Source of the DNA: Cyanidioschyzon merolae
Lineage: Eukaryota
Strand: one strand, 5' to 3'
Assembly (NCBI GenBank): GCA_000091205.1
Contig: AP006490.2
DNA length: 64,000 nt
Shown here: one piece after another, positions 1-64,000 of the stretch
Layout: every line of letters begins with the position of its first letter
Position numbering within the stretch: position 1 is the first letter of the stretch
The notes under the pieces: generated by a model
The model's database searches: none
What the model saw: the letters and a program-made list of their open reading frames with translations, nothing else
What the model was told of the DNA's origin: nothing
Program-made: the position numbers and the translations under genes

Positions 1-786
1 ATGATGGACCAGGAGACATGGTTGCCTCCGCGCCTTCGATCGCCGAACATGGGCCTTCGTTTCCACACCCGCGATCTTGCAACCTATGGCGATGAGGCAG
101 CGGAGGATGCACGGGCACTGGCTTCAGCATCATCAGCAGCACATGGTAGCTCGAAAGCGCAGCTACCTCCGGCGTACGTGCTGTCCACAAGCGCACCAGC
201 ATTCGCTCTGCACGAGCGTGCCGGTGACGAGGCGGCTTCGCTGCCTGCTGCAGCCTCCGATGCCACCGCCAGGGAGCAGCGCACGCGCAGACTCGCACGA
301 CCCCGCCAGGACAGCTCCATGATGCAATCGCTCAGTGCGACACTGGAGCAGGCGCTGCAAACCGTCCAAGATTGTCAGCGAATGGAGCGCACGCCCCAGC
401 AGTCGAACGCTCAATGCTCCATCGCCTCCGGTGCGAGCCGCACATTCGTCGAGGGCAATCCAATGCTTGCCAGTTCGCCTGGTATGCTGGCAGACATTGC
501 TGCATGCACATCGAGCGCGCTGTACGATGCCGCATGGAATCCATTCGCCATTGAGGAGGCGGTAGAGCCCACGAACGCCTACATGTTGGGTGACGCTTCA
601 TCCAACATGCCGCACGATCCTGAGATTCCCGAAGACGATGCAGATATCGTGCCACCCGCTGTACCAAAGGCACCGACCACGGCTCTGGACTCAGGCGCTG
701 TGGCTGCGGCGAGCGCACCAGAGCCGGGCGGTTTAGCGAGCAATGTCCGAATATGGCCGTTTGCGGGCCAAGGACGCGGCCACTAA
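1..786 (+). CDS. hypothetical protein, 5'-partial at window edge (may be spurious)
   Basis: Open frame from position 1; Ala/Ser-rich, no recognisable motif; overlaps stop of convergent UTP25 gene by 3 bp. Confidence 0.2.
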   Translation: MMDQETWLPPRLRSPNMGLRFHTRDLATYGDEAAEDARALASASSAAHGSSKAQLPPAYVLSTSAPAFALHERAGDEAASLPAAASDATAREQRTRRLARPRQDSSMMQSLSATLEQALQTVQDCQRMERTPQQSNAQCSIASGASRTFVEGNPMLASSPGMLADIAACTSSALYDAAWNPFAIEEAVEPTNAYMLGDASSNMPHDPEIPEDDADIVPPAVPKAPTTALDSGAVAAASAPEPGGLASNVRIWPFAGQGRGH

Positions 787-2966
787 TCGCAAACGCGTGC
801 ACCGAAAGAAACTGGTGCCGGAAACTCGAACTCGCGACGCAGTTGATTCGCGGTGATGTATGCCATGCGCTGTGATCCGACAATGCGGTGCAACGCCAGG
901 GCATCATCTGGCATGATGAACAGCGTGCATGCTTGTCGGAAACTCGACCCAGAGGCTTCTAAACTCGCAACGAGCTCGGTGTAGAACTGGGGGAATTGAG
1001 GAACTCCGTAGAAGAAGATGTACTGGGAGCCTCGAAGATGATAGCGGCGATAGAAATGGAAACGCTCGGTAACGAGGAGGAAGCGTACGCGCCCTTCGAA
1101 GAAAAGCAGGCGATAGCGACTGATATCCTGAGGTTTGCTGTACTCGGAGCAGGCTGCGAAACTGAGTTTCGAGGCCGGGTAGACCGCTTGCTCTGTCCAT
1201 TTGCGGAAGAGGTTGCGCACCCGCACAAAATCGAAATACGAGGGAATGTAGATTAGAATGTGCGTGTGCGTACTCTGGACAAGTTTCGGTAACCAGTCGT
1301 GGGAAAACGCAGCAAATCGCAGCTCTGCCGCCTCCACCGCCGAAAGTGTGTTCGTTGCAGCGCCTTCGCGTCCCGACCCGGTGCCGTGCGGTGTCGCGAG
1401 CCGGCGGAACACATGACGGACTCGTCTGGGTGCTGGAATATCCGCGATCACCCCAGCGTGCCGTGTTCGAAGTAGTTTTAGCACGCCACTTACATTACCT
1501 TGGTGATCTCTTCGCGCTAGACGGAACCATGCATGGCATTCGGGAAAATCAAATGCCGACAAGAGAATATCCTGGCGGTAGGCCGCAGCGTGGTCTTCAA
1601 GAAAGCGCTGCTCCACTCGTGAAAAGTCTGTCTTTTGCGGCACCTGAGCCGGCATTCTGTTCACGGCCTCTCGCACAACGCGCAGCAAATGGTCCCAGTT
1701 CTGCATGAGCATCATATGCGACCGTAAAATCACCGCGATTTCAATACTGGAAAGTGGATCTGCTGCACCGCCTCGCATGCCGCCCTTGTCGGGATCGTCG
1801 AGCACACGCTGGAGGCCCAGCGGGGACACAACCACAAAGTCAGAGTCCGCGAAATCCGCGAAAAAGTGGAGGGATCGGCGCTCAACGCGAACCCCCAGAC
1901 GAAAGTCATCATCGATATTGCCTTTGAATGCGGCTCGGTGGTCGCGAGGTTTTGCACGCCAATGTCGAGCGCGGCTGGTATCTGCACCTGGATCAGGCAC
2001 CGGTTCCGTAGGCGGCACCAGTAAAGTGTTCGGCTCTTCGGAGACAGTCCCATCGTCTGCGTCGGGTCCGAATGCTCCCTCAAAGCGCTGCGCGTGCCCG
2101 ATCTGCCGTGGGTTCAGGTATCTGAGCACCGCAGACAGGAACGCATACGCTACCTGCCGGGTTGGCGCAAAGACAAGCACTCGAGCGCGACTGAGGCCCC
2201 GGTCACGGTACTGATCCCAGTCGTCGTCGACGACAGACGCACCCGGCCGCTGTGCCAGCTGCACATTGTGCTGCTCCTGTCGCGCCTGTGCCTGCAGAAT
2301 GTGCGCACAAGTGTAGGCCGCAACGATCTCCAGGTGAAGCTGCTCCTCGTCAACGGAATCGATACAAGCAAGCAGAACATCGGCCTTGGTAACGAGAGCT
2401 CGAGCGAAGCACAGACCGCGCTGCAGGAGCAGGTCGCGCTCTCCGTAACGAAAAGGCGCCGAGGCGGCAACGTCCCCGGCACTAGGATCCACCAGTGCCG
2501 CGAGGCGCCGCTGGAGCATGGGCGTAGCCGCCACCAGGTCTGGTATGGAGCATAGTCGACGCTGCGCCTCTTCATAACGTTTTCTGGTGACGTGTCCTTT
2601 CACAGCGGACGCAAAAATGTCCGGTGCATCCCAGGAACGGGCGTGCGCTCCAGTGACTGGCTCCGTGTCCATGCAGTTCGCCTCGCAGCGTTGCCACGTA
2701 AGGGCATCTTCCGTGGCGTCCGCCGCCGTGGGGCTCAAGCTCAGGTGCTCGCGTAGCATCTGGACGCTCAGGTGCTCAGAGGCGCTCTCCGGTGCAGGTC
2801 GCTGGCAAGTCTGGCGATCGGAAACAGACGAGCCTACGGTGTTCGCCTTTGAGGTAACACCACCAGCTTTCGTTGCTGTTTCGAAGGTCAGGGAGTCAGC
2901 TTCGTCGGCGCCGCGCTGATCGCCTACCACGACAGACGCCCGACGCTTCCCCGCTTCGGCGCGCAT
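783..2966 (-). CDS. UTP25: Utp25/DEF-like nucleolar SSU-processome protein (DUF1253)
   Basis: 727-aa ORF with ATG at 2966; motifs 'ILIYIPSYFDFVRVRNLF' and 'LLFFEGRVRFLLVTERFHFYRRY...FFYGVPQFPQFY' typical of Utp25/digestive-organ-expansion-factor family. Confidence 0.6.
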   Translation of the reverse strand: MRAEAGKRRASVVVGDQRGADEADSLTFETATKAGGVTSKANTVGSSVSDRQTCQRPAPESASEHLSVQMLREHLSLSPTAADATEDALTWQRCEANCMDTEPVTGAHARSWDAPDIFASAVKGHVTRKRYEEAQRRLCSIPDLVAATPMLQRRLAALVDPSAGDVAASAPFRYGERDLLLQRGLCFARALVTKADVLLACIDSVDEEQLHLEIVAAYTCAHILQAQARQEQHNVQLAQRPGASVVDDDWDQYRDRGLSRARVLVFAPTRQVAYAFLSAVLRYLNPRQIGHAQRFEGAFGPDADDGTVSEEPNTLLVPPTEPVPDPGADTSRARHWRAKPRDHRAAFKGNIDDDFRLGVRVERRSLHFFADFADSDFVVVSPLGLQRVLDDPDKGGMRGGAADPLSSIEIAVILRSHMMLMQNWDHLLRVVREAVNRMPAQVPQKTDFSRVEQRFLEDHAAAYRQDILLSAFDFPECHAWFRLARRDHQGNVSGVLKLLRTRHAGVIADIPAPRRVRHVFRRLATPHGTGSGREGAATNTLSAVEAAELRFAAFSHDWLPKLVQSTHTHILIYIPSYFDFVRVRNLFRKWTEQAVYPASKLSFAACSEYSKPQDISRYRLLFFEGRVRFLLVTERFHFYRRYHLRGSQYIFFYGVPQFPQFYTELVASLEASGSSFRQACTLFIMPDDALALHRIVGSQRMAYITANQLRREFEFPAPVSFGARVCD

Positions 2967-3103
2967 GGCAGCAAGCGCCCAAAACTAGGCCCTCCTGATA
3001 CCAGGCGCCGCTCACTGGTCCGCAGCACTCCACGAGCAAGAGCTCTGAACGTCGTCTGTGAAACCGCTGCGGTACCAGAAACAACAGCTTCGTAAAATAC
3101 TGC

Positions 3104-3108
3104 TATTG

Positions 3109-3147
<39 letters not shown>
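3104..3147. repeat. (CTG)n microsatellite, about 14 units
   Basis: ctgctgctg... run seen directly upstream of UTP25 start. Confidence 0.9.
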
Positions 3148-3149
<2 letters not shown>

Positions 3150-3842
3150 GCCATCGATCCTGCGTTCGCGAATCGCCACCGAGACGCCGCTGCGGTGACG
3201 TCGGCGGAAGCGCGCTGTCGGCTGGGAGCGTCCACAGGGACACGCACCCGTATCGCCTGGATCGCTATTGGGGAGTGTGGGTCATGGAACTTGGAGATAG
3301 AATGTGGAACGATAGCTGCTTTACCAGTTTCTAATACCAAACGCGCCATCGGAAATCCCCTGGTCTACTTAAACGCTCTTTCTACAATGGAGCGGTGCAC
3401 AAGCATCGCCTGGATCTTTTGGAGCGGCGATTCACTCGCTGGAGACCGCCACCGCCGTCGCGCGCCGGCAGCGCAGGCGTCCCGCGACTCCCGAAACTGC
3501 CTCGTGCGCTACATATTCTTTTGACCAAACGCGGCACTGAACGTCGTTCGAAAGAGGCGTCCTGTTTGACCGCGAACGTCGGGTTCTTGCCAGAACTTTC
3601 TCCCACGCTTAGTAGAACCGCAAAACGCTGTATGAACGCGTTGGTTGCGGTGTGCAGCGAACGCAGCGAGCGAAACTGGCGAACGCTTCGTACGAACATA
3701 GCGCTGGAGCGGGGAGTGCGGGTCTCGAAACTGCCGCGTTACCGGTGGCGATGCGCATGGACTTGCACGTGAACTGCCTGCTTGGAGAATAGACTATCAA
3801 CTACGGCTCTGATAAGAGAGAATCCGTTTCGAGTTTCACGTC

Positions 3843-5717
3843 ATGGAGCTGGGAGGATCTTCCGGACTCGTCAATATCGGAGGCGGTAGTGAAGATGCGC
3901 ACTACCGCTACAAGATGCCTCGCATCATGGGCAAGATTGAGGGCAGGGGGAACGGCATCAAAACAAGAATCGTGAACTGCTCCCAAATTGCCAAGGCGCT
4001 GCACCGGCCGCCGGGGTATATCTGCAAGTTCTTCGGCTGTGAGCTCGGAGCGCAGACCAAGATCAGCGATGATGAAGATGTATACATCGTGAACGGCGCG
4101 CATGATCAGAAACTGTTAGCCGACACGCTTGACAAATTCGTGCGGATGTTTGTTTTGTGTCCAAGCTGCAATATGCCGGAGACGGACCTCGTCATCGATA
4201 AGCGCGGCAACATATACCACGTCTGTAACGCGTGCGGTGCGCAACATCTCGTTGACATGAGCCACCGCGTGACCACCTACATGTTGAACAACCCCCCTGA
4301 TGGCGCTAGATCGAAGAAATCTGGCAAGTCGAAAAAGGAGCGGAAGGAGTCGAAGAAAAAGAAAGGGCACGAAAAAGGCTCAAATGTACACGAGGAGGCA
4401 CCGGATGCGGACGACGCACCTGATTCCGGAACGGACGGCAAAACGAAAAAGAAAAAATCGAGCAAGCGGCGAGATGGGGAAACAGAAGAGGCGTACCGCG
4501 AGCGCCGAGCGGCAGAGAAGGCGGCGCGTCGTCAGGAACGTGCTGCGCAAAAGGCTGGTGCGTCTGCTCCCTGGCACGCAAATGGAACCGAAGCGCTCGT
4601 TGCACCCACGGATTTGGACGCGTTGGCTCAAGAAGCGGAGGCCATGAACGCTGCACTGAATCAGAGACGTCGCCAGACAAATGCTACCGGCCAGGAGGAC
4701 TCTGAGCTGGACGAATCCGGTAGCGGCGATACCAGCCCGAGCTCACCAGCCGCTGCGCAGCCGCATGGATTCCCGTCTGATGCGGCTCAGCGGCACGCTG
4801 GCGATCGCGGCATGCGCACGGCATCCCACAAGTCCGGTGGGCATCTCGAGAGCGATCGCAATGCGTTGCGTCCAAATGGTGACCACCACTACAACGACGA
4901 TGACGACCATGAAGATGATGATGACGACGATGACGACGACGGCGAAGACCCGCAAGCAGACGGCGACTGGACTGCACACGACGATCAGACGACGTCCCAA
5001 ATGAAACTGGCGGCTGCGAGAGCAGCGGCGCTCCTGACCAATGCCGGAGTGAATGGCAACGGGGAATCGCCTCAGCGTGCCGTGAGCAAGACAACGTCGA
5101 AACTGGACGAACTGCACCTCGTCAGTAGCAAAGGAACAGTGCAACGCGCTACCACAGATGTGTCCGTGGACGACGAGAAGCTGGATCGTTTTGAAGCGTG
5201 GCTTCGCCAAGGTCACCATTCTCCCGCGTCCATTGCCAGCGAAGCGCGCAAATATTTCCCGAACGATAGCGCCAGTGCTGCGCAAGCGATCTTTTGTGCT
5301 GTTGTTGCGCACGCCGCGCATCCGGAATGCAGACCCGGAGAATCCCCCGCGCGGCACGCAGTGCACGCAGTCGATGCGCTGCGTGCGCTTTCGCTCAATC
5401 ACGCAGCACAGGCGCGCCTGTTGGATGCGTTCGAGGCATTGGCGGGGGTCGGATCGGACGAGGCGCGCAACCTAGCGCCCTCGGATGTGCAGCGTGGAGC
5501 CAAGCTTAGTCTCCAGAGTCGTCTGAATTCGATACCCCACATCCTGAAACTGTTTTATGATGAGGATATTCTGGATGAACAGGTGATTATCGATTGGTTT
5601 ACTCGGAGATCGCCAGGTTCATCGACCGCGGCGGGCGAGCGGGCACGGGATGCGGCCAAGCCGCTCGTTGAATGGCTGCAGCAACCCAGCGAGGCAGAGG
5701 ACAGTACTGAGGAATAG
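3843..5717 (+). CDS. EIF5: eukaryotic translation initiation factor 5 (eIF5)
   Basis: N-terminal 'YRYKMPRIMGKIEGRGNGIKTRIVN...KFFGCELGAQT...VLCPSCNMPETDL' matches eIF5/eIF2beta-type zinc-binding domain; acidic tract and C-terminal W2-like region; ATG at 3843. Confidence 0.9.
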   Translation: MELGGSSGLVNIGGGSEDAHYRYKMPRIMGKIEGRGNGIKTRIVNCSQIAKALHRPPGYICKFFGCELGAQTKISDDEDVYIVNGAHDQKLLADTLDKFVRMFVLCPSCNMPETDLVIDKRGNIYHVCNACGAQHLVDMSHRVTTYMLNNPPDGARSKKSGKSKKERKESKKKKGHEKGSNVHEEAPDADDAPDSGTDGKTKKKKSSKRRDGETEEAYRERRAAEKAARRQERAAQKAGASAPWHANGTEALVAPTDLDALAQEAEAMNAALNQRRRQTNATGQEDSELDESGSGDTSPSSPAAAQPHGFPSDAAQRHAGDRGMRTASHKSGGHLESDRNALRPNGDHHYNDDDDHEDDDDDDDDDGEDPQADGDWTAHDDQTTSQMKLAAARAAALLTNAGVNGNGESPQRAVSKTTSKLDELHLVSSKGTVQRATTDVSVDDEKLDRFEAWLRQGHHSPASIASEARKYFPNDSASAAQAIFCAVVAHAAHPECRPGESPARHAVHAVDALRALSLNHAAQARLLDAFEALAGVGSDEARNLAPSDVQRGAKLSLQSRLNSIPHILKLFYDEDILDEQVIIDWFTRRSPGSSTAAGERARDAAKPLVEWLQQPSEAEDSTEE

Positions 5718-5999
5718 AGGAAAGCATGACTCCACCGAAAGTGAATGCGAAAAACGGATCTGCAAGGAGCGTAAAACGATTGTCGACGGCTTGATTGCGG
5801 GTCGCGTGTCGCTGGCGCGCATTCCATATCCCGATATCCGTTCCGAGTCCGTGCAAAGCGCTGCGTTTGAGCATGTCATGGAGCGGAAGCGAGACACTTT
5901 TCATTTTGAGGCCGCTTATTCTCGATTCCCTACATAGACGAAGAGCGGTGATTCACGGTCTGTTTAGGTGATCGCGGTCCACGGATCGTCCCGGTCGCG

Positions 6000-8264
6000 C
6001 TAGTGACTGCGTTCGACACCGGCGAGGCGCTCAGCGAGACTGAGCGGACGCGGCGGCAGTACCGGCATCGTGTCGGGCGCCTGCGAGAGACGGGCGTATT
6101 GCTCGCTGTCCAGGCGTTGTTGTTGTTGTTGTTTCTCTTGGGCTTTGCGTTGTTCGCTCTCGCGCTGCTGTCGTGCTTGTTCTTTCTGCGCGAACGCAGC
6201 GGCGGTGGCGGCGAGGCGATCCCTTTGGATGCGACGGTACAAGCTGACTTGTTCACCAAGTCTCGGGATATTGCGTAGGAAATAGTCCTCTGGACGTTTG
6301 CCCGTGCGCGTTTCAAACACATCGACCATGCCGACGTCGTCGATAACGAATTCGGTGTCGTTCGTACCGATATATTCGCTGTCCATCGCAGTGCCAAGCG
6401 CGGGTGATCCGGAAGCAGAGGCGGTTGCGGCGCGATGCCTGAGCAGCGCCCGGTACTTGAGACAGAAAAGCGCAGCGAGCACTTGTTCGGTGCTGTGGTC
6501 CGCAGACCCGCCCAAACCTAGGTATTGTGAGAGCTTCTGTACGTCTATGGTGCGATAGATGCGTAGATAGGAGCTCAGCTGCGCAGGCAGACCTGATTCG
6601 CTCTGTGCAACTTGCTGCAGAAACACCTCACGACAGGTGTTCGCAACGCTCGGTTGCAGAAACTTGGGACACGCATGATTATAAAGTTCTTCGAAAGCAC
6701 TCAGATCGCCCTGTCGTATGCGCGTGGTGCGATCGCCGAGTTTTTCTCTCAGCCAACTGTTCATGGAATCGTCGAGACGGTTCCGCCCTAGGCACTGAGC
6801 TAACGAGAGGAGCGCAAGCATCTGATCAATCCGCTTGTTCACCTGTTCATATTGGAAGGATCGGACGTGGATATGTTTGGTGCGCGTGATGTGCACGATG
6901 GTCGGCTGCAACGCTCTAATCGCCTCCTCGTAGCGTCGAAGCATCAGCGCGCTGAATCCTATGTAGTAGTACACGGCTACATGGCAGGCGGTAACGTGGG
7001 TATGCAGCCGCAAACGGAGGTCTGTTGATTGCATGAGGCTGCCTTCGGTTCCCGCAGGCTCTGCGTTAGCGGCACTGGGGATAGGTTTTTCTCGCGAAGC
7101 CCTGGCAACTGCGGAAATGGTTACAGAGCGAATCCACTCGGTTTCAAATAGTGATGGAGGATCTAAAACTGAAAGCGCCGCGAAGAAATCTCCCGTGGCA
7201 CAGTGCAAGCGTAATAAACCGACCATCGCAAAATAACCGAGGTAGCGATACAGCAGCGAGTCGGCAGCCAGACAGCGTTCAGGGGCGAGTGTACCTAGAT
7301 CCTCATCCGCATCCGTTAGGCTCTGGTCTTCAGAATCGTTGGCCATGTCTTCTTCATCTTCTTCTGCAGCTCCAGGTGCACCGCGAAAGTCTTCAGCATC
7401 ATCCTCGTGGACGCCGATATTGTCAGGGCTCGCCTCCCCAGCTCCGCCCCCGGTATCTTTGGCAGTTTCCTCGGCAGAGTCGCCTCTTGCAGCCGGCGCG
7501 ATGGAGCCCGTAGCGGCTGTCGCTGCGCGTGCGCCCTCTGCTGTTGCTGTTGCTGCTGCTGCGTTATTCACCGATGCAAATGGGTAGTTGTCATCGGGTT
7601 TGGGAGCACCGACCGCTTCTCGCAGCCAGCCGACGATGCCACTCTTCTCTACTAGTGTACTCAGTATCTCTAGAGTTGTTCGGACATTCCACATCGAATT
7701 CATGTTCTCCGTTTCGAGCTCTTCAAGCGTGTGCCCATCTTGGCTTCGGGCGCGATACTGATGGTAGTCCTCAAACTGGTAGAGAAACTCGTCGATCAGA
7801 TCCCAGAGCCAGGAGGCTGGCAGCGCACACTCCTGCAGGTGCCCCTGGGCAAAATGCGCAAACAGAGCAAGATAGTTTGACCACGACTGGGACCTCTGTT
7901 TCAGGGTCGGGTGCAGCCTCATGTGCATATGTCTATATCCCAGTTCTTGGTAAAGCAGCATGAATAGCTCGATGTAACTAGGGGCATGCCCAGCAGCAGC
8001 GTTCGCCGATTCGTCGTCGTCGTCAGCTTCGGTACCGCGCTGCACCTTGGCCTCCAAATCTCGCAGTAGCTCACGCACAACAGATGATTGCGGCAGCAGG
8101 CAACTTTTGTAGAAGCGCTCAGCGATACGCGTGAAGCCACTCTCGTAGAGGCCGTGTACTGCCACGCTGTCACCGTCCACGAACTTGTTATAAAAGTTTA
8201 CCAAGTACTGCGATACCTCTTCGGGGAGCGTTGATTTCCGCGGATCAACGATTGTTTCAACCAT
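6000..8264 (-). CDS. EIF3L: eukaryotic translation initiation factor 3 subunit L (eIF3L), with an acidic insertion
   Basis: 754 aa; 'ALPASWLWDLIDEFLYQFEDYHQYR', 'YLGYFAMVGLLRLHCATGDFFAALSVLD', 'YYYIGFSALMLRRYEEAIRAL', 'CPKFLQP' align with human eIF3L; ATG at 8264. Confidence 0.85.
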   Translation of the reverse strand: MVETIVDPRKSTLPEEVSQYLVNFYNKFVDGDSVAVHGLYESGFTRIAERFYKSCLLPQSSVVRELLRDLEAKVQRGTEADDDDESANAAAGHAPSYIELFMLLYQELGYRHMHMRLHPTLKQRSQSWSNYLALFAHFAQGHLQECALPASWLWDLIDEFLYQFEDYHQYRARSQDGHTLEELETENMNSMWNVRTTLEILSTLVEKSGIVGWLREAVGAPKPDDNYPFASVNNAAAATATAEGARAATAATGSIAPAARGDSAEETAKDTGGGAGEASPDNIGVHEDDAEDFRGAPGAAEEDEEDMANDSEDQSLTDADEDLGTLAPERCLAADSLLYRYLGYFAMVGLLRLHCATGDFFAALSVLDPPSLFETEWIRSVTISAVARASREKPIPSAANAEPAGTEGSLMQSTDLRLRLHTHVTACHVAVYYYIGFSALMLRRYEEAIRALQPTIVHITRTKHIHVRSFQYEQVNKRIDQMLALLSLAQCLGRNRLDDSMNSWLREKLGDRTTRIRQGDLSAFEELYNHACPKFLQPSVANTCREVFLQQVAQSESGLPAQLSSYLRIYRTIDVQKLSQYLGLGGSADHSTEQVLAALFCLKYRALLRHRAATASASGSPALGTAMDSEYIGTNDTEFVIDDVGMVDVFETRTGKRPEDYFLRNIPRLGEQVSLYRRIQRDRLAATAAAFAQKEQARQQRESEQRKAQEKQQQQQRLDSEQYARLSQAPDTMPVLPPRPLSLAERLAGVERSH

Positions 8265-8809
8265 ATTTCCGATTCCTGACTACGATCCGGCAACGGGTGG
8301 CGTGCGAAGAAACCGAGTCGTTATGCTAGGAGCAAACTGATGGAAGCAGAGTTGCCCCAGTGCGTCGAAGTGCGCACAGTCAGGCAACCGAAAAGAACGC
8401 TCTCCAAGGAAACGCGTCTGTAACAGTCTCCGTCTACCCTAGCAACCGACAAACGTTCGCCAGGAACAAGTGCTTGTGAGCGGTATATCGCGAAACTCAG
8501 CGATGAGGCGAAGAGCGCAACGTCGACGTTGACTCCGAAGCATGCATCTCGCAACACGCAGCTCTCCCTGCGGCACATCGCGGCGCGCTACGATCATCCA
8601 AGTGGCAATGCAAGCGGGATCGCGCGGCGCGCGGCATGCCATCGCAGCGTCACGTGACACCTGAGGAAGGAAACGACGGCGCCTGACTCGGAGACGCTGC
8701 TGCATGCGTGCTGCGGCGTTGCTGTCCAAGCACGTGCGTGCAACGCAGTTTGTAGACACGAGGCAAGGCTCCCATAGTCTACCACTGCGGCAACGTTTTC
8801 ACTATCTTC

Positions 8810-11800
8810 ATGAGTGGTGCTTACCCAGGGCGTTACGGTAGTATGAGCCGCGGTGGTGGTACTGGTGGTGGTGGTGGTGGTGGTGGTGGCTACGGTGGTC
8901 ACCGCGGCCGTAACCAACGGTTCGGTTCGCGTTACGGCAGGCCGATCCTCAAGCCCGAGAACGCCCTGAACCGGGCAGAGCAGCTTCTGGCAGTGGGTCA
9001 AAAGTCTGCAGCTCACGAAGCGTTGTACACGTTGATAACTGAGCATACACCGATAAACGTCGGCGGCCGCGAAGCCCAAGCACTCGTCGCCCAGGCGCAA
9101 GCGCAAGCGCAGGCTGCTGCACAGGTGGCTGCGAACGCGGCTGCCGTCGCTCAGGAGCAGGATGAAGGCGGTGCTCGCAGCACAGCTGCTGCAGCTGCAG
9201 CTGCGGCCGCGGCCGCTGCCGCAGCTGCAAGCGCGATCCAGTCGTCAACCTCAGGCTGGAGCAAAGTCCACGAGGGTATCATGATGCGGCTGGTTGAGCT
9301 CAGCGTTGAGCTTCGCCGGCCACTGGCACTCAAGGAATCGCTACACCGTTACCGTGCGCTCTGCGGAGTCGCGAACACTGCTTCCCTTGAAGCCGTTGTG
9401 CTCCATGCAGTGGAGTGCTCTGAGGCGGCGGTGGACGCGGCAAGGACGCTGGCTATGGAGAGTTTCCACGCGAGCGCCGCTGCTCAGAGCCCAATTACGG
9501 AGGACGCTGGAGATGCGGAAGGCGACGGGAATGAACTGATATCCGAGGGCACGGACGACATCGTTGCCGATGAGGTTGCTGACAGCGACGACCGCGGCAA
9601 CGCCACCGACGACGATGCCCAGCCCGCATGGGGCGTTGAGGTGCCCCAAACGCTGCTGCTTGAGGCCAATGGTATGCTTGCGTCTCGCACACGAATAGAG
9701 AGACAGCTGCTCGCACCAACCCTTATGTTCGCATGGGAAGTTTTCCGCATGTGCCTGGATATTCTCAAAAATAATATTCGTGTAGAGAAAGCGTATAATG
9801 AAGTAGCAGAGCGAGCGCTGCTTTTCACGGCAAAGTTCAATCGGGCAACGGAGTTCCGCCGATTATGCGACATTCTTCGGCAGCACATGGCAGGTTTGGT
9901 GCGTACCATTGTGCGCTCGCCGCAGAGCGAGATCGACCAGGTTCATTGGCCGACCGTCCAGCGTATGATTCGGATCCGCTTTCAGCAGGCAGATCAAGCG
10001 ATGGCCAGTGGACACTGGCAGGAGGCCTATCGTACCATGGACGACCTGCATGAACTTTTGCGGATATGTACGCGAGGTCGCAGCCCTGAAATTTTGGCTG
10101 GTTACTTTGAGCGACTCGCAACTATCTTCGAAACGACTGACAATCTACTTCTGCATGCACTTGCGCTTTACAAGTTGTATCTGGTCCGGCAGGCTGCCGC
10201 AGAGGCTCTCCAGAACCAGGATCCGAACCAGGATGCGGACGGGCAGGTTCCAGGACCCTCGTCGGAGACGCCACGAGACACAGCAGTTCGACTTTTGGTG
10301 GCGACGCTTTCCATCCCCGTCAAGGAGCTCTCTGCTCACAGTAAGGTCATGGAAGTCTTCGCCGATGCAGCGACGCTAACGAGCTTTGAGCAGGCGCGTC
10401 AGGCCAAAATGCTAGACCTGTTGCAGTGGCCAAGCGCGGCCTCTGCGGGCTCGAACGAGGCATGGGATCGCTTGATTTCAAATCCAACAAAATCGTGGCT
10501 GATCGGAGAAGTTATATCCAATGGTATTGAGGAGGCGTGCCCTGAAGCGCTTCGCGAATTGTTGTACGAATTCATCGATCCGGGACTGCTCCGCTGGAAG
10601 CAAGCGGGCAAAGCTCGACTTGGAACGCCACAGTCGCTGGCTGCTAAGGCACAGCGCTGGTTCACCAGTATGCATCTTGACGTCGGTTCCGAGGTCGCCG
10701 GAGTTACTGGCTCAGGCGGTGTCGATGGCACCGGTGGCGACTGTACCGGGGCGGGCGCACCCAGCAGCAAACCTGGCCAGAGCGCACGTGCCTCCATGAT
10801 GCCGCTGAGTCGTGCCATCATTGCTGAGCTTTTGTTACGAATCGCTCAGTACTACGACAGTTTCTTGCTGTGGGAGCTTCGCTCTATGGTGAATTTCCTT
10901 CCGTTTGTGCAGGTGCATGCCATCGTGCTCGAATTTCTTCGAGCGGAGCTGGTCCCATTTCGCCTGGATTTCCGAAAGGGTGTCCTCTATCGCTTCTGCA
11001 GAACCATAGAACAGGAGGAGCTGGGCGATGCTCTTTGTCGCATTGCCACGCGCCTGCAAGCAGCGGCTAGCACCATCACACAGCGAGCATCCACAGCGGA
11101 CGAGCATGAGATCCGTATTCTGAACGCCAAAGAGGCAGCATTTCCGTTGGAGCGCTTGGAGAGAGAGCAGCAGCGGCGCGTGACGCAGTTGGAAGTGCTG
11201 CAGTCATTCCTGAAGCAACTGGATGAGGTTGCACAACGCATGGAACGCGAGGAGCAACGCCAAGCGCAGCTTGAGGCCGCAAGACACGCCGAGGAAGAAA
11301 AGCGGCGCCTCGCAGAAGAGGCGCGTCGTCGCGAGCTCGAAGCGATCCGGCGCGAAATGGAAGAGAAAGAGCAGGCTGAATTGCGGCGTCTGAAAGCTGA
11401 AATGGATGCACGCCGAAGAGTCGGCCTCTCAGCGAGTGGTGCAGCGGCTGGGCTTGCGCTGCCCTCAAGTGTTGCTGGGATAGAATCCACCGCCGCCGGA
11501 GCGTCCCTAGGAACCGTTGGTATCGGAGTGGATAGCGTGGGCGGGGCTGGCGGGCCAGCGCGAAGCGTCTGGAGTCGCAGCGGATCCGGGACAGCGGCCG
11601 TGCTTTCCGGTGCTCGTGCAACAAGCGCGCTGCCTGGTGTTGCCGTCGACTCTGTGCCGGGCATCGGTGCCGGTGCAGCAGATGGCTTCACGGCGGTTGG
11701 CGCCGATGCACTGGATCATGACGGTGATCGCCTCAGTCGACAGGAGCTTTTGCAACAGCAGCAGCAGGAGCGTCTCCAGCAACGCAAGATGCTCGAACAA

Positions 11801-12775
11801 AAGATATTCCAGCTGTCTCGTCGAATGGACTATTTGGATCGTGCGCTCCACGAAAAGCAGGCGACGCATCTGGATCAGGTTCACAAGGAAATGGTACGCG
11901 AATTGATTGCACGTCGGCAGTCGGCAGCAACCTGCCGTCTGCGTCAGCTGCAGGAGCAGTTTGAGAGCGATCTTGCACGCCGTGCGCGGCTGGAGAGCAT
12001 TTTTAGGGATCCGCTTTACCAGAAGGCTGTCGATCACATCAAAGAGGAGGCTCGGGCACGTGCACTGCGTGAGTGGAAGCCGCGTCAAGGCAACGGTTCT
12101 CCGAATCAACAGACGCCTATAGGCAATGTATCCGCAGAAGAAACCCCTGCAGAGCAGACACCTGGTCGCACAGCAGCAGCAGCAGCAGCAGCAGAACAAC
12201 AACGACAACAACAACAACCACGGAGCGACACTGGGTCCAATGGAGTGCCTGCTTCTGCGTACGAGGCAGCGGCGGAACATTCGCCGACAGCGACTGTCCC
12301 GTATCCCAAACAGGTGCCTCTGGCGGGTACACCCACTGGCAATACCGTGAGCGCGACTCGCTCGAGCGGCGATAACCACTCGGGGCCTGAGCGGCCGGTG
12401 CCACCCGCTGGAGAAACAGTCTCCGAACGTGAACAACAAGCGCGGCACGCACCTGCACCTGCACTTGCACCTGTAGCGCCCCGTTCTGGCATTGTGACGA
12501 TCGTTCACGCTGCGGACAAGGGTCTCCTCGGTGATCAGCCGTTTGTCACGCCATCCACGGCGACGTCAGCTGGAATCCCGGCCCCGAAAGCGACAGGAAA
12601 TGAAGAGTCGAGCCAAAGGCGTGGCTACGTACCGCCACACTTACGCCGTCAGCAACAGGCACCACAGCGTCTAGCTGCAAACCAAGAACCAGAGCAACGA
12701 GCAGGGCTAGGTGCCAGGGCCGGGCCACGGCGCGGTTTTGGCTTCACGGACTCGAATCCACGCCCGTCTTCATAG
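8810..12775 (+). CDS. EIF3A: eukaryotic translation initiation factor 3 subunit A (eIF3A), long low-complexity C-terminus
   Basis: 1321 aa; N-terminus 'KPENALNRAEQLLAVGQKSAAHEALYTLI' matches eIF3a '[28 protein letters not shown]'; PCI region; Gly/Ala/Gln runs; Glu/Arg-rich coiled-coil region. Confidence 0.85.
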   Translation: MSGAYPGRYGSMSRGGGTGGGGGGGGGYGGHRGRNQRFGSRYGRPILKPENALNRAEQLLAVGQKSAAHEALYTLITEHTPINVGGREAQALVAQAQAQAQAAAQVAANAAAVAQEQDEGGARSTAAAAAAAAAAAAAAASAIQSSTSGWSKVHEGIMMRLVELSVELRRPLALKESLHRYRALCGVANTASLEAVVLHAVECSEAAVDAARTLAMESFHASAAAQSPITEDAGDAEGDGNELISEGTDDIVADEVADSDDRGNATDDDAQPAWGVEVPQTLLLEANGMLASRTRIERQLLAPTLMFAWEVFRMCLDILKNNIRVEKAYNEVAERALLFTAKFNRATEFRRLCDILRQHMAGLVRTIVRSPQSEIDQVHWPTVQRMIRIRFQQADQAMASGHWQEAYRTMDDLHELLRICTRGRSPEILAGYFERLATIFETTDNLLLHALALYKLYLVRQAAAEALQNQDPNQDADGQVPGPSSETPRDTAVRLLVATLSIPVKELSAHSKVMEVFADAATLTSFEQARQAKMLDLLQWPSAASAGSNEAWDRLISNPTKSWLIGEVISNGIEEACPEALRELLYEFIDPGLLRWKQAGKARLGTPQSLAAKAQRWFTSMHLDVGSEVAGVTGSGGVDGTGGDCTGAGAPSSKPGQSARASMMPLSRAIIAELLLRIAQYYDSFLLWELRSMVNFLPFVQVHAIVLEFLRAELVPFRLDFRKGVLYRFCRTIEQEELGDALCRIATRLQAAASTITQRASTADEHEIRILNAKEAAFPLERLEREQQRRVTQLEVLQSFLKQLDEVAQRMEREEQRQAQLEAARHAEEEKRRLAEEARRRELEAIRREMEEKEQAELRRLKAEMDARRRVGLSASGAAAGLALPSSVAGIESTAAGASLGTVGIGVDSVGGAGGPARSVWSRSGSGTAAVLSGARATSALPGVAVDSVPGIGAGAADGFTAVGADALDHDGDRLSRQELLQQQQQERLQQRKMLEQKIFQLSRRMDYLDRALHEKQATHLDQVHKEMVRELIARRQSAATCRLRQLQEQFESDLARRARLESIFRDPLYQKAVDHIKEEARARALREWKPRQGNGSPNQQTPIGNVSAEETPAEQTPGRTAAAAAAAEQQRQQQQPRSDTGSNGVPASAYEAAAEHSPTATVPYPKQVPLAGTPTGNTVSATRSSGDNHSGPERPVPPAGETVSEREQQARHAPAPALAPVAPRSGIVTIVHAADKGLLGDQPFVTPSTATSAGIPAPKATGNEESSQRRGYVPPHLRRQQQAPQRLAANQEPEQRAGLGARAGPRRGFGFTDSNPRPSS

Positions 12776-12828
12776 TCGTCGTCGTCGTCGTAGAAAGTGC
12801 TTCTCTTGGGCGCTTTCCCTCGTTACGA

Positions 12829-13713
12829 CTAGGCGGCGTCACGTCGAAGCGATCTTCGCTCGGTCTGTGCCATGAATCCCTGTCGAATCGGAGCCACCGA
12901 CCGAGAGGAGCCGCAGTTTTCGCACTTCATAAAGTAGAGCCGCGTATGGGCATCGCGCATGAGCACGGTCTCGGGGCTCTTGCAACTCGCACACATGACG
13001 TATTCGCGGATGTAACGCCGCAGCACACCCTCGAAACCAGCGGGCTGGAATCGCCCTTTGAGAACCAGACGGGCACTCTCCTGCAGATTCCCGGTGGTGC
13101 CGAGCTCAGCGGCCATGTAGGCTGCCAAGTGCTCCGGTTGTCGACGCAGTGACTGGCATATATCCCCAAAATTAAGGAAAACGGTACGCTTGGAGCCTTC
13201 TCGTGCAATCTGCGGAGGTCGTAGCGATAAGCGGCGACGACCGTCCGGGTTCCCGCCCAGACCCGGGTGCCGTCCGTGGAGCATGTCGAAGATGCGGCGA
13301 AGGAGCTCGTCGTAGGTGTAGTCACGATCCGTACCTTGCCACGGCTCCGCTGCCTCCATATTGTTTTCATGGCTAACGCTGCTGCTGGACGTCGTGATGG
13401 TGCCTGCGTTCACCGCTGTCCCGCTGTCGACAGGCGACGCCGCTCGATCGCCGTCGGATTCGACCTGGAAGTGCACGTGCCGTTCTGTCGGAGCCTGTTC
13501 CGAGTCAAGCGCAGTTGTCGTATCCCCGGCATTCGTTCCTTGTTCTACAGGTTTCTTCTTCTTCTTTTTCTTCATCGATGGGTCGAACAGCAGCGGCTCC
13601 GCTGTGTTCAAAGCAGCAGCGGTGTCCGCAGTTGCGCCGGCGCCAGTCGACGCGGACACCTCGGCAAGGTTCCCGCTCGACTCCTGGAAGGCACCATTTT
13701 CATTCGGGGGCAT
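12829..13713 (-). CDS. EIF2S2: eukaryotic translation initiation factor 2 beta subunit (eIF2-beta)
   Basis: Lys box 'KKKKKKKP'; 'YTYDELLRRIF...RPPQIAREGSKRTVFLNFGDICQSLRRQPEHLAAYMAAELGTTG...LKGRFQ'; C4 zinc finger 'CASCKSPET...CENCGS'; ORF track starts at TTG 13824, first ATG (MPPNENG) at 13713. Confidence 0.85.
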   Translation of the reverse strand: MPPNENGAFQESSGNLAEVSASTGAGATADTAAALNTAEPLLFDPSMKKKKKKKPVEQGTNAGDTTTALDSEQAPTERHVHFQVESDGDRAASPVDSGTAVNAGTITTSSSSVSHENNMEAAEPWQGTDRDYTYDELLRRIFDMLHGRHPGLGGNPDGRRRLSLRPPQIAREGSKRTVFLNFGDICQSLRRQPEHLAAYMAAELGTTGNLQESARLVLKGRFQPAGFEGVLRRYIREYVMCASCKSPETVLMRDAHTRLYFMKCENCGSSRSVAPIRQGFMAQTERRSLRRDAA

Positions 13714-14134
13714 GTTAGACGTCCAGGTGCACGTTTGGAAAACTGCTATCGAGACTTGCGGAAACGCCTGCACCGCAGTAAGCAGCTCTGTTTTTCCTCG
13801 CAGAACGCGTAGCGTACAGCGCAAAGCGTCAGCGCGGCGGTGGATGCGGCGGTGGCGGTGGCGGTGGCGGGCGCCCCGCCAGTGTGTGTGTGTGTGTTTG
13901 TGGGTGCTACCTGGGAGCCGAGTCCTAGTGTTGACTCCCGGGCATCGCTGTGACGATGTTTACCATGAAGGTTGTGATTCCTGGAATATCTATAACAGGG
14001 CTGGTGCTTGCCTCCGATAGTTTTTTCTCGATGGTATGCCCTCAAAGGAGCATATCGTGTAGACTGGGGTACCGCCATGGGGAAGCTGGATGCTAGAGCT
14101 GCTCTCTAGAATAAACCGAACTATTTTTTGATTT

Positions 14135-14548
14135 TTGTTGTGCATACGCGAGAAGCGTGCATTTGGGCACCTGTTCATGGAGTTGGAAAAGGAAACGACA
14201 GATACGTTGCGTCGCTTGGTGGTAGCGTATGGCGCTGGATTGCTAACGATCGGGAACAATTGCAGCACACCTGCACCGTTGACGTGCGTGTCCAATGCGT
14301 GCAAGCATCGATGCTGCACGATTCCCATCGATGTGTTCAGAATGCTATACAAGTATCACAAGCAACATTGCACGCTGAAACAGGTGGACCATACCTGCGT
14401 GAAACAGAGCTGGATGCACGGAATGGAGTGCGGCAAGCGGAGCGAACGTCAGACGGCGAGGCAGTGGAAGGTGACCGGCATTCTACGCTGCGATTCTCTG
14501 ACACCTAGTGCATGGTATCACTGTCTGCTCCGAAACTTGACCCTATAA
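14135..14548 (+). pseudogene. relic fragment of Fanzor/TnpB-like nuclease gene (RuvC-II to zinc-finger region)
   Basis: 'RRLVVAYGAGLLT...TPAPLT...CKHRCCTIPIDVF...YKYHKQHCTLKQVDHTCVKQ...KVTGILR' is co-linear with copy A 'QRLVVAYGAGRWK...TPAPTT...CARRFVTIPVHEF...YTHHELGCTLQRVEMEKCQR...KVRGLLA'; lacks RuvC-III motif; about 45% identity. Confidence 0.45.
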
Positions 14549-14969
14549 GATCAACGTCCGGTAATATCTTGTGTTTTCAGAGCGTCCAGCGGCTTTACGT
14601 CGAGCGCGCTTACCAGGGAATATGGGAGTACTCAGTATAGGCAGTGGTGTGAAGCGCGGAAGACTTGTGACTAAAAAATCAATGTGCTGGAGAAAGTGAT
14701 TGGAAACTCGTCTAGTGCGAGACACTGGTATCAGGTGGTTCAACAATCAAGCCCGAAAAACTGAAGCGCCGTCGATGCATACTCGGAACCATTTTCCTGC
14801 GCAACTGGTGTACCACACCATCGTGATCCATCATGATTCGATAGATACCAGGGAAAAGGCCTTGTGTACGTTGGGCACGTTCGCGTTTTGCTGCTGAACC
14901 GTGTGTGGGGCTCGTTGGTCTCGTAGGGAACCGGAGGATGGACGCGGGGAGCAGGTCGGTTTCCAAGAG

Positions 14970-15629
14970 ATGGACCTAGAGAGTGAGTGGCGAGAAAATC
15001 CACACGAAACTGCGCGGTTCGAAGTGCTGCTCGAGCGCGTACTCGGCAACGGCACTGACTCGGACACTGTGACGACTCCTGAACCGTCGTTGAAGGTACC
15101 AGCTTCCTCGTTGCGGTTGCAGCTGGCTCCACAAGCTGGCGAAAGACTTGACTGGGAATCAGAGGCGGACGCTGCACACCACAGAGGAAACGAGGCGTTT
15201 CGCGCGCGTTTCCTGTACTACGCGTGGCTCGAGTACACCCGTGCGTTGCTCTCTAAACCAACGAACGCAGCTGTGTATGCGAATCGAGCGCAGGTAGATT
15301 TGCTGCTGGCACAATCCGTTCCCGAACATTCGCTATCAACTGCTGTTGACTGGTACCAGCAAGCGCGGCGAGACGCACGACACGCGTGGGGTTGCCTCGG
15401 CGGGAGCGTTACCGCTGAAGGCAACCCTGACTGGGACGAGCGCTCTGCCACCGCGTCTATCCCTGAACCCAAACTAGCCCGTTTGCGATGGAAGGTGTGT
15501 TTACGGTACGCAGCAGCGGCTCGCGGACTAGGTTTGGTGGCTGAGGCAGACGCCGCAGCTGCGAGCGCCCAGCGCCTGAAACTTGCTGCGCGAGCGTCTC
15601 AGCAACGACAGCGAAACGCAAGCTTCTAG
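14970..15629 (+). CDS. TPR-repeat protein (function unknown)
   Basis: TPR consensus in 'AAHHRGNEAFRARFLYYAWLEYTRALLSKPTNAAVYANRAQ'; ORF track start 14901 is GTG, first ATG at 14970. Confidence 0.35.
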   Translation: MDLESEWRENPHETARFEVLLERVLGNGTDSDTVTTPEPSLKVPASSLRLQLAPQAGERLDWESEADAAHHRGNEAFRARFLYYAWLEYTRALLSKPTNAAVYANRAQVDLLLAQSVPEHSLSTAVDWYQQARRDARHAWGCLGGSVTAEGNPDWDERSATASIPEPKLARLRWKVCLRYAAAARGLGLVAEADAAAASAQRLKLAARASQQRQRNASF

Positions 15630-17429
15630 CGTATGGAAGAGCGCTGCGAATGGGCCGTTTGCTGATCCAGCGAAACCTGGTTGCATCTGCCGAAACCCAG
15701 ACGGCAACGCGTGACTTGACTCTTGCGATACCCCGAGCTGTGGATGAGGTCTGGGATCGCGTGCTCAGGATTCGTGTCAGTGGCGGCGCTTGTGTGCGAC
15801 ACGTGTGGACGCGCATCTGAGCATACTCGTGAAAGGCAACTGGCACAGAGAGCCCAGCTCGGCACCTGGCGAAGACTAATACCGCCGTCTCCGCAAGTCG
15901 TCGATGTGCCTTTCCTGGTATCAGCGAACGATACAGCGGTTTGCAACGCCTTCAAGTCCATGCATTGTACATGTATGCCGCACGGTGCAGAGTAGGATAG
16001 CCTAGTATTTCACGAGTTTGTTGCCCGACGCCGTCGATACCGACATGACTTTATATCGTGCGAGGACGTGCACCCGAACCTGCGGATTCTTGGCGAGGCC
16101 ATACCGCCGGTGTCAAGGCCCGCGTCATCGCCTGAGGCCGTTCGGTATGCGCTGCGACAGGTGTTGGCGGGATCATAGATCATTTGGGAGCACACGTCTT
16201 TCCATCCACATTCCGAGTGCCATTCCATTGATCAAACGCTATGAAGGAATAGAGTCGATGCTTCGATCAAGAATAACCGAGTATGCGGGCGCTCTCAAGC
16301 AGCAAGCAGTACATGACAGCGTACGCGCCAACTGCGCGTCTCGAATGGCTGCGTACCGAAGCTGTCGGCAGGAGGCGGTCGTGCCGCGATACCCGCGATT
16401 CCGGTCTATGGTCGCCGCCGTTGCCTTTTGGTGCCAAGTGCGGTGCCTCTAGCTGACACGTGCGTCCCGAAGACCCTGGTTCAACGCATACGTTACAAAA
16501 CCGAAAAAATTGGTAGGTTTCGCACCGCCACCAACGGCTGGTCGCTCGTTGGCTTCACCAGGGCCGCACCACGCGCTCAGTTGGCCACCTGCACCGAGGC
16601 CTCGGACGCTCACGAGCGCTCGGAAACGCTTCGGAGGAGCTGCTCTTCTCAACAGTTGACAGAGGGGCTTGCGAACTGTGCGGATGCAGTTATGTGCTTG
16701 TTTCCTACGCGAGTTGCTTGCGTGCGCGTGACGGAGGCGTTCTGTCACGGACACGGCGGGTTTTACCCGGCCGCAGCGCTGCTCGACCAAATCGTCGCAC
16801 TGATCGAAAGATGGCAACCCGGCTCGAAAGCAAACTTGCGAGGCGTCAACAGCCTGGTTGGTGGTTCACCCACAGGCACCTCGTGGACCGCTGAGGCTTC
16901 GTTGGTTGACAACCCCCAAACCGGGGCCCGGAGCACCGCGGTCACCTGCTCTCGGGGAAAGCGGCCGCTACTCCCCGAACGTATCAGTTCGGCAAACACC
17001 CCGTTTGAACTCGTGCAGGCACGCTTTCGGGAGATCGTACGACCACCATGTGATCTGGTTTTACGAATTGAGCGACACGAGGACGGTCCGCGAGGTCGCA
17101 TGGTATTCGTGACGGCTCGTAGCGCGTCACGACTAGTCGCGGATGTATGCTTCATGTTGCCCGCAGGGTCAGCGTAGAGCGTCATGCAATCCTCCAGGAG
17201 GAGCGCTTTGGTGTACGCGCACCAGCTGCTGCACGTGCACAAGGCGAGCAGCTGTTTCATCTGCGCATATAGCACTGAGGCCAAGCTCCTGGCCCGATGC
17301 ATAGAGCATGCGTATCTCTATGTCAGCATTGGGGTTGCTGCACGCCCTGGACACGCCATCACGTAAAAGCGCCTGTTCTGAATGGTGCTCGCTATGGCTC
17401 TGCTACCGTAATCGCAGTTCCCCGGTAGC

Positions 17430-18272
17430 TTATCGCTTGTCAAGCAGCAAACGACGATTACGATACCATCCGAGGAACCCAAGCGCAGCACTCAATGTGA
17501 ACCAGGTCATACTGTATCCAGCGTGTGTCTCCGGTGAAATGTAGAACTGACAGAGTTCAGCGGTTAACGGGCGGGAGACGGACAAGTCGTGGAGCGGATC
17601 GTTTTGCGCAGTCTCTCCTGGGATGGTGCTTGCCGGCTCTGCGAGCTCCGCAAGCAGCAGCTCGCCCCCAAGATCGGTAGGATCAAGACGAAACCACTTG
17701 TGCTCCGCGGGGTGGTTGCGAGGTATAAAGAATGTCGAGCGCTCTGTTTTCTGCAGAACGGCAATCAAGCTGTTCTGGTGTTCAACGTGACCGGTGAGGT
17801 TTTCCTCGACCTGCCGAACACGCTGCCAGTACTCATTGACTTCCAAGCGCGGAATCCAGCCCCGATTGACGAGGACAGGCCAGTTTATCAAACCGCCGTC
17901 CAGTTGAGGCACGTTCGGCTGTTCCGTGCCCGCCACACGGAAAGGTGTTACGACAAAATAGCCGTATGGATCAGCCGCAGACGCTTGTGCTCCTTGGTCG
18001 CCGCGTGGGCAGGGACGCGGCCCGACTAGACGAGTTTCGTGGTGAACCCACTCGCCCTGCAAACGAACCAACCGATAGGGTTGTGTTTCGAGTGTTCCCC
18101 TGTCCTGTGAAAAGATAGACTCATCGAGCGGTGGAAGTGCAACTTGCTCCCTGCAATCGTTGAGTTGTTCGATTTTCTCTCGACGACGATCGAGCTGCCA
18201 CAGTCCAAGACCAAGCGTTATACTCGCTGGTACATAGGAAATCAGTCTGCTCCATGCTCGAGGGTAAATCAT
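17430..18272 (-). CDS. SURF1: SURF1-like cytochrome oxidase assembly protein
   Basis: N-terminal TM with 'LGLGLWQLDRRREK', C-terminal TM 'WFTLSAALGFLGW' flanking a about 200-aa soluble domain; family architecture of SURF1/Shy1. Confidence 0.65.
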   Translation of the reverse strand: MIYPRAWSRLISYVPASITLGLGLWQLDRRREKIEQLNDCREQVALPPLDESIFSQDRGTLETQPYRLVRLQGEWVHHETRLVGPRPCPRGDQGAQASAADPYGYFVVTPFRVAGTEQPNVPQLDGGLINWPVLVNRGWIPRLEVNEYWQRVRQVEENLTGHVEHQNSLIAVLQKTERSTFFIPRNHPAEHKWFRLDPTDLGGELLLAELAEPASTIPGETAQNDPLHDLSVSRPLTAELCQFYISPETHAGYSMTWFTLSAALGFLGWYRNRRLLLDKR

Positions 18273-19384
18273 GCACGAGAGCCAAAAACCCCTGCCGCAT
18301 CACAGGGAGAAGCGCAGTCAACGCATTGTTGAACGTGCTCGCTGGCTGGGCGTGCTGTCGCCGCAGGACGCCGCCGCAGGAGCGCCAGCGCTCTGAACGC
18401 TGCCCGCAGGCCCTGCGGATACCCGGCACGCTTCTGGTGTGTATCGGGCAAAACAGGACGCTGAAACAGACCACAAACCGTTGCAAGGAACCGCAGCTGC
18501 AATGACGGAGACGACCTACGCGAGTCGAGTGTCCGGTGGAGGCGAGCTCATCCAGAAAAAAAAGCGTCTGCATGCGCAGTTGCTTCGATGCGGCGAGCTG
18601 TTCAACGAGTCCTAGGCGGAAACGCGTCTGTTGTCGTCGTTGCTGCATCCATGAAGTGCGATACCAGTATTGTCGTGGAAGCTGCACCCGCACACTGACT
18701 CCATGCATGCGCTTTGCGTTCACGAAACACGCTCGGGGAGCGGGTTGCGGCGGTGAACACGAATCGAAGGGACGTTGGTCATGTGCAAGTGGTACTGAGC
18801 AGCACAGGCGTCGCTACTTTGGTGCACGAGCGCGAGTGTCCAGATCGGATAGCGTTCCCGCGGACGTAGCGGGCAGCAGTGCGTATCGCGCTACCCACAA
18901 GTGCGTCGACGAGGTACCCGAAGGCGAGCAGCATGCCGTCGAGGTGCGCCCTAGGAGCAAGTGTACTCGCGCGCGCTCTCTCTCTCGCTCTCAAGTCGCA
19001 GGCAATGGATCCAGGAACGTGCGCTAGTCCGCGTATCTCTGCCGGCTCTGTTGACAGCATCGATTGTATACACCAGGATACGATTGGTTGCTTCGCTAAA
19101 CAAACTTTCAAAACAATGGAACACTGGCGCAGGCGTCAGGGCGTCGCGCACTGCAGCATAAGGGAAGAGTGCTTTTGGAGTCACTGCTGCAACATATGGA
19201 AATAAGGACTCCAGGTCGACTCGCGTAGCATGGCTGCGGTAAGGCCTGCCGCCCGCCATGCGCCTCTTCTGCCTCGTACGCAGCGGCGTTCGGACGCCGA
19301 ATTCTCGCGTCCAGTTCTTTTTTTCAGATTCCAAAACGTTTACATTGACCATGCGTCCCAGAATTCGCAATGGATAATGGCGCT

Positions 19385-19590
19385 CGGGAAAGCGTCCATC
19401 ATGAAGCACCAGCCTTCAAGTTCCATTACCCATACTTCCTCTCGGATAGACTGGTCGTTACGTATATTCTATCGTGTGCCGAGTGTCTGCCTCGAGCACC
19501 CGCCATAGCGCTTATATACCGCTGAAGCAGGTGCTGCACGGAGACAGAACGGCGCTGCCGTACCAGTCAGGGCGTCGGCTCGAGGCGTGA
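19385..19590 (+). repeat. about 200-bp dispersed repeat R2, copy a
   Basis: about 85% identical to 24205-24400 ('atacttcctctcggatagactggtcgt...ctatcgtgtgccgag...gctgcacggagacagaacggcgctgccgtacca...gggcgtcggctcgaggcgtg'). Confidence 0.5.
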
Positions 19591-19999
19591 TTCATCCGAC
19601 GCGGGGTCCGGGAACATAACCATTCTAGGAGCCTGCGACAGTGCGAACCGATCTACTAGGAGTCCACTGCGACCAGGGCGACGCCCGGATGCAGCTTTAC
19701 TGCGTCTATTCCCAGAATGAAATGCGTTGTAGAGGAGCTGCGCACGTCTCGCCACAGCACCTGCCACAGAGATAAGCATGAAGCACTAGCTAGCCCTGCA
19801 GACTCGTCCGGCTCGCGGGACCTTCCGCCGAGAAGGTAAACCTTCGAAGATACGGAAGCTTTTCCCCTATCAACGCTTATCATACAGGTCGAACGAAACT
19901 GTTATCGAGTTGCTAGTCAGTGGTTAGATTCTGTTCTTTCTTCCCCAGGAGAGTGCTCGCAGCTCAGGGGCAGGCACCCTCGCATCCACTGCTGCTGCA

Positions 20000-21637
20000 A
20001 TGCGATTCGCAGACCCGAAGCCGCAGGCGTCGATACAGACACCGTGCTGCGCCAGCCAGTCGCAGCCTGCTCGCTTCGAGGCGATACCACGTCCAGCGAG
20101 CCAGTCGTGCAGCGCGGGAGGCAAAGCGGTTTCCATGGCTCCCGCCAAGAGCGACGAGCAAGTGGTGCCAGACGTGGCTTCCGAACGAGGCACACCGCAG
20201 AGAACAAGTCTGGAAAGCTTGTTCGAGGAAGAGTCGCTCGCACAGGGAGAAAGGGTACGTTCGCAGGTATCCCGCCTGGGGCTGCGTCGAGCACCTCCCC
20301 TGGCTAGTCAAGGCGACGAAAGCATAGAAACTGCTGCGAGCCTTCCTGAGACGGAGGTTGAGTCTTCCGTCCAGACAGAGAGCAGGCAACGCAGCGAAAG
20401 CGTTGGCGTCACCGTGGACCTGGAGCAGGTCTATAACCGGTTGCGCGACTCGCAGACGGGTCTGCAGCTTGCTGACCGCCGCTGGCGACTAATCACGTAT
20501 TCCCGCTGCTTCGTCGGATCCGAGGCGGTTCAGTGGATGCAGATCAACCTGGGAATATCTCGTGAAGAGGCCATTGACCTGGGCCAGCGACTGATGGATG
20601 CTGGTTTGTTTCACCACGTGACCTACTCGGAGCCGTTTCGTGATGGAAACTTCTTTTACGCTTTCCAAGAGGACGAGGAATCGAACGTTCTGAATACGAA
20701 ACTAATATGGGATCCGACACGGCGGCCACGGGACCCGGTTGTCGTGGCAAAAGAGCTGATTACCCGCCTTGCGCTGCTCTGCGAGGTCTTTCGCCATCCA
20801 TCCAATGCGAACGAGGTCGACTTTGAAAGTCTCCGGTCGAGTGACGCGTTTCGCAAGTACACCTTTGCGGCAGCTGAACTCCAGCGGGTCGATTTAGGGC
20901 CGCTCAGCCCGGAAGAGCGCCTCTGCTTCTTTTGCAATGTGTACAACGCGCTCTGCCTGCATGCTCACGTCGTCCATGGACCACCGAATACCGTGCTTCG
21001 GCGATGGAGCTTCTTCAAGTCGCTTAGCTACCGAATAGCGGGAATGGACTTTACCCTTGATGACATTGAACACGGTGTTTTGCGCGGGAATCAAACCCGT
21101 CCCTATGGCTTGATCCGACAGTTCCGGCCGGGCGACCCCCGCATGCAGTACGTGCTGAGTCGCCGCGACCCGCGCATCCATTTTGTGATCAGCGCGGGTA
21201 CGCAGAGCGATCCGCCCATGCGCATTCTCGATGGCGAGAATATCGATGAAGAACTTCACTTTGCCACAGAATCGTTTCTCGAAGAGAGTTGCAAGGTATC
21301 CGCATCTGCTCTTGAGGTGACGTTGCCGCGAATTTTTTCTTGGTATCGAGACGACTTTGCCAAGGGGAATCTTGAGCTTTTACGATGGATTTTGCCGTAC
21401 CTGGGTCTGGAGAAGCGGCGAGCGCTGGAGTCGATGCTTGACAATGCCAAGAGTGACTCGAGCATATCGATACGATACGAGGCATTCACCTGGAATGCAG
21501 GGGCCCGCTTCAGTGCTGCCATTGTTCGCCGCAAACGCAGACGATTGGAGCAGGAGCGGGCGTCATCGCAGCCGCCTGCCGACGAGGAACCTGCTGCGGC
21601 TACTGCCGCAAGCCCTGTTTCGAGCAAGCCAGCGTAA
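20000..21637 (+). CDS. DEP-domain plus DUF547-domain protein
   Basis: 'RRWRLITYSRCFVGSEAVQWMQINLGISREEAIDLGQRLMDAGLFHHV' (DEP); 'FFCNVYNALCLHAHVVHGPPNT...FFKSLSYRIAGMDFTLDDIEHGVLRGN' (DUF547); ATG at 20000. Confidence 0.7.
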   Translation: MRFADPKPQASIQTPCCASQSQPARFEAIPRPASQSCSAGGKAVSMAPAKSDEQVVPDVASERGTPQRTSLESLFEEESLAQGERVRSQVSRLGLRRAPPLASQGDESIETAASLPETEVESSVQTESRQRSESVGVTVDLEQVYNRLRDSQTGLQLADRRWRLITYSRCFVGSEAVQWMQINLGISREEAIDLGQRLMDAGLFHHVTYSEPFRDGNFFYAFQEDEESNVLNTKLIWDPTRRPRDPVVVAKELITRLALLCEVFRHPSNANEVDFESLRSSDAFRKYTFAAAELQRVDLGPLSPEERLCFFCNVYNALCLHAHVVHGPPNTVLRRWSFFKSLSYRIAGMDFTLDDIEHGVLRGNQTRPYGLIRQFRPGDPRMQYVLSRRDPRIHFVISAGTQSDPPMRILDGENIDEELHFATESFLEESCKVSASALEVTLPRIFSWYRDDFAKGNLELLRWILPYLGLEKRRALESMLDNAKSDSSISIRYEAFTWNAGARFSAAIVRRKRRRLEQERASSQPPADEEPAAATAASPVSSKPA

Positions 21638-21654
21638 ATACGCGCTCATCACTC

Positions 21655-22077
21655 CTACGACGCAGAAGTCTTTGTTTCAGATCGGAGTCGTCCCAGTTCA
21701 TGTTTGATGAGCTGGCTGCGTCGCTTCCTTGCAACCATCACGCGAAACCGATCAAAGTCGGTTAACCGGGCACGCACTCGTTGCTTTTCAACCTTTTGAC
21801 CCCATGCAGTTTCCCGGAAACGCTGCACAGCCTGCTGCGCCTCAAGAGCTTTCCGTACGACGCTCGTTTTGCAAGCACGAGGCAACTTAACGACCACGTC
21901 CGTCAACTTCAAGCGCTTCACGTTGATGACCGTACGAGGGACTCCGGAGTCGGCCGTGGCATCAATCACAACATGACCCTGATCCTGGATATCCACGATA
22001 ACACAGATCTTGTCAGCATGCTCACCGTAGCTGATAATACACAGTCGGCCAACTTCCACAAACCTTTTGAAAGCCAT
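21655..22077 (-). CDS. RPL14: 60S ribosomal protein L14e (eL14)
   Basis: 'MAFKRFVEVGRLCIISYGEHADKICVIVDIQDQGHVVIDA...RARLTDFDRFRVMVARKRR' aligns with eL14 (MVFKRFVEIGRV...KMTDFDRFKVMKAKK). Confidence 0.9.
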   Translation of the reverse strand: MAFKRFVEVGRLCIISYGEHADKICVIVDIQDQGHVVIDATADSGVPRTVINVKRLKLTDVVVKLPRACKTSVVRKALEAQQAVQRFRETAWGQKVEKQRVRARLTDFDRFRVMVARKRRSQLIKHELGRLRSETKTSAS

Positions 22078-22344
22078 TCCTGTTCGTGTGAACTGCGTAC
22101 CAGCGAGGCAACGCGGTAAGGAGCTAGTTGCAAAAGCACGCGCGCCCGTCGTGGACGACCATGCAGGCGTCCGCCGATCGATCGGCGGCTCATGTGGGAT
22201 AAACCTGAATCTTTAGGAACAAAAATGATAATTGTGGAATGAAACTGACACACAGCACGTATGACGTCGACGGGTACTTCCAGCTGCGAGGCTTGACGTA
22301 CATGCTTCGTTTCGTGCGGGGCGTCACGCGTGACCACAGCGTTC

Positions 22345-23022
22345 ATGAACAGCGGGGCTGTCGGTCTCTGGCGGCGACAGACCTGGGCTCTTTCTGCGCT
22401 TTCACGGGCTGCTACAGGGCTATGTCCAGCCCTGCGGCCGCTTGCAACTGAGGCGACTGACACCAACGGCAGTAGCGTCGGCAGCGGCGGCAACGGCCAA
22501 ACGGCTGCAACGGGCAGGCCTGAGGACGTTTCCGCAGAACGAACGTCGGTCACTGCACCGCCACAGTCGTTCCCAGTAGCTGCGGAGCTCGTCGGCATAC
22601 CGCGAAACGTTTACGACTCGTTGCCAGAACCTGTGCAGACGGCACTGCTCGCGGAGTTCGCCACAGGGGAACAGCTCCAGACCTGGCGGGAGCGCGTTGC
22701 AGTGAGAGCCTTTCAGCGACACGAACTCGACACGGGCTCTCCCGAGGTGCAGATCGCTATTCTGACCACTCGCATAGCGAACCTGACCCGACACTTGCGA
22801 CTCCATAGGAAAGACGTGAGGACGAAACGAAGCCTGGAGCATATCGTCGCACAACGCCGAAGACTTTTGCGATACTTGTTTCGCACAGAACCAGGGCGCT
22901 ATGAGGACACCGTGGAGCGACTCGGTATTCGCTCGGGTTCTCTTGTGGATCCACAGACAGAACGTCGTGCACGTCGACCCGGTGATCTGAGTGTACCCAC
23001 CGGCAACCGTAATCGACCTTGA
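22345..23022 (+). CDS. MRPS15: mitochondrial ribosomal protein S15 (uS15m)
   Basis: 'FQRHELDTGSPEVQIAILTTRIANLTRHLRLHRKDVRTKRSLEHIVAQRRRLLRYL...RYEDTVERLGIR' = uS15 signature; N-terminal presequence; track start 22330 is GTG, first ATG 22345. Confidence 0.7.
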   Translation: MNSGAVGLWRRQTWALSALSRAATGLCPALRPLATEATDTNGSSVGSGGNGQTAATGRPEDVSAERTSVTAPPQSFPVAAELVGIPRNVYDSLPEPVQTALLAEFATGEQLQTWRERVAVRAFQRHELDTGSPEVQIAILTTRIANLTRHLRLHRKDVRTKRSLEHIVAQRRRLLRYLFRTEPGRYEDTVERLGIRSGSLVDPQTERRARRPGDLSVPTGNRNRP

Positions 23023-24204
23023 GCATGACACCACATGATCGCTGCAGGTCTCTAGATGAGGGCAGTACCGACCCACGTCGACGTCGTCGTGTTGGTAGAA
23101 AAAAAAGCCATGCGAAGAGAATGATGCGCTGATGAATGCGCTCCCAGCAAGAATGCATACTGCCGGGAGGCGTTTTGCGCTACGTTGGACGCCTACGAAA
23201 GGGGCGAGAGCGGCGGCCCTGGCAGTGAACCGTTGGCGCTGCTTCGGCGCTGTTGGATGAGGTGCTTTGAACCAATCCAAGCGCTTTCCAAGTCGGTCAG
23301 AGATGACGGCGACAACAGAATTGAATAGAATTGAGAGGTACTCGTGTCTACCCCGGTTGTCGTTCTGGTGCTGGCGGCAGGCAATATCGGTTTCAGCCGT
23401 AAACGCTTCGCTGCATTCCTGGTCGAGCAGCAGCAGACTCGCGTCGAGCTGATCTACGAGGTCGTTTCTGCCGCTCCAGACACAGACACACACACACACA
23501 GAGCCATATGCGCTGTGACTTTTCCCTGTCCAAGCTTTTGTTCTGCGTTCTTCGAGACAGTTATGGGCCAAATAGCTCCTGATGCTCTGTTGCAGTTCCT
23601 GTCGACGCCATTGTCGAGCATCCTTTGCCGCAGGTCAGGACGAGGATCGCTCGTCCTCAGAGTGAATCCGACGGCCGGTGGCGCCGCTCGTTGTGCCCAC
23701 TCGACCCTTCCCGTAGAGGTCGTTGCCACCGATGAGCACCAAGTCTGAAGCACCGGCGCCACGCACCGCCGGCGTTCGGCTGCGAGTGCTAGGTTTTCGC
23801 TCCCTCTCGGGTTTGTACACGAACCAGTAGAAAACTGCGCCCGCAATCGACCAAGCAAGCAGGTTCCTGCTAAGCGGAAGCTGAAACCCCATGGCCACGT
23901 CCAGCACGTTTACCAAACAAACTCTAGTTCTATTCAGGGACGCCTTTTTTCCTCGACAAAGCGAACGAGGTACCGCGACCAAACCCAGTTAGCCAGCGTA
24001 CGCTATCGCGTCGCTTGGTCGCTGCGTGAACCGCACGAAACCTGCTGCTCCTGTGGAAGTGTACTCGACTCGGACGAAAACTGACTGCCAGTGTCACGAG
24101 AACCCTGCGCGAATTATTTTCATGGACAAAACGTTTCCTTAGGCCAGCGATCTCCGATTATGCGCTTTTCCTTTCTTTTTGTGTTTTTTCTCAGTGCACG
24201 GTGA

Positions 24205-24400
24205 AGTATCCATCAAACCCCTACCTCCAATTTACATTTCCTATACTTCATCTCGGATATTCTGGTCATCTCACAAGTCCTATCGTGTGCCGAGCCTGCC
24301 GAAAGAGACCGCAATGGCGCGTGTAGCATCGGTGCGGTCGCTGCACGGAGACAGGACGGCGTTGCCGTACCACACAGAGGGCGTCGACTTGAGGCGTGGT
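24205..24400 (+). repeat. about 200-bp dispersed repeat R2, copy b
   Basis: see 19385-19590. Confidence 0.5.
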
Positions 24401-26189
24401 ATCGAGAGTGTCCCTGTTGTCTCGTCTTCTGGGGTCACCAGTATCATCCACTACGCAGGGATACCGTCGATGCCAGGTGTTTTGCGGTTGCTTGAGCATA
24501 GCACGGTCCGAACAGATTCAGGCCAGAAGATTGGGTCGTTCCATTCCGGTACCGGGTCGAGGCGCGGTAGTTGTGCAGCATATCGGTGCCAATAGATTCT
24601 GTCCTGGCAGTGCCCAGTTGCGTCTTCATGCAGCTCTGTCCAGTGGTCTGTGCAGGCCTCATTCACTGAGGCACTCTCCGTCCTCAGCGCCTCCTTTTAA
24701 CAGTTGGTGTGAGCCCCAGGCACTTTTTTGGTGGGTCCAGTCTCGATCGAATATAGCGCCAGGTCTCATTCTCGTTGGTGCTCTCTAGCATAGATTTCGC
24801 CAGGGAGGCGATTTTGCGGTTTCGATCCTCTCGTTTGTCTTCTCTGGGAAGTTTCTTCTTTCTTTTGATAGCATCCTCATGTTCCGCCTGTAGCGCCGGT
24901 AGCGCTGCCTTCGGTTCCTCTTCTCCGGCGTTGGCATGTATGGCGGTGCGGTTGACGATCTTGTTGAGTCGGTGGCATTCATCATTCCGAGTTTTGGTAC
25001 GTCGTTTCAAGAACTGAGGTTTGCAACTGTTGTGTTCTGGTCCAAGCAGTCCCAGCTCTCTGGCAATCTTCTGATTCCCATCTACAAACTCGCGTCCTAG
25101 TTGGTCTCAAAATCTGCATGCACGGCTTTTCGGATCTACAGCGCTGTGAGTAAGTGACTGGGTTTGGCGACGGCTTTCTTGGGTTCCCGCTGGGGCACTC
25201 TTTCAGGGGATCACTCATGATGGGTTCGTTCGGGAGTTCTTCTCTCTATTCTTCTGTTTTTTCTTGTTGGTCTTCTTCTTCTTCGGGCTCTTTCCTGAGC
25301 TGCTTTCTCTGGATATTTTGCATCTAGGTGGATCATGAGGTTTCTGTGCCTCCTTCTCCGTATCTGGTTGGGTCTCTTTACCTAACGCAGAGTCCTCCAC
25401 TTGTATCAGTTCTTCGTTACAGTACTGGTAATTCGATATCTCGTCGTCTAGTATCGAGGCTGTCCCACAAATATTCCATGATGCGAAACTTATCGAGTCG
25501 TGGCGCGTAAGGGAATAGGAGTAACGCTGCGGTGCTCCAGAGATACGTCGTCGATTTAGGTGCACCCTCGACGAGGTGTGTGAACGCACATGCCACAAGC
25601 GCCTCCCGCATTCCAGTCGTTCATTGAGTGCTTGGCGCAGCGCTAGCATAGAATCAGAAGTACTCTAGTCAAGGTCGATTCGAATGCGACCGTTACGCTG
25701 CCGGACGCGTGAAGCTACCCGCAACCACAGGGGATACTCTATGAACCACCCTTTCAGCAGCTTCGTGTCCGCTCCCCAAATACATAGGCGGGCAAGTCGC
25801 TTATTCCAGCTTCGACCGCGAACATGCTGCCAGCCGTCTTCCAAAATATCCGCCGAGATTGTTTCCAAAGTTGAGGTAGGTACCCATGGTAGGTGGTAAA
25901 ACGGAGCCCGAGTTCGAGGATGGATCTAGGATTTGCGCCCGAACCTGCAGCGTTATTTCGAGAGCAGCGGATAACTACTCAGAATTCTCGTCAATATTTT
26001 CTGCTGCTACTGCCTCCGCCCCTCCGTTCGTTGCGGTCAAGGTCCGTGTCGTGGGCTCCCTTCGTTGTCGCACGAACACCACGGTTTAACCCACTTTCAG
26101 AGCTTCTGCGGAAAAACTGGACCCCTTAGGCGGGCGTGATGTGTAGAGCTTTAAGATAGTTGGTCTTTAATAAATAGTTTGCGACTAGT

Positions 26190-28950
26190 TTGCATTGCGC
26201 TCGGTGAGCACGCCTGGGAGATCCGGCAGGCATGAGACACGACGCACATGTTGCCGTTGAAGGGGAACGTGATCCTGATCTCTAGCATGTAGATCTAATG
26301 TAAAAGTTGTAATTTCTTTAACTTCATAGCCAAGTACAGTTTTTCAGTTCATTTTTGTTTCAAACCTCAAGTAAAAATATTCAATTGATTTTTAGCAGTA
26401 TATAATAGAAGCGTTCAAAGAGCGTCCTTTTTCACAAAACAAAAAAGGAAAGTCATGAAAAAGCAAGTTCACGATTCTAGAGGCCCAGGGTCGCCGGCTG
26501 CCAGAAAAAAACAAAAAACAGTGCCGAGTCCAGAAGAAAAGGAAGAGAAGAAGGACCGAAAGGGGAGGTCGTACGTCGAAGGCGGCAAGATAGACGGCTG
26601 TACGACGAGATGGTGGTGAAAACCTTTCTTCTTGGACATATCAAGGATCCCTACAGAGAAAAGTTGCGAGACGCTATCAAAAAACGTGTCGACTCATACT
26701 CCAAGAGTATTGTCAAGGCGTCGTCAGGACTGATGCATTTGGCGAGGGAGATGTATCGCGACGTGACGGACATGGAAACGGTCGAGATTCCAGACGAGTT
26801 CTTCGACAAGACCTTTATTCGTCAGCTGATGCTTGGTACAGAGGAAACGCGGAAGGAAAATGAGCGGGTTCACGCTCTTCACGAAAACTTCGCGGAATTC
26901 CGCTTCGAGAGTAATCGATACAGAGGTGATCGGGATATTTAGACATACGGAGCGAAAACGCACATCACGAGTCTGAAGTACCATTTGACAGTGAACCTCG
27001 AACGTTTCATGATACGCGCCGTGGTTGCACTCTACCCGGGCATCTCTCGCAAAGGAATATGGGCGATTATCAATGGCATCACGAAAGATCGTAAGCATGA
27101 AGATGAGATCGAATGCGTCGACAAGCAGGCGTCAAACGAGGGCACGAATGAGGATTCTGTAATCCGTGCGGCTAAACAAGAGCATCGTGCGGTACTGGGG
27201 CTGGCGAATCCAACAGACAAGATATCGGAGTTGAAAAAAGAAAGATATTATCGCCTCGTCCTGCTCTATTTCGTGTTTCTGGACCGAGAGCTCGAACGCA
27301 AAGCAGAGATGAAGCTGAGCGAAGAGATAAATGAAGAGTGGGAGAGACGGAAGGCTGTCCTAATGGGGAAGCGCTTCAACGTGGTTCCAATGTCAAATAT
27401 CAAGTCACATTTTGTGACGATCGACTCCAGAGTCCTTTATGGCATCATGAAGGAGATCAGTCCGGAGTTCGATGTTAGCAGGGAGGAGTTCACCAGCGGA
27501 AACCGGCAGACATGCTGGAAGAGTATCTTCGATTTCAAACGTCTCAAAGTCAGCAAACGAAAGGTATTCACTGGGATGATCGAGACCGATGGAGTAGCCT
27601 TGTGTGTACACTATCGGCGATTGAAGAAAGATCGTCCAGTTCCGCCCTCGGCTGCGCCTGTGACGAAGGATGCAGAAAACAAAGAGGAAGATCCTGCGAC
27701 GCAGGAGGTGGAGGATAACGACATTGTCGTTGACGTGACGAAGGATGAAGATGAGAAGGTGACGGATCCTGCGACACAGGAGGTGCAAGATAACGACCAT
27801 GTCGTTGATGCGGCGAAGCATGAAGATGAGAAGGAGGAGGATACCGCGACGCAGAAAGTGCAGGATAACGACTTTGTCGTTGACGTGGCGCAGCATGAAG
27901 ATGAGAAGGAGGCGGATCCTGCGGTGCAGAAAGTGCAAGATAACGGCTTTGTTGCTGGCGCGGACCCCGGGAATACGAATATCATCACCATCGCAGCACC
28001 GAGGCGTGCGGAAGATGGTACTGACGGTTCCTTGCGTCAGAAAGACTTGCGTCTTTTGAGGTTCTCGAGAGCAAGATACTATCGAGAATCGGGAATCATG
28101 AATGCGAGGAAGAAAATTCCTGCATGGAATGCAGGAATGAAGGATCACCTGGAAGCTTTGAGCGAGGTGACGAGCCGAGGAGCAGACTTTCAAGCTTTTC
28201 GGAAATTCATGGAAGTTCGCATTGCGCGTTGGCATGCACTGTGGGAGGAGTATACCAAGCCTCTGTGGGCTCGTCTGCGAATGAGTCTATACGGCGGGAG
28301 GCAGCGCGCGCTCGCGAACTTTTTCAATGAGTTGAGCGCACTCAAAGAGGATGAGAGTCAGAGGCTCGTAGTAGCATACGGAGCAGGGCGCTGGAAGACC
28401 CAAAAAGGGACTACGCCAGCTCCAACGACAAGAACTTACAAGGAGTGTGCAAGGCGTTTTGTTACGATACCTGTACATGAGTTTCGAACGTCCTATACAC
28501 ACCATGAACTGGGGTGTACACTTCAGAGGGTCGAGATGGAAAAGTGCCAACGGGGTCCTGAGGAAATAGGAAAGCACGGAGAGGTGACTGAGCAGCAAAT
28601 GGAAAGGAGGGCGAAAGTGCGAGGGCTACTTGCATTAGCAAATACAACCACTGATGGCAAGGAACGTATGGAGTTTGTGAATCGTGACCTTAATGCCGCT
28701 ATCAATATAAGGTGATGTGCGGTGCTCGAGAGCAGATCTCCAGAGTCGACAAAAGAAAACGTTATTGGCCAGCCTCTAAAAGTTGAACTATATGAGAAAC
28801 AATTGGAAGCAGTGGCAGGTGGCCGCTCCAAAAAGACTGGCAGCCATCAGCACGTCAGTTGGAGATGTCTAGCCTAGGGCGCGGTTGCCGCCACTACTGT
28901 ACCACAGGCAGCAACGTTTTTCTTTTGAAAGACGTTTGTTTCCAGGGGTA
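26190..28950 (+). mobile_element. Fanzor/TnpB-like (IS605 OrfB-type) element, copy A, about 2.75 kb
   Basis: Left end defined by alignment with copy D ('GCATYGCGCTCGGTGAGC...ATGAGACACGACGC...'), right end by shared '...GCAGCAACGTTTTTCTTTTGAAAG...'; AT-rich 5' leader; single nuclease ORF; lower GC than flanks. Confidence 0.6.
26610..28715 (+). pseudogene. Fanzor/TnpB-like RuvC nuclease gene, copy A (one in-frame stop at about 26943, N-terminal ATG lost)
   Basis: RuvC-I '[16 protein letters not shown]'; 'QRLVVAYGAGRWK'; degenerate Zn finger 'CARRFVTIPVHEFRTSYTHHELGCTLQ...EKCQ'; RuvC-III 'ERMEFVNRDLNAAINIR'; four about 23-aa acidic tandem repeats before RuvC-I. Confidence 0.6.
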
Positions 28951-29146
28951 CGCTCTCGTACACCACCGTTCAGTACAGTGCAGTGCAGTGCAGTTTGGTA
29001 CAGAGTACTGCTCATCAAGTGAACACAAGGTCTAGCTACGCTCTTCGTGCACAGGCACTACGCAGAGCTACCGAAGAAAGTGTAGGAACCCTGTACAGAC
29101 TCAGAGCGCTGGAAGAGAGAAAAGGCTCTGACACGTAGTCGGCAAT

Positions 29147-31003
29147 ATGCTCGTGAAGGCTCCGCTTCCGACTGCTGAGGAGCTGCCGCAGGCCAAGGGC
29201 GCAGCGCACACGGTTGGGAGCAGCACGCCCACCGATGTGCAGGATACAGACCGTGCACTGGACCTGGAGAACCTGAACCTGGACTCCAACACGGAAGTGT
29301 CTCTGATAGCCGCGGACTTGCCCCCAGAAAGCGACGAGGGTAACACGGAGTACAAGCGGCAGCTGGTGCAGCCGTCACCCCAACGTTTCGCAGAGCTGGT
29401 GACACAACTCAAGTACCGCATGGCAGCGGGGCACGGGGAAGCTATGTACCAGCTAGGGTACGACGATGACGGACGCGCACGTGGTGTTCCAGAGGACGTT
29501 TTGGAGGCCTCAATTGAGACCGTGGAACGCATGGCTGCAGAGCTCCGAGCAGACGCCACCGTGTGGCGACGGGCTCGCGGACGCGACGGCTGGGTCGCAC
29601 AGCTGCTCATTCGAGCGCGACCGCGAAGCTGCGAAGAGTTTACGGATACTCGTATTTGTGTATCTGGCAATGTGGACGCGGGCAAGTCCTCTCTTCTCGG
29701 TGTATTGTGCGGAACCGGCCAACTCGATAACGGACGAGGTCTGGCACGAGCGCAGGTCCTGACACATAAACACGAGCTGGAGAGCGGGCGCACCTCGGCG
29801 ATTAGCATGCAGCTCATGGGATTCGACAGCGCCGGTCATGTGGTGAACTACACGAACGTTACCACGAATCGCCAGCTATCCTGGGCTGAGATCGTCACAA
29901 ATTCATCCAAACTAATCACGTTTTGTGATCTCGCCGGGCACGAAAAGTACCTCAAAACGACAATGTTCGGCCTAACGGCACATGCACCAGACTATTGTAT
30001 GATGGTCGTTGCCTTGAATCAAGGCGTGCTGCGAATGACCCAGGAACACTTTGCTATAGCACTTGCGCTCAAGATTCCAGTTTTTGTTGTTTTCTCCAAG
30101 AGTGACCTGGCACCTGCCAACGTTGCCGAGCATACCATCAGCGTCATGACGCGTATGCTCAAGTCGAGCGGTGCTCGCAAAATCCCCGTCCTGGTGAACT
30201 CCCTGGATGAGGTGAGCATCTGCGCGCGAAATATCCCGAACGACCGCATGGTACCGATGTTTGTGGTCAGCAATGTTACCGGAGCCGGACTCGATCTACT
30301 GCGAGCGTTTCTGAACCTGTTGCCATGGCGTCACGACTGGAACGAGCGGAAGAAGAGCGCTTTTGCCGAGTTCACCGTCGATGATCACTTCAGCGTACCA
30401 GGAGTTGGCACAGTTGTTTCGGGCGTGTGCCTGCGCGGTGTTCTCCAGCAGGGACAGAGCGTTTTTCTGGGACCCGATCGACATGGTCATTTCGCGCGCA
30501 TTGCGATCAAGTCCATCCACTACAAAAGGGTCCCTGTGCAGCGACTATATGCCGGTCAGTCGGGATCGTTGGCGCTCAAGAAAATTCGCCGTGAGCGTGT
30601 TCGCAAAGGCATGGTGGTGCTGAGCACCGCTGGCTTCTCCAACGGAGCCAAGTCGGGGTCGTCACCGGCAGCGTCCGGAAACGGGAATACGCCGACGACG
30701 CCCGTATCTGTCATCGAGTTCGAAGCGGATGTTGCGCTCATGTACCACAGCACGAGCGTCCGGGCGGGCTACCAACCGATCGTTCACTGCAGTACGATCC
30801 GGCAGGCCGCCCAGGTGACCTGGATGGATCGCGACGTGGTGCGCATGGGTGAGCGTGCACGCGCTCAGTTTCGCTTCCTCTACCGCCCTGAATGGCTCCG
30901 GGTCGGTGATCGTTTCTGTTTTCGTGAAGGAAGGACCAAAGGTATTGGTCATGTGACGCGCCTTGTGGAGTGCTGGACTCGTGACCTCATCACGATAAAT
31001 TGA
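29147..31003 (+). CDS. GTPBP1-family translational GTPase
   Basis: 'DEGNTEYKRQL' N-terminal signature of GTPBP1/2; G1 'GNVDAGKSSLLG', G3 'DLAGHEKY', G4 'SKSD'; beta-barrel domains 2/3. Confidence 0.8.
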   Translation: MLVKAPLPTAEELPQAKGAAHTVGSSTPTDVQDTDRALDLENLNLDSNTEVSLIAADLPPESDEGNTEYKRQLVQPSPQRFAELVTQLKYRMAAGHGEAMYQLGYDDDGRARGVPEDVLEASIETVERMAAELRADATVWRRARGRDGWVAQLLIRARPRSCEEFTDTRICVSGNVDAGKSSLLGVLCGTGQLDNGRGLARAQVLTHKHELESGRTSAISMQLMGFDSAGHVVNYTNVTTNRQLSWAEIVTNSSKLITFCDLAGHEKYLKTTMFGLTAHAPDYCMMVVALNQGVLRMTQEHFAIALALKIPVFVVFSKSDLAPANVAEHTISVMTRMLKSSGARKIPVLVNSLDEVSICARNIPNDRMVPMFVVSNVTGAGLDLLRAFLNLLPWRHDWNERKKSAFAEFTVDDHFSVPGVGTVVSGVCLRGVLQQGQSVFLGPDRHGHFARIAIKSIHYKRVPVQRLYAGQSGSLALKKIRRERVRKGMVVLSTAGFSNGAKSGSSPAASGNGNTPTTPVSVIEFEADVALMYHSTSVRAGYQPIVHCSTIRQAAQVTWMDRDVVRMGERARAQFRFLYRPEWLRVGDRFCFREGRTKGIGHVTRLVECWTRDLITIN

Positions 31004-31448
31004 GATGGAGTTGCGAAGCGGGCTGCAGCACATTTTGAGCAGCGCTCCAGAGAAGCTACGCTGGCGGTGGCACGCTTACCACGAATGCAGCGCAGAACGG
31101 TAATTGATGCGGGAAGCACGACGCTGTGAAGCTTTGTGTTGCATGATGCGGCATGTATCCGGGGCTTTGGTTGTGAGGAAAATGCGGGTTCAGGCGCTCT
31201 TGAGGCGTTGACAGTGCAAAGCATGTTCATTCGAGGTACATTGTCCGTGCGATATGGTTGCGGGCTCGCACATCTGGAGGAGGACTCTACGGGACTCGAG
31301 CTATCGGTGATGCAAGACCCGGGGGTACGAAAGCTAGCTGGCTAGCTAGCTGGCTGAGCGCCGAGGCCCCCTGCAGGACAACCTGGTGCATATTTGTGCA
31401 AGTCCTCGCAAATCGCTCGACAAGACATGCGGCCTCGTGTCTGGAACT

Positions 31449-32236
31449 GCACGCGTATCAGATGCCGCGGGAATACCAGACCGCTGGCTCTATTCCTGCT
31501 TTGCGATCTTTTCGGAGCCTGTTCAGACTTATTGTCTCTATTTTCAAATTTAAGCGATAAGGGCTTACGGATTCAGATGCAGTTCTAGGATGCTGTGTCG
31601 TCGTTTCGGAGACGTTCGTTCGAGTCTCTCTGCCACTGCAACTCGTTACGTCAGTGGAATCAAGATGCTACGCGGCATTCCGGAATGTGCGTTCGTAAAA
31701 TAACCGACAGCATGATGCCGTGCATGTGAGCAAGCTTCCGTGCTTCTTGTTGCTCCATGAAACACCGCCATGAACTCGTTCACATGGGTCATCGCAGCGA
31801 TAACTTCCAGCAGGGCGTGCGTCGACGTTTTGCATGAAGCGACCAGAGACGCATCGAAGTTTCGTGACGTGGTATCCAGCGTGGATTCCCATTCCTCTAC
31901 CAGTTCTATCATGGGCAACGTCGAGTTTCACAAATCCTCGGTCGAATTGAATGGAGCGTGCTTGCGCGTGCAGCTGGCACAGTGCTCGCCGAACAGATCG
32001 CCCAGAGGCGTCCCGTGATCACGGGGTACTCCAGCGGGCGCGGCAACGGAGCGGGGGCATCCACGGAATCCTTCCGTGCTCGTCGAGGGCATGGATCGAC
32101 TGTTAGCACAGGCGTTCATGTGTCACAGGGCGGTGTTCAGAAGAGGAGATGCGGCGAACGCGTGAGAACACCAGACCCCAGTCAAGCGCTGCGGATGCAT
32201 ATGGCGCACTGAGGCCGTCTACAACGAGAAATACAT
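31449..32236 (+). repeat. about 790-bp dispersed repeat R1, copy 1
   Basis: Near-identical (a handful of mismatches) to 48079-48856, same orientation, offset 16630 bp; ORF track shows identical short ORFs in both copies. Confidence 0.8.
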
Positions 32237-32709
32237 GGACCTAAACAGACAACATAGCACAGTTTGAAGCAGTCATGACGCGCCAACGTGCCGTGCGTAT
32301 GCGTCGCAGCAGCTCAGCGCCCAATGTTTTCCGCGTTACGAAATCGACGTTTCTTATCCTGGCAACCCTGGATGTGCGCTGGTTATCGATAGCTATGGAC
32401 GCTCCAGCGTAGACCGCCTCAGCGCTGGCTAGTAGACGCTATCGTCACGAGAGCGCCTACCGCCGCAGCACACTTGTTTGACAGATCTGAATCTTATTGT
32501 AACATTACGTATAAAAATATATCTTATGGTCACGGGTGCATTGCGGCGGCGGCGATCGTCGGCGTCGATGCCCCTTGTCTCCCGTAGCCTGCATCGGCAG
32601 CCTGTCTGGCGTTTGCACGAGCTTTGTTTCGAGCGCGCTGCACCACCCTAGGACACGAGGTGTCGACAACGTACCTCGTTCCGTGAGCAGTGTCTAGAGA
32701 TCGAACGTC

Positions 32710-33606
32710 ATGGCGTTCGTCAAAGTCGTCAAAAACAAGGCATACTTCAAGCGGTTCCAAGTCAAGCCTCGACGCCGGCGGGAAGGGAAGACTGACTACC
32801 ACGCTCGAAGGGCCTTGATCATCGTTGACAAAACCAAGTATAACACCCCAAAGTATCGTCTTGTCGTTAGGATTACGAACTCGGATGTGATCTGCCAGAT
32901 TGTAACGGCTCGTGTTGAAGGAGACAAAGTGATAGCAGCGGCGTACGCGCACGAGCTCCCTCGTTATGGCATCAAGGTTGGTCTGACGAACTTTGCTGCA
33001 GCCTATGCCACTGGTTTACTCGTAGCCCGGCGGACGCTGACGATTCTCGGGCTTGCCGATGCATACCAGGGTAAGGTTGAGGCGGACGGCGAGCTTTACC
33101 AGGTGGAGCCGGTCGGGGAGACCCGCCCCTTCCGAGCGGTGCTGGACGTCGGGCTCGTGCGAACGACGACTGGCCATCGGGTGTTCGCGGCGATGAAAGG
33201 CGCGGTTGATGGAGGAATCGATATTCCACACAGCGAGAAACGTTTCCCAAAGTATAAGAAGGGATCCGAGTTCGACCCTGAGGAGCTGAAAGCACGCATA
33301 TATGGTAACCACGTGGCCGACTACATGCGAATGCTACGAGAGGAAGATCCCGAAAAGTACCAGCGGCAGTTCTCTCGTTATATTCAAGCAGGAATTGATC
33401 CCGATCAGTTGGAGGACATGTATCGGGAGGCCCATCGACGCATCCGAGAAGATCCACGCGCGGTTCTAACCGACAAGTCTCGTGTAACGAAGCGCCCACG
33501 AAAGACACCTAAGTTGAGTCGCGAAGAGAAGCAGGCGCGGCTGGCGGCGCGGTTAGCAGCGCTCGCCCGCTCTGGCGCCACGGAATCGATGGTAACCGTT
33601 TCATGA
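32710..33606 (+). CDS. RPL5: 60S ribosomal protein L5 (uL18)
   Basis: '[59 protein letters not shown]...' nearly co-linear with eukaryotic RPL5. Confidence 0.95.
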
Positions 33607-34586
33607 AATGGCAACACAGGCGTACCAAAAATGCTTACCGACGAGCACGGTCAGTCGGGTCGCGCGCTTCACCAAGGACAATGCGCAGCTAGCGCAACTC
33701 CCAAAACCGCACCAGACGCAGCGAAAGCTAAAGGAGTATCGTTGCCGTTCAAGAAGCTCGAGATGCTCCTTCTGTGTATCCAAGTTTTCAGCGCAGCCGC
33801 AACCTCGTCACAAACGGTACTCGATTCAGAGCGCAAAGACGCAGATTGCCATAGTACTTGAGCGCTCGTAAACCTGCCTGCTTTACGAGCCTACAACGAA
33901 CGCACATGGAATAGCCTTGAGCATGCCGCCTCCAGCGCTGTGGTGAAGAGCCCGATACGCGGTAGCGACTCCGATCGATGGACGCACACTGCTAGTCTAC
34001 AGCATCCAGCCAGGTTAGCTGAATCGATTGCTTGATCTACTGATTGACCGATTGATTGATTCTGTACGCCCGTCCGGAATACTCATGCGGCGCTGGTGGA
34101 ATCTAGAAGCGTCCGCAGACCAAAAGACGATGCTTTGACCGGTTCAGGAGCACGCGCATCTCGCGGGAATTCTGGGTATTTCCATCCATACGGTACCGTT
34201 CGAAAAACGCATCTATGCGGTGATTCTCAATGGTGCACGATCCAAACATATTTGTTGAGACTGCCGCGAGCGCTTGCAGTGCTTTCGAGAGCCTCGAAAG
34301 ACACCAGCGTAACTCGATAGGAAGAAAGCTGCGTTCGACAAACATCAGCCGGCATTCCCGCTGCGAAACTAGGTTCGCTCGATCCAGCTGCCTTTCTGGT
34401 GTCGAGCACGACGCAGGCGCTTGTCCCAGCACCGGATGCACTGTTGCCATAGTCGCGCTATGCAACTAGGACGTTGTTTCGGTACCGTAGAGGGGGTGTC
34501 GGGTCGCGGATCCAGGGGCGATACCCCTGTTTGGAATACCCCACCACGAAGCCGGTGCTGTCGTCGGGTATCCCCACAGGACACCC

Positions 34587-35360
34587 TTAGTTCAGCGGGA
34601 GCAGCGAGGCACGCAACTTCTCGATGTACGCCTGTGGACGTGGAACGTAGCCTGCACGGTGCTGCTCTACTGCTGCCAAATACTCAGAAAGAGGCATCCA
34701 TCGAACCTGCTCCACCTCTTCTTTTTGAAGGAGAAAAGTGTGCGACGTCGCTGACGTGCCGAGCGCATCGGCTTCATCGGCGTTGGCGGTGGCGGTAGCG
34801 GCCCCTGGGATGCACACAACGTAAACGCTCTGAACCTCGCGGTCCCGGAGGTGATCGTCGACGTACTCGCTCCGTACAGTAAACAAGAGTTCCGGCTCGA
34901 CGCTCCCAATACCGAGTTCTTCTTCGAGTTCCCGCTTAGCAGCTGTCGAGAGGTCGTGTTCGCCACTATGCAAGTGCCCAGCAGCAGACACATCCCAACA
35001 GAGCGGGTGCGTATCCTTAGCCGCACTTCGGAGCTGGAGGAGCACTGCATCAGACGCGGGGTCGTACAACCATACGTGCACCGCGCGATGCCAGTCGCCG
35101 TCCCGATGAACCTCGTGCCGCAACTTTTTCCCGACAATTGTATGCAAGTCAGTCTGGTCGAGAACATCGAACCACTCGGGCTTGCTGGTACCTCTATGAC
35201 GTATGTCGGTGTAGTGGCCGCGTAAGCCGCGAGCACCGCACGAGCGCTGCACGCGGTAAAAGCCACGCCACGACAAACCTGACAGCAAACCGCACCTTGC
35301 AGGAAGACTCGCCGGACCTGAAACACCGACACCCGACAGCTGCACAAAACCTGCTTGCAT
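34587..35360 (-). CDS. Nudix hydrolase
   Basis: Nudix box 'GHLHSGEHDLSTAAKRELEEELGI'; track start 35450 is GTG, first ATG 35360. Confidence 0.65.
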   Translation of the reverse strand: MQAGFVQLSGVGVSGPASLPARCGLLSGLSWRGFYRVQRSCGARGLRGHYTDIRHRGTSKPEWFDVLDQTDLHTIVGKKLRHEVHRDGDWHRAVHVWLYDPASDAVLLQLRSAAKDTHPLCWDVSAAGHLHSGEHDLSTAAKRELEEELGIGSVEPELLFTVRSEYVDDHLRDREVQSVYVVCIPGAATATANADEADALGTSATSHTFLLQKEEVEQVRWMPLSEYLAAVEQHRAGYVPRPQAYIEKLRASLLPLN

Positions 35361-35550
35361 AAAAGCGGATCGGAAACCAAAACCCGGAGCTCGTTCCAGG
35401 CCAAACAAGCGCTCAGTTCCACAGTAGGGCAGTTGCAGCAACGCCAGCACGCTGGCACGAAGTTTTCGCGCACTCGTCGGTGGTGCCTCCTGTTACCAGA
35501 TAACGGCAGCGTTGTAGCGCGAGAGCCGATACCTCGGTAACGACGCGCTC

Positions 35551-36507
35551 ATGCTCCGTCAACTGTCACTGGTCGTGACAAGTAGATCAACGAGCTCAAG
35601 GCTCTTCGTCTCTCTAACCAAGAGAAGAGGACTGGCGTCGGCGGGAAACGACGGCACCGAAGAACCGCCCAAGTCGCCGAAACCCCAGGTACCACCGGCT
35701 GACGTCCTCGACGAGGACCTGCTCACCGAGTTGTTCGCTGCTGATGAAGACCTGCGCAGGCTTGAGAAGCAGCGCCAGCTTGAAAGCGTCCAAGAAGAGG
35801 GTCAACGGCGTCAGGAGCAGGTCTCACCTGCTGCTACCTTCTTTGGTCCAGCGTTCGCAACGGACCTGGCGCCGGCGGAGGTAGCGGCGTTGCTCACGGA
35901 GCTGGAGAAGCGCATTACGCAGGACGTCGACCCGGATACGAAAACACCTGTATCCAGACTACACGTTTCACTGTTACCCCTGCTGCACTATGGAACTCGT
36001 CTCACGACGCATCGTATGTACGTTGCGGGGCACGAGCTGGGCGAGCACCCGATGGAACACAAAGCCTCCCTCGAGGTCGATACCGACGCACTCGTGCAAC
36101 GCGGCCTGATATCGCAGAGCTTGCGTAGAGCGATGGAGGTTATCGCGGGGCAGCGCTTTCAACCGCCGTCATGCATACGTCTAACATGTGGTCGTTTCGC
36201 AAGTCGTGCGGAAAACGTCCGCTGGCTTCTTTATGTTTTCGACTCGCTGGTACAACACGCACGCTACGCAGTAGGCGAATGGGACAGACAGCAGCTCCAG
36301 CGATGGCGGTATCCAGGCGGTACCGCGGATGCTCCATCATCACACGAGATGGACTGGTTGCAGTCGCGCTGGGACGCGTCCTCTGAGCGCCAATTGAACG
36401 GATATCTGGAAGGTCTGCCTCAGATCCTGGTCAACGAGCGGCAACGCTGGTTGCGTATTGATCGCGATCTCGGTGAGCCTTTTCCCTATCCAGGAAGCGA
36501 GCCCTGA
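35551..36507 (+). CDS. hypothetical protein with mitochondrial-type presequence
   Basis: ATG at 35551; 'MLRQLSLVVTSRSTSSRLFVSLTKRRGLAS' Arg/Ser-rich amphipathic N-terminus; no recognised domain. Confidence 0.3.
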   Translation: MLRQLSLVVTSRSTSSRLFVSLTKRRGLASAGNDGTEEPPKSPKPQVPPADVLDEDLLTELFAADEDLRRLEKQRQLESVQEEGQRRQEQVSPAATFFGPAFATDLAPAEVAALLTELEKRITQDVDPDTKTPVSRLHVSLLPLLHYGTRLTTHRMYVAGHELGEHPMEHKASLEVDTDALVQRGLISQSLRRAMEVIAGQRFQPPSCIRLTCGRFASRAENVRWLLYVFDSLVQHARYAVGEWDRQQLQRWRYPGGTADAPSSHEMDWLQSRWDASSERQLNGYLEGLPQILVNERQRWLRIDRDLGEPFPYPGSEP

Positions 36508-36607
36508 GGCCCCGCTCCGAACCGCGCCGATATCGACCAGTGCCGGTGATCCAGGCGCGGCGTTCAATGACGATGATGAGACGATGATGATGGCGAAGCG
36601 ATCCGTC

Positions 36608-39052
36608 CTAGAGCGACGATGCTGGTGCCGTGTCTCGATGACCGTTGGGTTGTTCTCGGTCGAGTCGGCGTTGGTAGAAGAGAATATATGCAGAGGGCGA
36701 TACAATGCGTTTCGCGACCTCCTCTGGATCTTCGGGAAGCGCAGAGACGTAGGCATCATCGAAGTAGAACCAACGTGAACACGAAGCCCGATAGCAAGAC
36801 GCCGTGTAGTGGCCGCTACCAAGGCCGCCCATGTGATGGCTCACCGCATACAGGTCGTAGACGACGCGGTTGCCCGCAAAATCCAGCTCCAAATTGCGGA
36901 GCGGAAACTCTACGAGCACATCGAGTTTGTCCCGGAACCATGACGTGTACTGGAAACGCTTCAAATGAATGATAAGAATCGATGGTGCTCGATAGAGCGA
37001 CAGCTGCTTCCAGGCGCGTTGGTGCTTCTTGCACCGCGGACAATACCACAGATTGTCGTCATCGAGTTGCTCGGTTTCACTCCACAGATGGAGACACTGG
37101 TGGAGATCGATGGCGCCGTTCGAGTTCCGCCGATTGCCTCCGTTCGATTCACTGGCAGGGTTCAGTGCCAGAAAGCGATCGACCTGGGCAGCGTCTTCTG
37201 CGCGATGCCACTCCAGCTCGAACAAGAGCGCGCTATGCGGTGTGTGCGTTCGCGGACGAAGCGTATAGGCGTCAGCGTCGAGTTGCGGGAGTGCGCCTCG
37301 TAAACGCTCGTTGATCGACTTGCAGACTGAACGTTCATCGAGCGCATCCTGGGGTAGCGTGAACAGCAGGGGAATGCCAACGGGATCCCGATTCGGGCTG
37401 TACTGGTGTACTTCAACGAGTTTGGCGTCAGCGCCTGGGATCGCACCATTACCACACGCGGTTGCTCGCACCGCTTCCGGAATGGCGCTGAGAAGGCCTT
37501 TGCTTCCGCTCTGTGATCGCGTTCCGCGGCCCTCAAGCTGGGCCAAGGCGTCAGGGTCCTCAACTTGGATCGCTGCCAACTCCTCGACATCGCTCGCTTT
37601 CTCGATGCGTCTGCGGGCGGCTACGAGGCAACTCGTATCGAGGGCCAGACTCGCAGCCCCGCAATCCACCACAGCTATATCATCAGCATCGATGCCGGCT
37701 ACTTGCTGGAGTCGCTCTTTGAGCATGCGAATATTCGCCCGCCGTGGGATGCGCAAATCCAAACACTGTGGTGGCTTTCGATTCTGCATGTCGTCTAGAG
37801 TCCACAGTCGAATGGTGACCAGGCGTTCGCGTCGTCCTGGCAGTGGCAATGACAGATACATGAAGGGATCGTGTGTTACGCTGATTTTGTCGCATTCGGG
37901 ACACTGCACTCGAGAGCGGTACTGGCCGTGGAACAAATCGACGATAACCGAGTCATTTCGCGCCTTGTGATATCGCCATGCTTCATCCGGTGGAACGTCT
38001 TGGTCGGGATCCAGCGGTATGTACGGTTTTCGCCGTACTCGATTAAGGTCTTCGTGCAGACCGTCTAGCAGGAAAGTTATCCATTCTTGCGCATCGTGCT
38101 GGCCGTATCCCGAGAACTGGGGTGCATATCGAGAGACCTGGTACTTGAAGCGCCGCGGCGCCACCGTTCCCTGGCTCGTCGACCATAACTGGCGTACGAG
38201 CGCCGCGAACTCCTCCGCCAGCACACCGCCCGTTCCCAGTGGGTTGCTGCGGTTGAGATCCTTTCGATATTCGCCGGAGAGAAAGAACTCAGCCAACGGC
38301 ACTGTAGATGCCAAGCACTGAATAGCCGAATTCATGAAGCATGTGTTTCCCAGGTTACTGAGGCCAACAAGGCCTGTCGCCCGAGTTGCAGCGATCGCGT
38401 TTGTCTCTGTGGAGAGTTTTCGTACCCTCGCCCGTCGAAGACTCTCTTCACTCGAATACAATTCCGTATTATCCGTGATCATCGCATCGCGTACGGTGCC
38501 AGTAGCAGGTAGCGGCTCGGCGGAGTCCGCTAAGAAGAGCGGACCAGCGTGGAGACTCTGGATATCTGCCTCCTGGGAGATAAACCGCTCTTCGCCGTCG
38601 ACTAGGACACGCAGTGGGCGAACTTCAACAAGACCGTTGCTCATCAGAGGCAGCGGGTCTGGAAGCGGTGCGTCTGTGCCGTATTCCTCGGCGAGTTGCC
38701 GGTACTCGGAGTCCGGAATCAGTATAAAGTCCTCGTATTCAACGAGACCCGCGCGCAGGAGCTGGGGCCGCTGTGGATCCGTTAGTGTTGAAATAGGCAT
38801 CGCCTCCGGGTGTTCAACACGCTGTTGGACCTGCTCACGGTACCAAGTCGCTGGTACAGCCCCGTAATAGCGCGTTGGTGCAGCGCCGTTGTGCTTGGGG
38901 CCGGCGGGCTCCGCCTCGGTAGGCGCCTCGTGCGTGCAGCCGCCGTCACCAACAGGGGAAGCGCGCACTGCCCCGTTCAAGTCCGTTGCACTTTCCTGAC
39001 GTGCTGCACTCGCATTTGGTCGCTTGCTTTCCGGTTCCTGATAAAGTGTCAT
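36608..39052 (-). CDS. ubiquitin carboxyl-terminal hydrolase (USP family, DUSP-containing, USP4/15-like)
   Basis: Cys box 'GLSNLGNTCFMNSAIQCL'; His box 'YDLYAVSHHMGGLGSGHYTASCY'; N-terminal DUSP-like region. Confidence 0.9.
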   Translation of the reverse strand: MTLYQEPESKRPNASAARQESATDLNGAVRASPVGDGGCTHEAPTEAEPAGPKHNGAAPTRYYGAVPATWYREQVQQRVEHPEAMPISTLTDPQRPQLLRAGLVEYEDFILIPDSEYRQLAEEYGTDAPLPDPLPLMSNGLVEVRPLRVLVDGEERFISQEADIQSLHAGPLFLADSAEPLPATGTVRDAMITDNTELYSSEESLRRARVRKLSTETNAIAATRATGLVGLSNLGNTCFMNSAIQCLASTVPLAEFFLSGEYRKDLNRSNPLGTGGVLAEEFAALVRQLWSTSQGTVAPRRFKYQVSRYAPQFSGYGQHDAQEWITFLLDGLHEDLNRVRRKPYIPLDPDQDVPPDEAWRYHKARNDSVIVDLFHGQYRSRVQCPECDKISVTHDPFMYLSLPLPGRRERLVTIRLWTLDDMQNRKPPQCLDLRIPRRANIRMLKERLQQVAGIDADDIAVVDCGAASLALDTSCLVAARRRIEKASDVEELAAIQVEDPDALAQLEGRGTRSQSGSKGLLSAIPEAVRATACGNGAIPGADAKLVEVHQYSPNRDPVGIPLLFTLPQDALDERSVCKSINERLRGALPQLDADAYTLRPRTHTPHSALLFELEWHRAEDAAQVDRFLALNPASESNGGNRRNSNGAIDLHQCLHLWSETEQLDDDNLWYCPRCKKHQRAWKQLSLYRAPSILIIHLKRFQYTSWFRDKLDVLVEFPLRNLELDFAGNRVVYDLYAVSHHMGGLGSGHYTASCYRASCSRWFYFDDAYVSALPEDPEEVAKRIVSPSAYILFYQRRLDREQPNGHRDTAPASSL

Positions 39053-39797
39053 ACTTCAGTACGCAGTTTATCACACCCGTGTGTGTCTGCAACGTCGAGC
39101 AACACAGCGTTCGCTGAGACGGCTACGCAAGCGCCCCGCGACTGGAGGAGTCCCTCTGCCAACGCAGGCGGCTCGTACGCGTGGCGTGTCGTCTGGGGCG
39201 GCAGCGGCTTCGCGAAACGCGCGTCGATGCCCTGTTGCCGCCGCGCTACACAGCGCGTCCGCACAAGCGATCTGCGGCAGCGGCCTGCGGAGCGCGGGTG
39301 CTGATCAGCGAATCGTCCAATGGATCTCTATGTCCACTTATAACAAACATGTATAGATACGTTCTACGTTAGACAACTTGTTAAGCGGATGCTGCCGTGG
39401 GCTTCCCTGTCCGTCTAGCACCATAATATACATTTATATTCTATATTGTATAGTTGTTTTAGAGCGTTCATGCCTGGATGGAGCATGCGCCTCGGTGTCG
39501 CGGCGTGCGGGCAACAGCGCGCGCCCGCTGCCTGTGGCAGCCTGCGCACAGATGGCAGCTGCAGCCACGGCCGCAGGTATGCGCCACCATGGACCGGTCG
39601 GTACGCTATACCGTACACGTTGACGCGCAAGCGATATACGGTGCAGGTGCGAAAAGCGTATTGCACCTGCACGAAGGGAGCTTGGCTACGGTTCCATTCA
39701 GGTGGTCGGGCTGGTTCGGTAGTGGGCGCGGACTGACGTCTGAGGATAGGTTCTCCTGTTGCTGCGTCGGTTGTCCAAAAGGGAACGCGCCTGTGCT

Positions 39798-40889
39798 ATG
39801 AGCTCGGCAGACTCCCGAGAGCATAAGCGGCTTGCCAACTTTTTGGCTGGTGCACTGTCGGGGCTAACGACCACGTTGGCGCTTCAACCGCTAGATGTCG
39901 TGAAGACGCGCATGCAACAGACGATGCTGTTCTCGAAGACCGTCGGGCTGCTGGACGAGAGCCGCGTTCGGTTCGATCCGAACCGCGCCCAGCTGCGGAA
40001 GCCGCCTTTTCGCCCAGGCAAGGCCTGGCGAGCTGCCCGCAGTGTCGTTGAAGAAAACGGTTTACTGGGTCTTTGGCGGGGCACAACGCCTACAATCCTG
40101 CGGAACATGATGGGCGTAGGCGTTTACTTTGTGACGCTAAACCAGCTCGCTACTCGCCTACGAGGCTCGGATCCGGAGCTTGCCCCACAATATGCGCTCC
40201 TGGCCGGTGCAACTGCCCGCTCCGTTTCCGCGACGCTGCTTTGCCCGCTGACCGTCATCAAGGCGCGATTCGAAGCTGCCGGGCCGCGCGAGTACCGACA
40301 TGTGTTTGATGCTCTCTACAAGATCGGTCGCTACGAGGGTATTCGGGGACTGTTCTCGGGGCTTTTGCCAACGGTTCTACGCGACGCCCCGTACTCGGCG
40401 CTTTATGTATTCATTTACTTGCGAACTCGCGATCGCGCCCAGGAACTCGCTCCCAATGTGAACAGCATGGTGATTAGTTTCACTTCGGGGTTTGTTGGTG
40501 GCGGCCTCAGCACGCTTCTGACTCAACCACAAGACGTTGTGAAAACTCGAATGCAGCTCGCTCGACATGTCGAACTAGAGCGCGATCAGTACGCAACGGT
40601 ACGAATGGCCATTAGACGCATCTGGCGCGAGGAAGGCATGTTCGGGTTTTTCCGAGGAGCATCGCCGCGAATACTAAAACGTTGCCTGGGATCCGCCATT
40701 ACGTGGATGATATACGAAGAGGTCGTCGTGGTGATCGACAGGTTGCTCGGGGCAGCGATTCCGGCGCCGGGAACATCGCCCGCTGCATTAGGTACGAGTG
40801 CGGACACCAAGACACGGCATGGTGGCACACGCCAGACTGCCGCTGCCGCCGCCGCCGTTGTTGGCTCGCCAGGTGCTTCGCAACGATGA
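39798..40889 (+). CDS. mitochondrial carrier protein (SLC25 family)
   Basis: Three 'PxDxxKTRMQ'-type repeats ('PLDVVKTRMQQ', 'PLTVIKARFE', 'PQDVVKTRMQL'); track start 39759 is TTG, first ATG 39798. Confidence 0.85.
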   Translation: MSSADSREHKRLANFLAGALSGLTTTLALQPLDVVKTRMQQTMLFSKTVGLLDESRVRFDPNRAQLRKPPFRPGKAWRAARSVVEENGLLGLWRGTTPTILRNMMGVGVYFVTLNQLATRLRGSDPELAPQYALLAGATARSVSATLLCPLTVIKARFEAAGPREYRHVFDALYKIGRYEGIRGLFSGLLPTVLRDAPYSALYVFIYLRTRDRAQELAPNVNSMVISFTSGFVGGGLSTLLTQPQDVVKTRMQLARHVELERDQYATVRMAIRRIWREEGMFGFFRGASPRILKRCLGSAITWMIYEEVVVVIDRLLGAAIPAPGTSPAALGTSADTKTRHGGTRQTAAAAAAVVGSPGASQR

Positions 40890-41368
40890 CTGGCGAATCG
40901 TCCGTATCCAAAAACGTTGCAAACCTCCTTGATTCTACCAGGATGGGACGTGCACGCCCCAAGTTTGTGATTTGAAAGGAAATCAAAGCTCTGTGTACAT
41001 ATATGAATAGGAAATAGACCCACTCTCGATCGCTCCGACAGGCAACTCTTTCCCAGAGACCATTCATAGGTGCGAATCGGATGTCCCTGTCGCAGCAATA
41101 CCCCAAATACGTGGCATCCGCGGAACGAAAGCTGGGCGCTGTTCGAGCGATACGCAGCGTAGAGCGACCCGCTTACGGAATTATCGATACACGGATTCCT
41201 GCTCGATGCGGATAACTGGTTCACGTTTCTGCACAATTCCGTGCCTATGCGCTTGTTACACGATGCAATATGATCGCGACAAACGCACGGCTACGTGCAA
41301 CATATCAGCCGCAGAGGGATTCTCATGAATCGCTTCCACTTCCACACCCGAGTCCAGCGAGCGTTCGT

Positions 41369-41872
41369 CTACGTACTGGGCACGAAGTCGAGCAGTTCGA
41401 CCTCGAACTCGAGTGCTGCCGACGGAGGAATCACGCCGGGTATCCCGCGCTCGCCATACGCCTCACTGGGATCGCAGTAAATCCGAGCAAGTTCGCCTCT
41501 ATGCATGGAACTTATCGCGCGATCCCAGCAGGGAATCACTTGACCGATTCCGAGTTCGAAGGTAAAAGGCTTCCCTCGTTTGTATGAAGAGTCAAACTCC
41601 CGACCGGTATTGACAATAAAGCCGCGATAGTGCACAGTAACGATGCTATTCGCGGCGGGCTGCGAGCTCCTCGGGTCGCTGCCGGCGGCAGGTTCACCGG
41701 GTCGTAAAACCCGCTTTCGAACTCGTCTCGAAACGATCACGAAGTTGGTCACTCGGTTGAGTAGAATGATGAAACACACAACGACAAGGACCACGCGTAC
41801 GGTGTTTGCTCGCGTCCAGAAGCGGTTTGCAGTGCGCGCGGCGCTGGACGTGCCCCGCACAACCGAGGCCAT
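41369..41872 (-). CDS. FKBP-type peptidyl-prolyl cis-trans isomerase with N-terminal signal anchor
   Basis: 'VTVHYRGFIVNTGREFDSSYKRGKPFTFELGIGQVIPCWDRAISSMHRGELARIYCDPSEAYGERGIPGVIPPSAALEFEVELLD'. Confidence 0.85.
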   Translation of the reverse strand: MASVVRGTSSAARTANRFWTRANTVRVVLVVVCFIILLNRVTNFVIVSRRVRKRVLRPGEPAAGSDPRSSQPAANSIVTVHYRGFIVNTGREFDSSYKRGKPFTFELGIGQVIPCWDRAISSMHRGELARIYCDPSEAYGERGIPGVIPPSAALEFEVELLDFVPST

Positions 41873-43403
41873 CAGTGGAGGCGAATGAACTGGAACACGT
41901 CTCCTTCGCGACTGTTGAAGCTGTACTTATAGCAAAGCTTAGATGTTACGGATATATCTATGAAAATCGTTCTCTCGTACTTGTTCTTTTTCTAGTTGAA
42001 CACGGGGCACGCTTTCTGCAGTGGCAGATTCGCCTGGAGTCGTTGGTAGCGAACAACGCGGCGCGAGCGCAATGGTGTTTGCATTCGGATGCACTCGGAA
42101 GGATGGACAAGCCGGTGCAGGTGAGGTGTTTCTGGGCTACGACCTTGGCGTACTCTCGCTGAGCGTTTTCCAGTGGTCGCAGTATGCGCTTCCGTGCCGA
42201 CATTGGGAGCTTACGCTCGAGATTGTTTCATGTGAGACCTGTTATTCCCGCTGGGCAGAGCGTTCGCACGACAGTCGCATCCAACGTGACACATCGAGCA
42301 GACGCCCCTGCACACGAGGGTACTTTATAGTCGTTCTGTCTCCGCGCGGTGCGCACAGCAAGCACTCGGCATTCAGAGGGTCGTACGAACGGACCACGAC
42401 CCCCAAAGGCAAGTCTGGGTGACGGCTGCTGGCCCGCTGAGCTCTAGCGCTGGTTGATGCCTGCTTTCCTAGATGTCGATAGCTGACGCGCACTCGATGC
42501 TCCCTGCATAGATATAACGAGCCTGCACATTGAAGACTCCAAGGTAGCTCAGCGCTGGTGATAATGGAATTGGTCCTGATAATATGCCTCTTGTCTGGAG
42601 GCGTGCGTCGTACAACTCGTCTATGGAATGCACGCATATCTGGATCGGTCTCTTTCATGGTGTTTACATCTGTCCACAATGGACGCTATACGATGCCACG
42701 TGCGCTGCGCTTATCGAATCCATAACTCCACACGAATTCTGGGGTGCTTGCCTGCCTGCCTGCTGCCGGTAACCAGGGAGCAGTCCTCCGTTTCTCTGCG
42801 GACGATTCCGGAGTTCACGCGCTCCGGTCCACGATGTCCATCTAAAATCGCGGCTCGATGGATCCAGCAATGTTGTGGGTACCGAGCCTGTCGAGGGCGT
42901 TCGTCGCGGTGACGGATACGACAACGCAGTTTCCGTGTGGAGACGGCATCGCCGACGACGACGACGACGCCATATGGGCATGCGGCACCTCTAGTTGTAT
43001 GCGCTGCCGTCATTCCACCCAGACAGCTAGGTGCATTTCTGCATAGGAACGTTGCGTGCTCGTTTCAAACCGTGGTGCATTACGCGCGGACGCTCCTCCC
43101 GATGCGATCAAAAAGGCTGTCGCATTCACGATACCTGCTGGATCTATGGTCAATCGGTGAGCGCGCTCTGCCCACCGGAATCGAACAGGTTCCTGCATGA
43201 ACGATGCGTGGTGGACACGTCGCAAGCGGAACAGATCATGTGGATTAGTTTCCAGGGGTTCAATGCAGGTTTCAGTGGGCGCGTGGCCGTCCGTTCGCGC
43301 CCATGCCAAAGCGAGGAGCTGCTGGTGTCCCGTGCGCTCACGATGCAAGCCTCCACAAACGAGACGAAGCTTCACGGCGCGAAACGCATGTTTATATGGC
43401 CTG

Positions 43404-44495
43404 TTATCGCCAGAGGTCTGGAAACAGACGCTGTCGAGCTCGTTGCACATAGACGAGATCCTCGCCGGGGAAGCGTTCAAGGAACCATTCCGGAGTACGT
43501 GACGGGTCACCGAGTTGTCTCCTCCGGGTCGCTCGATAATAATGGCATTCATAGAGTTCGCGATTCTTTCGTCGATCAAAAATGGTGCTTCCCGACGGAT
43601 ACGGCGGCATAATGATATCGAGCATAGCGCACGGCTCTCGAACTGCAACGAGCTCGTGAATATTGCCTCCAGACCTGGGGTAAAGCGCCCAGGCGTCACC
43701 AGCTTCGCGCTCTGAGCGCTGAATTGTCGACTCTGCCCAGCCTCCATTGCAGTGCATCCATTCCAACTCTTCGTAGTTGGTGTAATGATCCGTCGCAAAA
43801 TCAAACGCGCGCATAACAAGTGAGCCCCAGAGCACACGCGAGACGACCACCATTCCAAAGTGGTCATGCAGTGGCAAGTACGCTCCCTTCGGCAGGTAAA
43901 ATACCCCGACGGAAAATAGATCAGACTGCTCGGCACCGAAGACGTACTGGATACGGCGAGTTGGCCACCTGCACTCCTCTGGCCAGCTGGCCTCCGGGAG
44001 CGACACGTCTTGGCTATGCTCCGCACCGTCCACAGCGCTAACTAGGTCCGATTCGGAAAGTTCGAACTGCGCAACGTCCACACTATTTACAACGGCCATG
44101 AGAGCGCTCACGTGCTGTCTAGCTTCGGCTTCGTACGCGTCGCTGAGAACGTGCGGCGTGCGCTGGCGTGCGTGTCGGAGCTCCAGCGCGACTCGCTGGA
44201 CGCTCTCCACGAGCACTTCCGCATCGCGCCTATGACTCGTGCCTTTACTCGCAGTGCCGCCCATGTACGGCCCGCAGTGACGCGAGCGTATACGAGTGCT
44301 TCTCAAACGAAACACGCTCCGAAAGCGAGGCACGGCAACGCGTACCCAAGACAGCATACCACGAGCGTCAACGATGAACGTCGGTACGCGCAGGCCACGT
44401 GCGTCGTCGCAGTGCGAAGCGCCCGGCATGCGCTGCCACCGCGGCAAAGCTACGAGGTAGAGTGTTTCGGAGGGGTTCAGAAGGAGGACACCCAT
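43404..44495 (-). CDS. ADO: 2-aminoethanethiol (cysteamine) dioxygenase / PCO-type thiol dioxygenase (cupin)
   Basis: 'FSVGVFYLPKGAYLPLHDHFGMVVVSRVLWGSLVMRAFD' = PCO/ADO core motif. Confidence 0.75.
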   Translation of the reverse strand: MGVLLLNPSETLYLVALPRWQRMPGASHCDDARGLRVPTFIVDARGMLSWVRVAVPRFRSVFRLRSTRIRSRHCGPYMGGTASKGTSHRRDAEVLVESVQRVALELRHARQRTPHVLSDAYEAEARQHVSALMAVVNSVDVAQFELSESDLVSAVDGAEHSQDVSLPEASWPEECRWPTRRIQYVFGAEQSDLFSVGVFYLPKGAYLPLHDHFGMVVVSRVLWGSLVMRAFDFATDHYTNYEELEWMHCNGGWAESTIQRSEREAGDAWALYPRSGGNIHELVAVREPCAMLDIIMPPYPSGSTIFDRRKNRELYECHYYRATRRRQLGDPSRTPEWFLERFPGEDLVYVQRARQRLFPDLWR

Positions 44496-45482
44496 GTGGT
44501 CGTTTTTCTGCGGCAGTGAACACGTTGCCTAGTCTTCCGGAAAGTCTGAAGCCAACTGGAAAACGCTGCGTTGCTGCACTACTGCAGCGAGTCCTGTTTG
44601 AGAGCACGGGCCTGTGCTGGGTGTTGTTGTGGCTGCGCAAGGTGTCAGTGCCGGGTGTTGTTGTGTGATGCTTTCCGCGAAGAGGCGATGCAGAGCGCTG
44701 TAACTTGGGCTATTATGAGTCCAGAACCAGGGTCGTCACGCTAGAGCTTTCTTTGGAACAAGTCAGTTCCAAGATTGTACAGTATGATGTGCGGAACAGC
44801 GCTGCTGCGCGCGTTGTAACCTGTTCAACTTCTTTTCCAGAAACGCAGTGTTGAACGTGCGTGAAGAGTTTTGGGCTTCGATGAGCCTTGCTTGCGCTGC
44901 ACTAGTTCTGGTGCTACGATTGAAACCGGACCGGGTACAATACTCTATGCCAAAGGCGGCTCGGAACCGAGACTTGACCACAGCATAGCGAGCCCTCGAG
45001 GCCTTTTGCGGGTACGCGCTTGCCGCTTCTTGCGGACCGGGCCAACGCAACGCTTGCACGTGCAAACGTACCGTTGTGTTTCGTGACGTGACGTCGTCGC
45101 AGGAAAGAAACTCGAATCCCAGACTCGGGTGCGTACCGTTTCGGCGATATGGATACGAGGGCGTGTAGTCTTTCAACCCGAGTGCGATTCACCCCCAGGT
45201 GCATGATTTCAAATGCTTTTTCGCGGTTTATAGCAGATGCGTTCCAAGTGCGTGCATTTTGAAGAAATAATTATCTAATGAAAAGGCATGGAGATGGAAG
45301 GCGGGGGATCCTAGAGGGCCGGTGTCATCGGGGGCCGGAAAAGTAACGAAAAGAAATCCACTTCTCGCCGGCCAACGAGCGACAAAGAGCAAGGAATGAA
45401 GAAGAAGAAAGAGAAGCGGCGCGAGAGACGGGAATGTATTGGTACACAGGGCACGAGGTCCCGGCATCCTTGTAATGGTGCG

Positions 45483-45700
45483 TTCCATCAGCGGCAAGAA
45501 ACGGATGGAGTTCGTGAACCAAGACTTCAACGCAGTCATCAAAATCAGACGGTGTGCAGTGCTGAAGAGAAGAGACTCGAGGAACTGACGCAATCCAATT
45601 TTGCGGGGTTACCTTTCAGAGTCGAAGTGTACAACGAGAAACTCAAGCCGATAGCAGCCGGCCGGTCAAACAAGACTGGGAGGCGTCTGCGGGTGCGTAT
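45483..45700 (+). mobile_element. 3'-terminal fragment of Fanzor/TnpB-like element
   Basis: Encodes '...GKKRMEFVNQDFNAVIKIRRCAVL...RVEVYNEKLKPIAAGRSNKTGRRLRV' matching the C-terminus and downstream conserved region ('GCCGGTC.AAA..GGGAGGCGTCTGC') of copies A-D. Confidence 0.5.
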
Positions 45701-46327
45701 GTGTATATACCCTCCATGGTCGTGAAACGTTGTTCGTTTTAATGGTCACATATAGCATGCGACTCAACGGAATGCTGCGACGCAGAAACGACCTACCGAC
45801 CTCAGTATCCATCATGCGTACTCTGCAAGCGTGGTCGGAACAGGTTCGTGGCGGGCCAGTCATGGACCATTGCATACGCTGCCACGAAGCTGAACGGGAT
45901 ACTGGACCCTTGTCGATGTATTCGACGACGACGTACGACTTGAAACTGTGATGATATTTGGTTTTACAAATGCCGCTGGTACATCCATGCCTGCGCACTT
46001 GAGCTTGTCTCTGCAATGTTCCCCGAATACCATCGCGCGCTTTAGATCATCAATACCTGTATTGCCAGAGATAAGCATATCGTATAAATTCGGATCATGT
46101 CTTCACATGGTTTGCATTGATTTCGATATCAACAGCTCGCACAGCGTGCCCCAGGCTGAGGCGTCGAGCGTCGCCTCGAGGTCGCGAGACGCTGCCAAGA
46201 GGTGCCGATGTGCCTTTGCGCAGCGTCTTCGCAGCGGGCCCAGCGCGTACCATACGTAACCGGCAACGCTGCACATGAATCCATGCCCTGCCACAGACCG
46301 ATGAACACATGACCTGTTTAACGAATC

Positions 46328-47908
46328 TTAGCTGTTCGGCCAGGCAACTGGAATCCGCAGCCTCGCCAAAACCGCAGAATGATCCGAGAGCGAAAAGTCC
46401 TCTTCAGGAAAAATGCGGGTTCGTGCCGCCTCCGGCACCGTGTAGCGATAGATGCGCACCGCACCGTTTTCGTCGCCATGCGCTATAACGGGTCCCTGCC
46501 GCGGATCAAACAGCAAATAATCGATACACTTTCCGTCATCAGTGATGGGATGCATCCCGCTGTGGGCAAGGCTGACTAGGTCGACGACCTGGAGGGCAGC
46601 GCCTTGTCGCGGTGCGCTTCCAAAGCGCTGCATCAGCTCCCGATACCAACGACTTTCATGCGGATTCTCCGGCGAGATTCGGGCGTTGATGTTGAAATCG
46701 CCAGTGATGAGTACCGGCCCTGCGTCATCCGCGACCTTGCGTGCGATAAAGTCACGCATTTCCTCCGCTTGATGAAAGCGAATCTCGGCGTGGTAGGCCT
46801 CCGGTTCATAGCCCGGTCGATCACCTGCTTGCATGTGCGTGCTGAAGATATGCAAGTAGCGTGCATTGGTCTGGCTCTCGACCCGCTTCGCTTGAACTGT
46901 GCTTGAAGGAAACGCGGAGCGATTCCATTTGCGCGGGAAGTCGGCAGGCCAGTACACTGGCAACTCAATGCGCGCATAGAGCACGCCCTTACCAACCAGC
47001 GCGTCGATCGTGTGGTACACCACGTTTCGATAGTGAATATAGTCCCATGCAACGATCGGGAAACGGCTGAAGATGCTGACGCCTCCATCGACGAATTTCG
47101 GAGGTATGCCAAGGATCCGCTTTGGCAGATAGACATGGTGGCGCAGGCCGTATTCCTTGAGCGCCGCCTGCATGGCTGAACGGCGATTGCTGTAGGCATC
47201 AAAGAGCTCTTGGAAGCATATGATGTCGAAGGAGGCAAGCTCAGGGAGCAGAAGTTTGAGGCGCTCATCTTTCAAGTCGTCACCGCTGGAGCCGGACACA
47301 CCTGGCGGCCGTACGCATATATTGTATGAGAGGAGGCGTACCGGCAGGCCCCGGCTACATACGTCATCCAACGCCGGGTCGGCGAAGAGGCGCGCTCTGT
47401 GCTGCCGCGCCACAGCGATGTATTCGCGGGTCCGGCGTCGATAGCTGTTCACCAACGTTGCTGCACCGAGCAGGAGCAATGCAAGGCCGAACGCCAGGGC
47501 AACAATATTCACCTTGGTCCGGTGAGTCTGCAAAAACCCTCTGCCACCACCAGTATTCGACAGGAAAAAATACGCAGCACCAGAGTCGAGAAACGCTTCG
47601 CTCGAGTCGCTATTCGCACGTGCTCCGAAGTACACAAGACCCAGGCTTGCGGCAGGTAGAGTTAACATAAGAACAGGAAACAGCTTGCGCACACTGACGC
47701 CAAGAAGTGTGGCCTTTCGCACCTGCTGGAACGAGAAGAACAAGGCCAGCAGCAGCTCAGAGATAACGGTGACGCCAAGTGCGAGCCAACAACCTCTTTG
47801 TGTTATCCACTTTCTCCACCAGGTGCTCCAACGTTCCACAGCATGAGACACAGCCGATGCTAATCCAATGCATACCTGAGTTGCATATGTACTCGCATCT
47901 GATTCCAT
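46328..47908 (-). CDS. EEP-superfamily phosphodiesterase, neutral-sphingomyelinase-like, two N-terminal TM helices
   Basis: 'LLSYNICVRPPG...FDIICFQELF' and 'ITGDFNINAR' EEP catalytic motifs. Confidence 0.5.
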   Translation of the reverse strand: MESDASTYATQVCIGLASAVSHAVERWSTWWRKWITQRGCWLALGVTVISELLLALFFSFQQVRKATLLGVSVRKLFPVLMLTLPAASLGLVYFGARANSDSSEAFLDSGAAYFFLSNTGGGRGFLQTHRTKVNIVALAFGLALLLLGAATLVNSYRRRTREYIAVARQHRARLFADPALDDVCSRGLPVRLLSYNICVRPPGVSGSSGDDLKDERLKLLLPELASFDIICFQELFDAYSNRRSAMQAALKEYGLRHHVYLPKRILGIPPKFVDGGVSIFSRFPIVAWDYIHYRNVVYHTIDALVGKGVLYARIELPVYWPADFPRKWNRSAFPSSTVQAKRVESQTNARYLHIFSTHMQAGDRPGYEPEAYHAEIRFHQAEEMRDFIARKVADDAGPVLITGDFNINARISPENPHESRWYRELMQRFGSAPRQGAALQVVDLVSLAHSGMHPITDDGKCIDYLLFDPRQGPVIAHGDENGAVRIYRYTVPEAARTRIFPEEDFSLSDHSAVLARLRIPVAWPNS

Positions 47909-48078
47909 CAGTTCTAGTTGGCTACAAAGGATATTACGGCTTAACGGAATCCATGGTTAACGCGGCTATCATGGTGTTCCGGAAGGTCGGCTCCGATCCA
48001 GAGCCGCAACCCGCGATCTGGACGGCGCGATTTGATCCGTTTTGTTCGCCGATCGTTGCGCGATCGTCAACGGTATCT

Positions 48079-48856
48079 GCACGCGTTTCAGATGCCGCGG
48101 GAATACCAGACCGCTGGCTCTATTCCGGCTTTGCGATCTTTTCGGAGCCTGTTCAGACTTATTGTCTCTATTTTCAAATTTAAGCGATAAGGGCTTACGG
48201 ATTCAGATGCAGTTCTAGGATGCTGTGTCGTCGTTTCGGAGACGTTCGTTCGAGTCTCTCTGCCACTGCAACTCGTTACGTCAGTGGAATCAAGATGCTA
48301 CGCGGCATTCCGGAATGTGCGTTCGTAAAATAACCGACAGCATGATGCCGTGCATGTGAGCAAGCTTCCGTGCTTCTTGTTGCTCCATGAAACACCGCCA
48401 TGAACTCGTTCACATGGGTCATCGCAGCGATAACTTCCAGCAGGGCGTGCGTCGACGTTTTGCATGAAGCGACCAGAGACGCATCGAAGTTTCGTGACGT
48501 GGTATCCAGCGTGGATTCCCATTCCTCTACCAGTTCTATCATGGGCAACGTCGAGTTTCACAAATCCTCGGTCGAATTGAATGGAGCGTGCTTGCGCGTG
48601 CAGCTGGCACAGTGCTCGCCGAACAGATCGCCCAGAGGCGTCCCGTGATCACGGGGTACTCCAGCGGGCGCGGCAACGGAGCGGGGGCATCCACGGAATC
48701 CTTCCGTGCCCGTCGAGGGCATGGATCGACTGTTAGCACAGGCGTTCATGTGTCACAGGGCGGTGTTCAGAAGAGGAGATGCGGCGAACGCGTGATGACA
48801 CCAGACCCCAGTCAAGCGCTGCGGATGCATATGGCGCACTGAGGCCGTCTACAACG
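48079..48856 (+). repeat. about 790-bp dispersed repeat R1, copy 2
   Basis: see 31449-32236. Confidence 0.8.
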
Positions 48857-49842
48857 GAGATGAATACAGCAGGCGTGGCGTGGATCGCAACTTGCTGCTT
48901 TGCACGAAATGCGTGAAAAATCACCCAAAGCAGCGGAATCGGGATTTGGACCATGCCATCGACACGCTGCGACTGTTGACATCGGAGCTGGAGGGTGGGG
49001 AGAGATCGGTGTATTTAAAGGCAGGGGAAAAGAGAAACAGAAAACAGGGGTCTCAGAACAGGCGCACAAAGGCTGATATTGATGGCCTCGCGAAGACGAG
49101 ACACAACCTTAGTCGTACACAACCGAGTCAGAGGGTACGACCCTTTCTATTTCATCCTGCTATGTACATAGAACAGTGTCGATTCTTCAGCACCAGACCT
49201 GAATAGATTCGATTTAGCGTTGAGCGCGTCTAGTGACGGGCAACGCCTACCGTCCACGACACCAAGATTGCGTTTTACGATCTGGGACAGAGGTCCTGCG
49301 GACTAGACACGTCCGCAGGGCTCGTGCTGTGTGCGCCACCACGGCAGCGACTGCAGAGGCGGTGCAGGCGCAGTCCCAATGCAGCGCATCTCAGTCAGGC
49401 TGACCCCGCTGGAACGAGGGAGAGTGGCGTCTCCATCGTCGCCGGGATTTCTCCAGCATACCGCTCCGTGCAGCCAGCACGAGATCTGCATGCACCAACG
49501 GTTTGGTCCTAGGAAGAAGTCGAATTCTGCCCTTGAATGGTATCACTCACTCCAGAATCCGAAGGCTGCGATGTTTCGCAAAGCCGCAGTATCACCAGGG
49601 TATGACCGCGACGACGCGTAGCGTAGCGCAGCGAGCGCGCACGGCAGGCTCCTGTTCAAGGAGGCTGCAGGGTCCAGCGTACATATTCTCCTCAGAAACA
49701 CTGCTCTACGGTTGAAGTAAGCAGAAACGTATTTGCAGCGATAAAATCTCTTCCAAATTCACCAGCAGCGTCTACGTACCTCAAAGAATCCGGTTCAAAA
49801 TATCCATCTCATTGCTTGATAACATTCAAACGAAACTTTTTG

Positions 49843-52152
49843 ATGCTCTTTGCACATGAGGCAACCTGTCGAAGCGCGTCGCAGATGCACACAGCCGGAT
49901 CGACATATTACCGGAAGCGCTATTCCGCTTCGTGGCGCGAGAACAGAGCGGCTGGTTTGTGGACGTGGCTGCGGATGTCGGTGGACCCCCAGACGCGAGT
50001 TTTGGTCGATGAGCTTCATAGACTGGGATTTGTTGTAGAACCAGCTGCTGTTTACTTGCTGCAGGAACGATTTTGCTCTGATCTTGAGCTTAGTCTTCTG
50101 GATGAAGAGGAACGAGTCGCGGCACTAGCAAGCCTTGTGCAGCGCTTGCGGGAAACTGCACTCGAGCAGGGAACGCGAACAATATCCACGGAGGCAGTGG
50201 AGCGAACACTGAAACTGGGTTCAGGCGGCAGTTTCGGAACGGATCGGAGTGGGACTGGCGCTGGCATAACGAAACACGGGCGCGTGAACGTGGCGAACGG
50301 GTGGAAGCTCCATGTTACCCGAGAGTTGAAGGAAACAGACTTGCTGCAACTGCCGCCCATAGCCAAACGCAGGGAAGCGCTAGCGTTTCGATATCAGACG
50401 CTTTACAAAGATCTTGAGCGTTGTTTGCAGATATCTGCTCTACGTAGGGAAGGTACAACACAGGAGAGTCCCTGGCCAAGGCAAGTCGTTCCTGTTGGCG
50501 TTTTGCGATCTGCCCGTGCGAGCGAAAACCGCCTGCAGATCGTGATGGGCATGCTCAGTGCTCAGGGTGTGGATGAGTGGTTGCTCGAAGATCCGACTGG
50601 ATCGATCGCTCTTCGGCTACATGGAGAACGTTCTGCTGTGGACGATTACCGGCTCTGTGGCACGAAATCGTGCTCGCTCGTGTGCGCAGGATGTATGCTC
50701 GTTGTAATTGGCGTTTACGACCCGATAGGAGATGCGATTGTCGTGCGCGAGCTTCGACAACCTCCGCTTTGTCCTGACTGGAGCATGAAGTTGCTGCCGC
50801 TGGAAGAGACTCCGGAATCATCAGCACCGCTGAGCCATGCGGGCGACCTGAGATTCACTGGGACCACAACTCTGGATGCTTCGCTGGACGCGCACGCCAG
50901 CGATTGCTCGGTCAGGTTGCCTCACCCAGAGTCACCGCAGGTAATGGATGCTTCTCGCGGGAATCTATTGGCCGCGAAGGATTTTCCTGAGGTACATGGC
51001 GACGTATCCGTGGCGCAGGAATTACAAGGCAATGTATCTCTTCCTCGAGCGGATCCTGAGAGCGAGGTCGAATCCCTGGACGACCCGGACGGCGAACTGC
51101 ATATTCTGTTTGCGGCCGATTTGGCCCTTGATGACAGCACCTCGTACGCAAAGTGGCGAAAGCTGCTCAGGGAACTCTACCTACCGAACGAAGCCTCAAC
51201 GATGCAGGGGACGAGCACACTGCCTCCGACCGATGAAGCGGCCGAACACCCTTCCAGGCCAGAGGCCTCCTTGCCTCACTGCATTTTTGTCCTTTGCGGG
51301 CCATTCCTAGGTTCAAAATGCATGTCGTGGCCGCCAGTCACGGAGCCTGCCCATGAAGATGCACCAACGGCTGGTGCTGTGCAAGGCGAGTCCTCGCTCA
51401 CGCCGAACGAGCAAGCGTTGCTTCTGGCTTTGCGACGTTTTGGGAAGATGCTGGCAGCGTTCCGAGCCCCATTGCGGTCGTCTGGCTCTGAGTTCATTCT
51501 GATCCCAGCGGAGCGGGATATGGATTGCTTTGGTGAGGTGTTGCCGCGGCCGCCTCTGTCGAACCTCTTTGTGGAAACGTTGAGAGTGCATAGTGGACTC
51601 CGAACTGAGCAGATCCGCACGCTCTCGGATCCAGCACGATTCGATGTGCTGCGGGGAGAGCGCTGCCGCTACAGCGTCCTCGTCCACGCAACGGAACGCC
51701 TGTGTGAACGTCTAGCTGCAGAAGCACTTCCATGGCCAGCGGAACGTGAGCAGCGCAACTACGCTGCGGATATGCAGCAGTTCGCTTCCAATGTTTTCCG
51801 CACGATTCTTCACCAGCGTCATGTCGCCCCGTTGCCTGTATACAAGCAGCCTATATTTTGGACGTTTGACCGGCAATATTTATGGACGCTCACAGACCCT
51901 AACCGTTTTGTTGATTTTCTCGTGCTCGCCGACAATACGCTTCCGTTGTGCATGGAGACATATGCAGTTGGCGGCTTCGCATCTCTCGCGGGCGGTCTCG
52001 AACCCAGCATGGTTCTCTGCATTGCCCCGGGAAGCTTTTCACGTGATGGAACTGCAGTATGGATTCGGCTTACTGGTCAGGCGCAGCAGCGTATTCAGCC
52101 ACGATCGCTGCATCTCGTTGCAGGGCAACAAGCAGAGCCGAGCGACCTGTAG
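49843..52152 (+). CDS. hypothetical large protein (no recognised domain)
   Basis: Long uninterrupted ORF; track start 49816 is TTG; first ATG 49843, true start may be later (MSVDPQT). Confidence 0.3.
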   Translation: MLFAHEATCRSASQMHTAGSTYYRKRYSASWRENRAAGLWTWLRMSVDPQTRVLVDELHRLGFVVEPAAVYLLQERFCSDLELSLLDEEERVAALASLVQRLRETALEQGTRTISTEAVERTLKLGSGGSFGTDRSGTGAGITKHGRVNVANGWKLHVTRELKETDLLQLPPIAKRREALAFRYQTLYKDLERCLQISALRREGTTQESPWPRQVVPVGVLRSARASENRLQIVMGMLSAQGVDEWLLEDPTGSIALRLHGERSAVDDYRLCGTKSCSLVCAGCMLVVIGVYDPIGDAIVVRELRQPPLCPDWSMKLLPLEETPESSAPLSHAGDLRFTGTTTLDASLDAHASDCSVRLPHPESPQVMDASRGNLLAAKDFPEVHGDVSVAQELQGNVSLPRADPESEVESLDDPDGELHILFAADLALDDSTSYAKWRKLLRELYLPNEASTMQGTSTLPPTDEAAEHPSRPEASLPHCIFVLCGPFLGSKCMSWPPVTEPAHEDAPTAGAVQGESSLTPNEQALLLALRRFGKMLAAFRAPLRSSGSEFILIPAERDMDCFGEVLPRPPLSNLFVETLRVHSGLRTEQIRTLSDPARFDVLRGERCRYSVLVHATERLCERLAAEALPWPAEREQRNYAADMQQFASNVFRTILHQRHVAPLPVYKQPIFWTFDRQYLWTLTDPNRFVDFLVLADNTLPLCMETYAVGGFASLAGGLEPSMVLCIAPGSFSRDGTAVWIRLTGQAQQRIQPRSLHLVAGQQAEPSDL

Positions 52153-52810
52153 GACGTTCCCGGCAAACGGTCCTGAACTGCAAGATGCAACGCATCAACG
52201 ACGAGGCGGCGTTGAGCGCGCCAGCTCGGTTGGCGGAATAATCTGTCAAAGAGAGGTTGCTGCACTGGTCGGGCGCATGCATTTGCGCGATGATCTCTGA
52301 TGATAAACATTTTGTTCGGCGAAGCGTACGGAATACAAGTTTCCTGACGATGATTAGGGGAGCGAAAATTTCGCTACTGCATGGTTCATACAGCTGAGAC
52401 CCAGCATGGTCACCATTCAATACTTGTTTGCAGCATACCCATGTTGATCGTGGCATGCAGCAGGCTTTCATTACCGAAGCTGACTTTTCAACATACGAGT
52501 AGCCGCCCAAAAGTGACAGGTAGTCCCAGCAGCACGATGCTACGGAGCTCGTTGAGGATGCACTGCGAGCAAACCGCCCAGCAGCGCTCTTTTGCACGTA
52601 CCGTAACTTGCAGGCGTATGCGATGACCAAAGTGATTTGGATGGCGTGCGTTGTTGCCTGACAAGAAGCTCGACTGTTCACGGAGGCGTCGCAGACCCGT
52701 CGTCGTTCACAAGATGTATGCACACGTACGAGCACAGTGTCCATCGCTATTCGATTTCTACGCATGCTGCTGAACAGGAATGCATGCATCCGAGCACACG
52801 CATCGATTCG

Positions 52811-52882
<72 letters not shown>
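52811..52882. repeat. (TGCG)18 microsatellite
   Basis: Perfect tetranucleotide run in intergenic DNA. Confidence 0.95.
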
Positions 52883-52883
<1 letters not shown>

Positions 52884-53335
52884 GGTTTCAAGCAGACTGC
52901 GACTTTTGCACGAACGACGAGTGAAGGTCGTTGTCGCATATGCTGTAAGCGTGTCTGCACGGTTCGGGAGTGGAATGCTGACAGACGCAGATTTATTGCG
53001 CTTAACGTTGCGGTTAGGTTTCTTCGTCTGGATCTGCGTCGTTCTTTACGTTTTTCTCGCGGTACCTCTTCCGTCAAAGCAAACAAGCGAGGCCAAGGGT
53101 CGTGCAGTGACTCTCGCAAGTGCGGCAGGCCCAGCGAGCTCGCGAGACAAGTCTGGGCGGCGCTGACGCTCCTGTTCTAGGTGAACGGTTACAGCATACT
53201 GAGCTAACGCTTGCTCTTTGATATACTAGGACGGATCAGTACTGTGTCCGAGGCGGTGCGGAGATAGGTCGACGAGTATCTGCAGACTCGCGTATCCACC
53301 GGAATACTCCTGAGACGGCCACAAAATATTTCGTC

Positions 53336-54004
53336 ATGGTCTATCTGCGTTCGTTGAAAGTCCCAAGAGGATACGCGGCGGCCTTTATGGTGGCTGGACC
53401 ATACGCAAGGTCGGGTTGCTGCTCCCGTGGGGCGTGCGTGCATCGTCGAACAACCGTACGAGGGTGCGAGACCAGTAGCGCGCCGCTGGCGCCTCGCGTT
53501 GCTGTATCCTCTGTGGTCTGGCAGCTGCCGGAGGCGGCCGCGCAGGCGTTTCAGGAGCGCAACTGGCAGGACTGTGCTTCTATTCTCGTGGAGACTCCCG
53601 TTCAGACTGCACAGTGCTTGTTAGTACAGCGCACGAAAGAGCCGGCAGCGAACCTTTGGTCTTTTCCCGGTGGCAGTTTGCACTTCGGCGAGTCAGTGCT
53701 CGACGGCATAGCTCGTGAGCTCTTTGAAGAGACTGGCCTCGCCCGGTCTGACGTCATGCTTGGATCAGAATACGAGGTGTATGAGTACATTGCACGTGAA
53801 TGGCACTACATTATCTTGACTGCAGTTGGGCTGGCGCGCCACGGTGTAGAGCCTGTTGCCGGTGATGATGCTCGCCGAGCTTGCTGGGTGCCGCTTCGTG
53901 ATCTGATGAATCCGAACTTTCCGAGTACAACACGCTGTCTGGAAACAGCGAGGAAGCTTTGGGACCGACTAAGAGTACATTCTACTTCAGCCCGACATAG
54001 TTAA
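53336..54004 (+). CDS. Nudix hydrolase with N-terminal presequence
   Basis: Nudix box 'GGSLHFGESVLDGIARELFEETGLA'; ATG at 53336. Confidence 0.7.
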   Translation: MVYLRSLKVPRGYAAAFMVAGPYARSGCCSRGACVHRRTTVRGCETSSAPLAPRVAVSSVVWQLPEAAAQAFQERNWQDCASILVETPVQTAQCLLVQRTKEPAANLWSFPGGSLHFGESVLDGIARELFEETGLARSDVMLGSEYEVYEYIAREWHYIILTAVGLARHGVEPVAGDDARRACWVPLRDLMNPNFPSTTRCLETARKLWDRLRVHSTSARHS

Positions 54005-54686
54005 TTGGGGGAAGGTGCGTGGGATCGTCGAGACGTTTCGCTGGAAAGCGCCCATTTGGTCTGTATGAGGCGTTTGCGCACTGCTCGTCCGCCCATAACT
54101 CCGCCATGGCTTTCTCCAGTGAATCCTTTGACGCCAGCCTCCAAGCGCGGCCAAGTTAGAACGGGATAGCCTCCTGGTCCAATGGACAGGATTATCGCGG
54201 GACAATGCTCGACTGTCTCCGTGTTGTTCGTTTGCAGGAATGTAGGTGATCGAGGCAGACACCCAGTTGTGCTCGCTCTATTGGAAACAGAGGTTTCGAT
54301 TACGTGCTCGGTTTCGCTCTGTCCAGAGCTGCGAAAGATCCACGACGGCCGCGGCTGCTATGGTGCGTACAGTGTCTGCGATCGTCAGAATACGTAAAAA
54401 TCAGGGTGCGGAAAGATTGCTGGAAACGTTTTCTGGCGTCATAGCGCCTATGAGACCCCTTTTCCCTGGGAGTCGAGCGACAAGCGGTGGCGCGTTCCCT
54501 TGGCTGTCTATCGGACAAGGAAGATAGGTTGAAAGCAAGTCTCGAGCATGACGGTAAAGGGGACGTATATGTTCAAGTGCTCAAGAGCTTTCTCGGCTGT
54601 AAGGCTATAGCACTATTGCCACGTGCACGGTGGACTTTTAGCGGGTAGTGAAAGTAGGTGAAGCGACTTGGCTTCTGACAAAAGGT

Positions 54687-54821
54687 TGCCATCGCGCGGG
54701 ATCGAACCGCGGACCTTTGCATCGCTCGACCGATTGCTGACGATCGTTGCGAGTGCCTTCAGTGCAACGCTTTCGGGCGAGCATCGAATGATGACTCCTC
54801 TCCCTGCTGAGCTACAATGGC
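54687..54821 (-). tRNA. tRNA-Phe(GAA) gene interrupted by two introns (28 nt in D-arm near pos 24/25, plus coordinates 54770-54797; 34 nt at canonical 37/38, plus 54723-54756)
   Basis: Spliced product is 73 nt: GCCATTG-TA-GCTCAGCAGGGAGAGC-G-TTGCA-CTGAAGA-TGCAA-AGGTC-CGCGG-TTCGATC-CCGCG-CGATGGC-A; close to eukaryotic tRNA-Phe; A box TAGCTCAGCAGGG, B box GGTTCGATCC, downstream TTTT. Confidence 0.75.
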
Positions 54822-55353
54822 AACATTCATGTGATATCGATTGCATAAATTGGATATAAAGGCTTGTTGGCGTCCGCTCCCACGCGCAGTTGGACAATCA
54901 TGACTTTAGCGTATATTTATGTATTAAACGGACACACTTCTCTGCATTCCGTTTTGCGGCTCTCCGCATGGGTGTCGATCACGGCTAGGCGAGCCCATTC
55001 CGAGCAACTAGGCGTCAATCGCTGGCGCTGCGACCCACGGACTGATAGGACGCGCTTTAGACAGAATGGCCCATTGTCTTGCTCCTAGCGCGCTGCGTGC
55101 CGCGTCTCCATACGCGTCGGACTCGTCGCGGCAACGTTGCGAAGACCCGTCGCCTCCGCGGCTGTTCGTTTTGTACACGGCAGAGCGGCGACTCGGTCCT
55201 GGACCATGCGCGTGATGCCTGTCGTCGCCCCGCAAAACGGCTGTCTCTCTAAGCGCTACACGTTTGCGCATTGTTTGCGTGTCGGCATGACGCGCAACTG
55301 GCAGAACAGCGCCGTATAGCACTCGCACAGACGCGAGCGTGGACAGAAAAGCA

Positions 55354-55422
55354 GGTACAGGCATAGGTACAGGCATAGGTACAGGCATAGGTACAGGCAT
55401 AGGTACAGGCATAGGTACAGGT
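55354..55422. repeat. 12-bp tandem repeat (GGTACAGGCATA) x about 5.7
   Basis: Direct observation; right palindrome arm has only about 1.5 units (59098-59122, inverted). Confidence 0.9.
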
Positions 55423-55620
55423 GTGGGCTCCAGGTCGGCCCCGGAGAAGGAAGCGTGTGCAAGTACCATGGCGGCTAAAAATCGTTCGCAAAATATCACT
55501 TTATAGGCATCGAGGCTACGCATCAACGCACGGACGATCACTCACTCGCTTTCCATAGGTCGTATCCTTCCTCCATTGCATCCGGTCTTCCTTACATCAA
55601 GGCTTTCACCGCTCTCCGCT

Positions 55621-55914
55621 TTAGTTCCCCTGGAACTTTTCCTTGGTGGCATCTGCTGCGTGCTCTATTCCTTTCTTCGCAGACTGACCGGTTTCCTTCA
55701 GGTGATCCACTGCATCACCCGCCTTGTCTTGAGCTTTCTCCTGTGCGGACTTTTGCCCGGTGAGATCACGGAACTTGTCAGAGATCGTCTCCTTCGCCGA
55801 TGAAAACGCACCAGTGACAGACTCTTTCGCAGAATCCAAAGCGCCACCCGCTTTCTTCTCCGTATCTTTGAGAGCCGACTGTGCTGAGCTTGTATCTTGA
55901 GCTCCGGAAGACAT
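55621..55914 (-). CDS. small hydrophilic LEA/CsbD-like protein (97 aa)
   Basis: 'MSSGAQDTSSAQSALKDTEKKAGGALDSAKESVTGAFSSAKETISDKFRDLTGQKSAQEKAQDKAGDAVDHLKETGQSAKKGIEHAADATKEKFQGN'; paralog at 58606-58899. Confidence 0.5.
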   Translation of the reverse strand: MSSGAQDTSSAQSALKDTEKKAGGALDSAKESVTGAFSSAKETISDKFRDLTGQKSAQEKAQDKAGDAVDHLKETGQSAKKGIEHAADATKEKFQGN

Positions 55915-56019
55915 ATCACAATTTATAATGCTTTCGTAAACTCGAAAAATGCATATGCAAATGAGGTACCACGGCGCGCGCGGTGGCCGCACAGCCACAA
56001 ACACAGGAGATTTTACCGC

Positions 56020-57366
56020 AACAGGACCCGCACGCACCGCAGTTTGAAAGTCGAACGACGGCGGTGTACAGTAGCGGCGAACGATGCGCCCTAGACGACG
56101 TCTCCAACTGAGGTGCAGACGCCTCCCGGCCTTTTTGGACCGGCCACCCGCTACTGCTTCCAACTTTTTCTCAAATAATTCCACTTTGGGAGGTTGTCCA
56201 ATAACGTTCTCTCGTGGCAACTCTGGAGGTCTGCTCTCGAGCACCGCACATGTCGTTATCTTGATAGCGGCGTTAAAGTCTCGGTTCACAAACTCCATAC
56301 GTTCCGTGCCATCATTGGTTGTACTTACTAATGCAAGCAGTCCCCGAACTTTCGCCCTCCTTTCCATTTGCGCTTCCGTCAGCGGTCCGTACTTTGCTAT
56401 TCCCTCAGGGCTGCTCCGACACTTTTCTATCTCGACACTTTGAAGTGTACACCCCAGTTCATGGTGTGTATACGATGTTCGGAACTCATCTATCGATATC
56501 GTAACAAAACGTCGTGCACACTCTATGTACGTTCTCGTCGTTAGAGCTGGTGTACACCTTTTTTGGGTCTTCCAGCGCCCTGATCCGTACGCTACTACCA
56601 GCCTTTGGCTCTCGTCCTCCTTCAGGGCGTTCAACTCATTGAAAAAGTTCGCGAGCACGCGCTGCCTCCCACCGTATAGACTCATTCGCAGACGAGCCCA
56701 CCGGGGCTTTGTATACTCCTCCCGTAGCGCCTCCCGATGAGGAACACGAACTTCCATGACTTTCCGAGAAGCTTGAAAGTGTGCTCCGCGGCCCGTCACC
56801 TCGCTCAAAGCTTCCAGGTGATCCTTCATTCCTGCATCCCATGCAGGAATTTTCTTCCTCGCATTCATGACTCCCGATTCTCGATAGTATCTTGCTCTCG
56901 GGAACCTCAAAAGACGCATGTCTTTCTGACGCAAGGAACCGTCAGTACTATCTTCCGCACGCTACGCTGCGCGATGGTTATGATACTCGTATTCTCAGGG
57001 TCCGCGCCAACGACAAAGCCGTTATCTTGCACTTTCTGCACCGCAGGATCCGCCTCCTTCTCATCTTCATGCTGCACCACGTCAACGACAAAGTCGTTAT
57101 CCTGCACTTTCTGCGTCGCGGTACCCGCCTCCTTCTCATCTTCTTGCTGCGCCACGTCAACGACAAAGTAGTTATCCTGCACTTCCTGTGTGGCAGGATC
57201 CGCCTCTTTGTTTTCTGCATCCTTCGTCACGGGCGGAGCCGAGGGCGGAACTGGCCGATCTGTCTTCAACCGCCGATAGTGTACACACAAGGCTACTCCA
57301 TCGGTTTCGATCATCCCAGTGAACAACTTTTGTTTGCTGACTTTGAGCCGTTCGAAACTGAAGATA
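56020..57366 (-). pseudogene. Fanzor/TnpB-like nuclease element, copy B (5'-truncated; 3' boundary approximate)
   Basis: Encodes from '[22 protein letters not shown]' through RuvC-I 'VVGADPENTSIITIA', 'LVVAYGSGRWK', Zn finger and 'FVNRDFNAAIKI'; no stop before downstream LEA-like ORF. Confidence 0.55.
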
Positions 57367-58570
57367 TTCTTCGTTGGGATGATCGAAACCGATGGAGCAG
57401 CCTTGTGTGTACACTATCGGCGGTTTCAGGCGGATCATCCAGCTCCGTCTTCGACTTCGCCGGGACGGAGCATGAAGCGAAGAAAGAGGCGGATCGTGCC
57501 ACGCAGAAAGTGCAGGATAAAGAATTTCCCATTGACGCTACGAAGCATGAAGATGAGATGGAGGCGGATACCGCGACGCAGGAGATGCAGGATAACGACT
57601 TTGTCGTTGGCGCGGACCCTTGGAACACGAATATCATTGGCATGGCTGTACCCAAGCGTGCGGAAGATGGTATCAACGACAGCCCATTTCAGAGAGACAT
57701 GCGTCTGTTGAGATTCTCGAGAGCAAGATACTACCTAGAATTGGGAATCATGAATGCAAGGAAGGAAATTGAGGCATGGAATGCGGAAGTGAAAGAGCAT
57801 CAGGAAGCTTTGAGCGAGGTGACAAGCCGAGGAGCGGGCTTTCAAGCTTTTCTGAAATTCATGGAAGTTCGCATTGCGCACTGGGATGCATTGTGGGAGG
57901 AGTATACAAAGCCCCGGTGGGCTCGTTTGCAAATGAATCTATACGTTGGGAAGCAGCGGGCCTTCGCGAGTTTTTTCAATCAGTTGAGTGCCCTGAAGGA
58001 GGATGAAAATCAGAGGCTCGTAGTAGCGTATAGAGCAGGGCGCTGGGCGCCCAAGAAAGGCACTACGCCAGCTCCAACGACGGGGGCGTACAAGGAGTGC
58101 GCACGGCGTTTCGTCGCGATACCGATAGATGAGTTCCGTTCGTCCTATACACTCCATGAACTGGGGTGTACACTTCAGAGAGTGGAGATGGAAAAGTGCC
58201 AACGGAGCCCTGAGGAAATAGCAAAGTACGGACCTCTGACGGAAGAGCAAATGGAAAGGAGGGCGAAACTTCGGGGGCTACTTGCATTAGTAAGTACAAC
58301 CAGTGATGGCAAGGAACGTATGGAGTTTTTAAACCGAGACTTTAACGTCGCTATCAATTTAAGGAGATGTGCGGTGCTGGAGACGAGACCTCCAGAGCTG
58401 ACAAGAGAGAACTTTGTTGGACAACCGCCCAAAGTAGAACTATATGAGAAAATATGGAATCAGTAGTAGGTGGCCGGTCCAAAAAGGCTGGGAGGCGTCT
58501 GCACGTCAGTGGGAGATGTTTCGTCTAGGGCGCGTGCTTCGCCACTATTGTACACCGTTGGCGTCGTTCG
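57366..58570 (+). pseudogene. Fanzor/TnpB-like nuclease element, copy C (5'-truncated; 3' boundary approximate)
   Basis: '[17 protein letters not shown]' ... 'VVGADPWNTNIIGMA' ... 'LVVAYRAGRWA' ... 'EFLNRDFNVAINLR'; stop at 58466. Confidence 0.55.
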
Positions 58571-58605
58571 AGTGCGAAAGGTGTTCCCTTAGCGTCGCAG
58601 TGACA

Positions 58606-58899
58606 ATGTCTTCTGGGTCGCAGGATACCTCTTCTGGTCAATCAGTTCTCAAAGATGCCGAGGCGAAGGTAGGCAGTGCATGGGAATCCACGAAGGAGTC
58701 AGTTTCTGAAGCGTTCACTTCGGCCAAGGAGACTATCTCTGACAAGTATCGTGATCTCACCGGCCAAAAGTCCGCGCAGGAGAAAGCCCAAGACAAGGCG
58801 AGCGAGGCGGTGGATCACCTAAAGGAAACCGGTCAGTCCGCGAAGGAGAGTTTGCAGCACGCTGCAGATGCAGCCTCGGAAAAGTTAAAGGACGGCTAA
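58606..58899 (+). CDS. small hydrophilic LEA/CsbD-like protein (97 aa)
   Basis: ATG at 58606; about 80% identical to 55621-55914 product. Confidence 0.5.
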   Translation: MSSGSQDTSSGQSVLKDAEAKVGSAWESTKESVSEAFTSAKETISDKYRDLTGQKSAQEKAQDKASEAVDHLKETGQSAKESLQHAADAASEKLKDG

Positions 58900-59417
58900 C
58901 GGAGAGAGCGTAGAAAGACTTGAGTGAAGGATGCACGGAAGTAAAACAGGAAGGATACGACCTATGGACAGCGAGTGAGTGATCGTCCGTGCGTTGATGC
59001 GTAGCCTCGATGCCTATAAAGTGATGTTTTGCGAACGATTTTTAGCCGCCATGGTACTTGCACACGCGTCCCGCTCCGGGGCCGACCCGCAGCCCACACC
59101 TGTACCTATGCCTGTACCTGCTTTCCTGTCCACGCCCGCGTCTGTGTGAGTGCTATACGGCGCTGTTCTGCCAGTTGCGCGTCATGCCGACACCCAAACA
59201 ATGCGCAAACGTATAGCGCTTATAGAGAGATAGTTGTTCCGCGGGGCGAGCGCCCGCAATCGCAGTCGAGGGCACAATCGACTCGATCGCTGCCGCACGG
59301 GGCGCGACGCATCGCACGCTGTGGTGCAGCGCAGCGCGTACCGGCCTCTGGAAGCAAGTTGTGCGCAGCAGCGATCTGAGGCCTTTATCCATCGGTGCAG
59401 CGTCTCGCGCGGTGCAC

Positions 59418-62120
59418 GCATCGCGCTCGGTGAGCGTACCCGGGAGATCAGGCAGATATGAGACACGACGCGCATGTCGCCGCTGAAGGGAAACGCGATC
59501 CTGACCATTCGTTGACGTGTTGTTCTAACGTAAAACTTGTATTTGCATTGGAATCGTAACAGAATATATTGTTTCATCTCAGTCGTGTTTCAACCTTCAA
59601 GTAAAAATACTCGAGCGCTTTTTCGCGGTTTAGAGCAGAGACGTTAATAGTGCGTTCTAAATCAAAAAAAAAAAACTAAAAAAGGAAAGTTCTGGACAGC
59701 GAAGTGGAGGACCCTGGAGGGTCAGTATCGCTGGCAGGCGAGAAAAAAGGAGCAAAAGAGCCAAACATAGAAGAACGAGACAAGACGAAGAAGCAGACGG
59801 GGGAGGTCCTACGTCAATGGCTGCAAGAAAGACGACAGTACGACGAGATGGAGGTGAAAACCTGTCTTCTCGGCTATAGCAAGGATTCGTAGAAGAAAAA
59901 ATTGCGAGAGTCCATCAGAAACTGTGACGAGTCGGACTCCATGAGTTTTCGTAAGACTTCTTTAGGAATGATGCATCTAGCGAGGGAGATGTATCGCGAC
60001 GTGACGCACATGGAAACAGTCGATGTTCCAGAAAAATTTTGCAACAGGAACTTTATTCTTCACCTGATGCTTGGTACAGGGGAAACATCGAGGAGAAATG
60101 AGCGGGTTCACGCCCTCCACGAAAACTTCGCGGAATTCCGCTTCGAGGGTACTCGGTACAGAGGTGACTCGAATATTTACATATACGGGGCGATGAAGTA
60201 CCTCACGAATCTGAAGAACCATTTGACAGTGAACCTTGAACGTTTCATGAGACGCTCGGTGTTTGCACTCTACCGGGGCATCTCTCGCACAGGAATACGG
60301 GCGATTACCAATGGCATCACCAACGAGCACCAGAATGAAGATGAAGTCGAATTTGTCGACAAGAAGGCGTCAAACGAGCGCACGAATGAAGCCTCTGTAA
60401 TCCGTGCGGTTATACAAGAGCGCCGTGCAATCTTGGGGTTGGCGGATCCAATAGACAAGATACCAGAGTTGAAAAAAAATATAAGGAAAGACACTATCGC
60501 CTCATCCTGCGATATTTCGTGTTTTTGCACCGAGAGCCCGAACGCAGTGCGCAGATGAAGCCGAGTGAGGAAAAAATATGAAGAGTGGGAGAGACGGAAA
60601 GCTTTCCTAATGGGGAAGCGCTTCAACGTCGTTCCAATGTGCAGCATCAAGTCACATTTTGTGACTGTCGACCCAACGTACGTTACAGCAAATTGAAGGA
60701 GATCTGTCCGGAGTTCAATGTAAGGAAGACAGAGTTCGCCGGTGAAAACCGGGAGACGTACTGGAAGAACATCTTCAATTTCAAACGGCTCAAAGTCAGC
60801 AAACAAAAGTTGTTCACTGGGATGATCGAAACCGATGGAGTAGCCTTGTGTGTACACTATCGGCGGTTGAAGACAGATCGGCCAGTTCCGCCCTCGGCTC
60901 CGCCCGTGACGAAGGATGCAGAAAACAAAGAGGCGGATCCTGCCACACAGGAAGTGCAGGATAACGACCTTGTCTTGACGTGGAGCAGCATGAAGATGAG
61001 AAGGAGGCGGATACCGCGACGCAGAAAGTGCAGGATAACGACTTTGTCGTTGACGTGGTGCAGCATGAAGATGAGAAGGAGGCGGATCCTGCGGTGCAGA
61101 AAGTGCAAGATAACGGCTTTGTTGCTGGCGCGGACCCCGGGAATACGAATATCATCACCATCGCAGCACCGAGGCGTGCGGAAGATGGTACTGACGGTTC
61201 CTTGCGTCAGAAAGACATGGGTCTTTTGAGGTTCCGGAGAGCAAGATACTATCGAGAATCGGGAGTCATGAATGCGAGGAAGAAAATTCCTGCATGGGAT
61301 GCAGGAATGAAGGATCACCTGGAAGCTTTGAGCGAGGTGACGGGCCGCGGAGCACACTTTCAAGCTTCTCGGAAAGTCATGGAAGTTCGTGTTCCTCATC
61401 GGGAGGCGCTACGGGAGGAGTATACAAAGCCCCGGTGGGCTCGTCTGCGAATGAGTCTATACGGTGGGAGGCAGCGCGTGCTCGCGAACTTTTTCAATGA
61501 GTTGAACGCCCTGAAGGAGGACGAGAGCCAAAGGCTGGTAGTAGCGTACGGATCAGGGCGCTGGAAGACCCAAAAAAGGTGTACACCAGCTCTAACGACG
61601 AGAACGTACATAGAGTGTGCACGACGTTTTGTTACGATATCGATAGATGAGTTCCGAACATCGTATACACACCATGAACTGGGGTGTACACTTCAAAGTG
61701 TCGAGATAGAAAAGTGCCAGAGCAGCCCTGAGGGAATAGCAAAGTACGGACCGCTGACGGAAGCGCAAATGGAAAGGAGGGCGAAAGTTCGGGGACTGCT
61801 TGCATTAGTAAGTACAACCAATGATGGCACGGAACGTATGGAGTTTGTGAACCGAGACTTTAACGCCGCTATCAAGATAACGACATGTGCGGTGCTCGAG
61901 AGCAGACCTCCAGAGTTGCCACGAGAGAACGTTATTGGACAACCTCCCAAAGTGGAGTTATTTGAGAAAAAGTTGGAGGCAGTAGCGGGTGGCCGGTCCA
62001 AAAAGGCCGGGAGGCGTCTGCACCTCAGTTGGAGACGTCGTCTAGGGCGCATCGTTCGCCGCTACTGAACCACTGGCGGCAGCGTTTTTCTTTTGAAAAG
62101 CGTTTGCTGCTCGGGGTGCT
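59418..62120 (+). mobile_element. Fanzor/TnpB-like element, copy D, about 2.7 kb
   Basis: Both ends align with copy A; right end 12 bp upstream of the CysRS ATG. Confidence 0.6.
59704..62068 (+). pseudogene. Fanzor/TnpB-like RuvC nuclease gene, copy D (at least 3 frameshifts/stops; GTG at 59704 in ORF track)
   Basis: Fragments 59704-59892, 59902-60558, 60585-61229, 60980-62068 are co-linear with copy A; retains '[16 protein letters not shown]', 'LVVAYGSGRWK', 'FVNRDFNAAIKI'; 1-nt deletion near 60975 and homopolymer indel near 60480. Confidence 0.6.
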
Positions 62121-62132
62121 AGCGTTCCTGAA

Positions 62133-64000
62133 ATGGAACCGAAACCTACTGTGTTCAACTCTTTAACTCGTGAAAAGGAGCAGATTACCCTTTCATCGGA
62201 TCGCAGCTTTCTGAGCTGGTATATCTGCGGACCAACGGTCTACGATGCCGCACACGTGGGGCACGCGCGGAACTACGTCTCTTTCGACATCGTTCGACGC
62301 TTGCTCGTTGATTATTTCGGCATACCGGTACTTTATCAAATGAACATAACGGATGTTGACGATAAAATCATTCAAAAGTCGTTTGATTCTGGGGAGAGCT
62401 TCACAAACATAGCGCGTCGGTTCGAGGCGGACTTTTTCGACGACCTGGAAGCGCTGCACTGCCTGCCACCGGACGTTGTTACCCGAGTGACCGAGTACAT
62501 TCCTGAGATAACGGCATATGTTCGCAAACTTATGGAACGTGGATATGCCTACGAGGCGGCCTCTGGTTCCGTCTACTTTGACGTGGAAGCGTTTGAGCGA
62601 AGTGGACGACACCGTTTTGGGAAGCTCAGGCCTGCCGCTGCCGCAGCAGCAACGAGCGTTGAGACCCGACCGCATGCGGGTGCAAACGGGGTCGATCCTC
62701 CCAGCCTTGAGCAGCTCTCTGTCCAGGAAGAAAAACGGAACCCTCGAGACGCTGCTCTGTGGAAAGCCTCCAAGTCAGCAATGGAGCCAGGTTGGGAAAG
62801 TAACGGTCTAGCGCGGGGGCGTCCCGGCTGGCACATTGAATGTGCGGTCATGGCGTCGCTGGTCAGCTGTGCGGGTACGACACACTTGGATATTCACACC
62901 GGTGGTATCGATCTCGAGTTTCCGCATCATGACAATGAGATCGCGGAAGCGGAAGCGTACTTCGAGACCGACCTGTGGTCACGCTACTTTCTCCATTCGG
63001 GGCATTTGAATATTGAGGGCCTCAAAATGTCCAAATCGCTGAAAAATTTCATTACCATTCGTGAAGTTCTCCGTCGATGGAATTGGCGCCAACTACGTGT
63101 TCTGTTTCTCATGCACCATTACCAGACGACCATGAACTATTCTGAAGAGAGCATGACACATGCGGCAGCAGTCGAAAGGACCATCCAGGAATTTATGCGT
63201 TCTACAGAGGCAGAGCTGCGGGCGCACTTGCCCGAGGAACGCCATCGGAAGCCCACAAAAGTCGATCTAGAGCTCTTATACCAGGTACTGCCTGCAACTG
63301 AGGCCACTGTTCGTGCCCACCTGAGCGACAACTTCAACACACAGGACGCGTTGCAGGACTTGCTTACACTGATTCGCACGGTGAATCTCCATCGGCATGA
63401 AACACCGGGGGGCGTTGGATACGCCACTCTACATCACATACGCAGCTCCGTCGGTCGTATACTATCTTGTTTCGGTCTTGACTACGACGTCAAGGATGAT
63501 GTCGCGTCCCAGGGCGGAGCTGCACTGGCCTCCGTCGAACCGTGGATTCAGGGGGCCGTGCGCCTCCGCGACCAGATTCGCGAAGTTGTACTTTCGGCGG
63601 ATGCAAATACTGACGCGAACGCCCTCAAAGAAAGTATTCTTGCGGTGTGCGACGAGTTTCGGGATGCGGTATTACCGCCTCTGGGGGTACGGCTCGAGGA
63701 TCGGACGTATCCGAAACCAGCAATCTGGAAATACGATGATCCTGCGGCTATTCAGGCGGACATCGAGCAGCGGCGGCAAGCCGAAGCTGCGCGAGCAGCG
63801 GAGAAAGAGGCCCGTCGTAGAGAAGCGGAACAGCGGCTCTTGAAAGAGCTCGAACAAGGTCGCACGCATCCTAGTCAAATGTTCCTGGACCCGAGTCTCT
63901 ATTCCCAATGGCGAGAGGACGGCATTCCGACGCATGACGCCGAGGGTCGCGAACTCGAAAAATCTCGCGTGAAGCGACTCTTGAAAGAGCAACAGCGTCA
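62133..64000 (+). CDS. CARS: cysteine--tRNA ligase (CysRS), 3'-partial, runs off window
   Basis: My own translation from ATG 62133: 'SWYICGPTVYDAAHVGHARNYVSFDIVRRLL' (HIGH-type) and 'LKMSKSLKNF' (KMSKS); ORF absent from track because no stop inside window. Confidence 0.9.
   Translation, partial: MEPKPTVFNSLTREKEQITLSSDRSFLSWYICGPTVYDAAHVGHARNYVSFDIVRRLLVDYFGIPVLYQMNITDVDDKIIQKSFDSGESFTNIARRFEADFFDDLEALHCLPPDVVTRVTEYIPEITAYVRKLMERGYAYEAASGSVYFDVEAFERSGRHRFGKLRPAAAAAATSVETRPHAGANGVDPPSLEQLSVQEEKRNPRDAALWKASKSAMEPGWESNGLARGRPGWHIECAVMASLVSCAGTTHLDIHTGGIDLEFPHHDNEIAEAEAYFETDLWSRYFLHSGHLNIEGLKMSKSLKNFITIREVLRRWNWRQLRVLFLMHHYQTTMNYSEESMTHAAAVERTIQEFMRSTEAELRAHLPEERHRKPTKVDLELLYQVLPATEATVRAHLSDNFNTQDALQDLLTLIRTVNLHRHETPGGVGYATLHHIRSSVGRILSCFGLDYDVKDDVASQGGAALASVEPWIQGAVRLRDQIREVVLSADANTDANALKESILAVCDEFRDAVLPPLGVRLEDRTYPKPAIWKYDDPAAIQADIEQRRQAEAARAAEKEARRREAEQRLLKELEQGRTHPSQMFLDPSLYSQWREDGIPTHDAEGRELEKSRVKRLLKEQQR

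Follow-up and report, generated by a model that had tools for sequence, protein, structure and literature searches.

Four adjacent translation initiation factor genes in Cyanidioschyzon merolae and a gene neighbourhood shared within the Cyanidiales

In the red alga Cyanidioschyzon merolae 10D, genes for the translation initiation factors eIF5, eIF3L, eIF3A and eIF2beta stand in a row on chromosome 8, within a window of 64,000 nucleotides (contig AP006490.2 of assembly GCA_000091205.1) that is the whole stretch of DNA analysed here and that supplies the coordinates used below. To our knowledge, eukaryotic initiation-factor genes are normally scattered over the genome. On balance we favour, at somewhat better than even confidence, a reading of the run as four separately transcribed housekeeping genes in one Cyanidiales-specific neighbourhood, kept mainly by inertia and controlled gene by gene. 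This grouping of genes with related functions, specific to the Cyanidiales, is apparently unreported: literature searches for an earlier description of the cluster, for initiation-factor adjacency or for the four locus tags found none.

Gene identities and layout of the cluster

The original prediction had called the four genes from the DNA letters, and all the coordinates and all four calls hold, the calls against Pfam, PDB and the genome annotation, in which CMH058C–CMH061C are consecutive (gene orders 1065–1068). The adjacency and the gene identities are real, and the predicted sizes of the divergent spacer and of the stop-to-stop gap are likewise confirmed. The features of the locus are:

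783–2966, minus strand: UTP25 (CMH057C); Pfam UTP25_NTPase-like 1e-58, Utp25_C 3e-46
3843–5717, plus strand: eIF5 (CMH058C), 624 aa; Pfam PF01873 5e-34 (117 bits) and W2 2e-15 (57 bits)
5718–5999: eIF5/eIF3L spacer, tail-to-tail, 282 bp
6000–8264, minus strand: eIF3L (CMH059C), 754 aa; Pfam Paf67 4e-91 (306 bits), PDB eIF3l 4e-68
8265–8809: eIF3L/eIF3A spacer, head-to-head, 545 bp
8810–12775, plus strand: eIF3A (CMH060C), 1321 aa; Pfam eIF3a_PCI_TPR-like 5e-70 (237 bits), PDB eIF3a 2e-46
12776–12828: eIF3A/eIF2beta stop-to-stop gap, tail-to-tail, 53 bp
12829–13713, minus strand: eIF2beta (CMH061C), 294 aa; Pfam PF01873 2e-36, PDB EIF2S2 2e-54
14970–15629, plus strand: CMH062C, hypothetical protein, head-to-head with eIF2beta; orthologues found by tblastn

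The two PF01873 paralogues are clearly told apart by PDB searches, the closest matches of the first being eIF5 chains (3e-61 versus 3e-9 for eIF2beta) and those of the second EIF2S2 (2e-54 versus 1e-10 for eIF5). The ATG of eIF2beta is codon 38 of the mechanical open reading frame 12829–13824, and its product carries a C-terminal C4 zinc ribbon, visible in the sequence as CxxC...CxxC. Three N-terminal lysine boxes of eIF2beta bind the W2 domains of eIF5 and eIF2B-epsilon; in the N-terminal 130 residues of the C. merolae protein there is one obvious lysine run (KKKKKKK). The predicted eIF3L is identical over 754/754 residues to XP_005536041.1/BAM79755.1, and its identity is also backed by named homologues in the protein search. 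This gene was first annotated as 'similar to PAF67'.

Coding sequence fills 91% of the cluster, the spacers measuring 53–545 bp; scanning the full 64-kb window with Rfam and for tRNAs returned no matches, so no RNA gene is hidden in the spacers. It is flanked by UTP25, a small-subunit processome and ribosome-biogenesis gene that lies head-to-head with eIF5. Related genes stand side by side, as here, in bacterial and archaeal translation operons and in nematode and trypanosomatid polycistrons, but an operon or polycistronic unit is ruled out for this cluster: the strands run eIF5(+), eIF3L(-), eIF3A(+), eIF2beta(-), and this alternation makes a common transcript impossible and requires a separate promoter for each gene.

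Distribution across lineages

The block YAK1-UTP25-eIF5-eIF3L-eIF3A-eIF2beta-CMH062C has the same order in C. merolae and in three other Cyanidiales lineages, namely Cyanidiococcus (L001), the L002–L004 lineage and a Cyanidium-like contig (L008, 67% GC). In L001, L002 and L008 the position of UTP25 is identical, and CMH062C, the last gene of the block common to the four lineages, adjoins eIF2beta (tblastn). These comparisons span considerable protein divergence: eIF3L of the L002–L004 lineage is 58% identical to that of C. merolae and 66% to that of Cyanidiococcus, while eIF3L of the Cyanidium-like contig is 45% identical to the C. merolae protein. Unlinked orthologues in close relatives had been named beforehand as the result that would speak for chance adjacency; the synteny comparison found them linked. 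About 86% of genes are collinear among three Cyanidiales genera, and synteny with Galdieria is weak (PMC9812998). Conservation within the Cyanidiales therefore carries little weight, since the background collinearity predicts it, and linkage confined to the Cyanidiales does not exceed background synteny in the way that would mark a selectively maintained cluster.

Outside the Cyanidiales the arrangement was not encountered. In Galdieria sulphuraria, the nearest outgroup, the locus tags of eIF3A (Gasu_19990), eIF3L (Gasu_27420), eIF2beta (Gasu_27750) and eIF5 (Gasu_49330) are distant from one another; these tags come from a proteomics supplement, and tag numbers rather than coordinates indicate that the cluster is absent there. 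Searches for eIF3L homologues gave 7 matches with the full query, which was swamped by low-complexity inserts, 31 with a trimmed query and 6 with a profile query, and none of the three recovered a Galdieria protein. In none of 32 non-cyanidialean eIF3L loci (19 distinct; 483 kb of flank) does eIF5, eIF3A or eIF2beta occur within 10 kb of eIF3L. The count of 0/19 distinct loci bears out the expectation that such an adjacency is unusual for a eukaryote.

Spacers and promoter signals

Neither of the two distances that had been pointed out, 545 bp in the divergent spacer and 53 bp between the convergent stop codons, is out of the ordinary here: convergent gaps elsewhere in the window measure -4, 44 and 100 bp, and the remaining divergent spacers span 100–1907 bp. 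Among relatives, the eIF5/eIF3L spacer is 176–212 bp, as against 282 bp in C. merolae, and two of them have eIF3A/eIF2beta gaps of 25 bp and 42 bp, as against 53 bp. No conserved k-mers were found in the convergent spacers across relatives. For the eIF3L/eIF3A spacer, the Cyanidium-like contig has about 318 bp, Cyanidiococcus 539 bp and the L002–L004 lineage 1476 bp.

This last spacer had been proposed as a bidirectional promoter for two subunits of one complex. In its favour, the start codons in C. merolae are 545 bp apart, within the <1 kb typical of mammalian and yeast bidirectional-promoter pairs, which are likewise head-to-head; the candidate is weakened by the 1476-bp spacer of the L002–L004 lineage. 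The case for a promoter shared by the two genes is weakened further by the one conserved element in the spacer, which keeps its distance to eIF3A and not to eIF3L. The pair differs from the mammalian and yeast pairs in its 1.5-kb spacer in one lineage and in an element placed by one gene; its two mRNAs co-vary weakly (r = 0.29) in a small data set of narrow dynamic range. The element is located as follows:

8649–8659: GTCACGTGACA, palindromic G-box/E-box-like element, 151–161 bp upstream of the eIF3A ATG
8649–8658: GTCACGTGAC

It is the only k-mer of at least 9 bases common to the orthologous spacers of three lineages (GTCACGTGACA); its 10-mer occurs exactly once per locus (16–22 kb each), always upstream of eIF3A, and the copy at 8649 is the sole exact one in the 64-kb window. 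We regard this CACGTG palindrome as probably eIF3A's own promoter-proximal control element. Of the CACGTG cores mapped over the 64 kb, none lies upstream of the ribosomal-protein genes. The motif search that had been suggested for the cluster gave nothing common to the four promoters: no shared k-mer rose above shuffled controls, hence no shared cis-element was seen.

Upstream open reading frames of eIF5

The leader of eIF5 contains two upstream start codons:

3632–3772, plus strand: uORF1, 46 codons; AUG context CGCUGU AUG A (U at -3, A at +4), poor
3757, plus strand: second upstream AUG (CGC AUG G), start of a short, overlapping uORF with its end at 3792

About 190 bp of the leader can be aligned across three lineages, the rest of their intergenic DNA being unalignable. 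In 4/4 lineages uORF1 is 46 codons long and the second upstream AUG lies at -86/-88, while the C-terminus of the uORF1 peptide, RYRWRxxWTCT, is kept in three. The main AUG of eIF5 is in good context, and uORF1 is the longest of the uORFs. Upstream AUGs in poor context, with uORF1 longest, are near-universal in eIF5 leaders (PMC3326321). The autoregulatory uORFs of eIF5 described by Loughran et al. 2012 (PMC3326321) resemble those found here in having the longest uORF first, an AUG with U at -3 and no G at +4, several upstream AUGs and a good main AUG; the version known here from sequence differs in being Cyanidiales-specific, with a fixed length of 46 codons and a lineage-specific peptide. On this likeness, eIF5 is probably autoregulated at translation through conserved poor-context uORFs.

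Expression

Expression was compared in one small data set of 9 samples from 3 strain/ploidy states, in which changes were at most 1.4-fold. Levels of mRNA were 143–215 for eIF3L, eIF3A and eIF2beta, that is, within about 1.5-fold of one another, versus about 720–900 for eIF5. Across the 9 samples and 3 states, with their narrow dynamic range, the correlation between eIF3L and eIF3A is r = 0.29, and eIF5 is anticorrelated with eIF3L, eIF3A and eIF2beta; eIF3L and eIF2beta reach r = 0.87, across only three strain/ploidy states. Correlated expression of the four genes, which had been suggested as a check, did not appear as a common pattern in these limited data. Several initiation-factor genes are differentially expressed in a nickel-stress supplement, none of them among these four, a result too weakly informative to use. 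Any co-regulation of the four genes is loose at most, and none of these results shows regulation as a unit.

Chance expectation and nearby translation genes

For a total of 4,775 genes, of which about 32 code for initiation factors by our own estimate, the expected number of runs of four is 8e-6 per genome by calculation and 2.5e-5 by simulation, and the expectation is still about 1e-3 once roughly 100 gene classes are allowed for. Within one genome the run is unlikely to be chance, subject to this look-elsewhere caveat. The further translation genes that the original prediction named downstream are all real, and MRP-S28, like UTP25, is an addition to that list:

21682–22077, minus strand: RPL14e
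22330–23022, plus strand: organellar S15
29147–31003: GTPBP1-like GTPase
32710–33606: RPL5
35551–36507: MRP-S28
from 62133 onward: CysRS

Translation genes make up 11 of about 24–29 genes in the wider window (binomial 1e-5 to 1e-7, calculated post hoc), an excess that hints at non-random organisation. Only two eIF3 subunit genes are inside the cluster, with others on chromosomes 3 and 17.

Origin and retention of the arrangement

On the favoured reading, with the four genes controlled separately and held together mainly by inertia, a single origin in the Cyanidiales stem, after its split from the Galdieriales, is most likely. It would then have been retained, probably mainly by inertia, through genome compaction. 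Since the tiny spacers are made up of divergent promoter regions and convergent 3' ends, a rearrangement could break the cluster almost nowhere without harm; in yeasts, intergene distance is reported to be the strongest predictor of synteny retention (PMC2258174). Co-regulation would be loose at most, amounting to similar steady-state mRNA of eIF3L, eIF3A and eIF2beta and an active neighbourhood shared with UTP25 and YAK1, and fine control would act gene by gene, on eIF5 via its uORFs and on eIF3A via the CACGTG palindrome. Inertia accounts for retention and not for origin, so selective help when the cluster formed is possible.

Pure coincidence, a random rearrangement in the Cyanidiales ancestor that draws attention only because many genomes and gene classes are implicitly scanned, strikes us as unlikely. 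By rough estimate, about a thousand gene orders times about a hundred classes at 1e-5 would yield roughly one such run; the expectation for this genome is nevertheless 8e-6, or about 1e-3 after roughly 100 classes. Coincidence would agree with the search for regulatory signs of a unit having found none, and with the absence of the cluster from every examined lineage outside the Cyanidiales, but it sits less comfortably with the flanking UTP25 and the window's excess of translation genes. The same low chance expectation of 8e-6 per genome would suit a selected co-expression module, in which one chromatin neighbourhood and bidirectional promoters balance the dosage of multifactor and 43S components and selection keeps the cluster together, a reading that we hold to be unlikely. 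Physical association is consistent with it, as eIF5 binds eIF2beta directly and eIF3a and eIF3l belong to one complex, but just two eIF3 subunit genes are in the cluster. The mRNA levels of eIF3L, eIF3A and eIF2beta agree within about 1.5-fold and eIF3L follows eIF2beta (r = 0.87), but in the same small data set eIF3L and eIF3A correlate weakly (r = 0.29) and eIF5 runs opposite. Although the block's neighbours UTP25 and the YAK1 kinase are also growth- or ribosome-related, and adjacent co-regulated pairs of ribosome-biogenesis and ribosomal-protein genes are known and conserved elsewhere (PMC3500266), the four promoters here share no cis-motif, the supposedly bidirectional spacer is unconstrained in length (545 versus 1476 bp) and its sole conserved element tracks eIF3A alone, and conservation is no higher than background collinearity, with the cluster absent in Galdieria.

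The PF01873 domain is common to eIF5 and eIF2beta, and eIF3a, like eIF3l, is a PCI protein, so the ancient tandem duplications that made these paralogues could have left the linkage behind as a relic; the N-terminal domain of eIF5 and the C-terminal domain of eIF2beta do cross-match (PF01873). This candidate was rejected as scarcely credible: the duplications predate the last eukaryotic common ancestor, the paralogues are not adjacent, with eIF5 and eIF2beta at opposite ends of the cluster, and neither Galdieria nor any of 19 further distinct lineages has the linkage.

Known systems compared and significance

In the gene pairs of Arnone et al. 2012 (PMC3500266), as here, translation-apparatus genes are adjacent, often head-to-head and conserved between species, a pattern that the UTP25/eIF5 pair fits directly. 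Those cases differ in being mostly pairs and rarely triplets, in comprising ribosome-biogenesis and ribosomal-protein genes and in their demonstrated co-expression, whereas the C. merolae cluster has four initiation-factor genes in a row and is known here from gene order. [quoted passage not shown] 2007, PMC1955436) is similarly compact and functionally linked, with short spacers and mixed orientations, but is made up of gene families whose expression is coupled to replication; the initiation-factor cluster holds four different functions, only anciently related domains (PF01873, PCI) and constitutive expression.

A bolder possibility, which we consider doubtful, is that YAK1-UTP25-eIF5-eIF3L-eIF3A-eIF2beta is a selected growth and translation-initiation chromatin domain peculiar to the Cyanidiales, in which gene order sets multifactor dosage via head-to-head promoters and overlapping convergent 3' ends. 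If true, the domain would be a eukaryotic counterpart of a translation operon without being an operon itself. Genes can be relocated experimentally in C. merolae, which has some 4,800 genes, hardly any introns and efficient homologous recombination. The conserved uORFs would extend the feedback design of eIF5 on start-codon stringency to early-diverging red algae. Stable over deep Cyanidiales divergences, the four-gene run offers a clean natural case for relating gene order to dosage balance in multi-protein complexes; if the arrangement is neutral, it would exemplify how genome compaction alone may freeze a functionally suggestive gene order.

Gene identity and annotation

The four initiation-factor ORFs of the original prediction lie exactly where they had been placed, in a window of ~57% G+C with long intron-free ORFs on alternating strands. 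Their identities are backed by Pfam scores far over the cut-offs and by top matches to solved structures, as listed here together with their upstream neighbour.

Features of the cluster (Pfam assignments; top solved-structure match in brackets)
783-2966, -, UTP25, ribosome-biogenesis factor, upstream neighbour of eIF5
3843-5717, +, eIF5: eIF5/eIF2beta domain (PF01873) and W2 domain (eIF5, 3e-61)
6000-8264, -, eIF3L: Paf67/eIF3l domain (eIF3l, 4e-68)
8810-12775, +, eIF3A: eIF3a PCI/TPR-like domain (eIF3a, 2e-46)
12829-13713, -, eIF2beta: eIF2beta domain, PF01873 (EIF2S2, 2e-54)

The solved-structure search cleanly separated eIF5 from eIF2beta, which both carry PF01873, and the window eIF3L is identical (754/754) to C. 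merolae 10D XP_005536041.1/BAM79755.1 on a 739,753-bp chromosome. Canonical eIF2beta has three lysine boxes, the docking sites for the W2 domains of eIF5 and eIF2B-epsilon; here the N-terminal third holds one evident lysine box (KKKKKKK).

CMH056C-CMH066C, including the cluster, are consecutive rows in published expression tables: CMH056C (YAK1 kinase), CMH057C (UTP25), CMH058C (eIF-5), CMH059C (eIF3L; at first 'similar to PAF67', later 'eIF3 subunit E interacting protein'), CMH060C (eIF3 subunit 10/A), CMH061C (eIF-2 beta), CMH062C (hypothetical protein), CMH063C (SURF1), CMH064C (guanine nucleotide exchange factor-like), CMH065C (RPL14) and CMH066C (mitochondrial ribosomal protein S15). As CMH058C-CMH061C are listed under these names, the four genes themselves were already annotated. 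Our literature search found no paper on the cluster or naming these locus tags; the genes are known, and neither the cluster nor its conservation seems to have been described before.

Distribution across lineages

Unlinked orthologues in close relatives had been proposed as the sign of a chance adjacency. On contigs encoding eIF3L relatives, the order C2-domain protein/YAK1-like kinase/UTP25/eIF5/eIF3L/eIF3A/eIF2beta/CMH062C-like is instead kept in three other Cyanidiales lineages: Cyanidiococcus yangmingshanensis (L001; eIF3L 58% identical to C. merolae), a hot-spring metagenome lineage (L002-L004; 58%, and 66% to Cyanidiococcus) and a Cyanidium-like contig of 67% G+C that fits Cyanidium caldarium (L008; 45%). 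In the last, synteny ends one gene past eIF2beta, with an ABC transporter in place of the SURF1 side.

Provided that Galdieria locus tags follow scaffold order, no two cluster genes are adjacent in Galdieria sulphuraria 074W. The tags are Gasu_19990 (eIF3A), Gasu_27420 (eIF3L), Gasu_27750 (eIF2beta) and Gasu_49330 (eIF5) (PMC8252106, proteomics supplement). Outside the class, the tblastn search (E <= 0.01) covered 483 kb of DNA around 32 eIF3L loci, each flanked by 5 kb or more; counted at 85% nucleotide identity, 19 of them are distinct. Matches to eIF5, eIF3A, eIF2beta, UTP25 and SURF1 were absent from the flanks of all 32, in line with the view that the arrangement is unusual for a eukaryote. 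Given the shared order in three relatives, the separated tags in Galdieria and the 0/32 outside, the cluster is therefore Cyanidiales-specific, and its origin is most simply dated to the Cyanidiales stem lineage.

In compact algal contigs from outside the Cyanidiales (L010/L011, L094, L092/L093), the neighbours of eIF3L are translation-related too: a Dim1-like rRNA adenine dimethylase and RPL32e, each head-to-head with eIF3L, and GCN1 6 kb off. Anecdotally, this agrees with the pairing already described for ribosome-biogenesis and ribosomal-protein genes.

Chance expectation and compactness

C. merolae has 4,775 nuclear genes (PMC1955436). The expected number of four-gene initiation-factor runs per genome is 8e-6 for ~32 cytoplasmic initiation-factor subunit genes (our estimate) and 2e-5 for 40, and simulation gave 2.5e-5. 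With the class broadened to 250-450 'translation' genes, the expectation becomes 0.03-0.37 runs of four, or 0.002-0.03 runs of five if UTP25 is counted. Within this genome the adjacency is beyond chance level; taken over every sequenced eukaryote and functional class, one such run somewhere would not be astonishing.

Translation-related genes appear over-represented in the window, at 11 of ~24-29 genes vs ~2-3 expected. The set comprises UTP25, eIF5, eIF3L, eIF3A, eIF2beta and MRP-S28, along with RPL14e, organellar S15, a GTPBP1-like GTPase, RPL5 and CysRS, the further translation genes that had been named before and are all counted here. RPL14e and S15 are head-to-head across a 252-bp spacer.

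The cluster is 91% coding vs ~55% for the window. Its 545-bp divergent and 53-bp convergent spacers have the predicted sizes and are not special to it: other convergent pairs in the window are separated by -4 bp (YAK1/UTP25, whose stop codons overlap by 4 bp, an overlap kept in relatives), 44 bp (DEP/RPL14e) and 100 bp, and divergent spacers measure 100-1907 bp. Short head-to-head spacing and overlapping 3' ends are thus general to the genome rather than cluster features. Orientation alternates near-strictly (+ - + - + - + ...) over 1-23022, from YAK1 through S15, and a published survey found gene orientation in C. merolae to be non-random (PMC2871058). At 23600-26600 lies a gene-free stretch that is unusually long for this genome (~3 kb, lower G+C of 0.49-0.52, strong AT skew, no ORF >144 aa). 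No Rfam families or tRNAs were found in the whole window.

Expression and candidate regulatory elements

All four genes are expressed in two public tables, at ~720-900 mRNA units for eIF5, ~142-211 for eIF3L, ~186-215 for eIF3A and ~138-191 for eIF2beta, with neighbouring genes at 64-166. The correlations among the four genes, proposed as a check, differ in sign. Over nine samples (diploid MS1, haploid MS1 Ha3 and haploid 10D), eIF3L and eIF2beta correlate at r = 0.87, eIF3L and eIF3A at 0.29, and eIF5 with the other three at -0.69 to -0.85, all within changes of <=1.4-fold, a range too narrow to decide. The data do not point to one co-regulated unit. Further eIF3 subunit genes lie at other loci (CMC064C, CMC106C, CMQ285C), so the cluster alone cannot balance eIF3 stoichiometry.

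Comparison of orthologous eIF3L|eIF3A spacers left a single common k-mer of at least 9 bases, the palindrome GTCACGTGACA (8649-8659), which three lineages carry 115-160 bp ahead of the eIF3A start codon. Its 10-mer has one copy per cyanidioschyzonacean locus (16-22 kb), and a back-of-envelope estimate puts the chance of a three-way match at ~1e-4; L008 retains the half-site alone, GTCACGCATC. The palindrome is a candidate bHLH/bZIP-type binding site. Since its distance to eIF3A is kept even where the spacer, the proposed bidirectional promoter, is enlarged to 1476 bp, it seems to belong to eIF3A and not to both genes. No k-mers common to all four promoters exceeded shuffled expectation.

Upstream of eIF5, ~190 bp are alignable across lineages.

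Features of the eIF5 leader
3632-3772, +, upstream ORF of 46 codons; AUG context CGCUGU AUG A, U at -3
3632-3792, +, span of conserved leader features

The upstream ORF has exactly 46 codons in 4/4 lineages (C. merolae, L001, L002, L008), three of which keep its C-terminal peptide RYRWRxxWTCT. A second upstream AUG at -86/-88 (CAC/CGC AUG G) is present in all four, and the main AUG is flanked by a purine at -3 and a G at +4. In a survey of eIF5 mRNAs across eukaryotes, uAUG1 starts the longest upstream ORF; 98.8% of these uAUGs have U at -3 and none has G at +4, a design leading to eIF5 autoregulation via start-codon stringency (PMC3326321). The Cyanidiales leader matches this design, which is known from animals, fungi and plants.

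Other ORFs in the window

Additional ORFs and repeats
16692-17177, +, ORF of ~160 aa
27690-27952, +, 75-bp repeat array
57008-57206, reverse orientation, 75-bp repeat array
60930-61122, +, 75-bp repeat array

The first has no Pfam match; L001 and L002 each carry a syntenic orthologue, 37-40% identical over 165 aa. As published tables list no locus tag between CMH062C and CMH063C, it is possibly a conserved gene missed by the annotation. The 75-bp (25-aa) tandem unit occurs in 2.6-3.5 copies per array; all three arrays lie within ORFs lacking Pfam matches, so the ORFs may encode a small family of paralogous repeat proteins.

Origin and maintenance of the cluster

The cluster is best read as a neighbourhood specific to this lineage and made up of separately transcribed genes. 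It would have arisen in one event and then been frozen by genome compaction, as breakpoints in spacers of 53-545 bp, taken up by promoters and 3' ends, would be harmful; in yeasts, synteny retention is predicted most strongly by intergene distance (PMC2258174). Expression would be controlled gene by gene. Selection for co-expressed growth genes may plausibly have helped the cluster to form, as the run is improbable by chance and the window seems to hold an excess of translation genes, and paired ribosome-biogenesis and ribosomal-protein genes (PMC3500266) offer a model for such co-expression at its origin. The cluster belongs to a known kind, the functional neighbour clusters of compact eukaryotic genomes. 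It makes a neat curiosity and a case that lends itself to testing, and nothing found here points to a new mechanism.

Follow-up and report, generated by a model that had tools for sequence, protein, structure and literature searches.

Very probable relics of the Fanzor1-carrying transposon family CMe-1 in a 64-kb stretch of Cyanidioschyzon merolae DNA

In eukaryotes, the TnpB/Cas12 RNA-guided nucleases have counterparts called Fanzors, which are under development as compact genome editors. The CMe-1 family is already known; it was published in 2013, when Bao and Jurka used its protein to define Fanzor1 (Mobile DNA 4:12; PMC3627910). It has about 150 copies per genome, no terminal inverted repeats (TIRs) and no transposase, and intact copies were reported at that time (PMC3627910). 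In the published CMe-1A consensus, the 5' 635 bp consist of a repeat, TE-N2_CMe (PMC3627910). Fanzors carry glycine or proline at the canonical RuvC-II glutamate position (PMC10530073). In the cryo-EM structure of SpuFz1, the residue E541 binds Mg2+, and the nuclease lobe of SpuFz1 and TnpB has a CCCC zinc finger (PMC10432273). Fanzor guide RNAs map to the element 3' end and right end (PMC10530073, PMC10432273).

We analysed a window of 64,000 nucleotides. Five host ORFs in it encode proteins identical to BAM79753-BAM79767 of C. merolae 10D. The repeats that it carries are very probably decayed copies of CMe-1, the family of C. merolae DNA transposons that carries Fanzor1. By blastn, they show 84-88% DNA identity to the published CMe-1A consensus (from the supplement of PMC3627910). 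Copies A and D have this identity over consensus positions (cons) 671-3169, and copies B and C reach 87%. In copy A, positions 26220-28934 correspond to cons 671-3169 with 85-88% identity. Likewise, the protein of the window matches the CMe-1 protein, which is among the founding Fanzor1 sequences (comparison with PMC3627910). The outcome that would refute this identity, copies failing to align with the CMe-1A consensus, was looked for and not seen.

The CMe-1A subfamily is defined by a 5' part of 635 bp homologous to TE-N2_CMe. Copies A and D both start at cons ~643. They lack this part and have other sequence upstream, so they are strictly CMe-1 cores and not CMe-1A. At the other end, homology among the copies extends ~15 nt past the published CMe-1 3' end. 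The complete CMe-1 unit is a core of ~2.5-2.7 kb that lacks terminal inverted repeats and has a hairpin near each end. The only ORF in it codes for a Fanzor1 protein of ~734 aa, a eukaryotic homologue of TnpB/Cas12. Since CMe-1 was among the first Fanzor1 families described, meeting it again in C. merolae brings no new type of system. Beyond the 2013 description, we add the end hairpins without TIRs, the alternative upstream repeats, the codon-position selection and the nucleotide constraint at the 3' end. The positions of the features are given in Table 1.

Table 1. CMe-1 copies, related repeats and features of copy A, in window coordinates (cons, position in the published CMe-1A consensus).
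Feature	Position	Strand	Description	Basis
Copy A	26192..28949	+	core-length CMe-1, cons ~643-3169 plus ~15 nt; pseudogene	blastn, three-frame translation
Fanzor1 reading frame, copy A	26610..28877	+	about 755 codons from internal Met; stops at 26940-26942 and 28713-28715	ORF listing, translation
5' hairpin, copy A	26197..26211	+	GCGCTC-GGT-GAGC(A)C	43 aligned 5' junctions, read by eye
Acidic tandem repeat, copy A	27690..27952	+	75-nt unit (25 aa), 3.5 copies, directly before RuvC-I; repeat family D1	Tandem Repeats Finder
RuvC-I GADPGNT, copy A	27957..27977	+	catalytic Asp = D484 of P0001, D383 of SpuFz1	aligned to IDP of SpuFz1
VVAYGAG, copy A	28368..28388	+	canonical RuvC-II strand, Gly at the position of the catalytic Glu of TnpB	
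HEFRTS, copy A (DEFRTS in family)	28476..28493	+	relocated Glu = E656 of P0001, E541 of SpuFz1	HMMER alignment to 8gkh
RuvC-III NRDLNAAINI, copy A	28680..28709	+	catalytic Asp = D725 of P0001, D606 of SpuFz1	
3' terminal ~230 nt, copy A	28716..28949	+	C-terminal tail of ancestral ORF plus ~70 nt non-coding end; candidate omega-RNA scaffold and right end	
3' hairpin, copy A	28909..28938	+	GCAACGTTTTTC-TTTT-GAAAGACGTTTGT	81 aligned 3' ends, per-copy folding
Copy D	59418..62117	+	core-length, cons ~643-3169 plus ~15 nt; several frameshifts	blastn, translation
Copy B	56061..57372	-	5'-truncated, cons 1976-3140	blastn
Copy C	57375..58563	+	5'-truncated, cons 2030-3145; head to head with B	blastn
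Old internally deleted copy	45163..45690	+	45163-45352 = cons 785-968; 45469-45690 = cons 2862-3084; 74-75% identity	blastn, tblastn
Relic of a second, distant Fanzor1 lineage	14132..14657	+	C-terminal ~175 aa; 35-37% aa identity to P0065 and P0048	tblastn, translation
Solo TE-N2_CMe-like copy	19332..19943	+	cons 7-640, 79%	blastn to CMe-1A consensus
Second TE-N2_CMe piece	24220-24400			blastn to CMe-1A consensus

Between copies A and D, blastn identity is about 80-88% over ~2.7 kb. Copy A is broken by one frameshift close to the N-terminus and by two in-frame stops. Its longest open stretch (26985-28715) encodes 576 aa, and its reading frame shows 76% aa identity to P0001, an intact relative of 752 aa. 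Copy D has the motifs GADPGNT, VVAYGSG, DEFRTS and NRDFNAAIKI. Copy B and the 3' half of copy D share 98% identity, and copy C is 82% identical to B and D. An initial annotation of this DNA had proposed six loci, and all of them are where it placed them. Blastn recovers A, D, B and C, and tblastn with P0001 recovers the two small fragments. At 45 kb (match at 45448-45573, 60% aa identity, E = 1.2e-9), the locus exists, but the fragment is really an internally deleted copy in two pieces. The fragment at 14 kb (match at 14153-14512, 36% aa identity, E = 1.5e-14) is Fanzor1 as well, but from a different and more distant lineage. It has kept VVAYGAG, and its relocated glutamate is replaced (IDVFRML).

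The same annotation described every copy as disrupted or truncated, and this is right for the window. Copy D is frameshifted like copy A, and B and C are without the 5' half. The full protein is beyond every copy in the window, and the copies are relics, possible RNA output aside. It was also correct for the window that the elements have no transposase and that their GC is lower than that of host genes (0.47-0.51 across copy A versus 0.55-0.60 in most adjacent host-gene DNA). Neither Rfam nor tRNA scans gave a match in the window.

The kinship of the protein is visible only with a deep profile. In Pfam, the window ORF has no match and P0001 remains below significance (E = 0.23). The NCBIfam model NF040570 (guided_TnpB) gives the window protein 11.4 bits (cut-off 100, E = 0.14). 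A profile of 8 sequences finds no match in the PDB, and the precomputed Pfam label is DUF8286 only. AlphaFold2, on an alignment of 65 mostly close homologues, gives a model too poor for a fold search (pLDDT 46.3, pTM 0.24). Taken by themselves, these direct scans favour the view that an unrelated repeated ORF resembles TnpB/Fanzor by chance, in short motifs. PDB matches came only with a larger profile. An exhaustive search among 1.8 billion representative proteins finds 3307 relatives at E <= 1e-3, and we drew 112 diverse members from it. The profile of these 112 sequences matches three solved Fanzor1 proteins: PpFz1 (9cf0, E = 7e-25), SpuFz1 (8gkh, 1e-18) and GtFz1 (9cer, 2e-12). The match spans REC, RuvC and the C-terminal motif. 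Moreover, the sequence is that of the published Fanzor1 CMe-1. These profile matches, the alignment to the CMe-1A consensus and the published sequence already refute a chance match; we give that reading practically no credence. The TnpB/Fanzor kinship claimed in the initial annotation is borne out by the DNA identity to CMe-1A and by these profile matches. The HMM comparison that it called for had a divided outcome, negative in the direct scans (Pfam, NCBIfam TnpB) and positive with the deeper family profile.

The catalytic positions can be followed across the family. In the 112-sequence alignment (P0001 numbering), the invariant positions include G623 and E656, and the near-invariant ones D484 and D725. 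Copies A and D both present the RuvC-I and the RuvC-III aspartates. E656, in DEFRTS, sits 33 residues downstream of G623 in VVAYG. The glutamate and the last aspartate of the family align with E541 and D606 of SpuFz1, with an equal spacing of 65 residues. Judging from these alignments, the RuvC active site appears to be retained, with the Asp of GxDPG, the relocated Glu of DEFRTS and the Asp of NRDxNAAINI. The motifs GADPGNT, VVAYGAG, HEFRTS and NRDLNAAINI are indeed read in copy A, and the relocation of the glutamate as in Fanzor1, proposed in the initial annotation, agrees with the invariant glycine and with the alignment to E541. The motif-based call from sequence alone proved sound.

The zinc finger is altered, as had been noticed. 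Nevertheless, "degenerate" understates it: CMe-1 and most of its clade have other residues in place of all four cysteines. The CxxC that follows the relocated glutamate in SpuFz1 is YTHH in copy A. The TNB domain (PF07282) has two CxxC pairs, which CMe-1 lacks; it is typical of the superfamily and not defining for Fanzor1. Relatives that keep the cysteines exceed its Pfam threshold (32.9, 27.5 and 27.5 bits versus 26.3). With the CCCC zinc finger gone, the nuclease activity of the CMe-1 clade is putative only. The number of units of the acidic repeat before RuvC-I differs among copies. The consensus has one unit, and the repeats give repeated matches to cons 2117-2196.

We compared the divergence from the consensus by codon position. 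The values are 0.120, 0.097 and 0.189 for positions 1, 2 and 3, and 0.184 for the 5' non-coding part. The contrast is strongest over the RuvC region (0.06-0.09 at positions 1+2, about 0.2 at position 3). This pattern reads as evidence of past purifying selection on the protein.

Nuclease-dead derivatives of TnpB and Cas12 exist. CMe-1 might likewise be a true Fanzor1 relative that is no longer a nuclease, acting as an RNA-guided DNA binder or in another role, or the family may simply be extinct in this genome. The lost cysteines would fit such a fate. So would the scores of the CMe-1-type proteins, below the Pfam TNB threshold where Cys-bearing relatives are above it, the disruption of every window copy, and a selection on the protein that is only moderate overall. 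However, the catalytic triad varies hardly or not at all among the 112 diverse members, and the tightest constraint on positions 1+2 falls exactly over the RuvC region. Intact relatives of ~750 aa (P0001) occur in closely related strains, besides the intact copies of 2013. We consider loss of the nuclease function, or of the family, unlikely.

The ends of the element carry hairpins. At the 5' place of the hairpin of copy A, the consensus and the copies L001-L003 have another one, GCGCG-gtcgata-CGCGC (read by eye). At the 3' place, other copies have different sequences and still form a hairpin. RNAalifold on the last 320 nt finds no global consensus structure. The 3' hairpin occurs in two registers and is not alignable column by column, so we folded the copies one by one. 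Its mean z is -1.86, while three control segments of coding sequence range from +0.39 to -0.39, and z is below -1.5 in 62% of 45 copies. Compared by eye in A and D, the 5' end and the reverse-complemented 3' end have only a weak likeness of ~14 nt, and we rejected it as a terminal inverted repeat. In 43 copies, the bases directly upstream of the 5' boundary often include "GC", but no target-adjacent motif recurs consistently there. The 3' ends are kept in the fragments, and a retrotransposon-like origin was considered for this reason. We dropped it; the sample is too small and nothing else supports it.

Among 45 non-redundant copies, the 3' terminal region is conserved. In the final ~185 nt of the ORF (cons 2926-3110), codon position 3 diverges by 0.14-0.17, hardly freer than positions 1+2 (0.11-0.13). 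This constraint at the nucleotide level would fit the scaffold of a 3' guide RNA.

In the mechanism that we propose, transcription of the last ~200-300 nt would yield a guide RNA that overlaps the ORF end and continues into the DNA beside the element. It would direct the nuclease to cut matching DNA beside a short motif. This guided cutting would help the element to persist or spread. Transposition would be carried out by an enzyme that must be encoded elsewhere, since the element has no transposase. Among the papers found to mention both Fanzor and Cyanidio*, we saw no test of guide-dependent DNA cleavage by CMe-1.

The hairpins admit another explanation. The core could move as single-stranded DNA, as IS200/IS605, IS91 or Helitrons do, with an HUH-type enzyme supplied from another locus. 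The end hairpins would then be recognition sites, instead of or besides parts of a guide RNA. The lack of visible TIRs with a hairpin at each end, and the persistence of the 3' hairpin across different sequences, are in line with this. Chlamydomonas Fanzor1 genes are carried in Helitrons. In addition, one core lies behind at least four different repeated upstream sequences, as in rolling-circle elements gaining new 5' parts. Nevertheless, these varied sequences may mean only that the copies lie within other repeats. The 1.5 kb upstream of copy A is 87-90% identical to four other loci. We considered the upstream sequences as possible parts of the element; at least for copy A, this sequence is a longer repeat or a conserved region that it has in common with those loci. 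There is no HUH gene in the element or the window. Compared with Helitrons, the 3' hairpin is present, but the 5' TC start, the 3' CTRR end and a RepHel gene are not seen. Compared with IS200/IS605, there are hairpins near both ends and no TIR, and no Y1 HUH TnpA is found in the element or the window. Replitron-like HUH proteins were not detected in red algae (PMC10288648). An HUH-driven movement with hairpins as recognition sites seems doubtful to us.

A bolder combination can be formulated. The ~2.5-kb CMe-1 core, with its end hairpins and no inverted repeats, might still be moving as its IS200/IS605 ancestors do, by single-stranded transfer with the enzyme elsewhere, while the zinc-finger-less Fanzor1 and an RNA of the last ~250 nt form a working guide-directed nuclease. 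We regard this as a long shot. If true, the large clade without the CCCC finger would be an active and structurally distinct branch of Fanzor1.

CMe-1 belongs to a large clade in which the zinc finger was lost and the catalytic triad kept. The end hairpins and the changeable upstream sequences are leads on how it moves. Given its very small genome and genetic tractability, C. merolae is an organism in which the activity, the guide RNA and the movement of CMe-1 could be tested.

The closest known system is CMe-1/CMe-1A itself, with a published consensus of 3169 bp. It shares with the window copies the organism, the protein, the lack of TIRs and the lack of a transposase, with copies about 80-85% from the consensus. 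The difference is the 5' 635-bp TE-N2_CMe part of CMe-1A, absent from A and D. Next are SpuFz1, PpFz1 and GtFz1, homologous to CMe-1 over REC, WED and RuvC, a homology seen only by the family profile. They share the RuvC-I Asp, the relocated Glu in DE(F/Y)(R/K)T(S/T) and the RuvC-III NRD. In contrast, SpuFz1 keeps the CCCC zinc finger that CMe-1 lost, and its element has inverted repeats of 30 nt where CMe-1 has none. The acidic 25-aa tandem repeat before RuvC-I also sets CMe-1 apart from the characterised Fanzor1 proteins. These three are RNA-guided nucleases characterised biochemically and structurally. Prokaryotic TnpB (IS200/IS605, IS607; for example ISDra2 TnpB) and Cas12f belong to the same superfamily, with the D..E..D chemistry of RuvC and a RuvC-III of the hADxNAAxNI type. 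TnpB elements likewise have a single ORF, a guide RNA at the 3' end (only expected for CMe-1) and hairpin ends rather than inverted repeats. Compared with TnpB and Cas12f, CMe-1 has Gly in place of the canonical RuvC-II Glu, which is relocated. Its protein is almost twice the length of TnpB, it has no TnpA, and its host is a eukaryote.

The element in the window is already known: it is CMe-1, of Bao and Jurka (2013), who defined Fanzor1 and Fanzor2 (PMC3627910). Their work gives one Fanzor1 family for C. merolae, CMe-1A, with about 150 copies, each ~80% identical to a 3169-bp consensus. One exon encodes its 734-aa protein, and terminal inverted repeats are absent. The target-site duplication is given as not determined and the superfamily as unknown. 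The first 635 bp are 95% identical to the repeat TE-N2_CMe, which has about 70 copies (PMC3627910). We aligned the consensus from the supplement of that work to the window (see table). An identical 39-residue string, plus other strings, occurs in the published protein and in the window element. Together with the consensus alignment, this makes our element a rediscovery of the published family.

The copies belong to a multi-copy Fanzor1 element without a transposase, and all of them are decayed in the window. The six loci of the initial annotation are all present, four large copies (A to D) by blastn and two fragments by tblastn. It was also right that the element carries only the Fanzor ORF and that every copy is disrupted or truncated. 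Copy A keeps a single frame apart from two stops, with the first ~50 codons frameshifted. Copy D presents several frameshifts, and the 5' half is missing in B and C. At 45 kb, two separate consensus segments are matched, so this locus is an old copy with an internal deletion, left in two pieces. The GC content of copy A is 0.47-0.51, against 0.55-0.60 in most adjoining host-gene DNA, a lower value as first described. Five long host ORFs match C. merolae 10D proteins BAM79753, BAM79754, BAM79760, BAM79763, and BAM79767 at every residue. Neither Rfam nor tRNA scans had any hit in the window.

Features in the window (cons, position on the CMe-1A consensus; P0001, an intact 752-aa relative)
Feature	Position	Strand	Description
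Copy A	26192-28949	+	core-length; blastn of 26-29 kb region against window
A, consensus match	26220-28934		cons 671-3169, 85-88% identity
A, ORF frame	26610-28877		stops 26940-26942, 28713-28715
A, GADPGNT	27957-27977
A, VVAYGAG	28368-28388
A, HEFRTS	28476-28493
A, NRDLNAAINI	28680-28709
Copy B	56061-57372	-	3' part; blastn; cons 1976-3140, 87%
Copy C	57375-58563	+	3' part; blastn; cons 2030-3145, 87%
Copy D	59418-62117	+	core-length; blastn, ~80-88% identity to A
D, consensus match	59446-62102		cons 671-3169, 84-87%
Small fragment	14153-14512		tblastn with P0001, 36% aa identity, E = 1.5e-14
Small fragment	45448-45573		tblastn with P0001, 60% aa identity, E = 1.2e-9
45 kb, piece	45163-45352		cons 785-968, 74-75%
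45 kb, piece	45469-45690		cons 2862-3084, 74-75%
75-nt unit arrays	27690-27952; 57002-57231; 57446-57615; 60905-61133		A; B; C; D
Palindrome	55225-59249		outer flanks 55225-55829 and 58691-59249 mutually inverted, 85-92%
TE-N2_CMe-like, solo	19332-19943		cons 7-640, 79%
TE-N2_CMe-like fragment	24220-24400		cons 84-262
Direct repeat, 792 nt	31447-32235; 48077-48868		99% identical, 16.6 kb apart

Copies B and C lie head to head in a large palindrome, separated by just 2 nt (57373-57374). B shares 98% identity with the 3' half of D (56069-57372 against 62067-60764), and C only 82% with either. Judged from these identities, it looks like an old inverted duplication with a recent gene conversion between B and D. 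Just upstream of the RuvC-I strand, a 75-nt unit (25 aa, Asp/Glu-rich) varies in number. The consensus has one, A about four, B and D three, C two, and P0001 several. The window also holds a 792-nt direct repeat unrelated to CMe-1 (GC 0.55, no long ORF), found elsewhere only in orthologous metagenome contigs.

The kinship with Fanzor and TnpB proteins holds, and it becomes visible with a broad profile. Direct scans were uninformative. Pfam did not match the window ORF, and PF07282 against P0001 was not significant (E = 0.23). NCBIfam guided_TnpB gave E = 0.14 and 11.4 bits, for a cut-off of 100, and an 8-sequence profile found nothing in the PDB. A word-indexed protein search returned almost exclusively close relatives from JGI metagenomes. 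Host proteins of the window also have members in JGI metagenome clusters, and three metagenome contigs (L009, L033, L044) represent the locus of the window, with 98-99% identity. When 1.84 billion representative proteins were searched exhaustively with a 7-sequence profile, 3307 relatives emerged at E <= 1e-3, 434 of them at E <= 1e-30. We built a profile, A7, from 112 of the 3307. Against the PDB, it matched exactly three distinct sequences, all Fanzor1: Parasitella parasitica Fz1 (9cf0, E = 7e-25), Spizellomyces punctatus Fz1 (SpuFz1, 8gkh, E = 1e-18), and Guillardia theta Fz1 (9cer, E = 2e-12). Members with retained zinc-finger cysteines pass the gathering threshold (26.3) of the Pfam Cas12f1-like TNB domain (P0186, 32.9 bits; P0213 and P0202, 27.5 bits each).

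The catalytic triad is conserved, and the quoted motifs are present in copy A. A7 has only three invariant columns, and two of these hold G623 (P0001 numbering, in VVAYG) and E656 (in DEFRTS). At least 90% of the sequences keep the Asp residues D484, in GxDPG, and D725, in NRDxNAAxNI. In Fanzors, the canonical RuvC-II Glu is replaced by Gly or Pro, and a conserved Glu ~45 residues downstream is used; its mutation abolishes cleavage (Jiang et al. 2023, PMC10530073). The metal ligands of SpuFz1 are D383, N385, E541, and D606 (Saito et al. 2023, PMC10432273). In the HMMER alignment, the Glu of SpuFz1 'LLDEYKTS' lies 65 residues upstream of the Asp of 'NRDM', which matches the E541-D606 spacing. 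E656 and D725 align with these two residues, and this alignment to a solved structure supports the relocated glutamate first proposed. Copies A (HEFRTS) and D (DEFRTS) keep it. An AlphaFold2 model from 65 homologues was of low confidence (pLDDT 46).

The protein also carries signs of past selection. Over 81 copies, the divergence from the consensus is 0.120, 0.097, and 0.189 at codon positions 1, 2, and 3, and 0.184 in the 5' non-coding part. The RuvC half shows the sharpest contrast (0.06-0.09 at positions 1+2 against ~0.2 at position 3). Purifying selection acted on the protein in the lineages ancestral to the present copies, in agreement with the intact ORFs still present in some old CMe-1 copies (PMC3627910).

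The element ends were compared in an alignment of 81 copies drawn from the window and from 80 metagenome loci. A common core begins at consensus position ~646 with ATCGCGCTCGGTGAGCGCACCTGGGAGATC, which contains the hairpin GCGCTC-GGT-GAGCGC. The consensus and the copies in loci L001-L003 present another hairpin, GCGCG-GTCGATA-CGCGC, at the same 5' position. Neither terminal inverted repeats nor a clear motif just outside the 5' boundary were seen in the aligned copies. The core is preceded by at least four different sequences, and each recurs at several loci. One of these is TE-N2_CMe, which makes up the 5' part of the CMe-1A consensus and is missing from A and D. Ahead of copy A, a 1.5-kb stretch (24695-26194) shows 87-90% identity to the sequence preceding the CMe-1 cores of L048/L049, L006, and L014, so it is a longer repeat or conserved region and not a short module. 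Downstream flanks differ where read (L048, L006, L014). Part of the 1.5 kb is also in L051, inverted. Two readings fit: a long alternative 5' part of the element, or a separate repeat family adjoining CMe-1 cores.

The ORF stops ~70 nt short of the 3' end. A hairpin follows, with several sequence versions at one position: GCGTCGTTCGA-CTT-TCGAACGGCGT, CAACGTTTTTC-TTTT-GAAAGGCGTTTG, GTTCTA-CTT-TAGAAC and, for a single copy, a perfect 12-bp palindrome of unrelated sequence. Downstream of it lies GCGTTTGTTG, and the copies diverge beyond. Folded copy by copy (45 non-redundant), the hairpin has a mean z of -1.86, with z < -1.5 in 62%; the means for three coding control segments range from +0.39 to -0.39. 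RNAalifold gave no global consensus structure at the 3' end. Over the final ~185 nt of the ORF, position 3 (0.14-0.17) is hardly freer than positions 1+2 (0.11-0.13). This near-equal divergence points to a constraint on the nucleotide sequence itself. Guide RNAs of characterised Fanzor and TnpB come from the ORF 3' end and the element right end (PMC10530073, PMC10432273). By this position, we infer that the CMe-1 3' region is a putative guide-RNA scaffold. It is equally possible that the end hairpins serve a single-strand transposase as DNA signals. As in the characterised relatives, the CMe-1 protein would bind RNA from the element 3' end and cut DNA matching the flank-copied part of that RNA. 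By analogy, such cutting would help the element persist, and its movement would rely on an enzyme encoded elsewhere.

The fragment at 14.1 kb is Fanzor-derived, as first described, but is not part of CMe-1. Positions 14132-14657 match the last ~175 aa of two distant members, P0065 and P0048, at 35-37% aa identity, which identifies it as the remnant of a second, distant Fanzor1 lineage. Its relocated Glu is gone (IDVFRML). Hence, C. merolae once had more than the single Fanzor1 family given in 2013.

To the published family we add small features: a hairpin at each end, variable upstream sequences, 3' nucleotide-level constraint, and a clade-wide loss of the zinc finger with the triad kept. The finger was first read as degenerate. 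It is indeed altered, and both CxxC pairs are replaced: the first reads YTHH-EL and the second RGLLALVSTT. The first CxxC is also absent in most of the 112 relatives. Beyond mere degeneracy, the finger is lost in the CMe-1 clade. The CCCC finger of the nuclease lobe is common to SpuFz1 and TnpB (Saito et al. 2023, PMC10432273).

Follow-up and report, generated by a model that had tools for sequence, protein, structure and literature searches.

A Fanzor1 omegaRNA is expressed as a small RNA, which is bound by the nuclease and reaches 14-20 nt beyond the element. In the Fz1 omegaRNAs described so far, a conserved 7-bp first stem-loop (SL1) and a variable second stem-loop (SL2) precede the guide (PMC11423790). 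The omegaRNA of ISDra2 TnpB overlaps the 3' end of the ORF, and that of GtFz1 does so to a lesser degree (17 aa). Among the published Fanzor1 families, CMe-1A of Cyanidioschyzon merolae is a ~3-kb element with about 150 genome copies, ~80% identity to the consensus, no terminal inverted repeats (TIRs) and no known TSDs, and Fanzor1 elements are also known as cargo captured by Helitrons (Bao & Jurka 2013, PMC3627910). The 3' hairpins of CMe-1A and any RNA are not described in that paper.

The window analyzed here is a stretch of 64,000 nt, in which a flanking GTPase was 100% identical to a protein of C. merolae strain 10D. The repeat at 28690-28950 belongs to a decayed CMe-1A copy, of which it forms the 3' end, and it is an ordinary instance of the known Fanzor1 type. 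Nothing in it differs from the published family: the organism, the length of ~3 kb, the lack of TIRs and the between-copy identity of ~80% are the same, a 5' part is shared with another repeat in both descriptions, and at least 342 matches in metagenomes agree in scale with the ~150 genome copies. A BLAST search of the window with 28601-29100 as query yielded copy B (61771-62117, plus strand, 82%, E 3e-96), copy C (56365-56066, minus strand, 83%, E 5e-87) and copy D (58253-58553, plus strand, 83%, E 2e-85) besides the query copy A, which is without a ~550-nt 5' region present in fuller copies. An earlier sequence-only reading had described a module of about 250 nt alignable in A to D and in a fragment at 45.5 kb. 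For A to D this holds far beyond chance, whereas the fragment (fragment F; matches at 45493-45573 and 45654-45690, 74-76%) can be aligned only up to the equivalent of ~28850 and does not reach the non-coding end. The sequence string quoted for the module is the form carried by B, C and D; copy A carries a variant. The features are collected in Table 1.

Table 1. Coordinates of the CMe-1A features discussed, numbered from the first base of the window.
Feature	Position	Strand	Basis
Copy A, CMe-1A Fanzor1 element	26192..28950	+	Family from PMC3627910; fold similar to Fanzor1 structures
Nuclease RuvC-III motif (VNRDLNAAINIR)	28677..28712	+	Translation; in the alignment of distant relatives (A5), conservation of at least 90% for D and N of NRDxNAAxN
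Copy-specific nonsense TGA of copy A; family consensus AGA (Arg)	28713..28715	+	Alignments, consensus
C-terminal tail of Fanzor1, ancestrally coding (CAVLE.RPPE.TRENF.GQP.KVELYEKKLEAVVGGRSKK.GRRLHVSWR..)	28716..28874	+	Homologue read-through, dN/dS, codon positions
Natural stop TAG of the family, inside conserved GTCTAGGGCG	28875..28877	+	Lies 105 codons past 28560 in several copies
Hairpin H1, SL1-like: UAGGGCG, variable 7-nt loop, CGCC-A-CUA; 7 bp including the stop codon	28875..28896	+	RNAfold of 50 copies
Conserved tract ACTACTGTAC; shares 4 nt with the 3' side of H1 and runs on into H2	28893..28902	+	Alignment
Terminal hairpin H2, SL2-like; variant in copy A AACGTTTTTC-TTTT-GAAAGACGTT; element ends at the H2 base	28900..28950	+	Folding, covariance model R1, covariation, strand bias
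Unique 3' flank; putative guide segment under the omegaRNA model	28951..28970	+	Downstream 20-mers
Fragment F, pseudogene remnant of the Fanzor1 protein tail, older and with greater divergence	45493..45690	+	BLAST, alignment
Non-coding 3' end, copy C	56030..56096	-	R1 match, 55.1 bits
Non-coding 3' end, copy D	58523..58593	+	R1 match, 53.4 bits
Non-coding 3' end, copy B	62040..62112	+	R1 match, 32.8 bits

In the encoded protein, the motifs GxDPG, DEFRTS and NRDxNAAxNI (NRDLNAAINIR in copy A) supply the D...E...D catalytic triad of RuvC, with D206, E378 and D447 invariant or at least 90% conserved in the alignment of distant relatives (A5). The zinc-finger region between RuvC-II and RuvC-III holds only HH..C..x12..C (THHELGC...EKC), compared with the C4 of TNB / OrfB_Zn_ribbon. 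An AF2 model of the protein (pLDDT 76.7) was matched by Foldseek to 9cey, 8gkh (SpuFz), 9cf1 (PpFz) and 9cer (GtFz) at E 1e-11 to 1e-7 and TM ~0.5, while matches to TnpB, Cas12 and Fanzor2 were far weaker. Pfam gave no match for the window ORFs or their homologues, one distant relative matching PF07282 below the cut-off (E 0.0023), and a profile search against PDB sequences gave none either, so membership in Fanzor1 rests on the fold, the motifs and the 2013 paper. The gene of a distant homologue (P0243) adjoins a DDE_3 (Tc1/mariner-type) transposase, on a contig that ends 32 nt past the gene.

About two thirds of the 260 bases flagged in the sequence-only reading are, ancestrally, the nuclease's own coding tail. 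Positions 28690-28877 cover the last part of the RuvC-III motif and, after it, a C-terminal tail of 54 codons, and ten homologues read through the module to ...GRRLHVSWRxLx* with a common TAG stop at 28875-28877. The first third of the tail (RCAVLExRPPELxR) is conserved at the protein level in relatives of 30-40% identity, in which RPxxLxR is at least 90% conserved; the last ~34 residues are basic and predicted to be disordered (AF2 pLDDT <50 at residues 476-509).

The differing ORF ends of the window copies had been taken as a sign that conservation is uncoupled from coding. The TGA directly after AAINIR in copy A was confirmed, but two copy labels had been swapped: IWNQ* belongs to the plus-strand copy at 57466-58553 and RIVRRY* to copy B, and the minus-strand copy has no stop at that place, its frame continuing. 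These ends are independent inactivating mutations, namely the nonsense TGA in A and small deletions in the others (1 nt in D, 2 nt in B and C), and copy A is a pseudogene with a further in-frame TAG at 26940-26942. The argument fails because such stops are pseudogene lesions and the family ORF normally runs through to the TAG. Most CMe-1A copies are pseudogenes, all four in the window included, so any function at this locus would be ancestral. More generally, differing stops among repeat copies signal pseudogene decay rather than non-coding selection.

By its substitution pattern, the tail evolves as coding sequence, and its conservation is not uncoupled from coding. Across 52 distinct genomic copies, the majority-base frequency per 15-nt bin was 0.83-0.93 in the tail and 0.85-0.94 in the ORF upstream, so that the proposed module is not better conserved than the ORF it was thought to outlast. 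The dN/dS of the tail was 0.38 and 0.53, compared with 0.19-0.30 in the core, and its variability at codon positions 1/2/3 was 0.107/0.098/0.141. Fragment F differed from the consensus by 0.28/0.21/0.49 at the three positions (Fisher p=0.004). These data bear on the proposal that an omegaRNA scaffold takes up the entire ~250-nt module from ~28690, overlies a variable ORF end and is conserved at nucleotide level independently of coding. Overlap of this kind has the ISDra2 precedent and, less so, that of GtFz1, and four-fold-degenerate sites were slightly less variable in the tail (0.152 vs 0.204, one-sided p=0.051), where dS (0.35-0.38) also lay at the low end. However, this dS is inside the range of 0.32-0.75 of 27-codon windows elsewhere in the ORF; with the four-fold result marginal as well, extra synonymous constraint is not claimed. 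The tail is further joined to the non-coding end by a 7-9-nt complementarity between CAGTAGTRG and CCACTACTG in the linker, with 85% of cells paired; this conserved long-range helix showed no compensatory changes, about 0.7 chance matches are expected by our own estimate, and it was rejected as unproven. The full 3' alignment and 28794-28950 gave no more than a 3-5-bp stem in RNAalifold, and the coding tail gave no consensus structure. The coding-type substitutions, the fact that a single point mutation and a pair of small deletions account for the stops, and the retention in fragment F of the protein tail and not of the non-coding end also count against the whole-module proposal, which we consider quite unlikely. 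In fragment F no recognizable non-coding end was found, and the covariance model R1 had no match there.

The structured RNA or DNA candidate is confined to ~28872-28950. The best candidate is much shorter than the segment originally flagged. The non-coding end comprises the last 70-75 nt (28878-28950), with the first hairpin beginning at the stop codon; R1 matched it in copy A at 28872-28944 (39 bits). Its majority-base frequency fell to 0.71-0.76 in parts and to ~0.4, the level of unrelated sequence, past ~28950; the ACTACTGTAC linker sits in its best-conserved bin (0.92). Hairpin H1 was predicted in most of 50 copies with 88.6% of cells paired, and its covariation did not go beyond conservation. 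The terminal hairpin H2 folded in most of 51 copies (mean z -1.75; z < -2 in 19). Both-side changes occurred at 17 of its pairs compared with 9.4+-1.8 in shuffles (0/500), in an alignment of related sequences fitted to the model, and in the same model-fitted alignment 77% of cells were paired compared with 33-63% when the 3' partner was slid. G.U was the commonest pair at five positions, and the sense strand was the more stable in 42 of 50 copies (p=3.5e-7). The existence of the terminal hairpin, its covariation and its strand bias are shown by these data. H2 keeps its structure even where the sequence has changed: two copies (L044, L018) carry unrelated sequence, from which a 15-bp stem is still formed.

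An absence of function, with the similarity of the ends being residual identity among young copies, would fit the variability of the non-coding end (0.21-0.25), which is about that of four-fold sites (0.20). Compensatory changes exceeding all shuffles, the same hairpin built from unrelated sequences, the strand bias and the conserved stem arms around a variable loop make this explanation extremely improbable. A search of 28500-29100 against Rfam gave no match at E<=1. To our knowledge, Fanzor omegaRNAs are not curated in Rfam, so this result was expected. A bacterial-type promoter and terminator scan, of little relevance to a eukaryote, gave no match, and a loose motif search for 3' ends was dropped for its false positives from an internal coding site.

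Taken together, the sequence-only reading is partly supported: the repeat has a TnpB/Fanzor-type 3' end, and a structured, guide-scaffold-like module is probably present at its right end, with an extent of ~28872-28950 and not 28690-28950. We suggest, with a probability of roughly 0.6, that 28690-28950 is the decayed 3' end of CMe-1A, coding up to the TAG and followed by a short hairpin end that is a candidate omegaRNA scaffold with a flank-derived guide. The sense transcript of the short end (28878-28950) would be the scaffold RNA of the Fanzor nuclease, which would bind it, with the guide coming from the adjoining unique flank on the pattern of SpuFz1 and PpFz1. These hairpins may in addition act as the right-end signal of the transposon. 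The placement agrees with this reading, the block at 28875-28950 reaching from the stop codon to the right end with the sense strand favored. So does the layout, in which a second hairpin that varies by covariation and by alternative sequences is followed by copy-specific flank in the putative role of guide. As judged from these comparisons, the predicted layout and size of the 3' end match those of published Fanzor1 omegaRNAs, which have a conserved 7-bp SL1, a variable SL2 and a guide. Homology stopped at the hairpin base (~28950) with unique flank directly next to it, and the downstream 20-mers of 49 copies were 25% identical, which is the random level. That the 16-20 nt downstream differ per copy, as had been anticipated, is thus correct, but it would be true of any dispersed repeat.

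The terminal hairpins could instead belong to the Fanzor mRNA as ordinary elements of its 3' UTR or transcript end, with a role in stability or termination, as their sense-strand position directly behind the stop codon would allow. Element homology that ends exactly at the hairpin base, the lack of a terminator-like T-run, and a two-stem layout and size matching Fz1 omegaRNAs speak against this, and we regard it as very unlikely. Alternatively, they may be DNA-level right-end signals only, used by a transposase supplied in trans in a single-strand or rolling-circle mechanism, with no guide scaffold. The family has neither TIRs nor known TSDs, hairpins lie near both ends (including GCGCTC-NNN-GAGCGC at 26198-26212), 5' extents vary while the 3' end is constant, head-to-tail neighbors are frequent, and the top-strand bias suits ssDNA mechanisms. 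No transposase ORF was found in or beside the element, however, no conserved CTRR follows the hairpin as it does in a canonical Helitron, and the five mostly G.U positions suit RNA better than DNA; moreover, both roles coexist in TnpB systems, so this possibility, unlikely on its own, is not exclusive of a scaffold. A sense-strand bias is also expected for a top-strand ssDNA transposition signal. Two specific element types were considered and rejected. A Helitron-type 3' end has a hairpin 10-12 nt upstream of CTRR, with RepHel in autonomous copies, and neither a conserved CTRR nor a RepHel-type ORF was found nearby; an IS200/IS605-type element would agree with hairpins near both ends, but the element contains no TnpA (Y1) and no second ORF.

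The left boundary was mosaic and variable and showed no shared motif. Searches for the left end, TIRs, TSDs and a TAM defined none of them, the TAM because the left end is not definable. Automatic chaining of 5' extents broke at an internal 75-nt tandem repeat, and only the subset of copies reaching reference positions <800 was usable. The constant hairpin-capped 3' end, the variable and mosaic 5' extents, the frequent head-to-tail neighbors and the occurrence of solo 105-nt 3' fragments, taken together, raise the doubtful, quite speculative idea that CMe-1A spread by a copy mechanism starting or ending at the terminal hairpin, whether rolling-circle-like, 3'-primed or by Fanzor/omegaRNA-assisted homing beside existing ends. 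If so, the mobility of this eukaryotic element, which has no transposase, would in fact be determined by the Fanzor right-end RNA or DNA hairpin. If the candidate scaffold is confirmed as an omegaRNA, C. merolae, a genetically tractable and very compact red alga, would have a native RNA-guided nuclease with a defined scaffold, and a TIR-less Fanzor1 family would join the few with known omegaRNA architecture.

Compared with known systems, the CMe-1A end resembles the 3' ends of Helitron and Helitron2 in its one-strand terminal hairpin with compensatory changes and its lack of TIRs, but differs from Helitrons in having no CTRR terminus, no nearby RepHel gene and homology that ends at the hairpin base. 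With ISDra2 TnpB and GtFz1 it would share a right-end-derived RNA and a flank-derived guide; scaffold-ORF overlap is substantial in those systems, whereas in CMe-1A the evidence for overlap past the stop codon is marginal. CMe-1A differs from SpuFz1 and PpFz1 in that it has no TIRs, has a far longer second hairpin (19-25 bp), and carries a bulged A and the stop codon in its H1. The protein folds match at E ~1e-11, and, as in the omegaRNAs of SpuFz1 and PpFz1, a short 7-bp first stem-loop, predicted in CMe-1A, is followed by one variable second stem-loop and then by flank, which is the guide in SpuFz1 and PpFz1 and would be so in CMe-1A (Saito 2023, PMC10432273; Xu 2024, PMC11423790).

As judged from its sequence, the repeat present in the window as copies A to D and the diverged fragment F matches the published description of CMe-1A, the sole Fanzor1 family of Cyanidioschyzon merolae, which is about 3 kb long and without TIRs, with TSDs not determined, has about 150 copies that each share about 80% identity with the consensus, and has 5' 635 bp also found in the repeat TE-N2_CMe (Bao & Jurka 2013, PMC3627910). 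Copies B, C and D were all 80-87% identical to copy A (BLAST within the window), and stops or frameshifts disrupted every window copy. At least 342 related stretches were found in the metagenome collection, with 52 distinct 3' ends after duplicate removal, and about 550 nt of 5' sequence were present in the fuller copies. The gene directly downstream of copy A (29147-31003) matched a C. merolae 10D GTP-binding protein at 100% identity; its next-best matches were from other Cyanidiales (71-82% identity). The contig derives from hot-spring metagenomes.

Window copies of CMe-1A and terminal hairpin of copy A
Feature	Position	Strand	Description
Copy A	26192-28950	+	2.76-kb repeat; flagged module 28690-28950 is its 3' end
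Copy B	59418-62117	+	BLAST within window
Copy C	57231-56066	-	BLAST within window
Copy D	57466-58553	+	BLAST within window
Fragment F	45493-45690		diverged piece; BLAST within window
H2 (copy A)	28900-28950	+	long terminal hairpin

Copies C and D are divergently oriented. The sequences flanking them on the 3' side (55400-56040, minus strand; 58606-59120, plus strand) are homologous, with 82% identity over 514 nt, and code for two related small hydrophilic proteins (MSSG.QDTSS.QS.LKD...). The arrangement is an old inverted duplication of one insertion plus its flanking gene, and thus C and D do not stem from separate insertion events. An ORF at 55100-55350 (minus strand) contains a PVPM repeat run (PVPMPVPMPVPM...), a short coding microsatellite.

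Because searches of Pfam and of PDB sequences with the family protein gave no match, Fanzor1 membership rests on the modelled fold, the catalytic motifs and the 2013 paper (PMC3627910). Profile search returned 1238 distant relatives, and GxDPGRTN, VDEFRTS and NRDxNAAxNIRRCxxxxxRPxxLxR were common to 80 aligned relatives. The AlphaFold2 model generated from the alignment of 80 relatives (pLDDT 76.7, pTM 0.74) had its best PDB matches in the Fanzor1 structures SpuFz, PpFz and GtFz (E 1e-11 to 1e-7), while TnpB, Cas12 and Fanzor2 structures matched far more weakly; the putative zinc finger has an atypical HH..C..C pattern. The ORF also contains a 75-nt tandem repeat (27690-27952; 3.5 units, 84% match) coding for acidic units, one of 21 residues, directly before the RuvC-I motif; the number of units varies from copy to copy and among homologues, and disorder is predicted for this segment (pLDDT <50, model residues 125-190). 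The gene for P0243, a distant homologue from a brine metagenome (L084:541-1449, 42% identity), has a DDE_3 (Tc1/mariner-type) transposase gene as its immediate upstream neighbour, in keeping with literature accounts of Mariner elements capturing Fanzor1.

The sequence-only reading had taken the variable ORF ends as a sign that nucleotide conservation in the module was uncoupled from coding. This was contradicted by the homologous proteins, which continue through the module to ...GGRSKKxGRRLHVSWRxLx and the family stop, a TAG at 28875-28877 in copy A, inside GTCTAGGGCG and kept in most copies. The three differing ends in the window are three separate lesions: AGA to TGA in copy A, whose open frame (26985-28715, motifs including NRDLNAAINIR) closes at 28713-28715; a 1-nt deletion in copy D, giving ...YEKIWNQ; and in copies B and C a 2-nt deletion directly 5' of the stop, which skips the TAG and leads to ...RIVRRY. 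An in-frame TAG at 28746-28748, where other copies have TGG (Trp, ...RPPEWTR...), also occurs in L028, L019, L023, L039, L044, L052, L067, L072 and L080; it may have arisen by repeated mutation or may characterise a subfamily that has been inactivated.

The tail (28716-28874, the ancestral C-terminal coding part) evolves as coding sequence. Among the 52 distinct copies, variability at codon positions 1/2/3 was 0.107/0.098/0.141 in the tail and 0.078/0.066/0.195 just upstream, and fragment F differed from the family consensus at 0.28/0.21/0.49 of these positions in the tail (Fisher p=0.004). Split into halves, the tail gave dN/dS values of 0.38 (first) and 0.53 (second), compared to 0.19-0.30 in the core. 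The first third (RCAVLExRPPELxR) was kept in relatives with only 30-40% identity and modelled at high confidence; a basic stretch of ~34 residues, for which disorder is predicted, closes the tail. Tail conservation was no higher than that of the preceding ORF. Nucleotide-level signal in the tail was only marginal: four-fold site variability was 0.152 versus 0.204 upstream (one-sided p=0.051), dS (0.35-0.38) lay within the 0.32-0.75 span of 27-codon windows elsewhere in the ORF, and RNAalifold found no shared structure in the tail. CAGTAGTRG (~28809) and CCACTACTG (~28891) are complementary over 7-9 nt; this complementarity is conserved, but was set aside as an unproven pairing, being without compensatory changes and roughly at chance level.

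Homology between copies runs 70-75 nt past the stop and then ends, the majority-base frequency falling to ~0.4. The bases directly downstream differed per copy, as guide-like segments would but as is expected also of any dispersed repeat, with 20-mers 25% identical, the random level. The non-coding end has three parts. The first hairpin, H1 (UAGGGCG, a variable 7-nt loop, CGCC-A-CUA; 7 bp with one bulged A), contains the stop codon and was predicted in most copies, with 88.6% of cells paired; its covariation was not above conservation. The tract ACTACTGTAC follows, in the non-coding block where conservation is highest (majority frequency 0.92), and then H2. Copies A and B carry ...AACGTTTTTC-TTTT-GAAAGRCGTT..., and C, D and most other copies ...CGTTCGA-CTT-TCGAACG...; both fold, and their difference produces an apparent 40 extra bases common to A and B. 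In L044 and L018 an unrelated sequence still forms a 15-bp stem.

A covariance model of this end detected 50 instances, including all four window copies. In the model-derived alignment, which was fitted to the covariance model and consists of related sequences, both sides changed in 17/23 pairs (9.4+-1.8 in shuffles, 0/500), further pair types numbered 50 (37.4+-2.3, 0/500), and 77% of cells were paired versus 33-63% with the 3' partner slid; G.U was the commonest pair at five positions. The sense strand was more stable than the antisense in 42/50 copies (-16.0 vs -11.5 kcal/mol, p=3.5e-7). H1 and H2 could instead, or in addition, be the right-end DNA signal of a TIR-less element, and the strand bias is compatible with RNA and with top-strand ssDNA alike and does not separate the two.

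At the 5' side, the part common to nearly all copies starts with GCGCTC-NNN-GAGCGC, a conserved hairpin whose loop varies (26198-26212 and equivalents in L014-L083); L049 and L065 have another sequence there that is still able to pair (GTGCGCTCG-AGA-CGAGCAC), and at least three unrelated 5' modules lie upstream. A separate 280-nt repeat (25904-26185) adjoins copy A and was found again, reversed and at 84-90% identity, in L073, L023, L024 and L033. At L019:935-1041 an isolated 105-nt 3' end lies ~25 nt before a full copy's 5' region, with related arrangements in L047, L035, L083 and L067. Several loci hold two copies head to tail, 3.1-3.9 kb separating their 3' ends, a pattern suggestive of tandem or adjacent insertion.

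The proposal of an omegaRNA or right-end scaffold thus held for a Fanzor 3' end with a scaffold-like module at the right end, and failed in its argument and extent; the observation behind it is real but ordinary. The CMe-1A family and the principle are already known, and the two-hairpin end of CMe-1A is absent from the searchable literature. Fz1 omegaRNAs have in common a conserved 7-bp first stem-loop, followed in SpuFz1 and PpFz1 by a single, poorly constrained second stem-loop and then the guide (Xu et al., PMC11423790); the GtFz1 omegaRNA overlaps the ORF by only 17 codons. Since the CMe-1A end resembles the SpuFz1 and PpFz1 omegaRNAs in position, size and order (predicted short conserved stem, variable long stem, unique flank), this anatomy and precedent make 28872-28950 the likely omegaRNA scaffold, with the would-be guide from 28951 onward.

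Follow-up and report, generated by a model that had tools for sequence, protein, structure and literature searches.

The DNA analysed here (the window, 64,000 nucleotides) is nuclear DNA of Cyanidioschyzon merolae 10D, most likely from chromosome 8. Its long open reading frames (ORFs) are intron-less eukaryotic housekeeping genes, among them those for RPL5, eIF3a, a mitochondrial carrier and UCH. Within it lies a repeated sequence, which we call R1, whose two copies occupy two intergenic spacers (Table 1). Copy 1 (locus 1) begins 443 bp after the stop codon of a GTPBP1-like GTPase gene and ends 484 bp before the start codon of the RPL5 gene. The left end of copy 2 (locus 2) is 168 bp from the start codon of an Exo_endo_phos gene (47908, minus strand), and its right end is 1119 bp from the gene for the DNA polymerase subunit PolB. 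This bears out the intergenic setting, beside GTPBP1-like and sphingomyelinase-like genes, that the original prediction had described. The 16.6-kb block separating the copies holds the RPL5, NUDIX, MRPS28, UCH, mitochondrial carrier, FKBP, PCO_ADO and Exo_endo_phos genes.

Table 1. Positions in the window of the R1 copies, of sites within and beside them, and of the adjoining genes
Feature	Coordinates	Strand	Remarks
GTPBP1-like GTPase gene	29147..31003	+	Left of R1 copy 1; Pfam GTP_EFTU domains; 100% identical to C. merolae 10D protein
R1 copy 1	31447..32225	+	779 bp; spacer between GTPBP1-like gene and RPL5; at the same locus in every spanning C. merolae-like contig
R1 position 11	31457 / 48087		Locus-specific fixed difference: A at locus 1, T at locus 2, in all strains
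R1 position 51	31497 / 48127		T/G polymorphism, both states at both loci
Sole locally stable predicted hairpin in R1	31576..31693	+	-45.5 kcal/mol; z = -2.53; 3/200 shuffles as good; opposite strand z = +0.67
R1 positions 720-721	32166-32167 / 48796-7		GA/TG dinucleotide polymorphism, both states at both loci
Weak gapped similarity past the right R1 boundary	32226..32235	+	AGA--AATACA vs GAGATGAATACA at 48856-48868; ~10 matching bases
Ribosomal protein L5 (RPL5) gene	32710..33606	+	Right of R1 copy 1; Pfam Ribosomal_L5e, 2.8e-80
Exo_endo_phos (sphingomyelin-phosphodiesterase-like) gene	46328..47908	-	Left of R1 copy 2; Pfam PF03372
R1 copy 2	48077..48855	+	779 bp; divergent spacer between Exo_endo_phos (minus) and DNA polymerase subunit B (plus); same locus in Yellowstone contigs L012, L013 and L016
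DNA polymerase alpha/epsilon subunit B (PolB) gene	49975..52152	+	Right of R1 copy 2; Pfam DNA_pol_E_B; 725-aa gene call in L012

Local alignment joins the two copies over 779 ungapped base pairs with 5 mismatches, an identity of 99.36%, and a blastn comparison of one copy with the other returns an E-value of 0.0. A repeat search over the whole window places their starts 16,630 bp apart in the same orientation. The mismatches (copy 1/copy 2) are A/T at 31457, T/G at 31497, T/C at 32080 and GA/TG at 32166-7. The near-identical direct pair that had been proposed at 31449-32236 and 48079-48856 is therefore real, whilst its extent of about 790 bp has to be corrected to the one given in Table 1; a gapped continuation on the right side, to 32235/48868, explains the earlier end coordinates. 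This continuation could be junction microhomology or chance, and homology is not clear. Alignments of the left and right flanks, over 100 and 300 bp, score no better than those of shuffled sequence, which marks R1 as a discrete unit with sharp ends rather than the core of a larger decayed duplication; the shuffle-controlled comparison rules out such a duplication as the source of R1. No third copy or fragment of R1 was found in the 64-kb window by blastn at word size 7 with both whole intergenic spacers as queries. The window also holds an inverted pair of Fanzor-element segments (56066-57372/60764-62070) with 97.9% identity over 1308 bp, including 905 bp at 99%, and the original prediction went too far in setting R1 well above all the window's other duplications in similarity.

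The distribution of R1 was followed in public assemblies. The exact 88-aa ORF of R1 occurs in 73 blocks of a public-assembly index, and the 10 places among the matches listed (24 contigs) show the arrangement GTPBP1-R1-RPL5, the arrangement Exo_endo_phos-R1-PolB or a recombinant of both, with no other arrangement seen. An exact 28-mer scan of JGI metagenomes gave three R1 matches; two of them are the two loci, together on one Yellowstone contig of 118 kb, and the remaining match is locus 1 of a different contig. Both loci are occupied in all C. merolae-like strains sampled, with neither an empty site nor an insertion polymorphism among them, so the duplication predates the split between 10D and the metagenome strains. 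Many short-read and Logan contigs stop at the edges of R1, as would be expected where a repeat exceeds the read length, and these breaks confirm in independent data that R1 behaves as a repeat. Scans of 185,579 prokaryote genomes and of IMG/VR, which detect only near-identical sequence, found no exact 23- to 28-mer of R1; they lend no support to a horizontal or viral origin. Within the window and the metagenome and read-archive assemblies examined, R1 appears to be a two-copy orphan, and more diverged copies may exist elsewhere.

The gene order RPS15-GTPBP1-RPL5-NUDIX-MRPS28-UCH-carrier-FKBP-PCO_ADO-Exo_endo_phos-PolB is kept in two assemblies of Cyanidiococcus yangmingshanensis and in a third Cyanidiophyceae lineage. 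In these syntenic regions R1 was detected neither by blastn nor by nhmmer, and no intergenic DNA aligns there at all, so that absence of R1 looks the same as divergence. The locus 1 spacer (GTPBP1-RPL5) measures 1706 bp in C. merolae, 737 bp in Cyanidiococcus and 1134 bp in the third lineage; the locus 2 spacer (Exo_endo_phos-PolB) measures 2066 bp in C. merolae and 1680 bp in Cyanidiococcus. These lengths are compatible with an insertion at either R1 site, and in that sense ambiguous. With no empty site in any sampled strain and unalignable spacers in the relatives, these comparisons fit copying in either direction.

R1 shows no sign of coding for protein. The longest ORF wholly within it is 90 aa, and the earlier description of short, motif-less ORFs stands, as none of them has a Pfam match above threshold, reverse transcriptase and endonuclease included. 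A codon-usage model trained on 13 of the window's genes gives negative log-odds for each of the six frames of R1 and for every one of its ORFs, compared with +0.12 to +0.19 for real genes. The 88-aa ORF, which is predicted by metagenome gene callers, finds only itself as a significant match among 1.84 billion representative proteins (HMMER), the sole other listed match being marginal and repeat-like (E = 9.5e-4). In a word-indexed search an 84-aa ORF matched only its own 98%-identical allele, from the R1 of another sample, and no R1-related ORF was found in 15 billion proteins. None of seven R1 ORFs is annotated by NCBI. Codon statistics, Pfam, the exhaustive HMMER search and the word-indexed search together rule out a protein-coding gene.

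Evidence on the history of the pair comes from variation between strains, taken from metagenome assemblies, in which we tabulated 16 variable R1 sites against the identity of the flank. At position 51, T is linked to the locus 1 flank in 10D, L002 and L010 and G in L001 and L015; next to the locus 2 flank, G is found in 10D, L013 and L016 and T in L003, L012 and L019. Positions 720-721 behave in the same way, with GA (10D, L002, L004, L010) or TG (L001, L003, L015) beside the RPL5-side flank, and TG (10D, L016) or GA (L012, L013) beside the PolB-side flank. The distance to unique flank is 51 nt for position 51 and 59 nt for positions 720-721. Reads and assembly k-mers are longer than this, and these linkages are therefore not an artefact of assembly. 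Linkage beyond about 100 nt from the flank is possibly chimeric, and for this reason only sites within 60 nt were relied upon.

Comparison of 10D with the 118-kb Yellowstone contig shows interior R1 haplotypes swapped between the loci. In the variant table, copy 2 of 10D differs from Yellowstone copy 1 at 2 sites and from Yellowstone copy 2 at 5, and copy 1 of 10D differs from Yellowstone copy 2 at 4 sites and from Yellowstone copy 1 at 5. Cross-locus distances (2-4 mismatches) are thus smaller than orthologous ones (5). At locus 2, a single Yellowstone flank haplotype is found with two different right-end haplotypes of R1, separated by 4 differing sites within 40 bp, a pair that looks like a conversion tract. 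Since a duplication copies one haplotype, polymorphism common to both copies needs a later transfer between them, and the simplest explanation of that transfer, on these population data, would be non-allelic gene conversion. A gene-conversion tract was among the candidates originally put forward, and the polymorphism at both loci and the swapped haplotypes support it as the reason for the likeness of the copies. In keeping with this, C. merolae has been reported to carry out homologous recombination with high efficiency and, in experiments, to pop out DNA between direct repeats (PMC8504449).

R1 has the features by which low-copy repeats are recognised, namely high-identity copies in unique flanks and polymorphism shared between paralogues. 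With moderate confidence, we favour the view that it is a lineage-specific, non-coding low-copy repeat of two copies, produced by one ectopic duplication and subsequently homogenised by gene conversion. In outline, a single copying event would have placed an orphan intergenic piece of 779 bp at another intergenic site, at a distance of 16.6 kb, before the Italian strain 10D and the Yellowstone strains diverged; we take 10D to come from Italy, and accordingly read its split from the metagenome strains as a split between Italy and Yellowstone. The second copy arose most plausibly when a DNA break was repaired by templated fill-in, or else through a different ectopic event that happened once. From then on, non-allelic (ectopic) gene conversion, carried out by the very efficient homologous-recombination machinery of the species, would have kept the copies about 99.4% alike. 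The conversion tracts would stop short of about 11 bp at the extreme edge, and one locus-specific difference has survived there. R1 is probably without function, and its main consequence would be to offer a recombination substrate across these 16.6 kb of housekeeping genes.

A discrete unit with sharp ends, the same in both copies, and the placement of both copies in intergenic spacers, with the GTPBP1-RPL5 spacer longer than in either relative, would also be expected if R1 were a low-copy, non-autonomous mobile element of unclassified type that transposed into one or both sites. We regard this as a serious though unlikely alternative. The two ends of R1 (CTGCACGCGT... and ...GTCTACAACG) are not related by inversion, and no pair of terminal inverted repeats (TIRs) of the kind found in DNA transposons and MITEs was detected. 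Inspection of both junctions revealed no target-site duplication (TSD) flanking either copy. The traits of a SINE or other non-LTR element were likewise not found in R1: it has no tRNA-like head (ARAGORN, Rfam), no remnant of a reverse transcriptase (Pfam), no A-rich or simple-repeat tail and no TSD. It begins CTGCAC... and ends ...ACAACG (in reverse complement, CGTTGT... and ...GTGCAG), with flank bases that are unlike between the copies, and it does not show the 5′ TC, the 3′ CTRR or the insertion between A and T that characterise Helitrons. As for a solo LTR, no TSD of 4-6 bp is present at either copy, and the DNA between the copies consists of conserved syntenic host genes; no LTR elements have been reported from C. 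merolae (PMC1955436).

The Fanzor copies of the window (26192-28949, 55225-58571 and 59418-62117) gave no match to R1 by blastn at word size 7, and alignments of the termini stay at background. Kinship of R1 with the Fanzor/CMe-1A elements is ruled out by the dissimilarity of body and termini, in a comparison with the CMe-1A copies of the window. Also at odds with a mobile element are the lack of a third location in the assemblies examined, the lack of related ORFs in the protein searches and the fixation of both copies in all strains sampled. Bao and Jurka described C. merolae elements that have neither TIRs nor determinable TSDs (PMC3627910), so the missing hallmarks are not decisive in this species. 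CMe-1A, which bears Fanzor1, is about 3 kb long and present in 150-253 copies, and TE-N2_CMe, of 635 bp and 95% identical to the 5′ end of CMe-1A, is present in about 70 (PMC3627910, PMC1955436). The recently mobilised non-autonomous element of the original prediction therefore finds no structural support, since TIRs, TSD, tail, Helitron termini, Fanzor similarity and a third copy are all lacking, and mobilisation is left as a possible origin of the second copy.

A third explanation is that R1 is a functional non-coding unit, either a gene for a long non-coding RNA or a regulatory or promoter module, whose copies are kept similar by selection together with conversion. We consider it distinctly improbable. 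Divergence of the metagenome strains from 10D is about 0.4% in coding sequence and 0.3-2.7% in spacers. Between 10D and the Yellowstone contig, R1 has 10 mismatches in 1558 positions (0.64%) and its immediate flanks have 44 in 2214 (2.0%), a threefold lower divergence of R1 (p = 4e-4, Fisher's exact test) that could be taken as a sign of selection. However, the other spacers of the region (18/3561, 0.5%) and the coding sequence (50/11871, 0.42%) diverge about as little as R1 does, so that it is the flanks that look unusually variable rather than R1 unusually conserved, and the low divergence relative to the flanks is no evidence of function. Read in the plus orientation, each copy precedes a plus-strand gene (RPL5 and PolB), and copy 2 is in addition upstream of the minus-strand Exo_endo_phos start, which would fit a functional unit; against this, the distances from R1 to the downstream gene are unequal in the two copies. 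Cyanidiococcus and the third lineage show no detectable counterpart of R1 in their syntenic spacers, where no intergenic DNA can be aligned.

Searches for an RNA point in the same direction. Rfam gave no match in the whole window at gathering scores and none in R1 at E-values up to 10, and ARAGORN found no tRNA genes. For the fold of the whole of R1, the plus strand has a z-score of -0.12 and the minus strand one of +1.83. The one predicted hairpin (Table 1), which could speak for a functional RNA, was picked post hoc from 20 sub-windows and is not significant for so many trials; it is a weak RNA signature at most, for which we claim no function. Taken together, Rfam (gathering scores and E = 10), ARAGORN and folding of the whole element and of windows rule out a known RNA, and the duplicated non-coding RNA locus suggested originally gains no support from these predictions. 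The idea of a telomerase-RNA template was also dropped, as it came from a single 8-mer, CCCATTCC, seen by eye, for which, by our own rough estimate, about 0.2 chance matches are expected.

The possibility that the duplicate is an artefact of assembly, or that R1 is the edge of a larger segmental duplication which has been collapsed, is effectively refuted. Repeats longer than the reads often cause mis-assembly, but no specific support for an error was found here. An independent Yellowstone contig of 118 kb shows both copies between the same unique flanks, as do many other samples; no similarity remains between the flanks, the genes around both copies follow the syntenic order conserved in Cyanidiococcus, and the sequence of the 10D genome is finished and free of gaps (PMC1955436). 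The original prediction had named as adverse the combination of only two copies with a larger duplication collapsed in the assembly. As far as the data reach there are indeed two copies only; the unique flanks, and the recurrence of both copies in independent assemblies, show that R1 is not a larger duplication that has been collapsed.

A repeat pair of the kind we favour could recombine unequally, and some contigs carry a junction of that form. The arrangement Exo_endo_phos-R1-RPL5, through a single R1, is found in L003/L014 (12,986 bp, sample 3300050377) and in L019 (sample 3300050370), both from Yellowstone. A tandem duplication of the 16.6-kb unit would create this junction, and so would its excision as a circle. 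The reciprocal arrangement, GTPBP1-R1-PolB, did not occur among about a dozen contigs that span R1; the corresponding deletion would remove RPL5 and seven other genes and would be lethal. The Exo_endo_phos-R1-RPL5 contigs may represent either a real variant or the wrong path taken by an assembler through a 779-bp repeat. We think it quite unlikely that the R1 pair is an active recombination substrate in nature. If it is, copy-number variants of a housekeeping block, generated through the repeat, would be present in natural populations of this alga with its minimal genome. Less likely than this is that R1 represents an undescribed type of transposon without TIRs or TSDs.

C. merolae serves as a model alga, valued for a finished genome that is minimal and nearly devoid of repeats, and for the use of homologous recombination in gene targeting. 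Direct repeats of 779 bp that exchange sequence would suggest that ectopic recombination also shapes the natural genome of this organism. In practical terms, the R1 pair marks a site where short-read assemblies of such algae break or mis-join, and targeting constructs or primers placed in either of the two spacers would have two homologous targets. Beyond these aspects of recombination, assembly and targeting, R1 is a low-copy repeat like any other and gives no hint of a function.

Repeats of this kind are familiar, and the novelty lies in the R1 instance alone. Several known systems invite comparison. Solo LTRs resemble R1 in size, direct orientation and non-coding nature, and are a known recombination substrate, but R1 lacks their short TSD and can be read as TG...CA only if both of its boundaries are shifted. 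CMe-1A and TE-N2_CMe share its genome and, like it, have no TIRs or determinable TSDs, and TE-N2_CMe is similar in size. In contrast to these families, R1 has no similarity to the CMe-1A copies in the window, it is present in 2 copies rather than tens to hundreds, and its copies are 99.4% and not about 80% alike. Templated insertions at repaired double-strand breaks, as seen in yeast and mammalian cells, resemble R1 in that a discrete piece of DNA from another part of the genome sits in an intergenic site, without TSD, TIR or other transposon features. R1 may also share with them a short, imperfect microhomology at its right junction, which is not statistically established. Such insertions are usually shorter than R1, ranging from tens to a few hundred base pairs. 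The remaining comparison is with the low-copy repeats of yeast and human that undergo non-allelic conversion and non-allelic homologous recombination (NAHR). Compared with these, R1 is very short and non-coding, its host is a haploid alga whose genome is extremely compact and poor in repeats, and its founding duplication was neither tandem nor part of a larger block. In other respects it matches them well: the copies are direct, of high identity and a few kilobases apart in unique flanks, they share polymorphisms between paralogues whilst the extreme edge escapes conversion, and contigs with the junction of an unequal exchange, Exo_endo_phos-R1-RPL5, accompany them.

A join between the Exo_endo_phos gene and RPL5, running through the 779-bp non-coding direct repeat R1, is present in L003/L014 (JGI 3300050377, Ga0506613_00120) and again in L019 (JGI 3300050370, Ga0506604_000384), contigs that come from other assemblies. 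Such a junction would be expected if the 16.6-kb block lying between the two R1 copies were duplicated in tandem or existed as a circle, and no reciprocal deletion junction of that block was seen. An assembler mis-join through the repeat could also account for the same order of genes. Within R1, a hairpin predicted on the plus strand only (−45.5 kcal/mol, z = −2.5) contains no variable sites and is without significance once multiple windows are counted.

The spacers that directly flank the two R1 copies differ by 2.0% between strain 10D and the Yellowstone strains, whereas R1 itself, other spacers and coding sequence are 0.4–0.6% diverged. Possible causes of this three- to fourfold elevation are weaker constraint and mutation associated with recombination. 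A 46-bp indel lies upstream of RPL5 between two short direct repeats that match imperfectly, TAGACCGCC and CTACCGCC; the segment is carried by 10D and one further contig (L015) and is missing in another (L001). The alignments of most other metagenome contigs break at this position, which suggests that these also lack the segment.

Features identified in and around R1 and the Fanzor elements
Feature	Position	Orientation	Context or source
Exo_endo_phos-R1-RPL5 junction	48076/R1/32226 (window equivalent)		contigs L003/L014, L019
Predicted 118-nt hairpin	31576-31693; 48206-48323	plus strand	folding
Spacers directly flanking R1	31004-31446; 32226-32709; 47909-48076; 48856-49974
46-bp indel polymorphism	about 32420-32465		upstream of RPL5; contig comparison
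Fanzor-bearing element	26192-28949		between RPS15 and GTPBP1-like gene
Fanzor-element (CMe-1A-like) segments	56066-57372; 60764-62070	inverted pair	window repeat search
Tandem repeats of a 75-bp unit (3-4 copies with 74-85% identity)	27644-27963; 57002-57231		inside Fanzor-element ORF regions

Also in the window is a small dispersed direct pair of ~190 bp (19400-19589 and 24211-24398; 73% identity, 4.8 kb apart), related neither to R1 nor to the Fanzor copies.

Near-identity is also found among the Fanzor elements of the window. Two inverted segments, spaced ~3.4 kb apart, share 97.9% identity over 1308 bp, including 905 bp at 99%, in contrast to the mutual identity of only 78–87% among the remaining copies. 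On these sequence comparisons, the difference suggests that gene conversion acted locally or that an inverted duplication took place recently, and points to the same homogenising process as that inferred for R1.

Both 10D and the Yellowstone C. merolae-like strains carry a Fanzor-bearing element in the interval from RPS15 to the GTPBP1-like gene; in one Yellowstone contig it is marked by a 543-aa DUF8286-like ORF (L026). The equivalent interval spans only ~1.2–1.8 kb in the syntenic contigs (L021 8839-10001 and L022 8185-10001) of Cyanidiococcus and a third Cyanidiophyceae lineage, and, judged by this size, the element appears to be absent from both. If so, it would represent a lineage-specific insertion.

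Follow-up and report, generated by a model that had tools for sequence, protein, structure and literature searches.

Does the minus strand of the window (the whole 64,000-nt stretch of DNA analysed here) hold a tRNA gene that standard searches overlook, and if so, where do its introns lie? [quoted passage not shown] The evidence described below indicates that the locus is almost certainly the nuclear gene for cytosolic tRNA-Phe(GAA) of Cyanidioschyzon merolae 10D, which belongs to the published "highly disrupted" tRNA genes. The proposal stands with respect to the gene, its product and its two introns, as judged from the ARAGORN call on the spliced sequence, four matching published primers, one of which spans a splice junction, and the report of Soma et al. 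(2013). The D-arm intron, for its part, is better placed two nucleotides upstream of where it had been drawn.

Read on the minus strand from 54821 to 54687, the locus consists of GCCATTGTAGCTCAGCAGGGAGAG, a 28-nt segment, CGTTGCACTGAAG, a 34-nt segment and ATGCAAAGGTCCGCGGTTCGATCCCGCGCGATGGCA, and is followed by ACCTTTTGT. With the cuts originally chosen, the two inserted segments are GAGTCATCATTCGATGCTCGCCCGAAAG and GCACTCGCAACGATCGTCAGCAATCGGTCGAGCG; their removal (54797..54770 and 54756..54723) leaves a 73-nt sequence in which ARAGORN recognizes tRNA-Phe(GAA) with a clean cloverleaf. All stems (7, 4, 5 and 5 bp) are paired, and the single U·G pair lies in the 7-bp acceptor stem. The D arm reads GCUC/AGCAGGGA/GAGC, the 7-nt anticodon loop CUGAAGA (with U33, the anticodon GAA and a purine at 37), the 5-nt variable loop AGGUC and the T arm CGCGG/UUCGAUC/CCGCG, and the discriminator is A; ARAGORN thus returned the acceptor stem, the arms and loops and the discriminator just as they had been described from the sequence. 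U8, A14, G18, G19, G20, G53, U54, U55, C56, A58 and A73 are all present. The identity set of PheRS, known from yeast, comprises G20, G34-A36 and A73, and all tRNA-Phe identity positions are intact in the spliced sequence. The spliced product agrees with yeast tRNA-Phe at 49 of 73 positions; in the same comparison the anticodon loop, T loop and D stem are the same, and the D loop shows two differences. Folded unspliced, the 135-mer does not adopt a cloverleaf at minimum energy, and its stability is ordinary relative to shuffled sequences (z = -0.9). The features of the locus are collected in Table 1.

Table 1. Parts of the tRNA-Phe(GAA) locus, with window coordinates unless stated otherwise, and their comparison with the Cyanidiococcus ortholog.
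Feature	Coordinates	Strand	Basis	Comparison with Cyanidiococcus
Whole tRNA-Phe(GAA) gene, 135 nt, three exons and two introns	54687..54821	-	ARAGORN on spliced 73-mer; primers F5'-1 and F3'-1 match both ends exactly	
Exon 1, tRNA positions 1-22 (acceptor 5' strand, U8, A9, D-stem 5' strand, D loop, G22)	54800..54821	-	Equals primer F5'-1	22/22 identical
Intron 1, 28 nt, favoured at 22/23 in the D stem	54772..54799	-	BHB register, Cyanidiococcus ortholog, archaeal parallels	28 vs 27 nt; 64% identity
Exon 2, tRNA positions 23-37, AGCGUUGCACUGAAG, anticodon GAA	54757..54771	-	ARAGORN, BHB pairing	15/15 identical
Intron 2, 34 nt, canonical 37/38, internal 6-bp hairpin	54723..54756	-	Primer F3'-2 junction, C32 pairing	34 vs 31 nt; 53% identity
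Exon 3, tRNA positions 38-73 (anticodon-stem 3' strand, variable loop, T arm, acceptor 3' strand, A73)	54687..54722	-	ARAGORN, primer match	35/36 identical; the one change gives a U51·G63 wobble
Upstream block CCTTTATATCCAATTTATGCAA, -41 to -20, probable Pol III promoter	54841..54862	-	Conservation	21/22 identical
TATA-like TTTATAT, -39 to -33, within the conserved block	54860..54854	-	Sequence	
TTTT run starting 4 nt after A73, probable Pol III terminator	54683..54680	-	Sequence	Kept
tRNA-Phe ortholog in Cyanidiococcus	about L001 11486..11356	-	Synteny and sequence	

Soma et al. (2013; Sci Rep 3:2321, PMC3728597) worked on this very gene, which is therefore already known. All four tRNA-Phe(GAA) primers of that study match as expected. 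Primer F5'-1 (22 nt) equals 54821..54800, exactly tRNA nucleotides 1-22; F5'-2 equals 54821..54796 and extends from exon 1 into intron 1 by AGGA; and F3'-1 equals 54687..54703 of the plus strand. Primer F3'-2 is absent from the genome, and its reverse complement corresponds to spliced positions 33-53, across the intron-2 junction TGAAG/ATGC. Because all four primers match, including the one that spans the spliced junction, the locus is not a chance assembly. [quoted passage not shown] There, the bulge-helix-bulge (BHB) motif of intron 1 is assigned to class hBHBh' (-11.1 kcal/mol) and that of intron 2 to class "no H", which lacks the central helix (+1.15 kcal/mol) (PMC3728597). The authors describe detection of the mature tRNA by northern analysis, as well as RT-PCR clones of the two-intron precursor, of an intermediate without intron 1 and of the mature tRNA; an intermediate lacking intron 2 alone was never found, from which they conclude that intron 1 leaves first (PMC3728597). 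Expression, both splice junctions and the order of intron removal are accordingly on record in that paper.

The host, which had been taken for a cyanidialean red alga, is identified as such by a neighbouring protein. Some 700 bp away from tRNA-Phe, the NUDIX ORF at 53336-54004 (+) is identical over 222 of 222 residues to BAM79773.1 / XP_005536059.1, titled [quoted passage not shown], and its nearest named relative is a Cyanidiococcus yangmingshanensis protein with 54% identity. The order DNA_pol_E_B, NUDIX and, on the opposite strand, tRNA-Phe is kept in C. yangmingshanensis (GCA_026122185.1, JANCYV010000013.1, locus L001). There, ARAGORN again reports tRNA-Phe(GAA) when the ortholog is spliced at the corresponding sites, and both intron positions are kept. 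The exons are identical at 72 of 73 positions, against 53-64% identity in the introns, which argues for purifying selection on the exons only. Within C. merolae-like environmental contigs (L002, L003, L006 and L007), the gene carries two substitutions, both intronic: at 54773, where 10D has A and the variants C, the change falls within the 3' bulge of intron 1, and at 54730, where 10D has G and the variants A, it turns a U·G into a U-A pair in the intron-2 hairpin. Both leave the intron structure preserved. It is a possibility that both intron positions predate the split between Cyanidioschyzon and Cyanidiococcus and have been held by selection on structure. A metagenome scan for further cyanidialean orthologs returned only 10D-identical copies and archaeal genes, with no Galdieria or Cyanidium homolog. 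As a separate observation, the contig L009 (1-2295, JGI 3300053659) matches window positions 52919-54779 at 99.5% and then continues into unrelated GC-rich DNA; the break at 54779/54780 falls inside intron 1, and the contig is without exon 1. Either a chimeric assembly or a genuine rearrangement may account for it. In addition, ARAGORN with introns allowed finds a tRNA-Ser(AGA) gene with a 42-nt intron about 7 kb from the Cyanidiococcus tRNA-Phe gene (L001 18443-18572, +).

The exact register of intron 1, which sits in the 3' strand of the D stem, can be approached through both genera. Since the 3' ends of exon 1 and of the intron are GAG and AAG, cuts at 22/23, 23/24 and 24/25 are equivalent in C. 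merolae and lead to one mature sequence. In Cyanidiococcus, the base after A23 is C, so that only 22/23 or 23/24 is possible. Pairing was assessed by the BHB geometry known from yeast pre-tRNA-Phe and archaeal BHB motifs, in which intron nucleotides -6 to -3 pair with the last four nucleotides of the exon before the 5' bulge and the 3-nt bulges are cut after their second nucleotide. Cut at 22/23, the C. merolae precursor forms three of the four central pairs, G18-G20 with pre-tRNA nucleotides C45-C47, and A17 faces G; the bulges read AG^A and AA^A, and C16-G24 and G15-C25 make up the outer helix. In Cyanidiococcus all four form (A17-U, G18-C, G19-C and G20-C); its bulges read AG^A and GA^A, and the outer helix is the same. 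Among shuffled introns, 1.5% reach four of four central pairs and 19% three of four. An exhaustive search of the 10D precursor for the strict hBHBh' motif (exactly 4 Watson-Crick or G·U pairs between two 3-nt bulges, with helices on either side, in both arrangements) detected none for intron 1 at any of the cuts leading to the tRNA. At the junctions where BHB motifs were expected, central pairing in 10D thus amounts to 3/4 for intron 1 at 22/23 and 2/4 for intron 2. Strict BHB arrangements do occur elsewhere in the precursor, at 40/99 (a cut after pre-tRNA nt 40, the exon resuming at nt 99), 41/98 and 13/60 and, for intron 2, at 64/96; these were rejected, as they lead to wrong products and their number is that expected by chance (3 vs 1.9 +/- 1.4 in shuffled sequences). 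One off-register strict arrangement pairs intron 1 with the end of intron 2.

Upstream of the gene, the sequence CCTTTATAT(C/T)CAATTTATGCAA occurs in both genera, identical at 21 of 22 positions, while the adjoining -19 to -1 has diverged. Downstream, the TTTT run claimed as a terminator is present, and ACTGTTTTG stands at the equivalent place in Cyanidiococcus. Intragenic A and B boxes had been claimed as well: compared with the A/B-box consensus, matching sequences do exist in the gene, and these coincide with conserved tRNA nucleotides and are uninformative on promoter use. According to the published text on tRNA transcription in C. merolae, most tRNA genes, among them permuted ones with inverted box order, are preceded within 50 bp by TATA-like elements, T-stretches lie downstream, and recognisable TFIIIC homologs are lacking (PMC3728597). 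The conserved upstream block is, as published, the likely promoter, and its pattern of conservation agrees with the published view of a TFIIIC-independent, upstream TATA-like promoter.

What standard tools make of the locus bears on two other accounts of its identity. ARAGORN in default mode reports no tRNA anywhere in the 64-kb window, Rfam at gathering threshold reports nothing in the window, and Rfam in E-value mode over 54400-55100 gives only noise (C/D-box and miRNA models on the plus strand with E >= 0.66, well below gathering scores). When one intron is allowed (ARAGORN -i), exactly one call is made over the whole window, a tRNA-Arg(TCG) at c[54684,54822], and it is this sole call that speaks for a tRNA-Arg gene with a single long, 57-nt anticodon-loop intron. 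Its cloverleaf is poor, however: the anticodon stem contains an A·C mismatch, the D loop has 11 nt and the variable region is irregular. Moreover, the two SNPs of the environmental variants change the call to Arg(CCG), and the Cyanidiococcus sequence gives Glu(TTC); on the two-intron reading all of these are Phe(GAA), and the published RT-PCR sequencing and cDNA junctions lead to a Phe product. The single-intron call is an artefact, and a tRNA-Arg at this locus is scarcely credible. A decayed tRNA pseudogene or an unused chance tRNA-like assembly would agree with the failure of standard tools to detect the gene and with a precursor fold without unusual stability; yet the published northern signal and spliced cDNAs (Soma et al., 2013), the contrast between exon and intron conservation across two genera and the intact identity positions make this account extremely improbable. 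A functional, two-intron tRNA-Phe(GAA) gene is the reading retained, and a T-arm scan of the window found only this gene, with no other hidden tRNA gene seen.

Granted such a gene, the cut of the D-arm intron and the mode of transcription could each differ from what is favoured here. A cut at 24/25 (54770-54797), as first proposed, or at 23/24 draws on the equivalence of the three cuts in C. merolae, and the text of Soma et al. (2013) on this gene says just "D-stem". Against this, the C after A23 in Cyanidiococcus means that a cut at 24/25 cannot give the GAGC strand of the D stem, which excludes it, and neither 23/24 nor 24/25 offers usable BHB pairing, as against four of four pairs (Cyanidiococcus) and three of four (C. 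merolae) at 22/23. Archaeal tRNA-Phe introns at 22/23, considered below, pair in the same way. The published exon-1 primer also stops at G22, and from this design the authors themselves appear to have placed the intron at 22/23. A register other than 22/23 is therefore quite improbable; the ortholog and the BHB pairing favour 22/23 (54799..54772), two nucleotides upstream of the original coordinates, with the product unchanged. Transcription through the intragenic boxes, as a TFIIIC-dependent type 2 promoter, instead of through the upstream TATA-like element would find both consensus matches in the gene; but these boxes are universally conserved tRNA nucleotides, so their presence is silent on promoter use, and the introns set them 62 nt further apart. 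The reported lack of TFIIIC homologs and the prevalence of upstream TATA-like elements (in the published text, PMC3728597) also speak against it, as does the conservation of -41 to -20 beside an unconserved -19 to -1. An intragenic promoter is thus unlikely, and the upstream block is the preferred candidate.

Intron 2 shows the features of a canonical eukaryotic 37/38 intron, namely its position, the 32:(-3) pair and a 3-nt bulge that contains the 3' splice site. The pair joins C32 to G(-3) of the intron, and the 3' bulge reads CG^A (10D) or AG^A (Cyanidiococcus); the anticodon stem is intact, and cuts at 36/37 and 37/38 are equivalent in product. Its central helix has two of four pairs in 10D and two to three of four across both species, and this small number fits the published "no H" class and removal in the second step. 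The hairpin within the intron consists of 6 bp in C. merolae (CGAUCG/CGGUCG) and of 7 bp in Cyanidiococcus (UGUUCGG/CCGAACU region), with wholly different sequence. On a structure-guided alignment of these two lineages, the change looks compensatory.

The DNA around the gene has features of its own. A palindrome of about 4 kb (55244-59228, centre near 57346), with arm segments 82-95% complementary, begins some 420 bp upstream of tRNA-Phe. Within it, two ORFs lie head to head, 55621-56934 (-) and 56892-58466 (+); they carry the TnpB/Fanzor-type RuvC motifs GADPW, IDEFR[TS]S and NRDFN[AV]AI and gave no match in Pfam or Protein Data Bank searches. A single Fanzor1 family, CMe-1A, has been described from C. 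merolae, numbering some 150 copies at roughly 80% identity to its consensus (Bao and Jurka, 2013), and the two ORFs are probably decayed CMe-1A copies. At the palindrome centre lie three tandem 75-nt repeats (57002-57226), 76-85% identical to the first copy. The mechanical ORFs 52070-53119 (-) and 55008-55541 (-) encode the short amino-acid repeats (THAR)n and (PMPV)n, which points to microsatellite-like DNA rather than genes.

From these elements a processing pathway can be proposed. RNA polymerase III would most likely transcribe the gene as a single precursor, from the TATA-like promoter to the TTTT run. The tRNA-splicing endonuclease, whose subunits at each intron would presumably be cmSen2, cmSen34 and cmSen54, would first cut out the 28-nt D-stem intron at 22/23. 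This intron would be recognized via a BHB fold in which, on the pairing favoured here, the GGG of the D loop pairs with CCC near the intron's 3' end; the pairing at 22/23 is compatible with such recognition. The 34-nt intron at 37/38 would be removed second; its central helix is weak, but it retains the C32-intron pair of the eukaryotic type together with a 3-nt bulge around the 3' splice site. Ligation, by whichever pathway presumably operates, end trimming and CCA addition would then give mature tRNA-Phe.

Ectopic and multiple introns in nuclear tRNA genes break the 37/38-only rule, under which the endonuclease measures its cut from the mature tRNA body, and they imply an endonuclease with archaeal-like, BHB-driven recognition. 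This point was made with this very gene in 2013, and for C. merolae the tRNA-Phe finding itself adds nothing new. What is newly added is minor, namely the conservation of both intron positions in Cyanidiococcus and the occurrence of archaeal metagenomic tRNA-Phe introns at the same 22/23 site. Together with the 22/23 register and the promoter footprint, these data should be useful for modelling substrate recognition by the C. merolae endonuclease. For annotation, the lesson is that ARAGORN in default mode and Rfam miss such genes and that the one-intron mode of ARAGORN miscalls them; the reader working from raw sequence recovered this gene correctly.

Compared with known systems, the nearest relative is the tRNA-Phe(GAA) of Soma et al. 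(2013) itself, which is the same gene and shares the two introns, the upstream TATA-like element and the downstream T-stretch; the one difference is that the strict geometry used here gives three of four central BHB pairs for intron 1, where the paper has hBHBh'. [quoted passage not shown] It differs, in the same descriptions, in having a third intron in the T loop and strict hBHBh' motifs throughout, and intron-dependent pseudouridylation is shown there for tRNA-Ile(UAU) and not for tRNA-Phe. The canonical eukaryotic 37/38 intron, e.g., that of yeast pre-tRNA-Phe, has the C32:G(-3) pair and the 3-nt bulge at the 3' splice site that are likewise found in C. merolae and Cyanidiococcus. Unlike the canonical case, intron 2 of C. 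merolae shares its precursor with a second intron that is removed first, and its motif, as classified in the published text, is without a central helix (+1.15 kcal/mol; PMC3728597).

The archaeal parallels come from the metagenome scan, which served to check the BHB geometry and whose query pattern required an insert after G22 in tRNA-Phe genes, i.e., an intron at 22/23. It returned three window-identical contigs and ten other distinct sequences, nine of which look like archaeal tRNA-Phe with an 11-40 nt insert at 22/23, the tenth (L018) being a different kind of sequence. Several of the archaeal-looking genes, among L010-L031, also contain an insert at 37/38 or in the T loop. In these contigs, the intron follows G22, at the same site as in C. 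merolae, and pairing is alike, with N17, G18, G19 and G20 facing CCC(A/G) at intron -6 to -3, 3-nt bulges and a 2-bp outer helix; the outer helix is found in all nine and four of four central pairs in six of them. Several of the archaeal 22/23 introns share the 3' end ...CCCGAA with C. merolae intron 1. They differ in their exons and promoters, which look archaeal on reading of the sequence, in their unrelated intron bodies and in an intron length that varies between 11 and 40 nt. [quoted passage not shown] The likeness is confined to the nucleotides that must pair with G18-G20, and the search pattern itself demanded 22/23; that the cyanidialean intron shares its origin with the archaeal ones, vertically or by transfer, and did not arise independently is very unlikely. 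Convergence offers the simplest explanation, since pairing with the invariant GGG calls for the shared 3' end.
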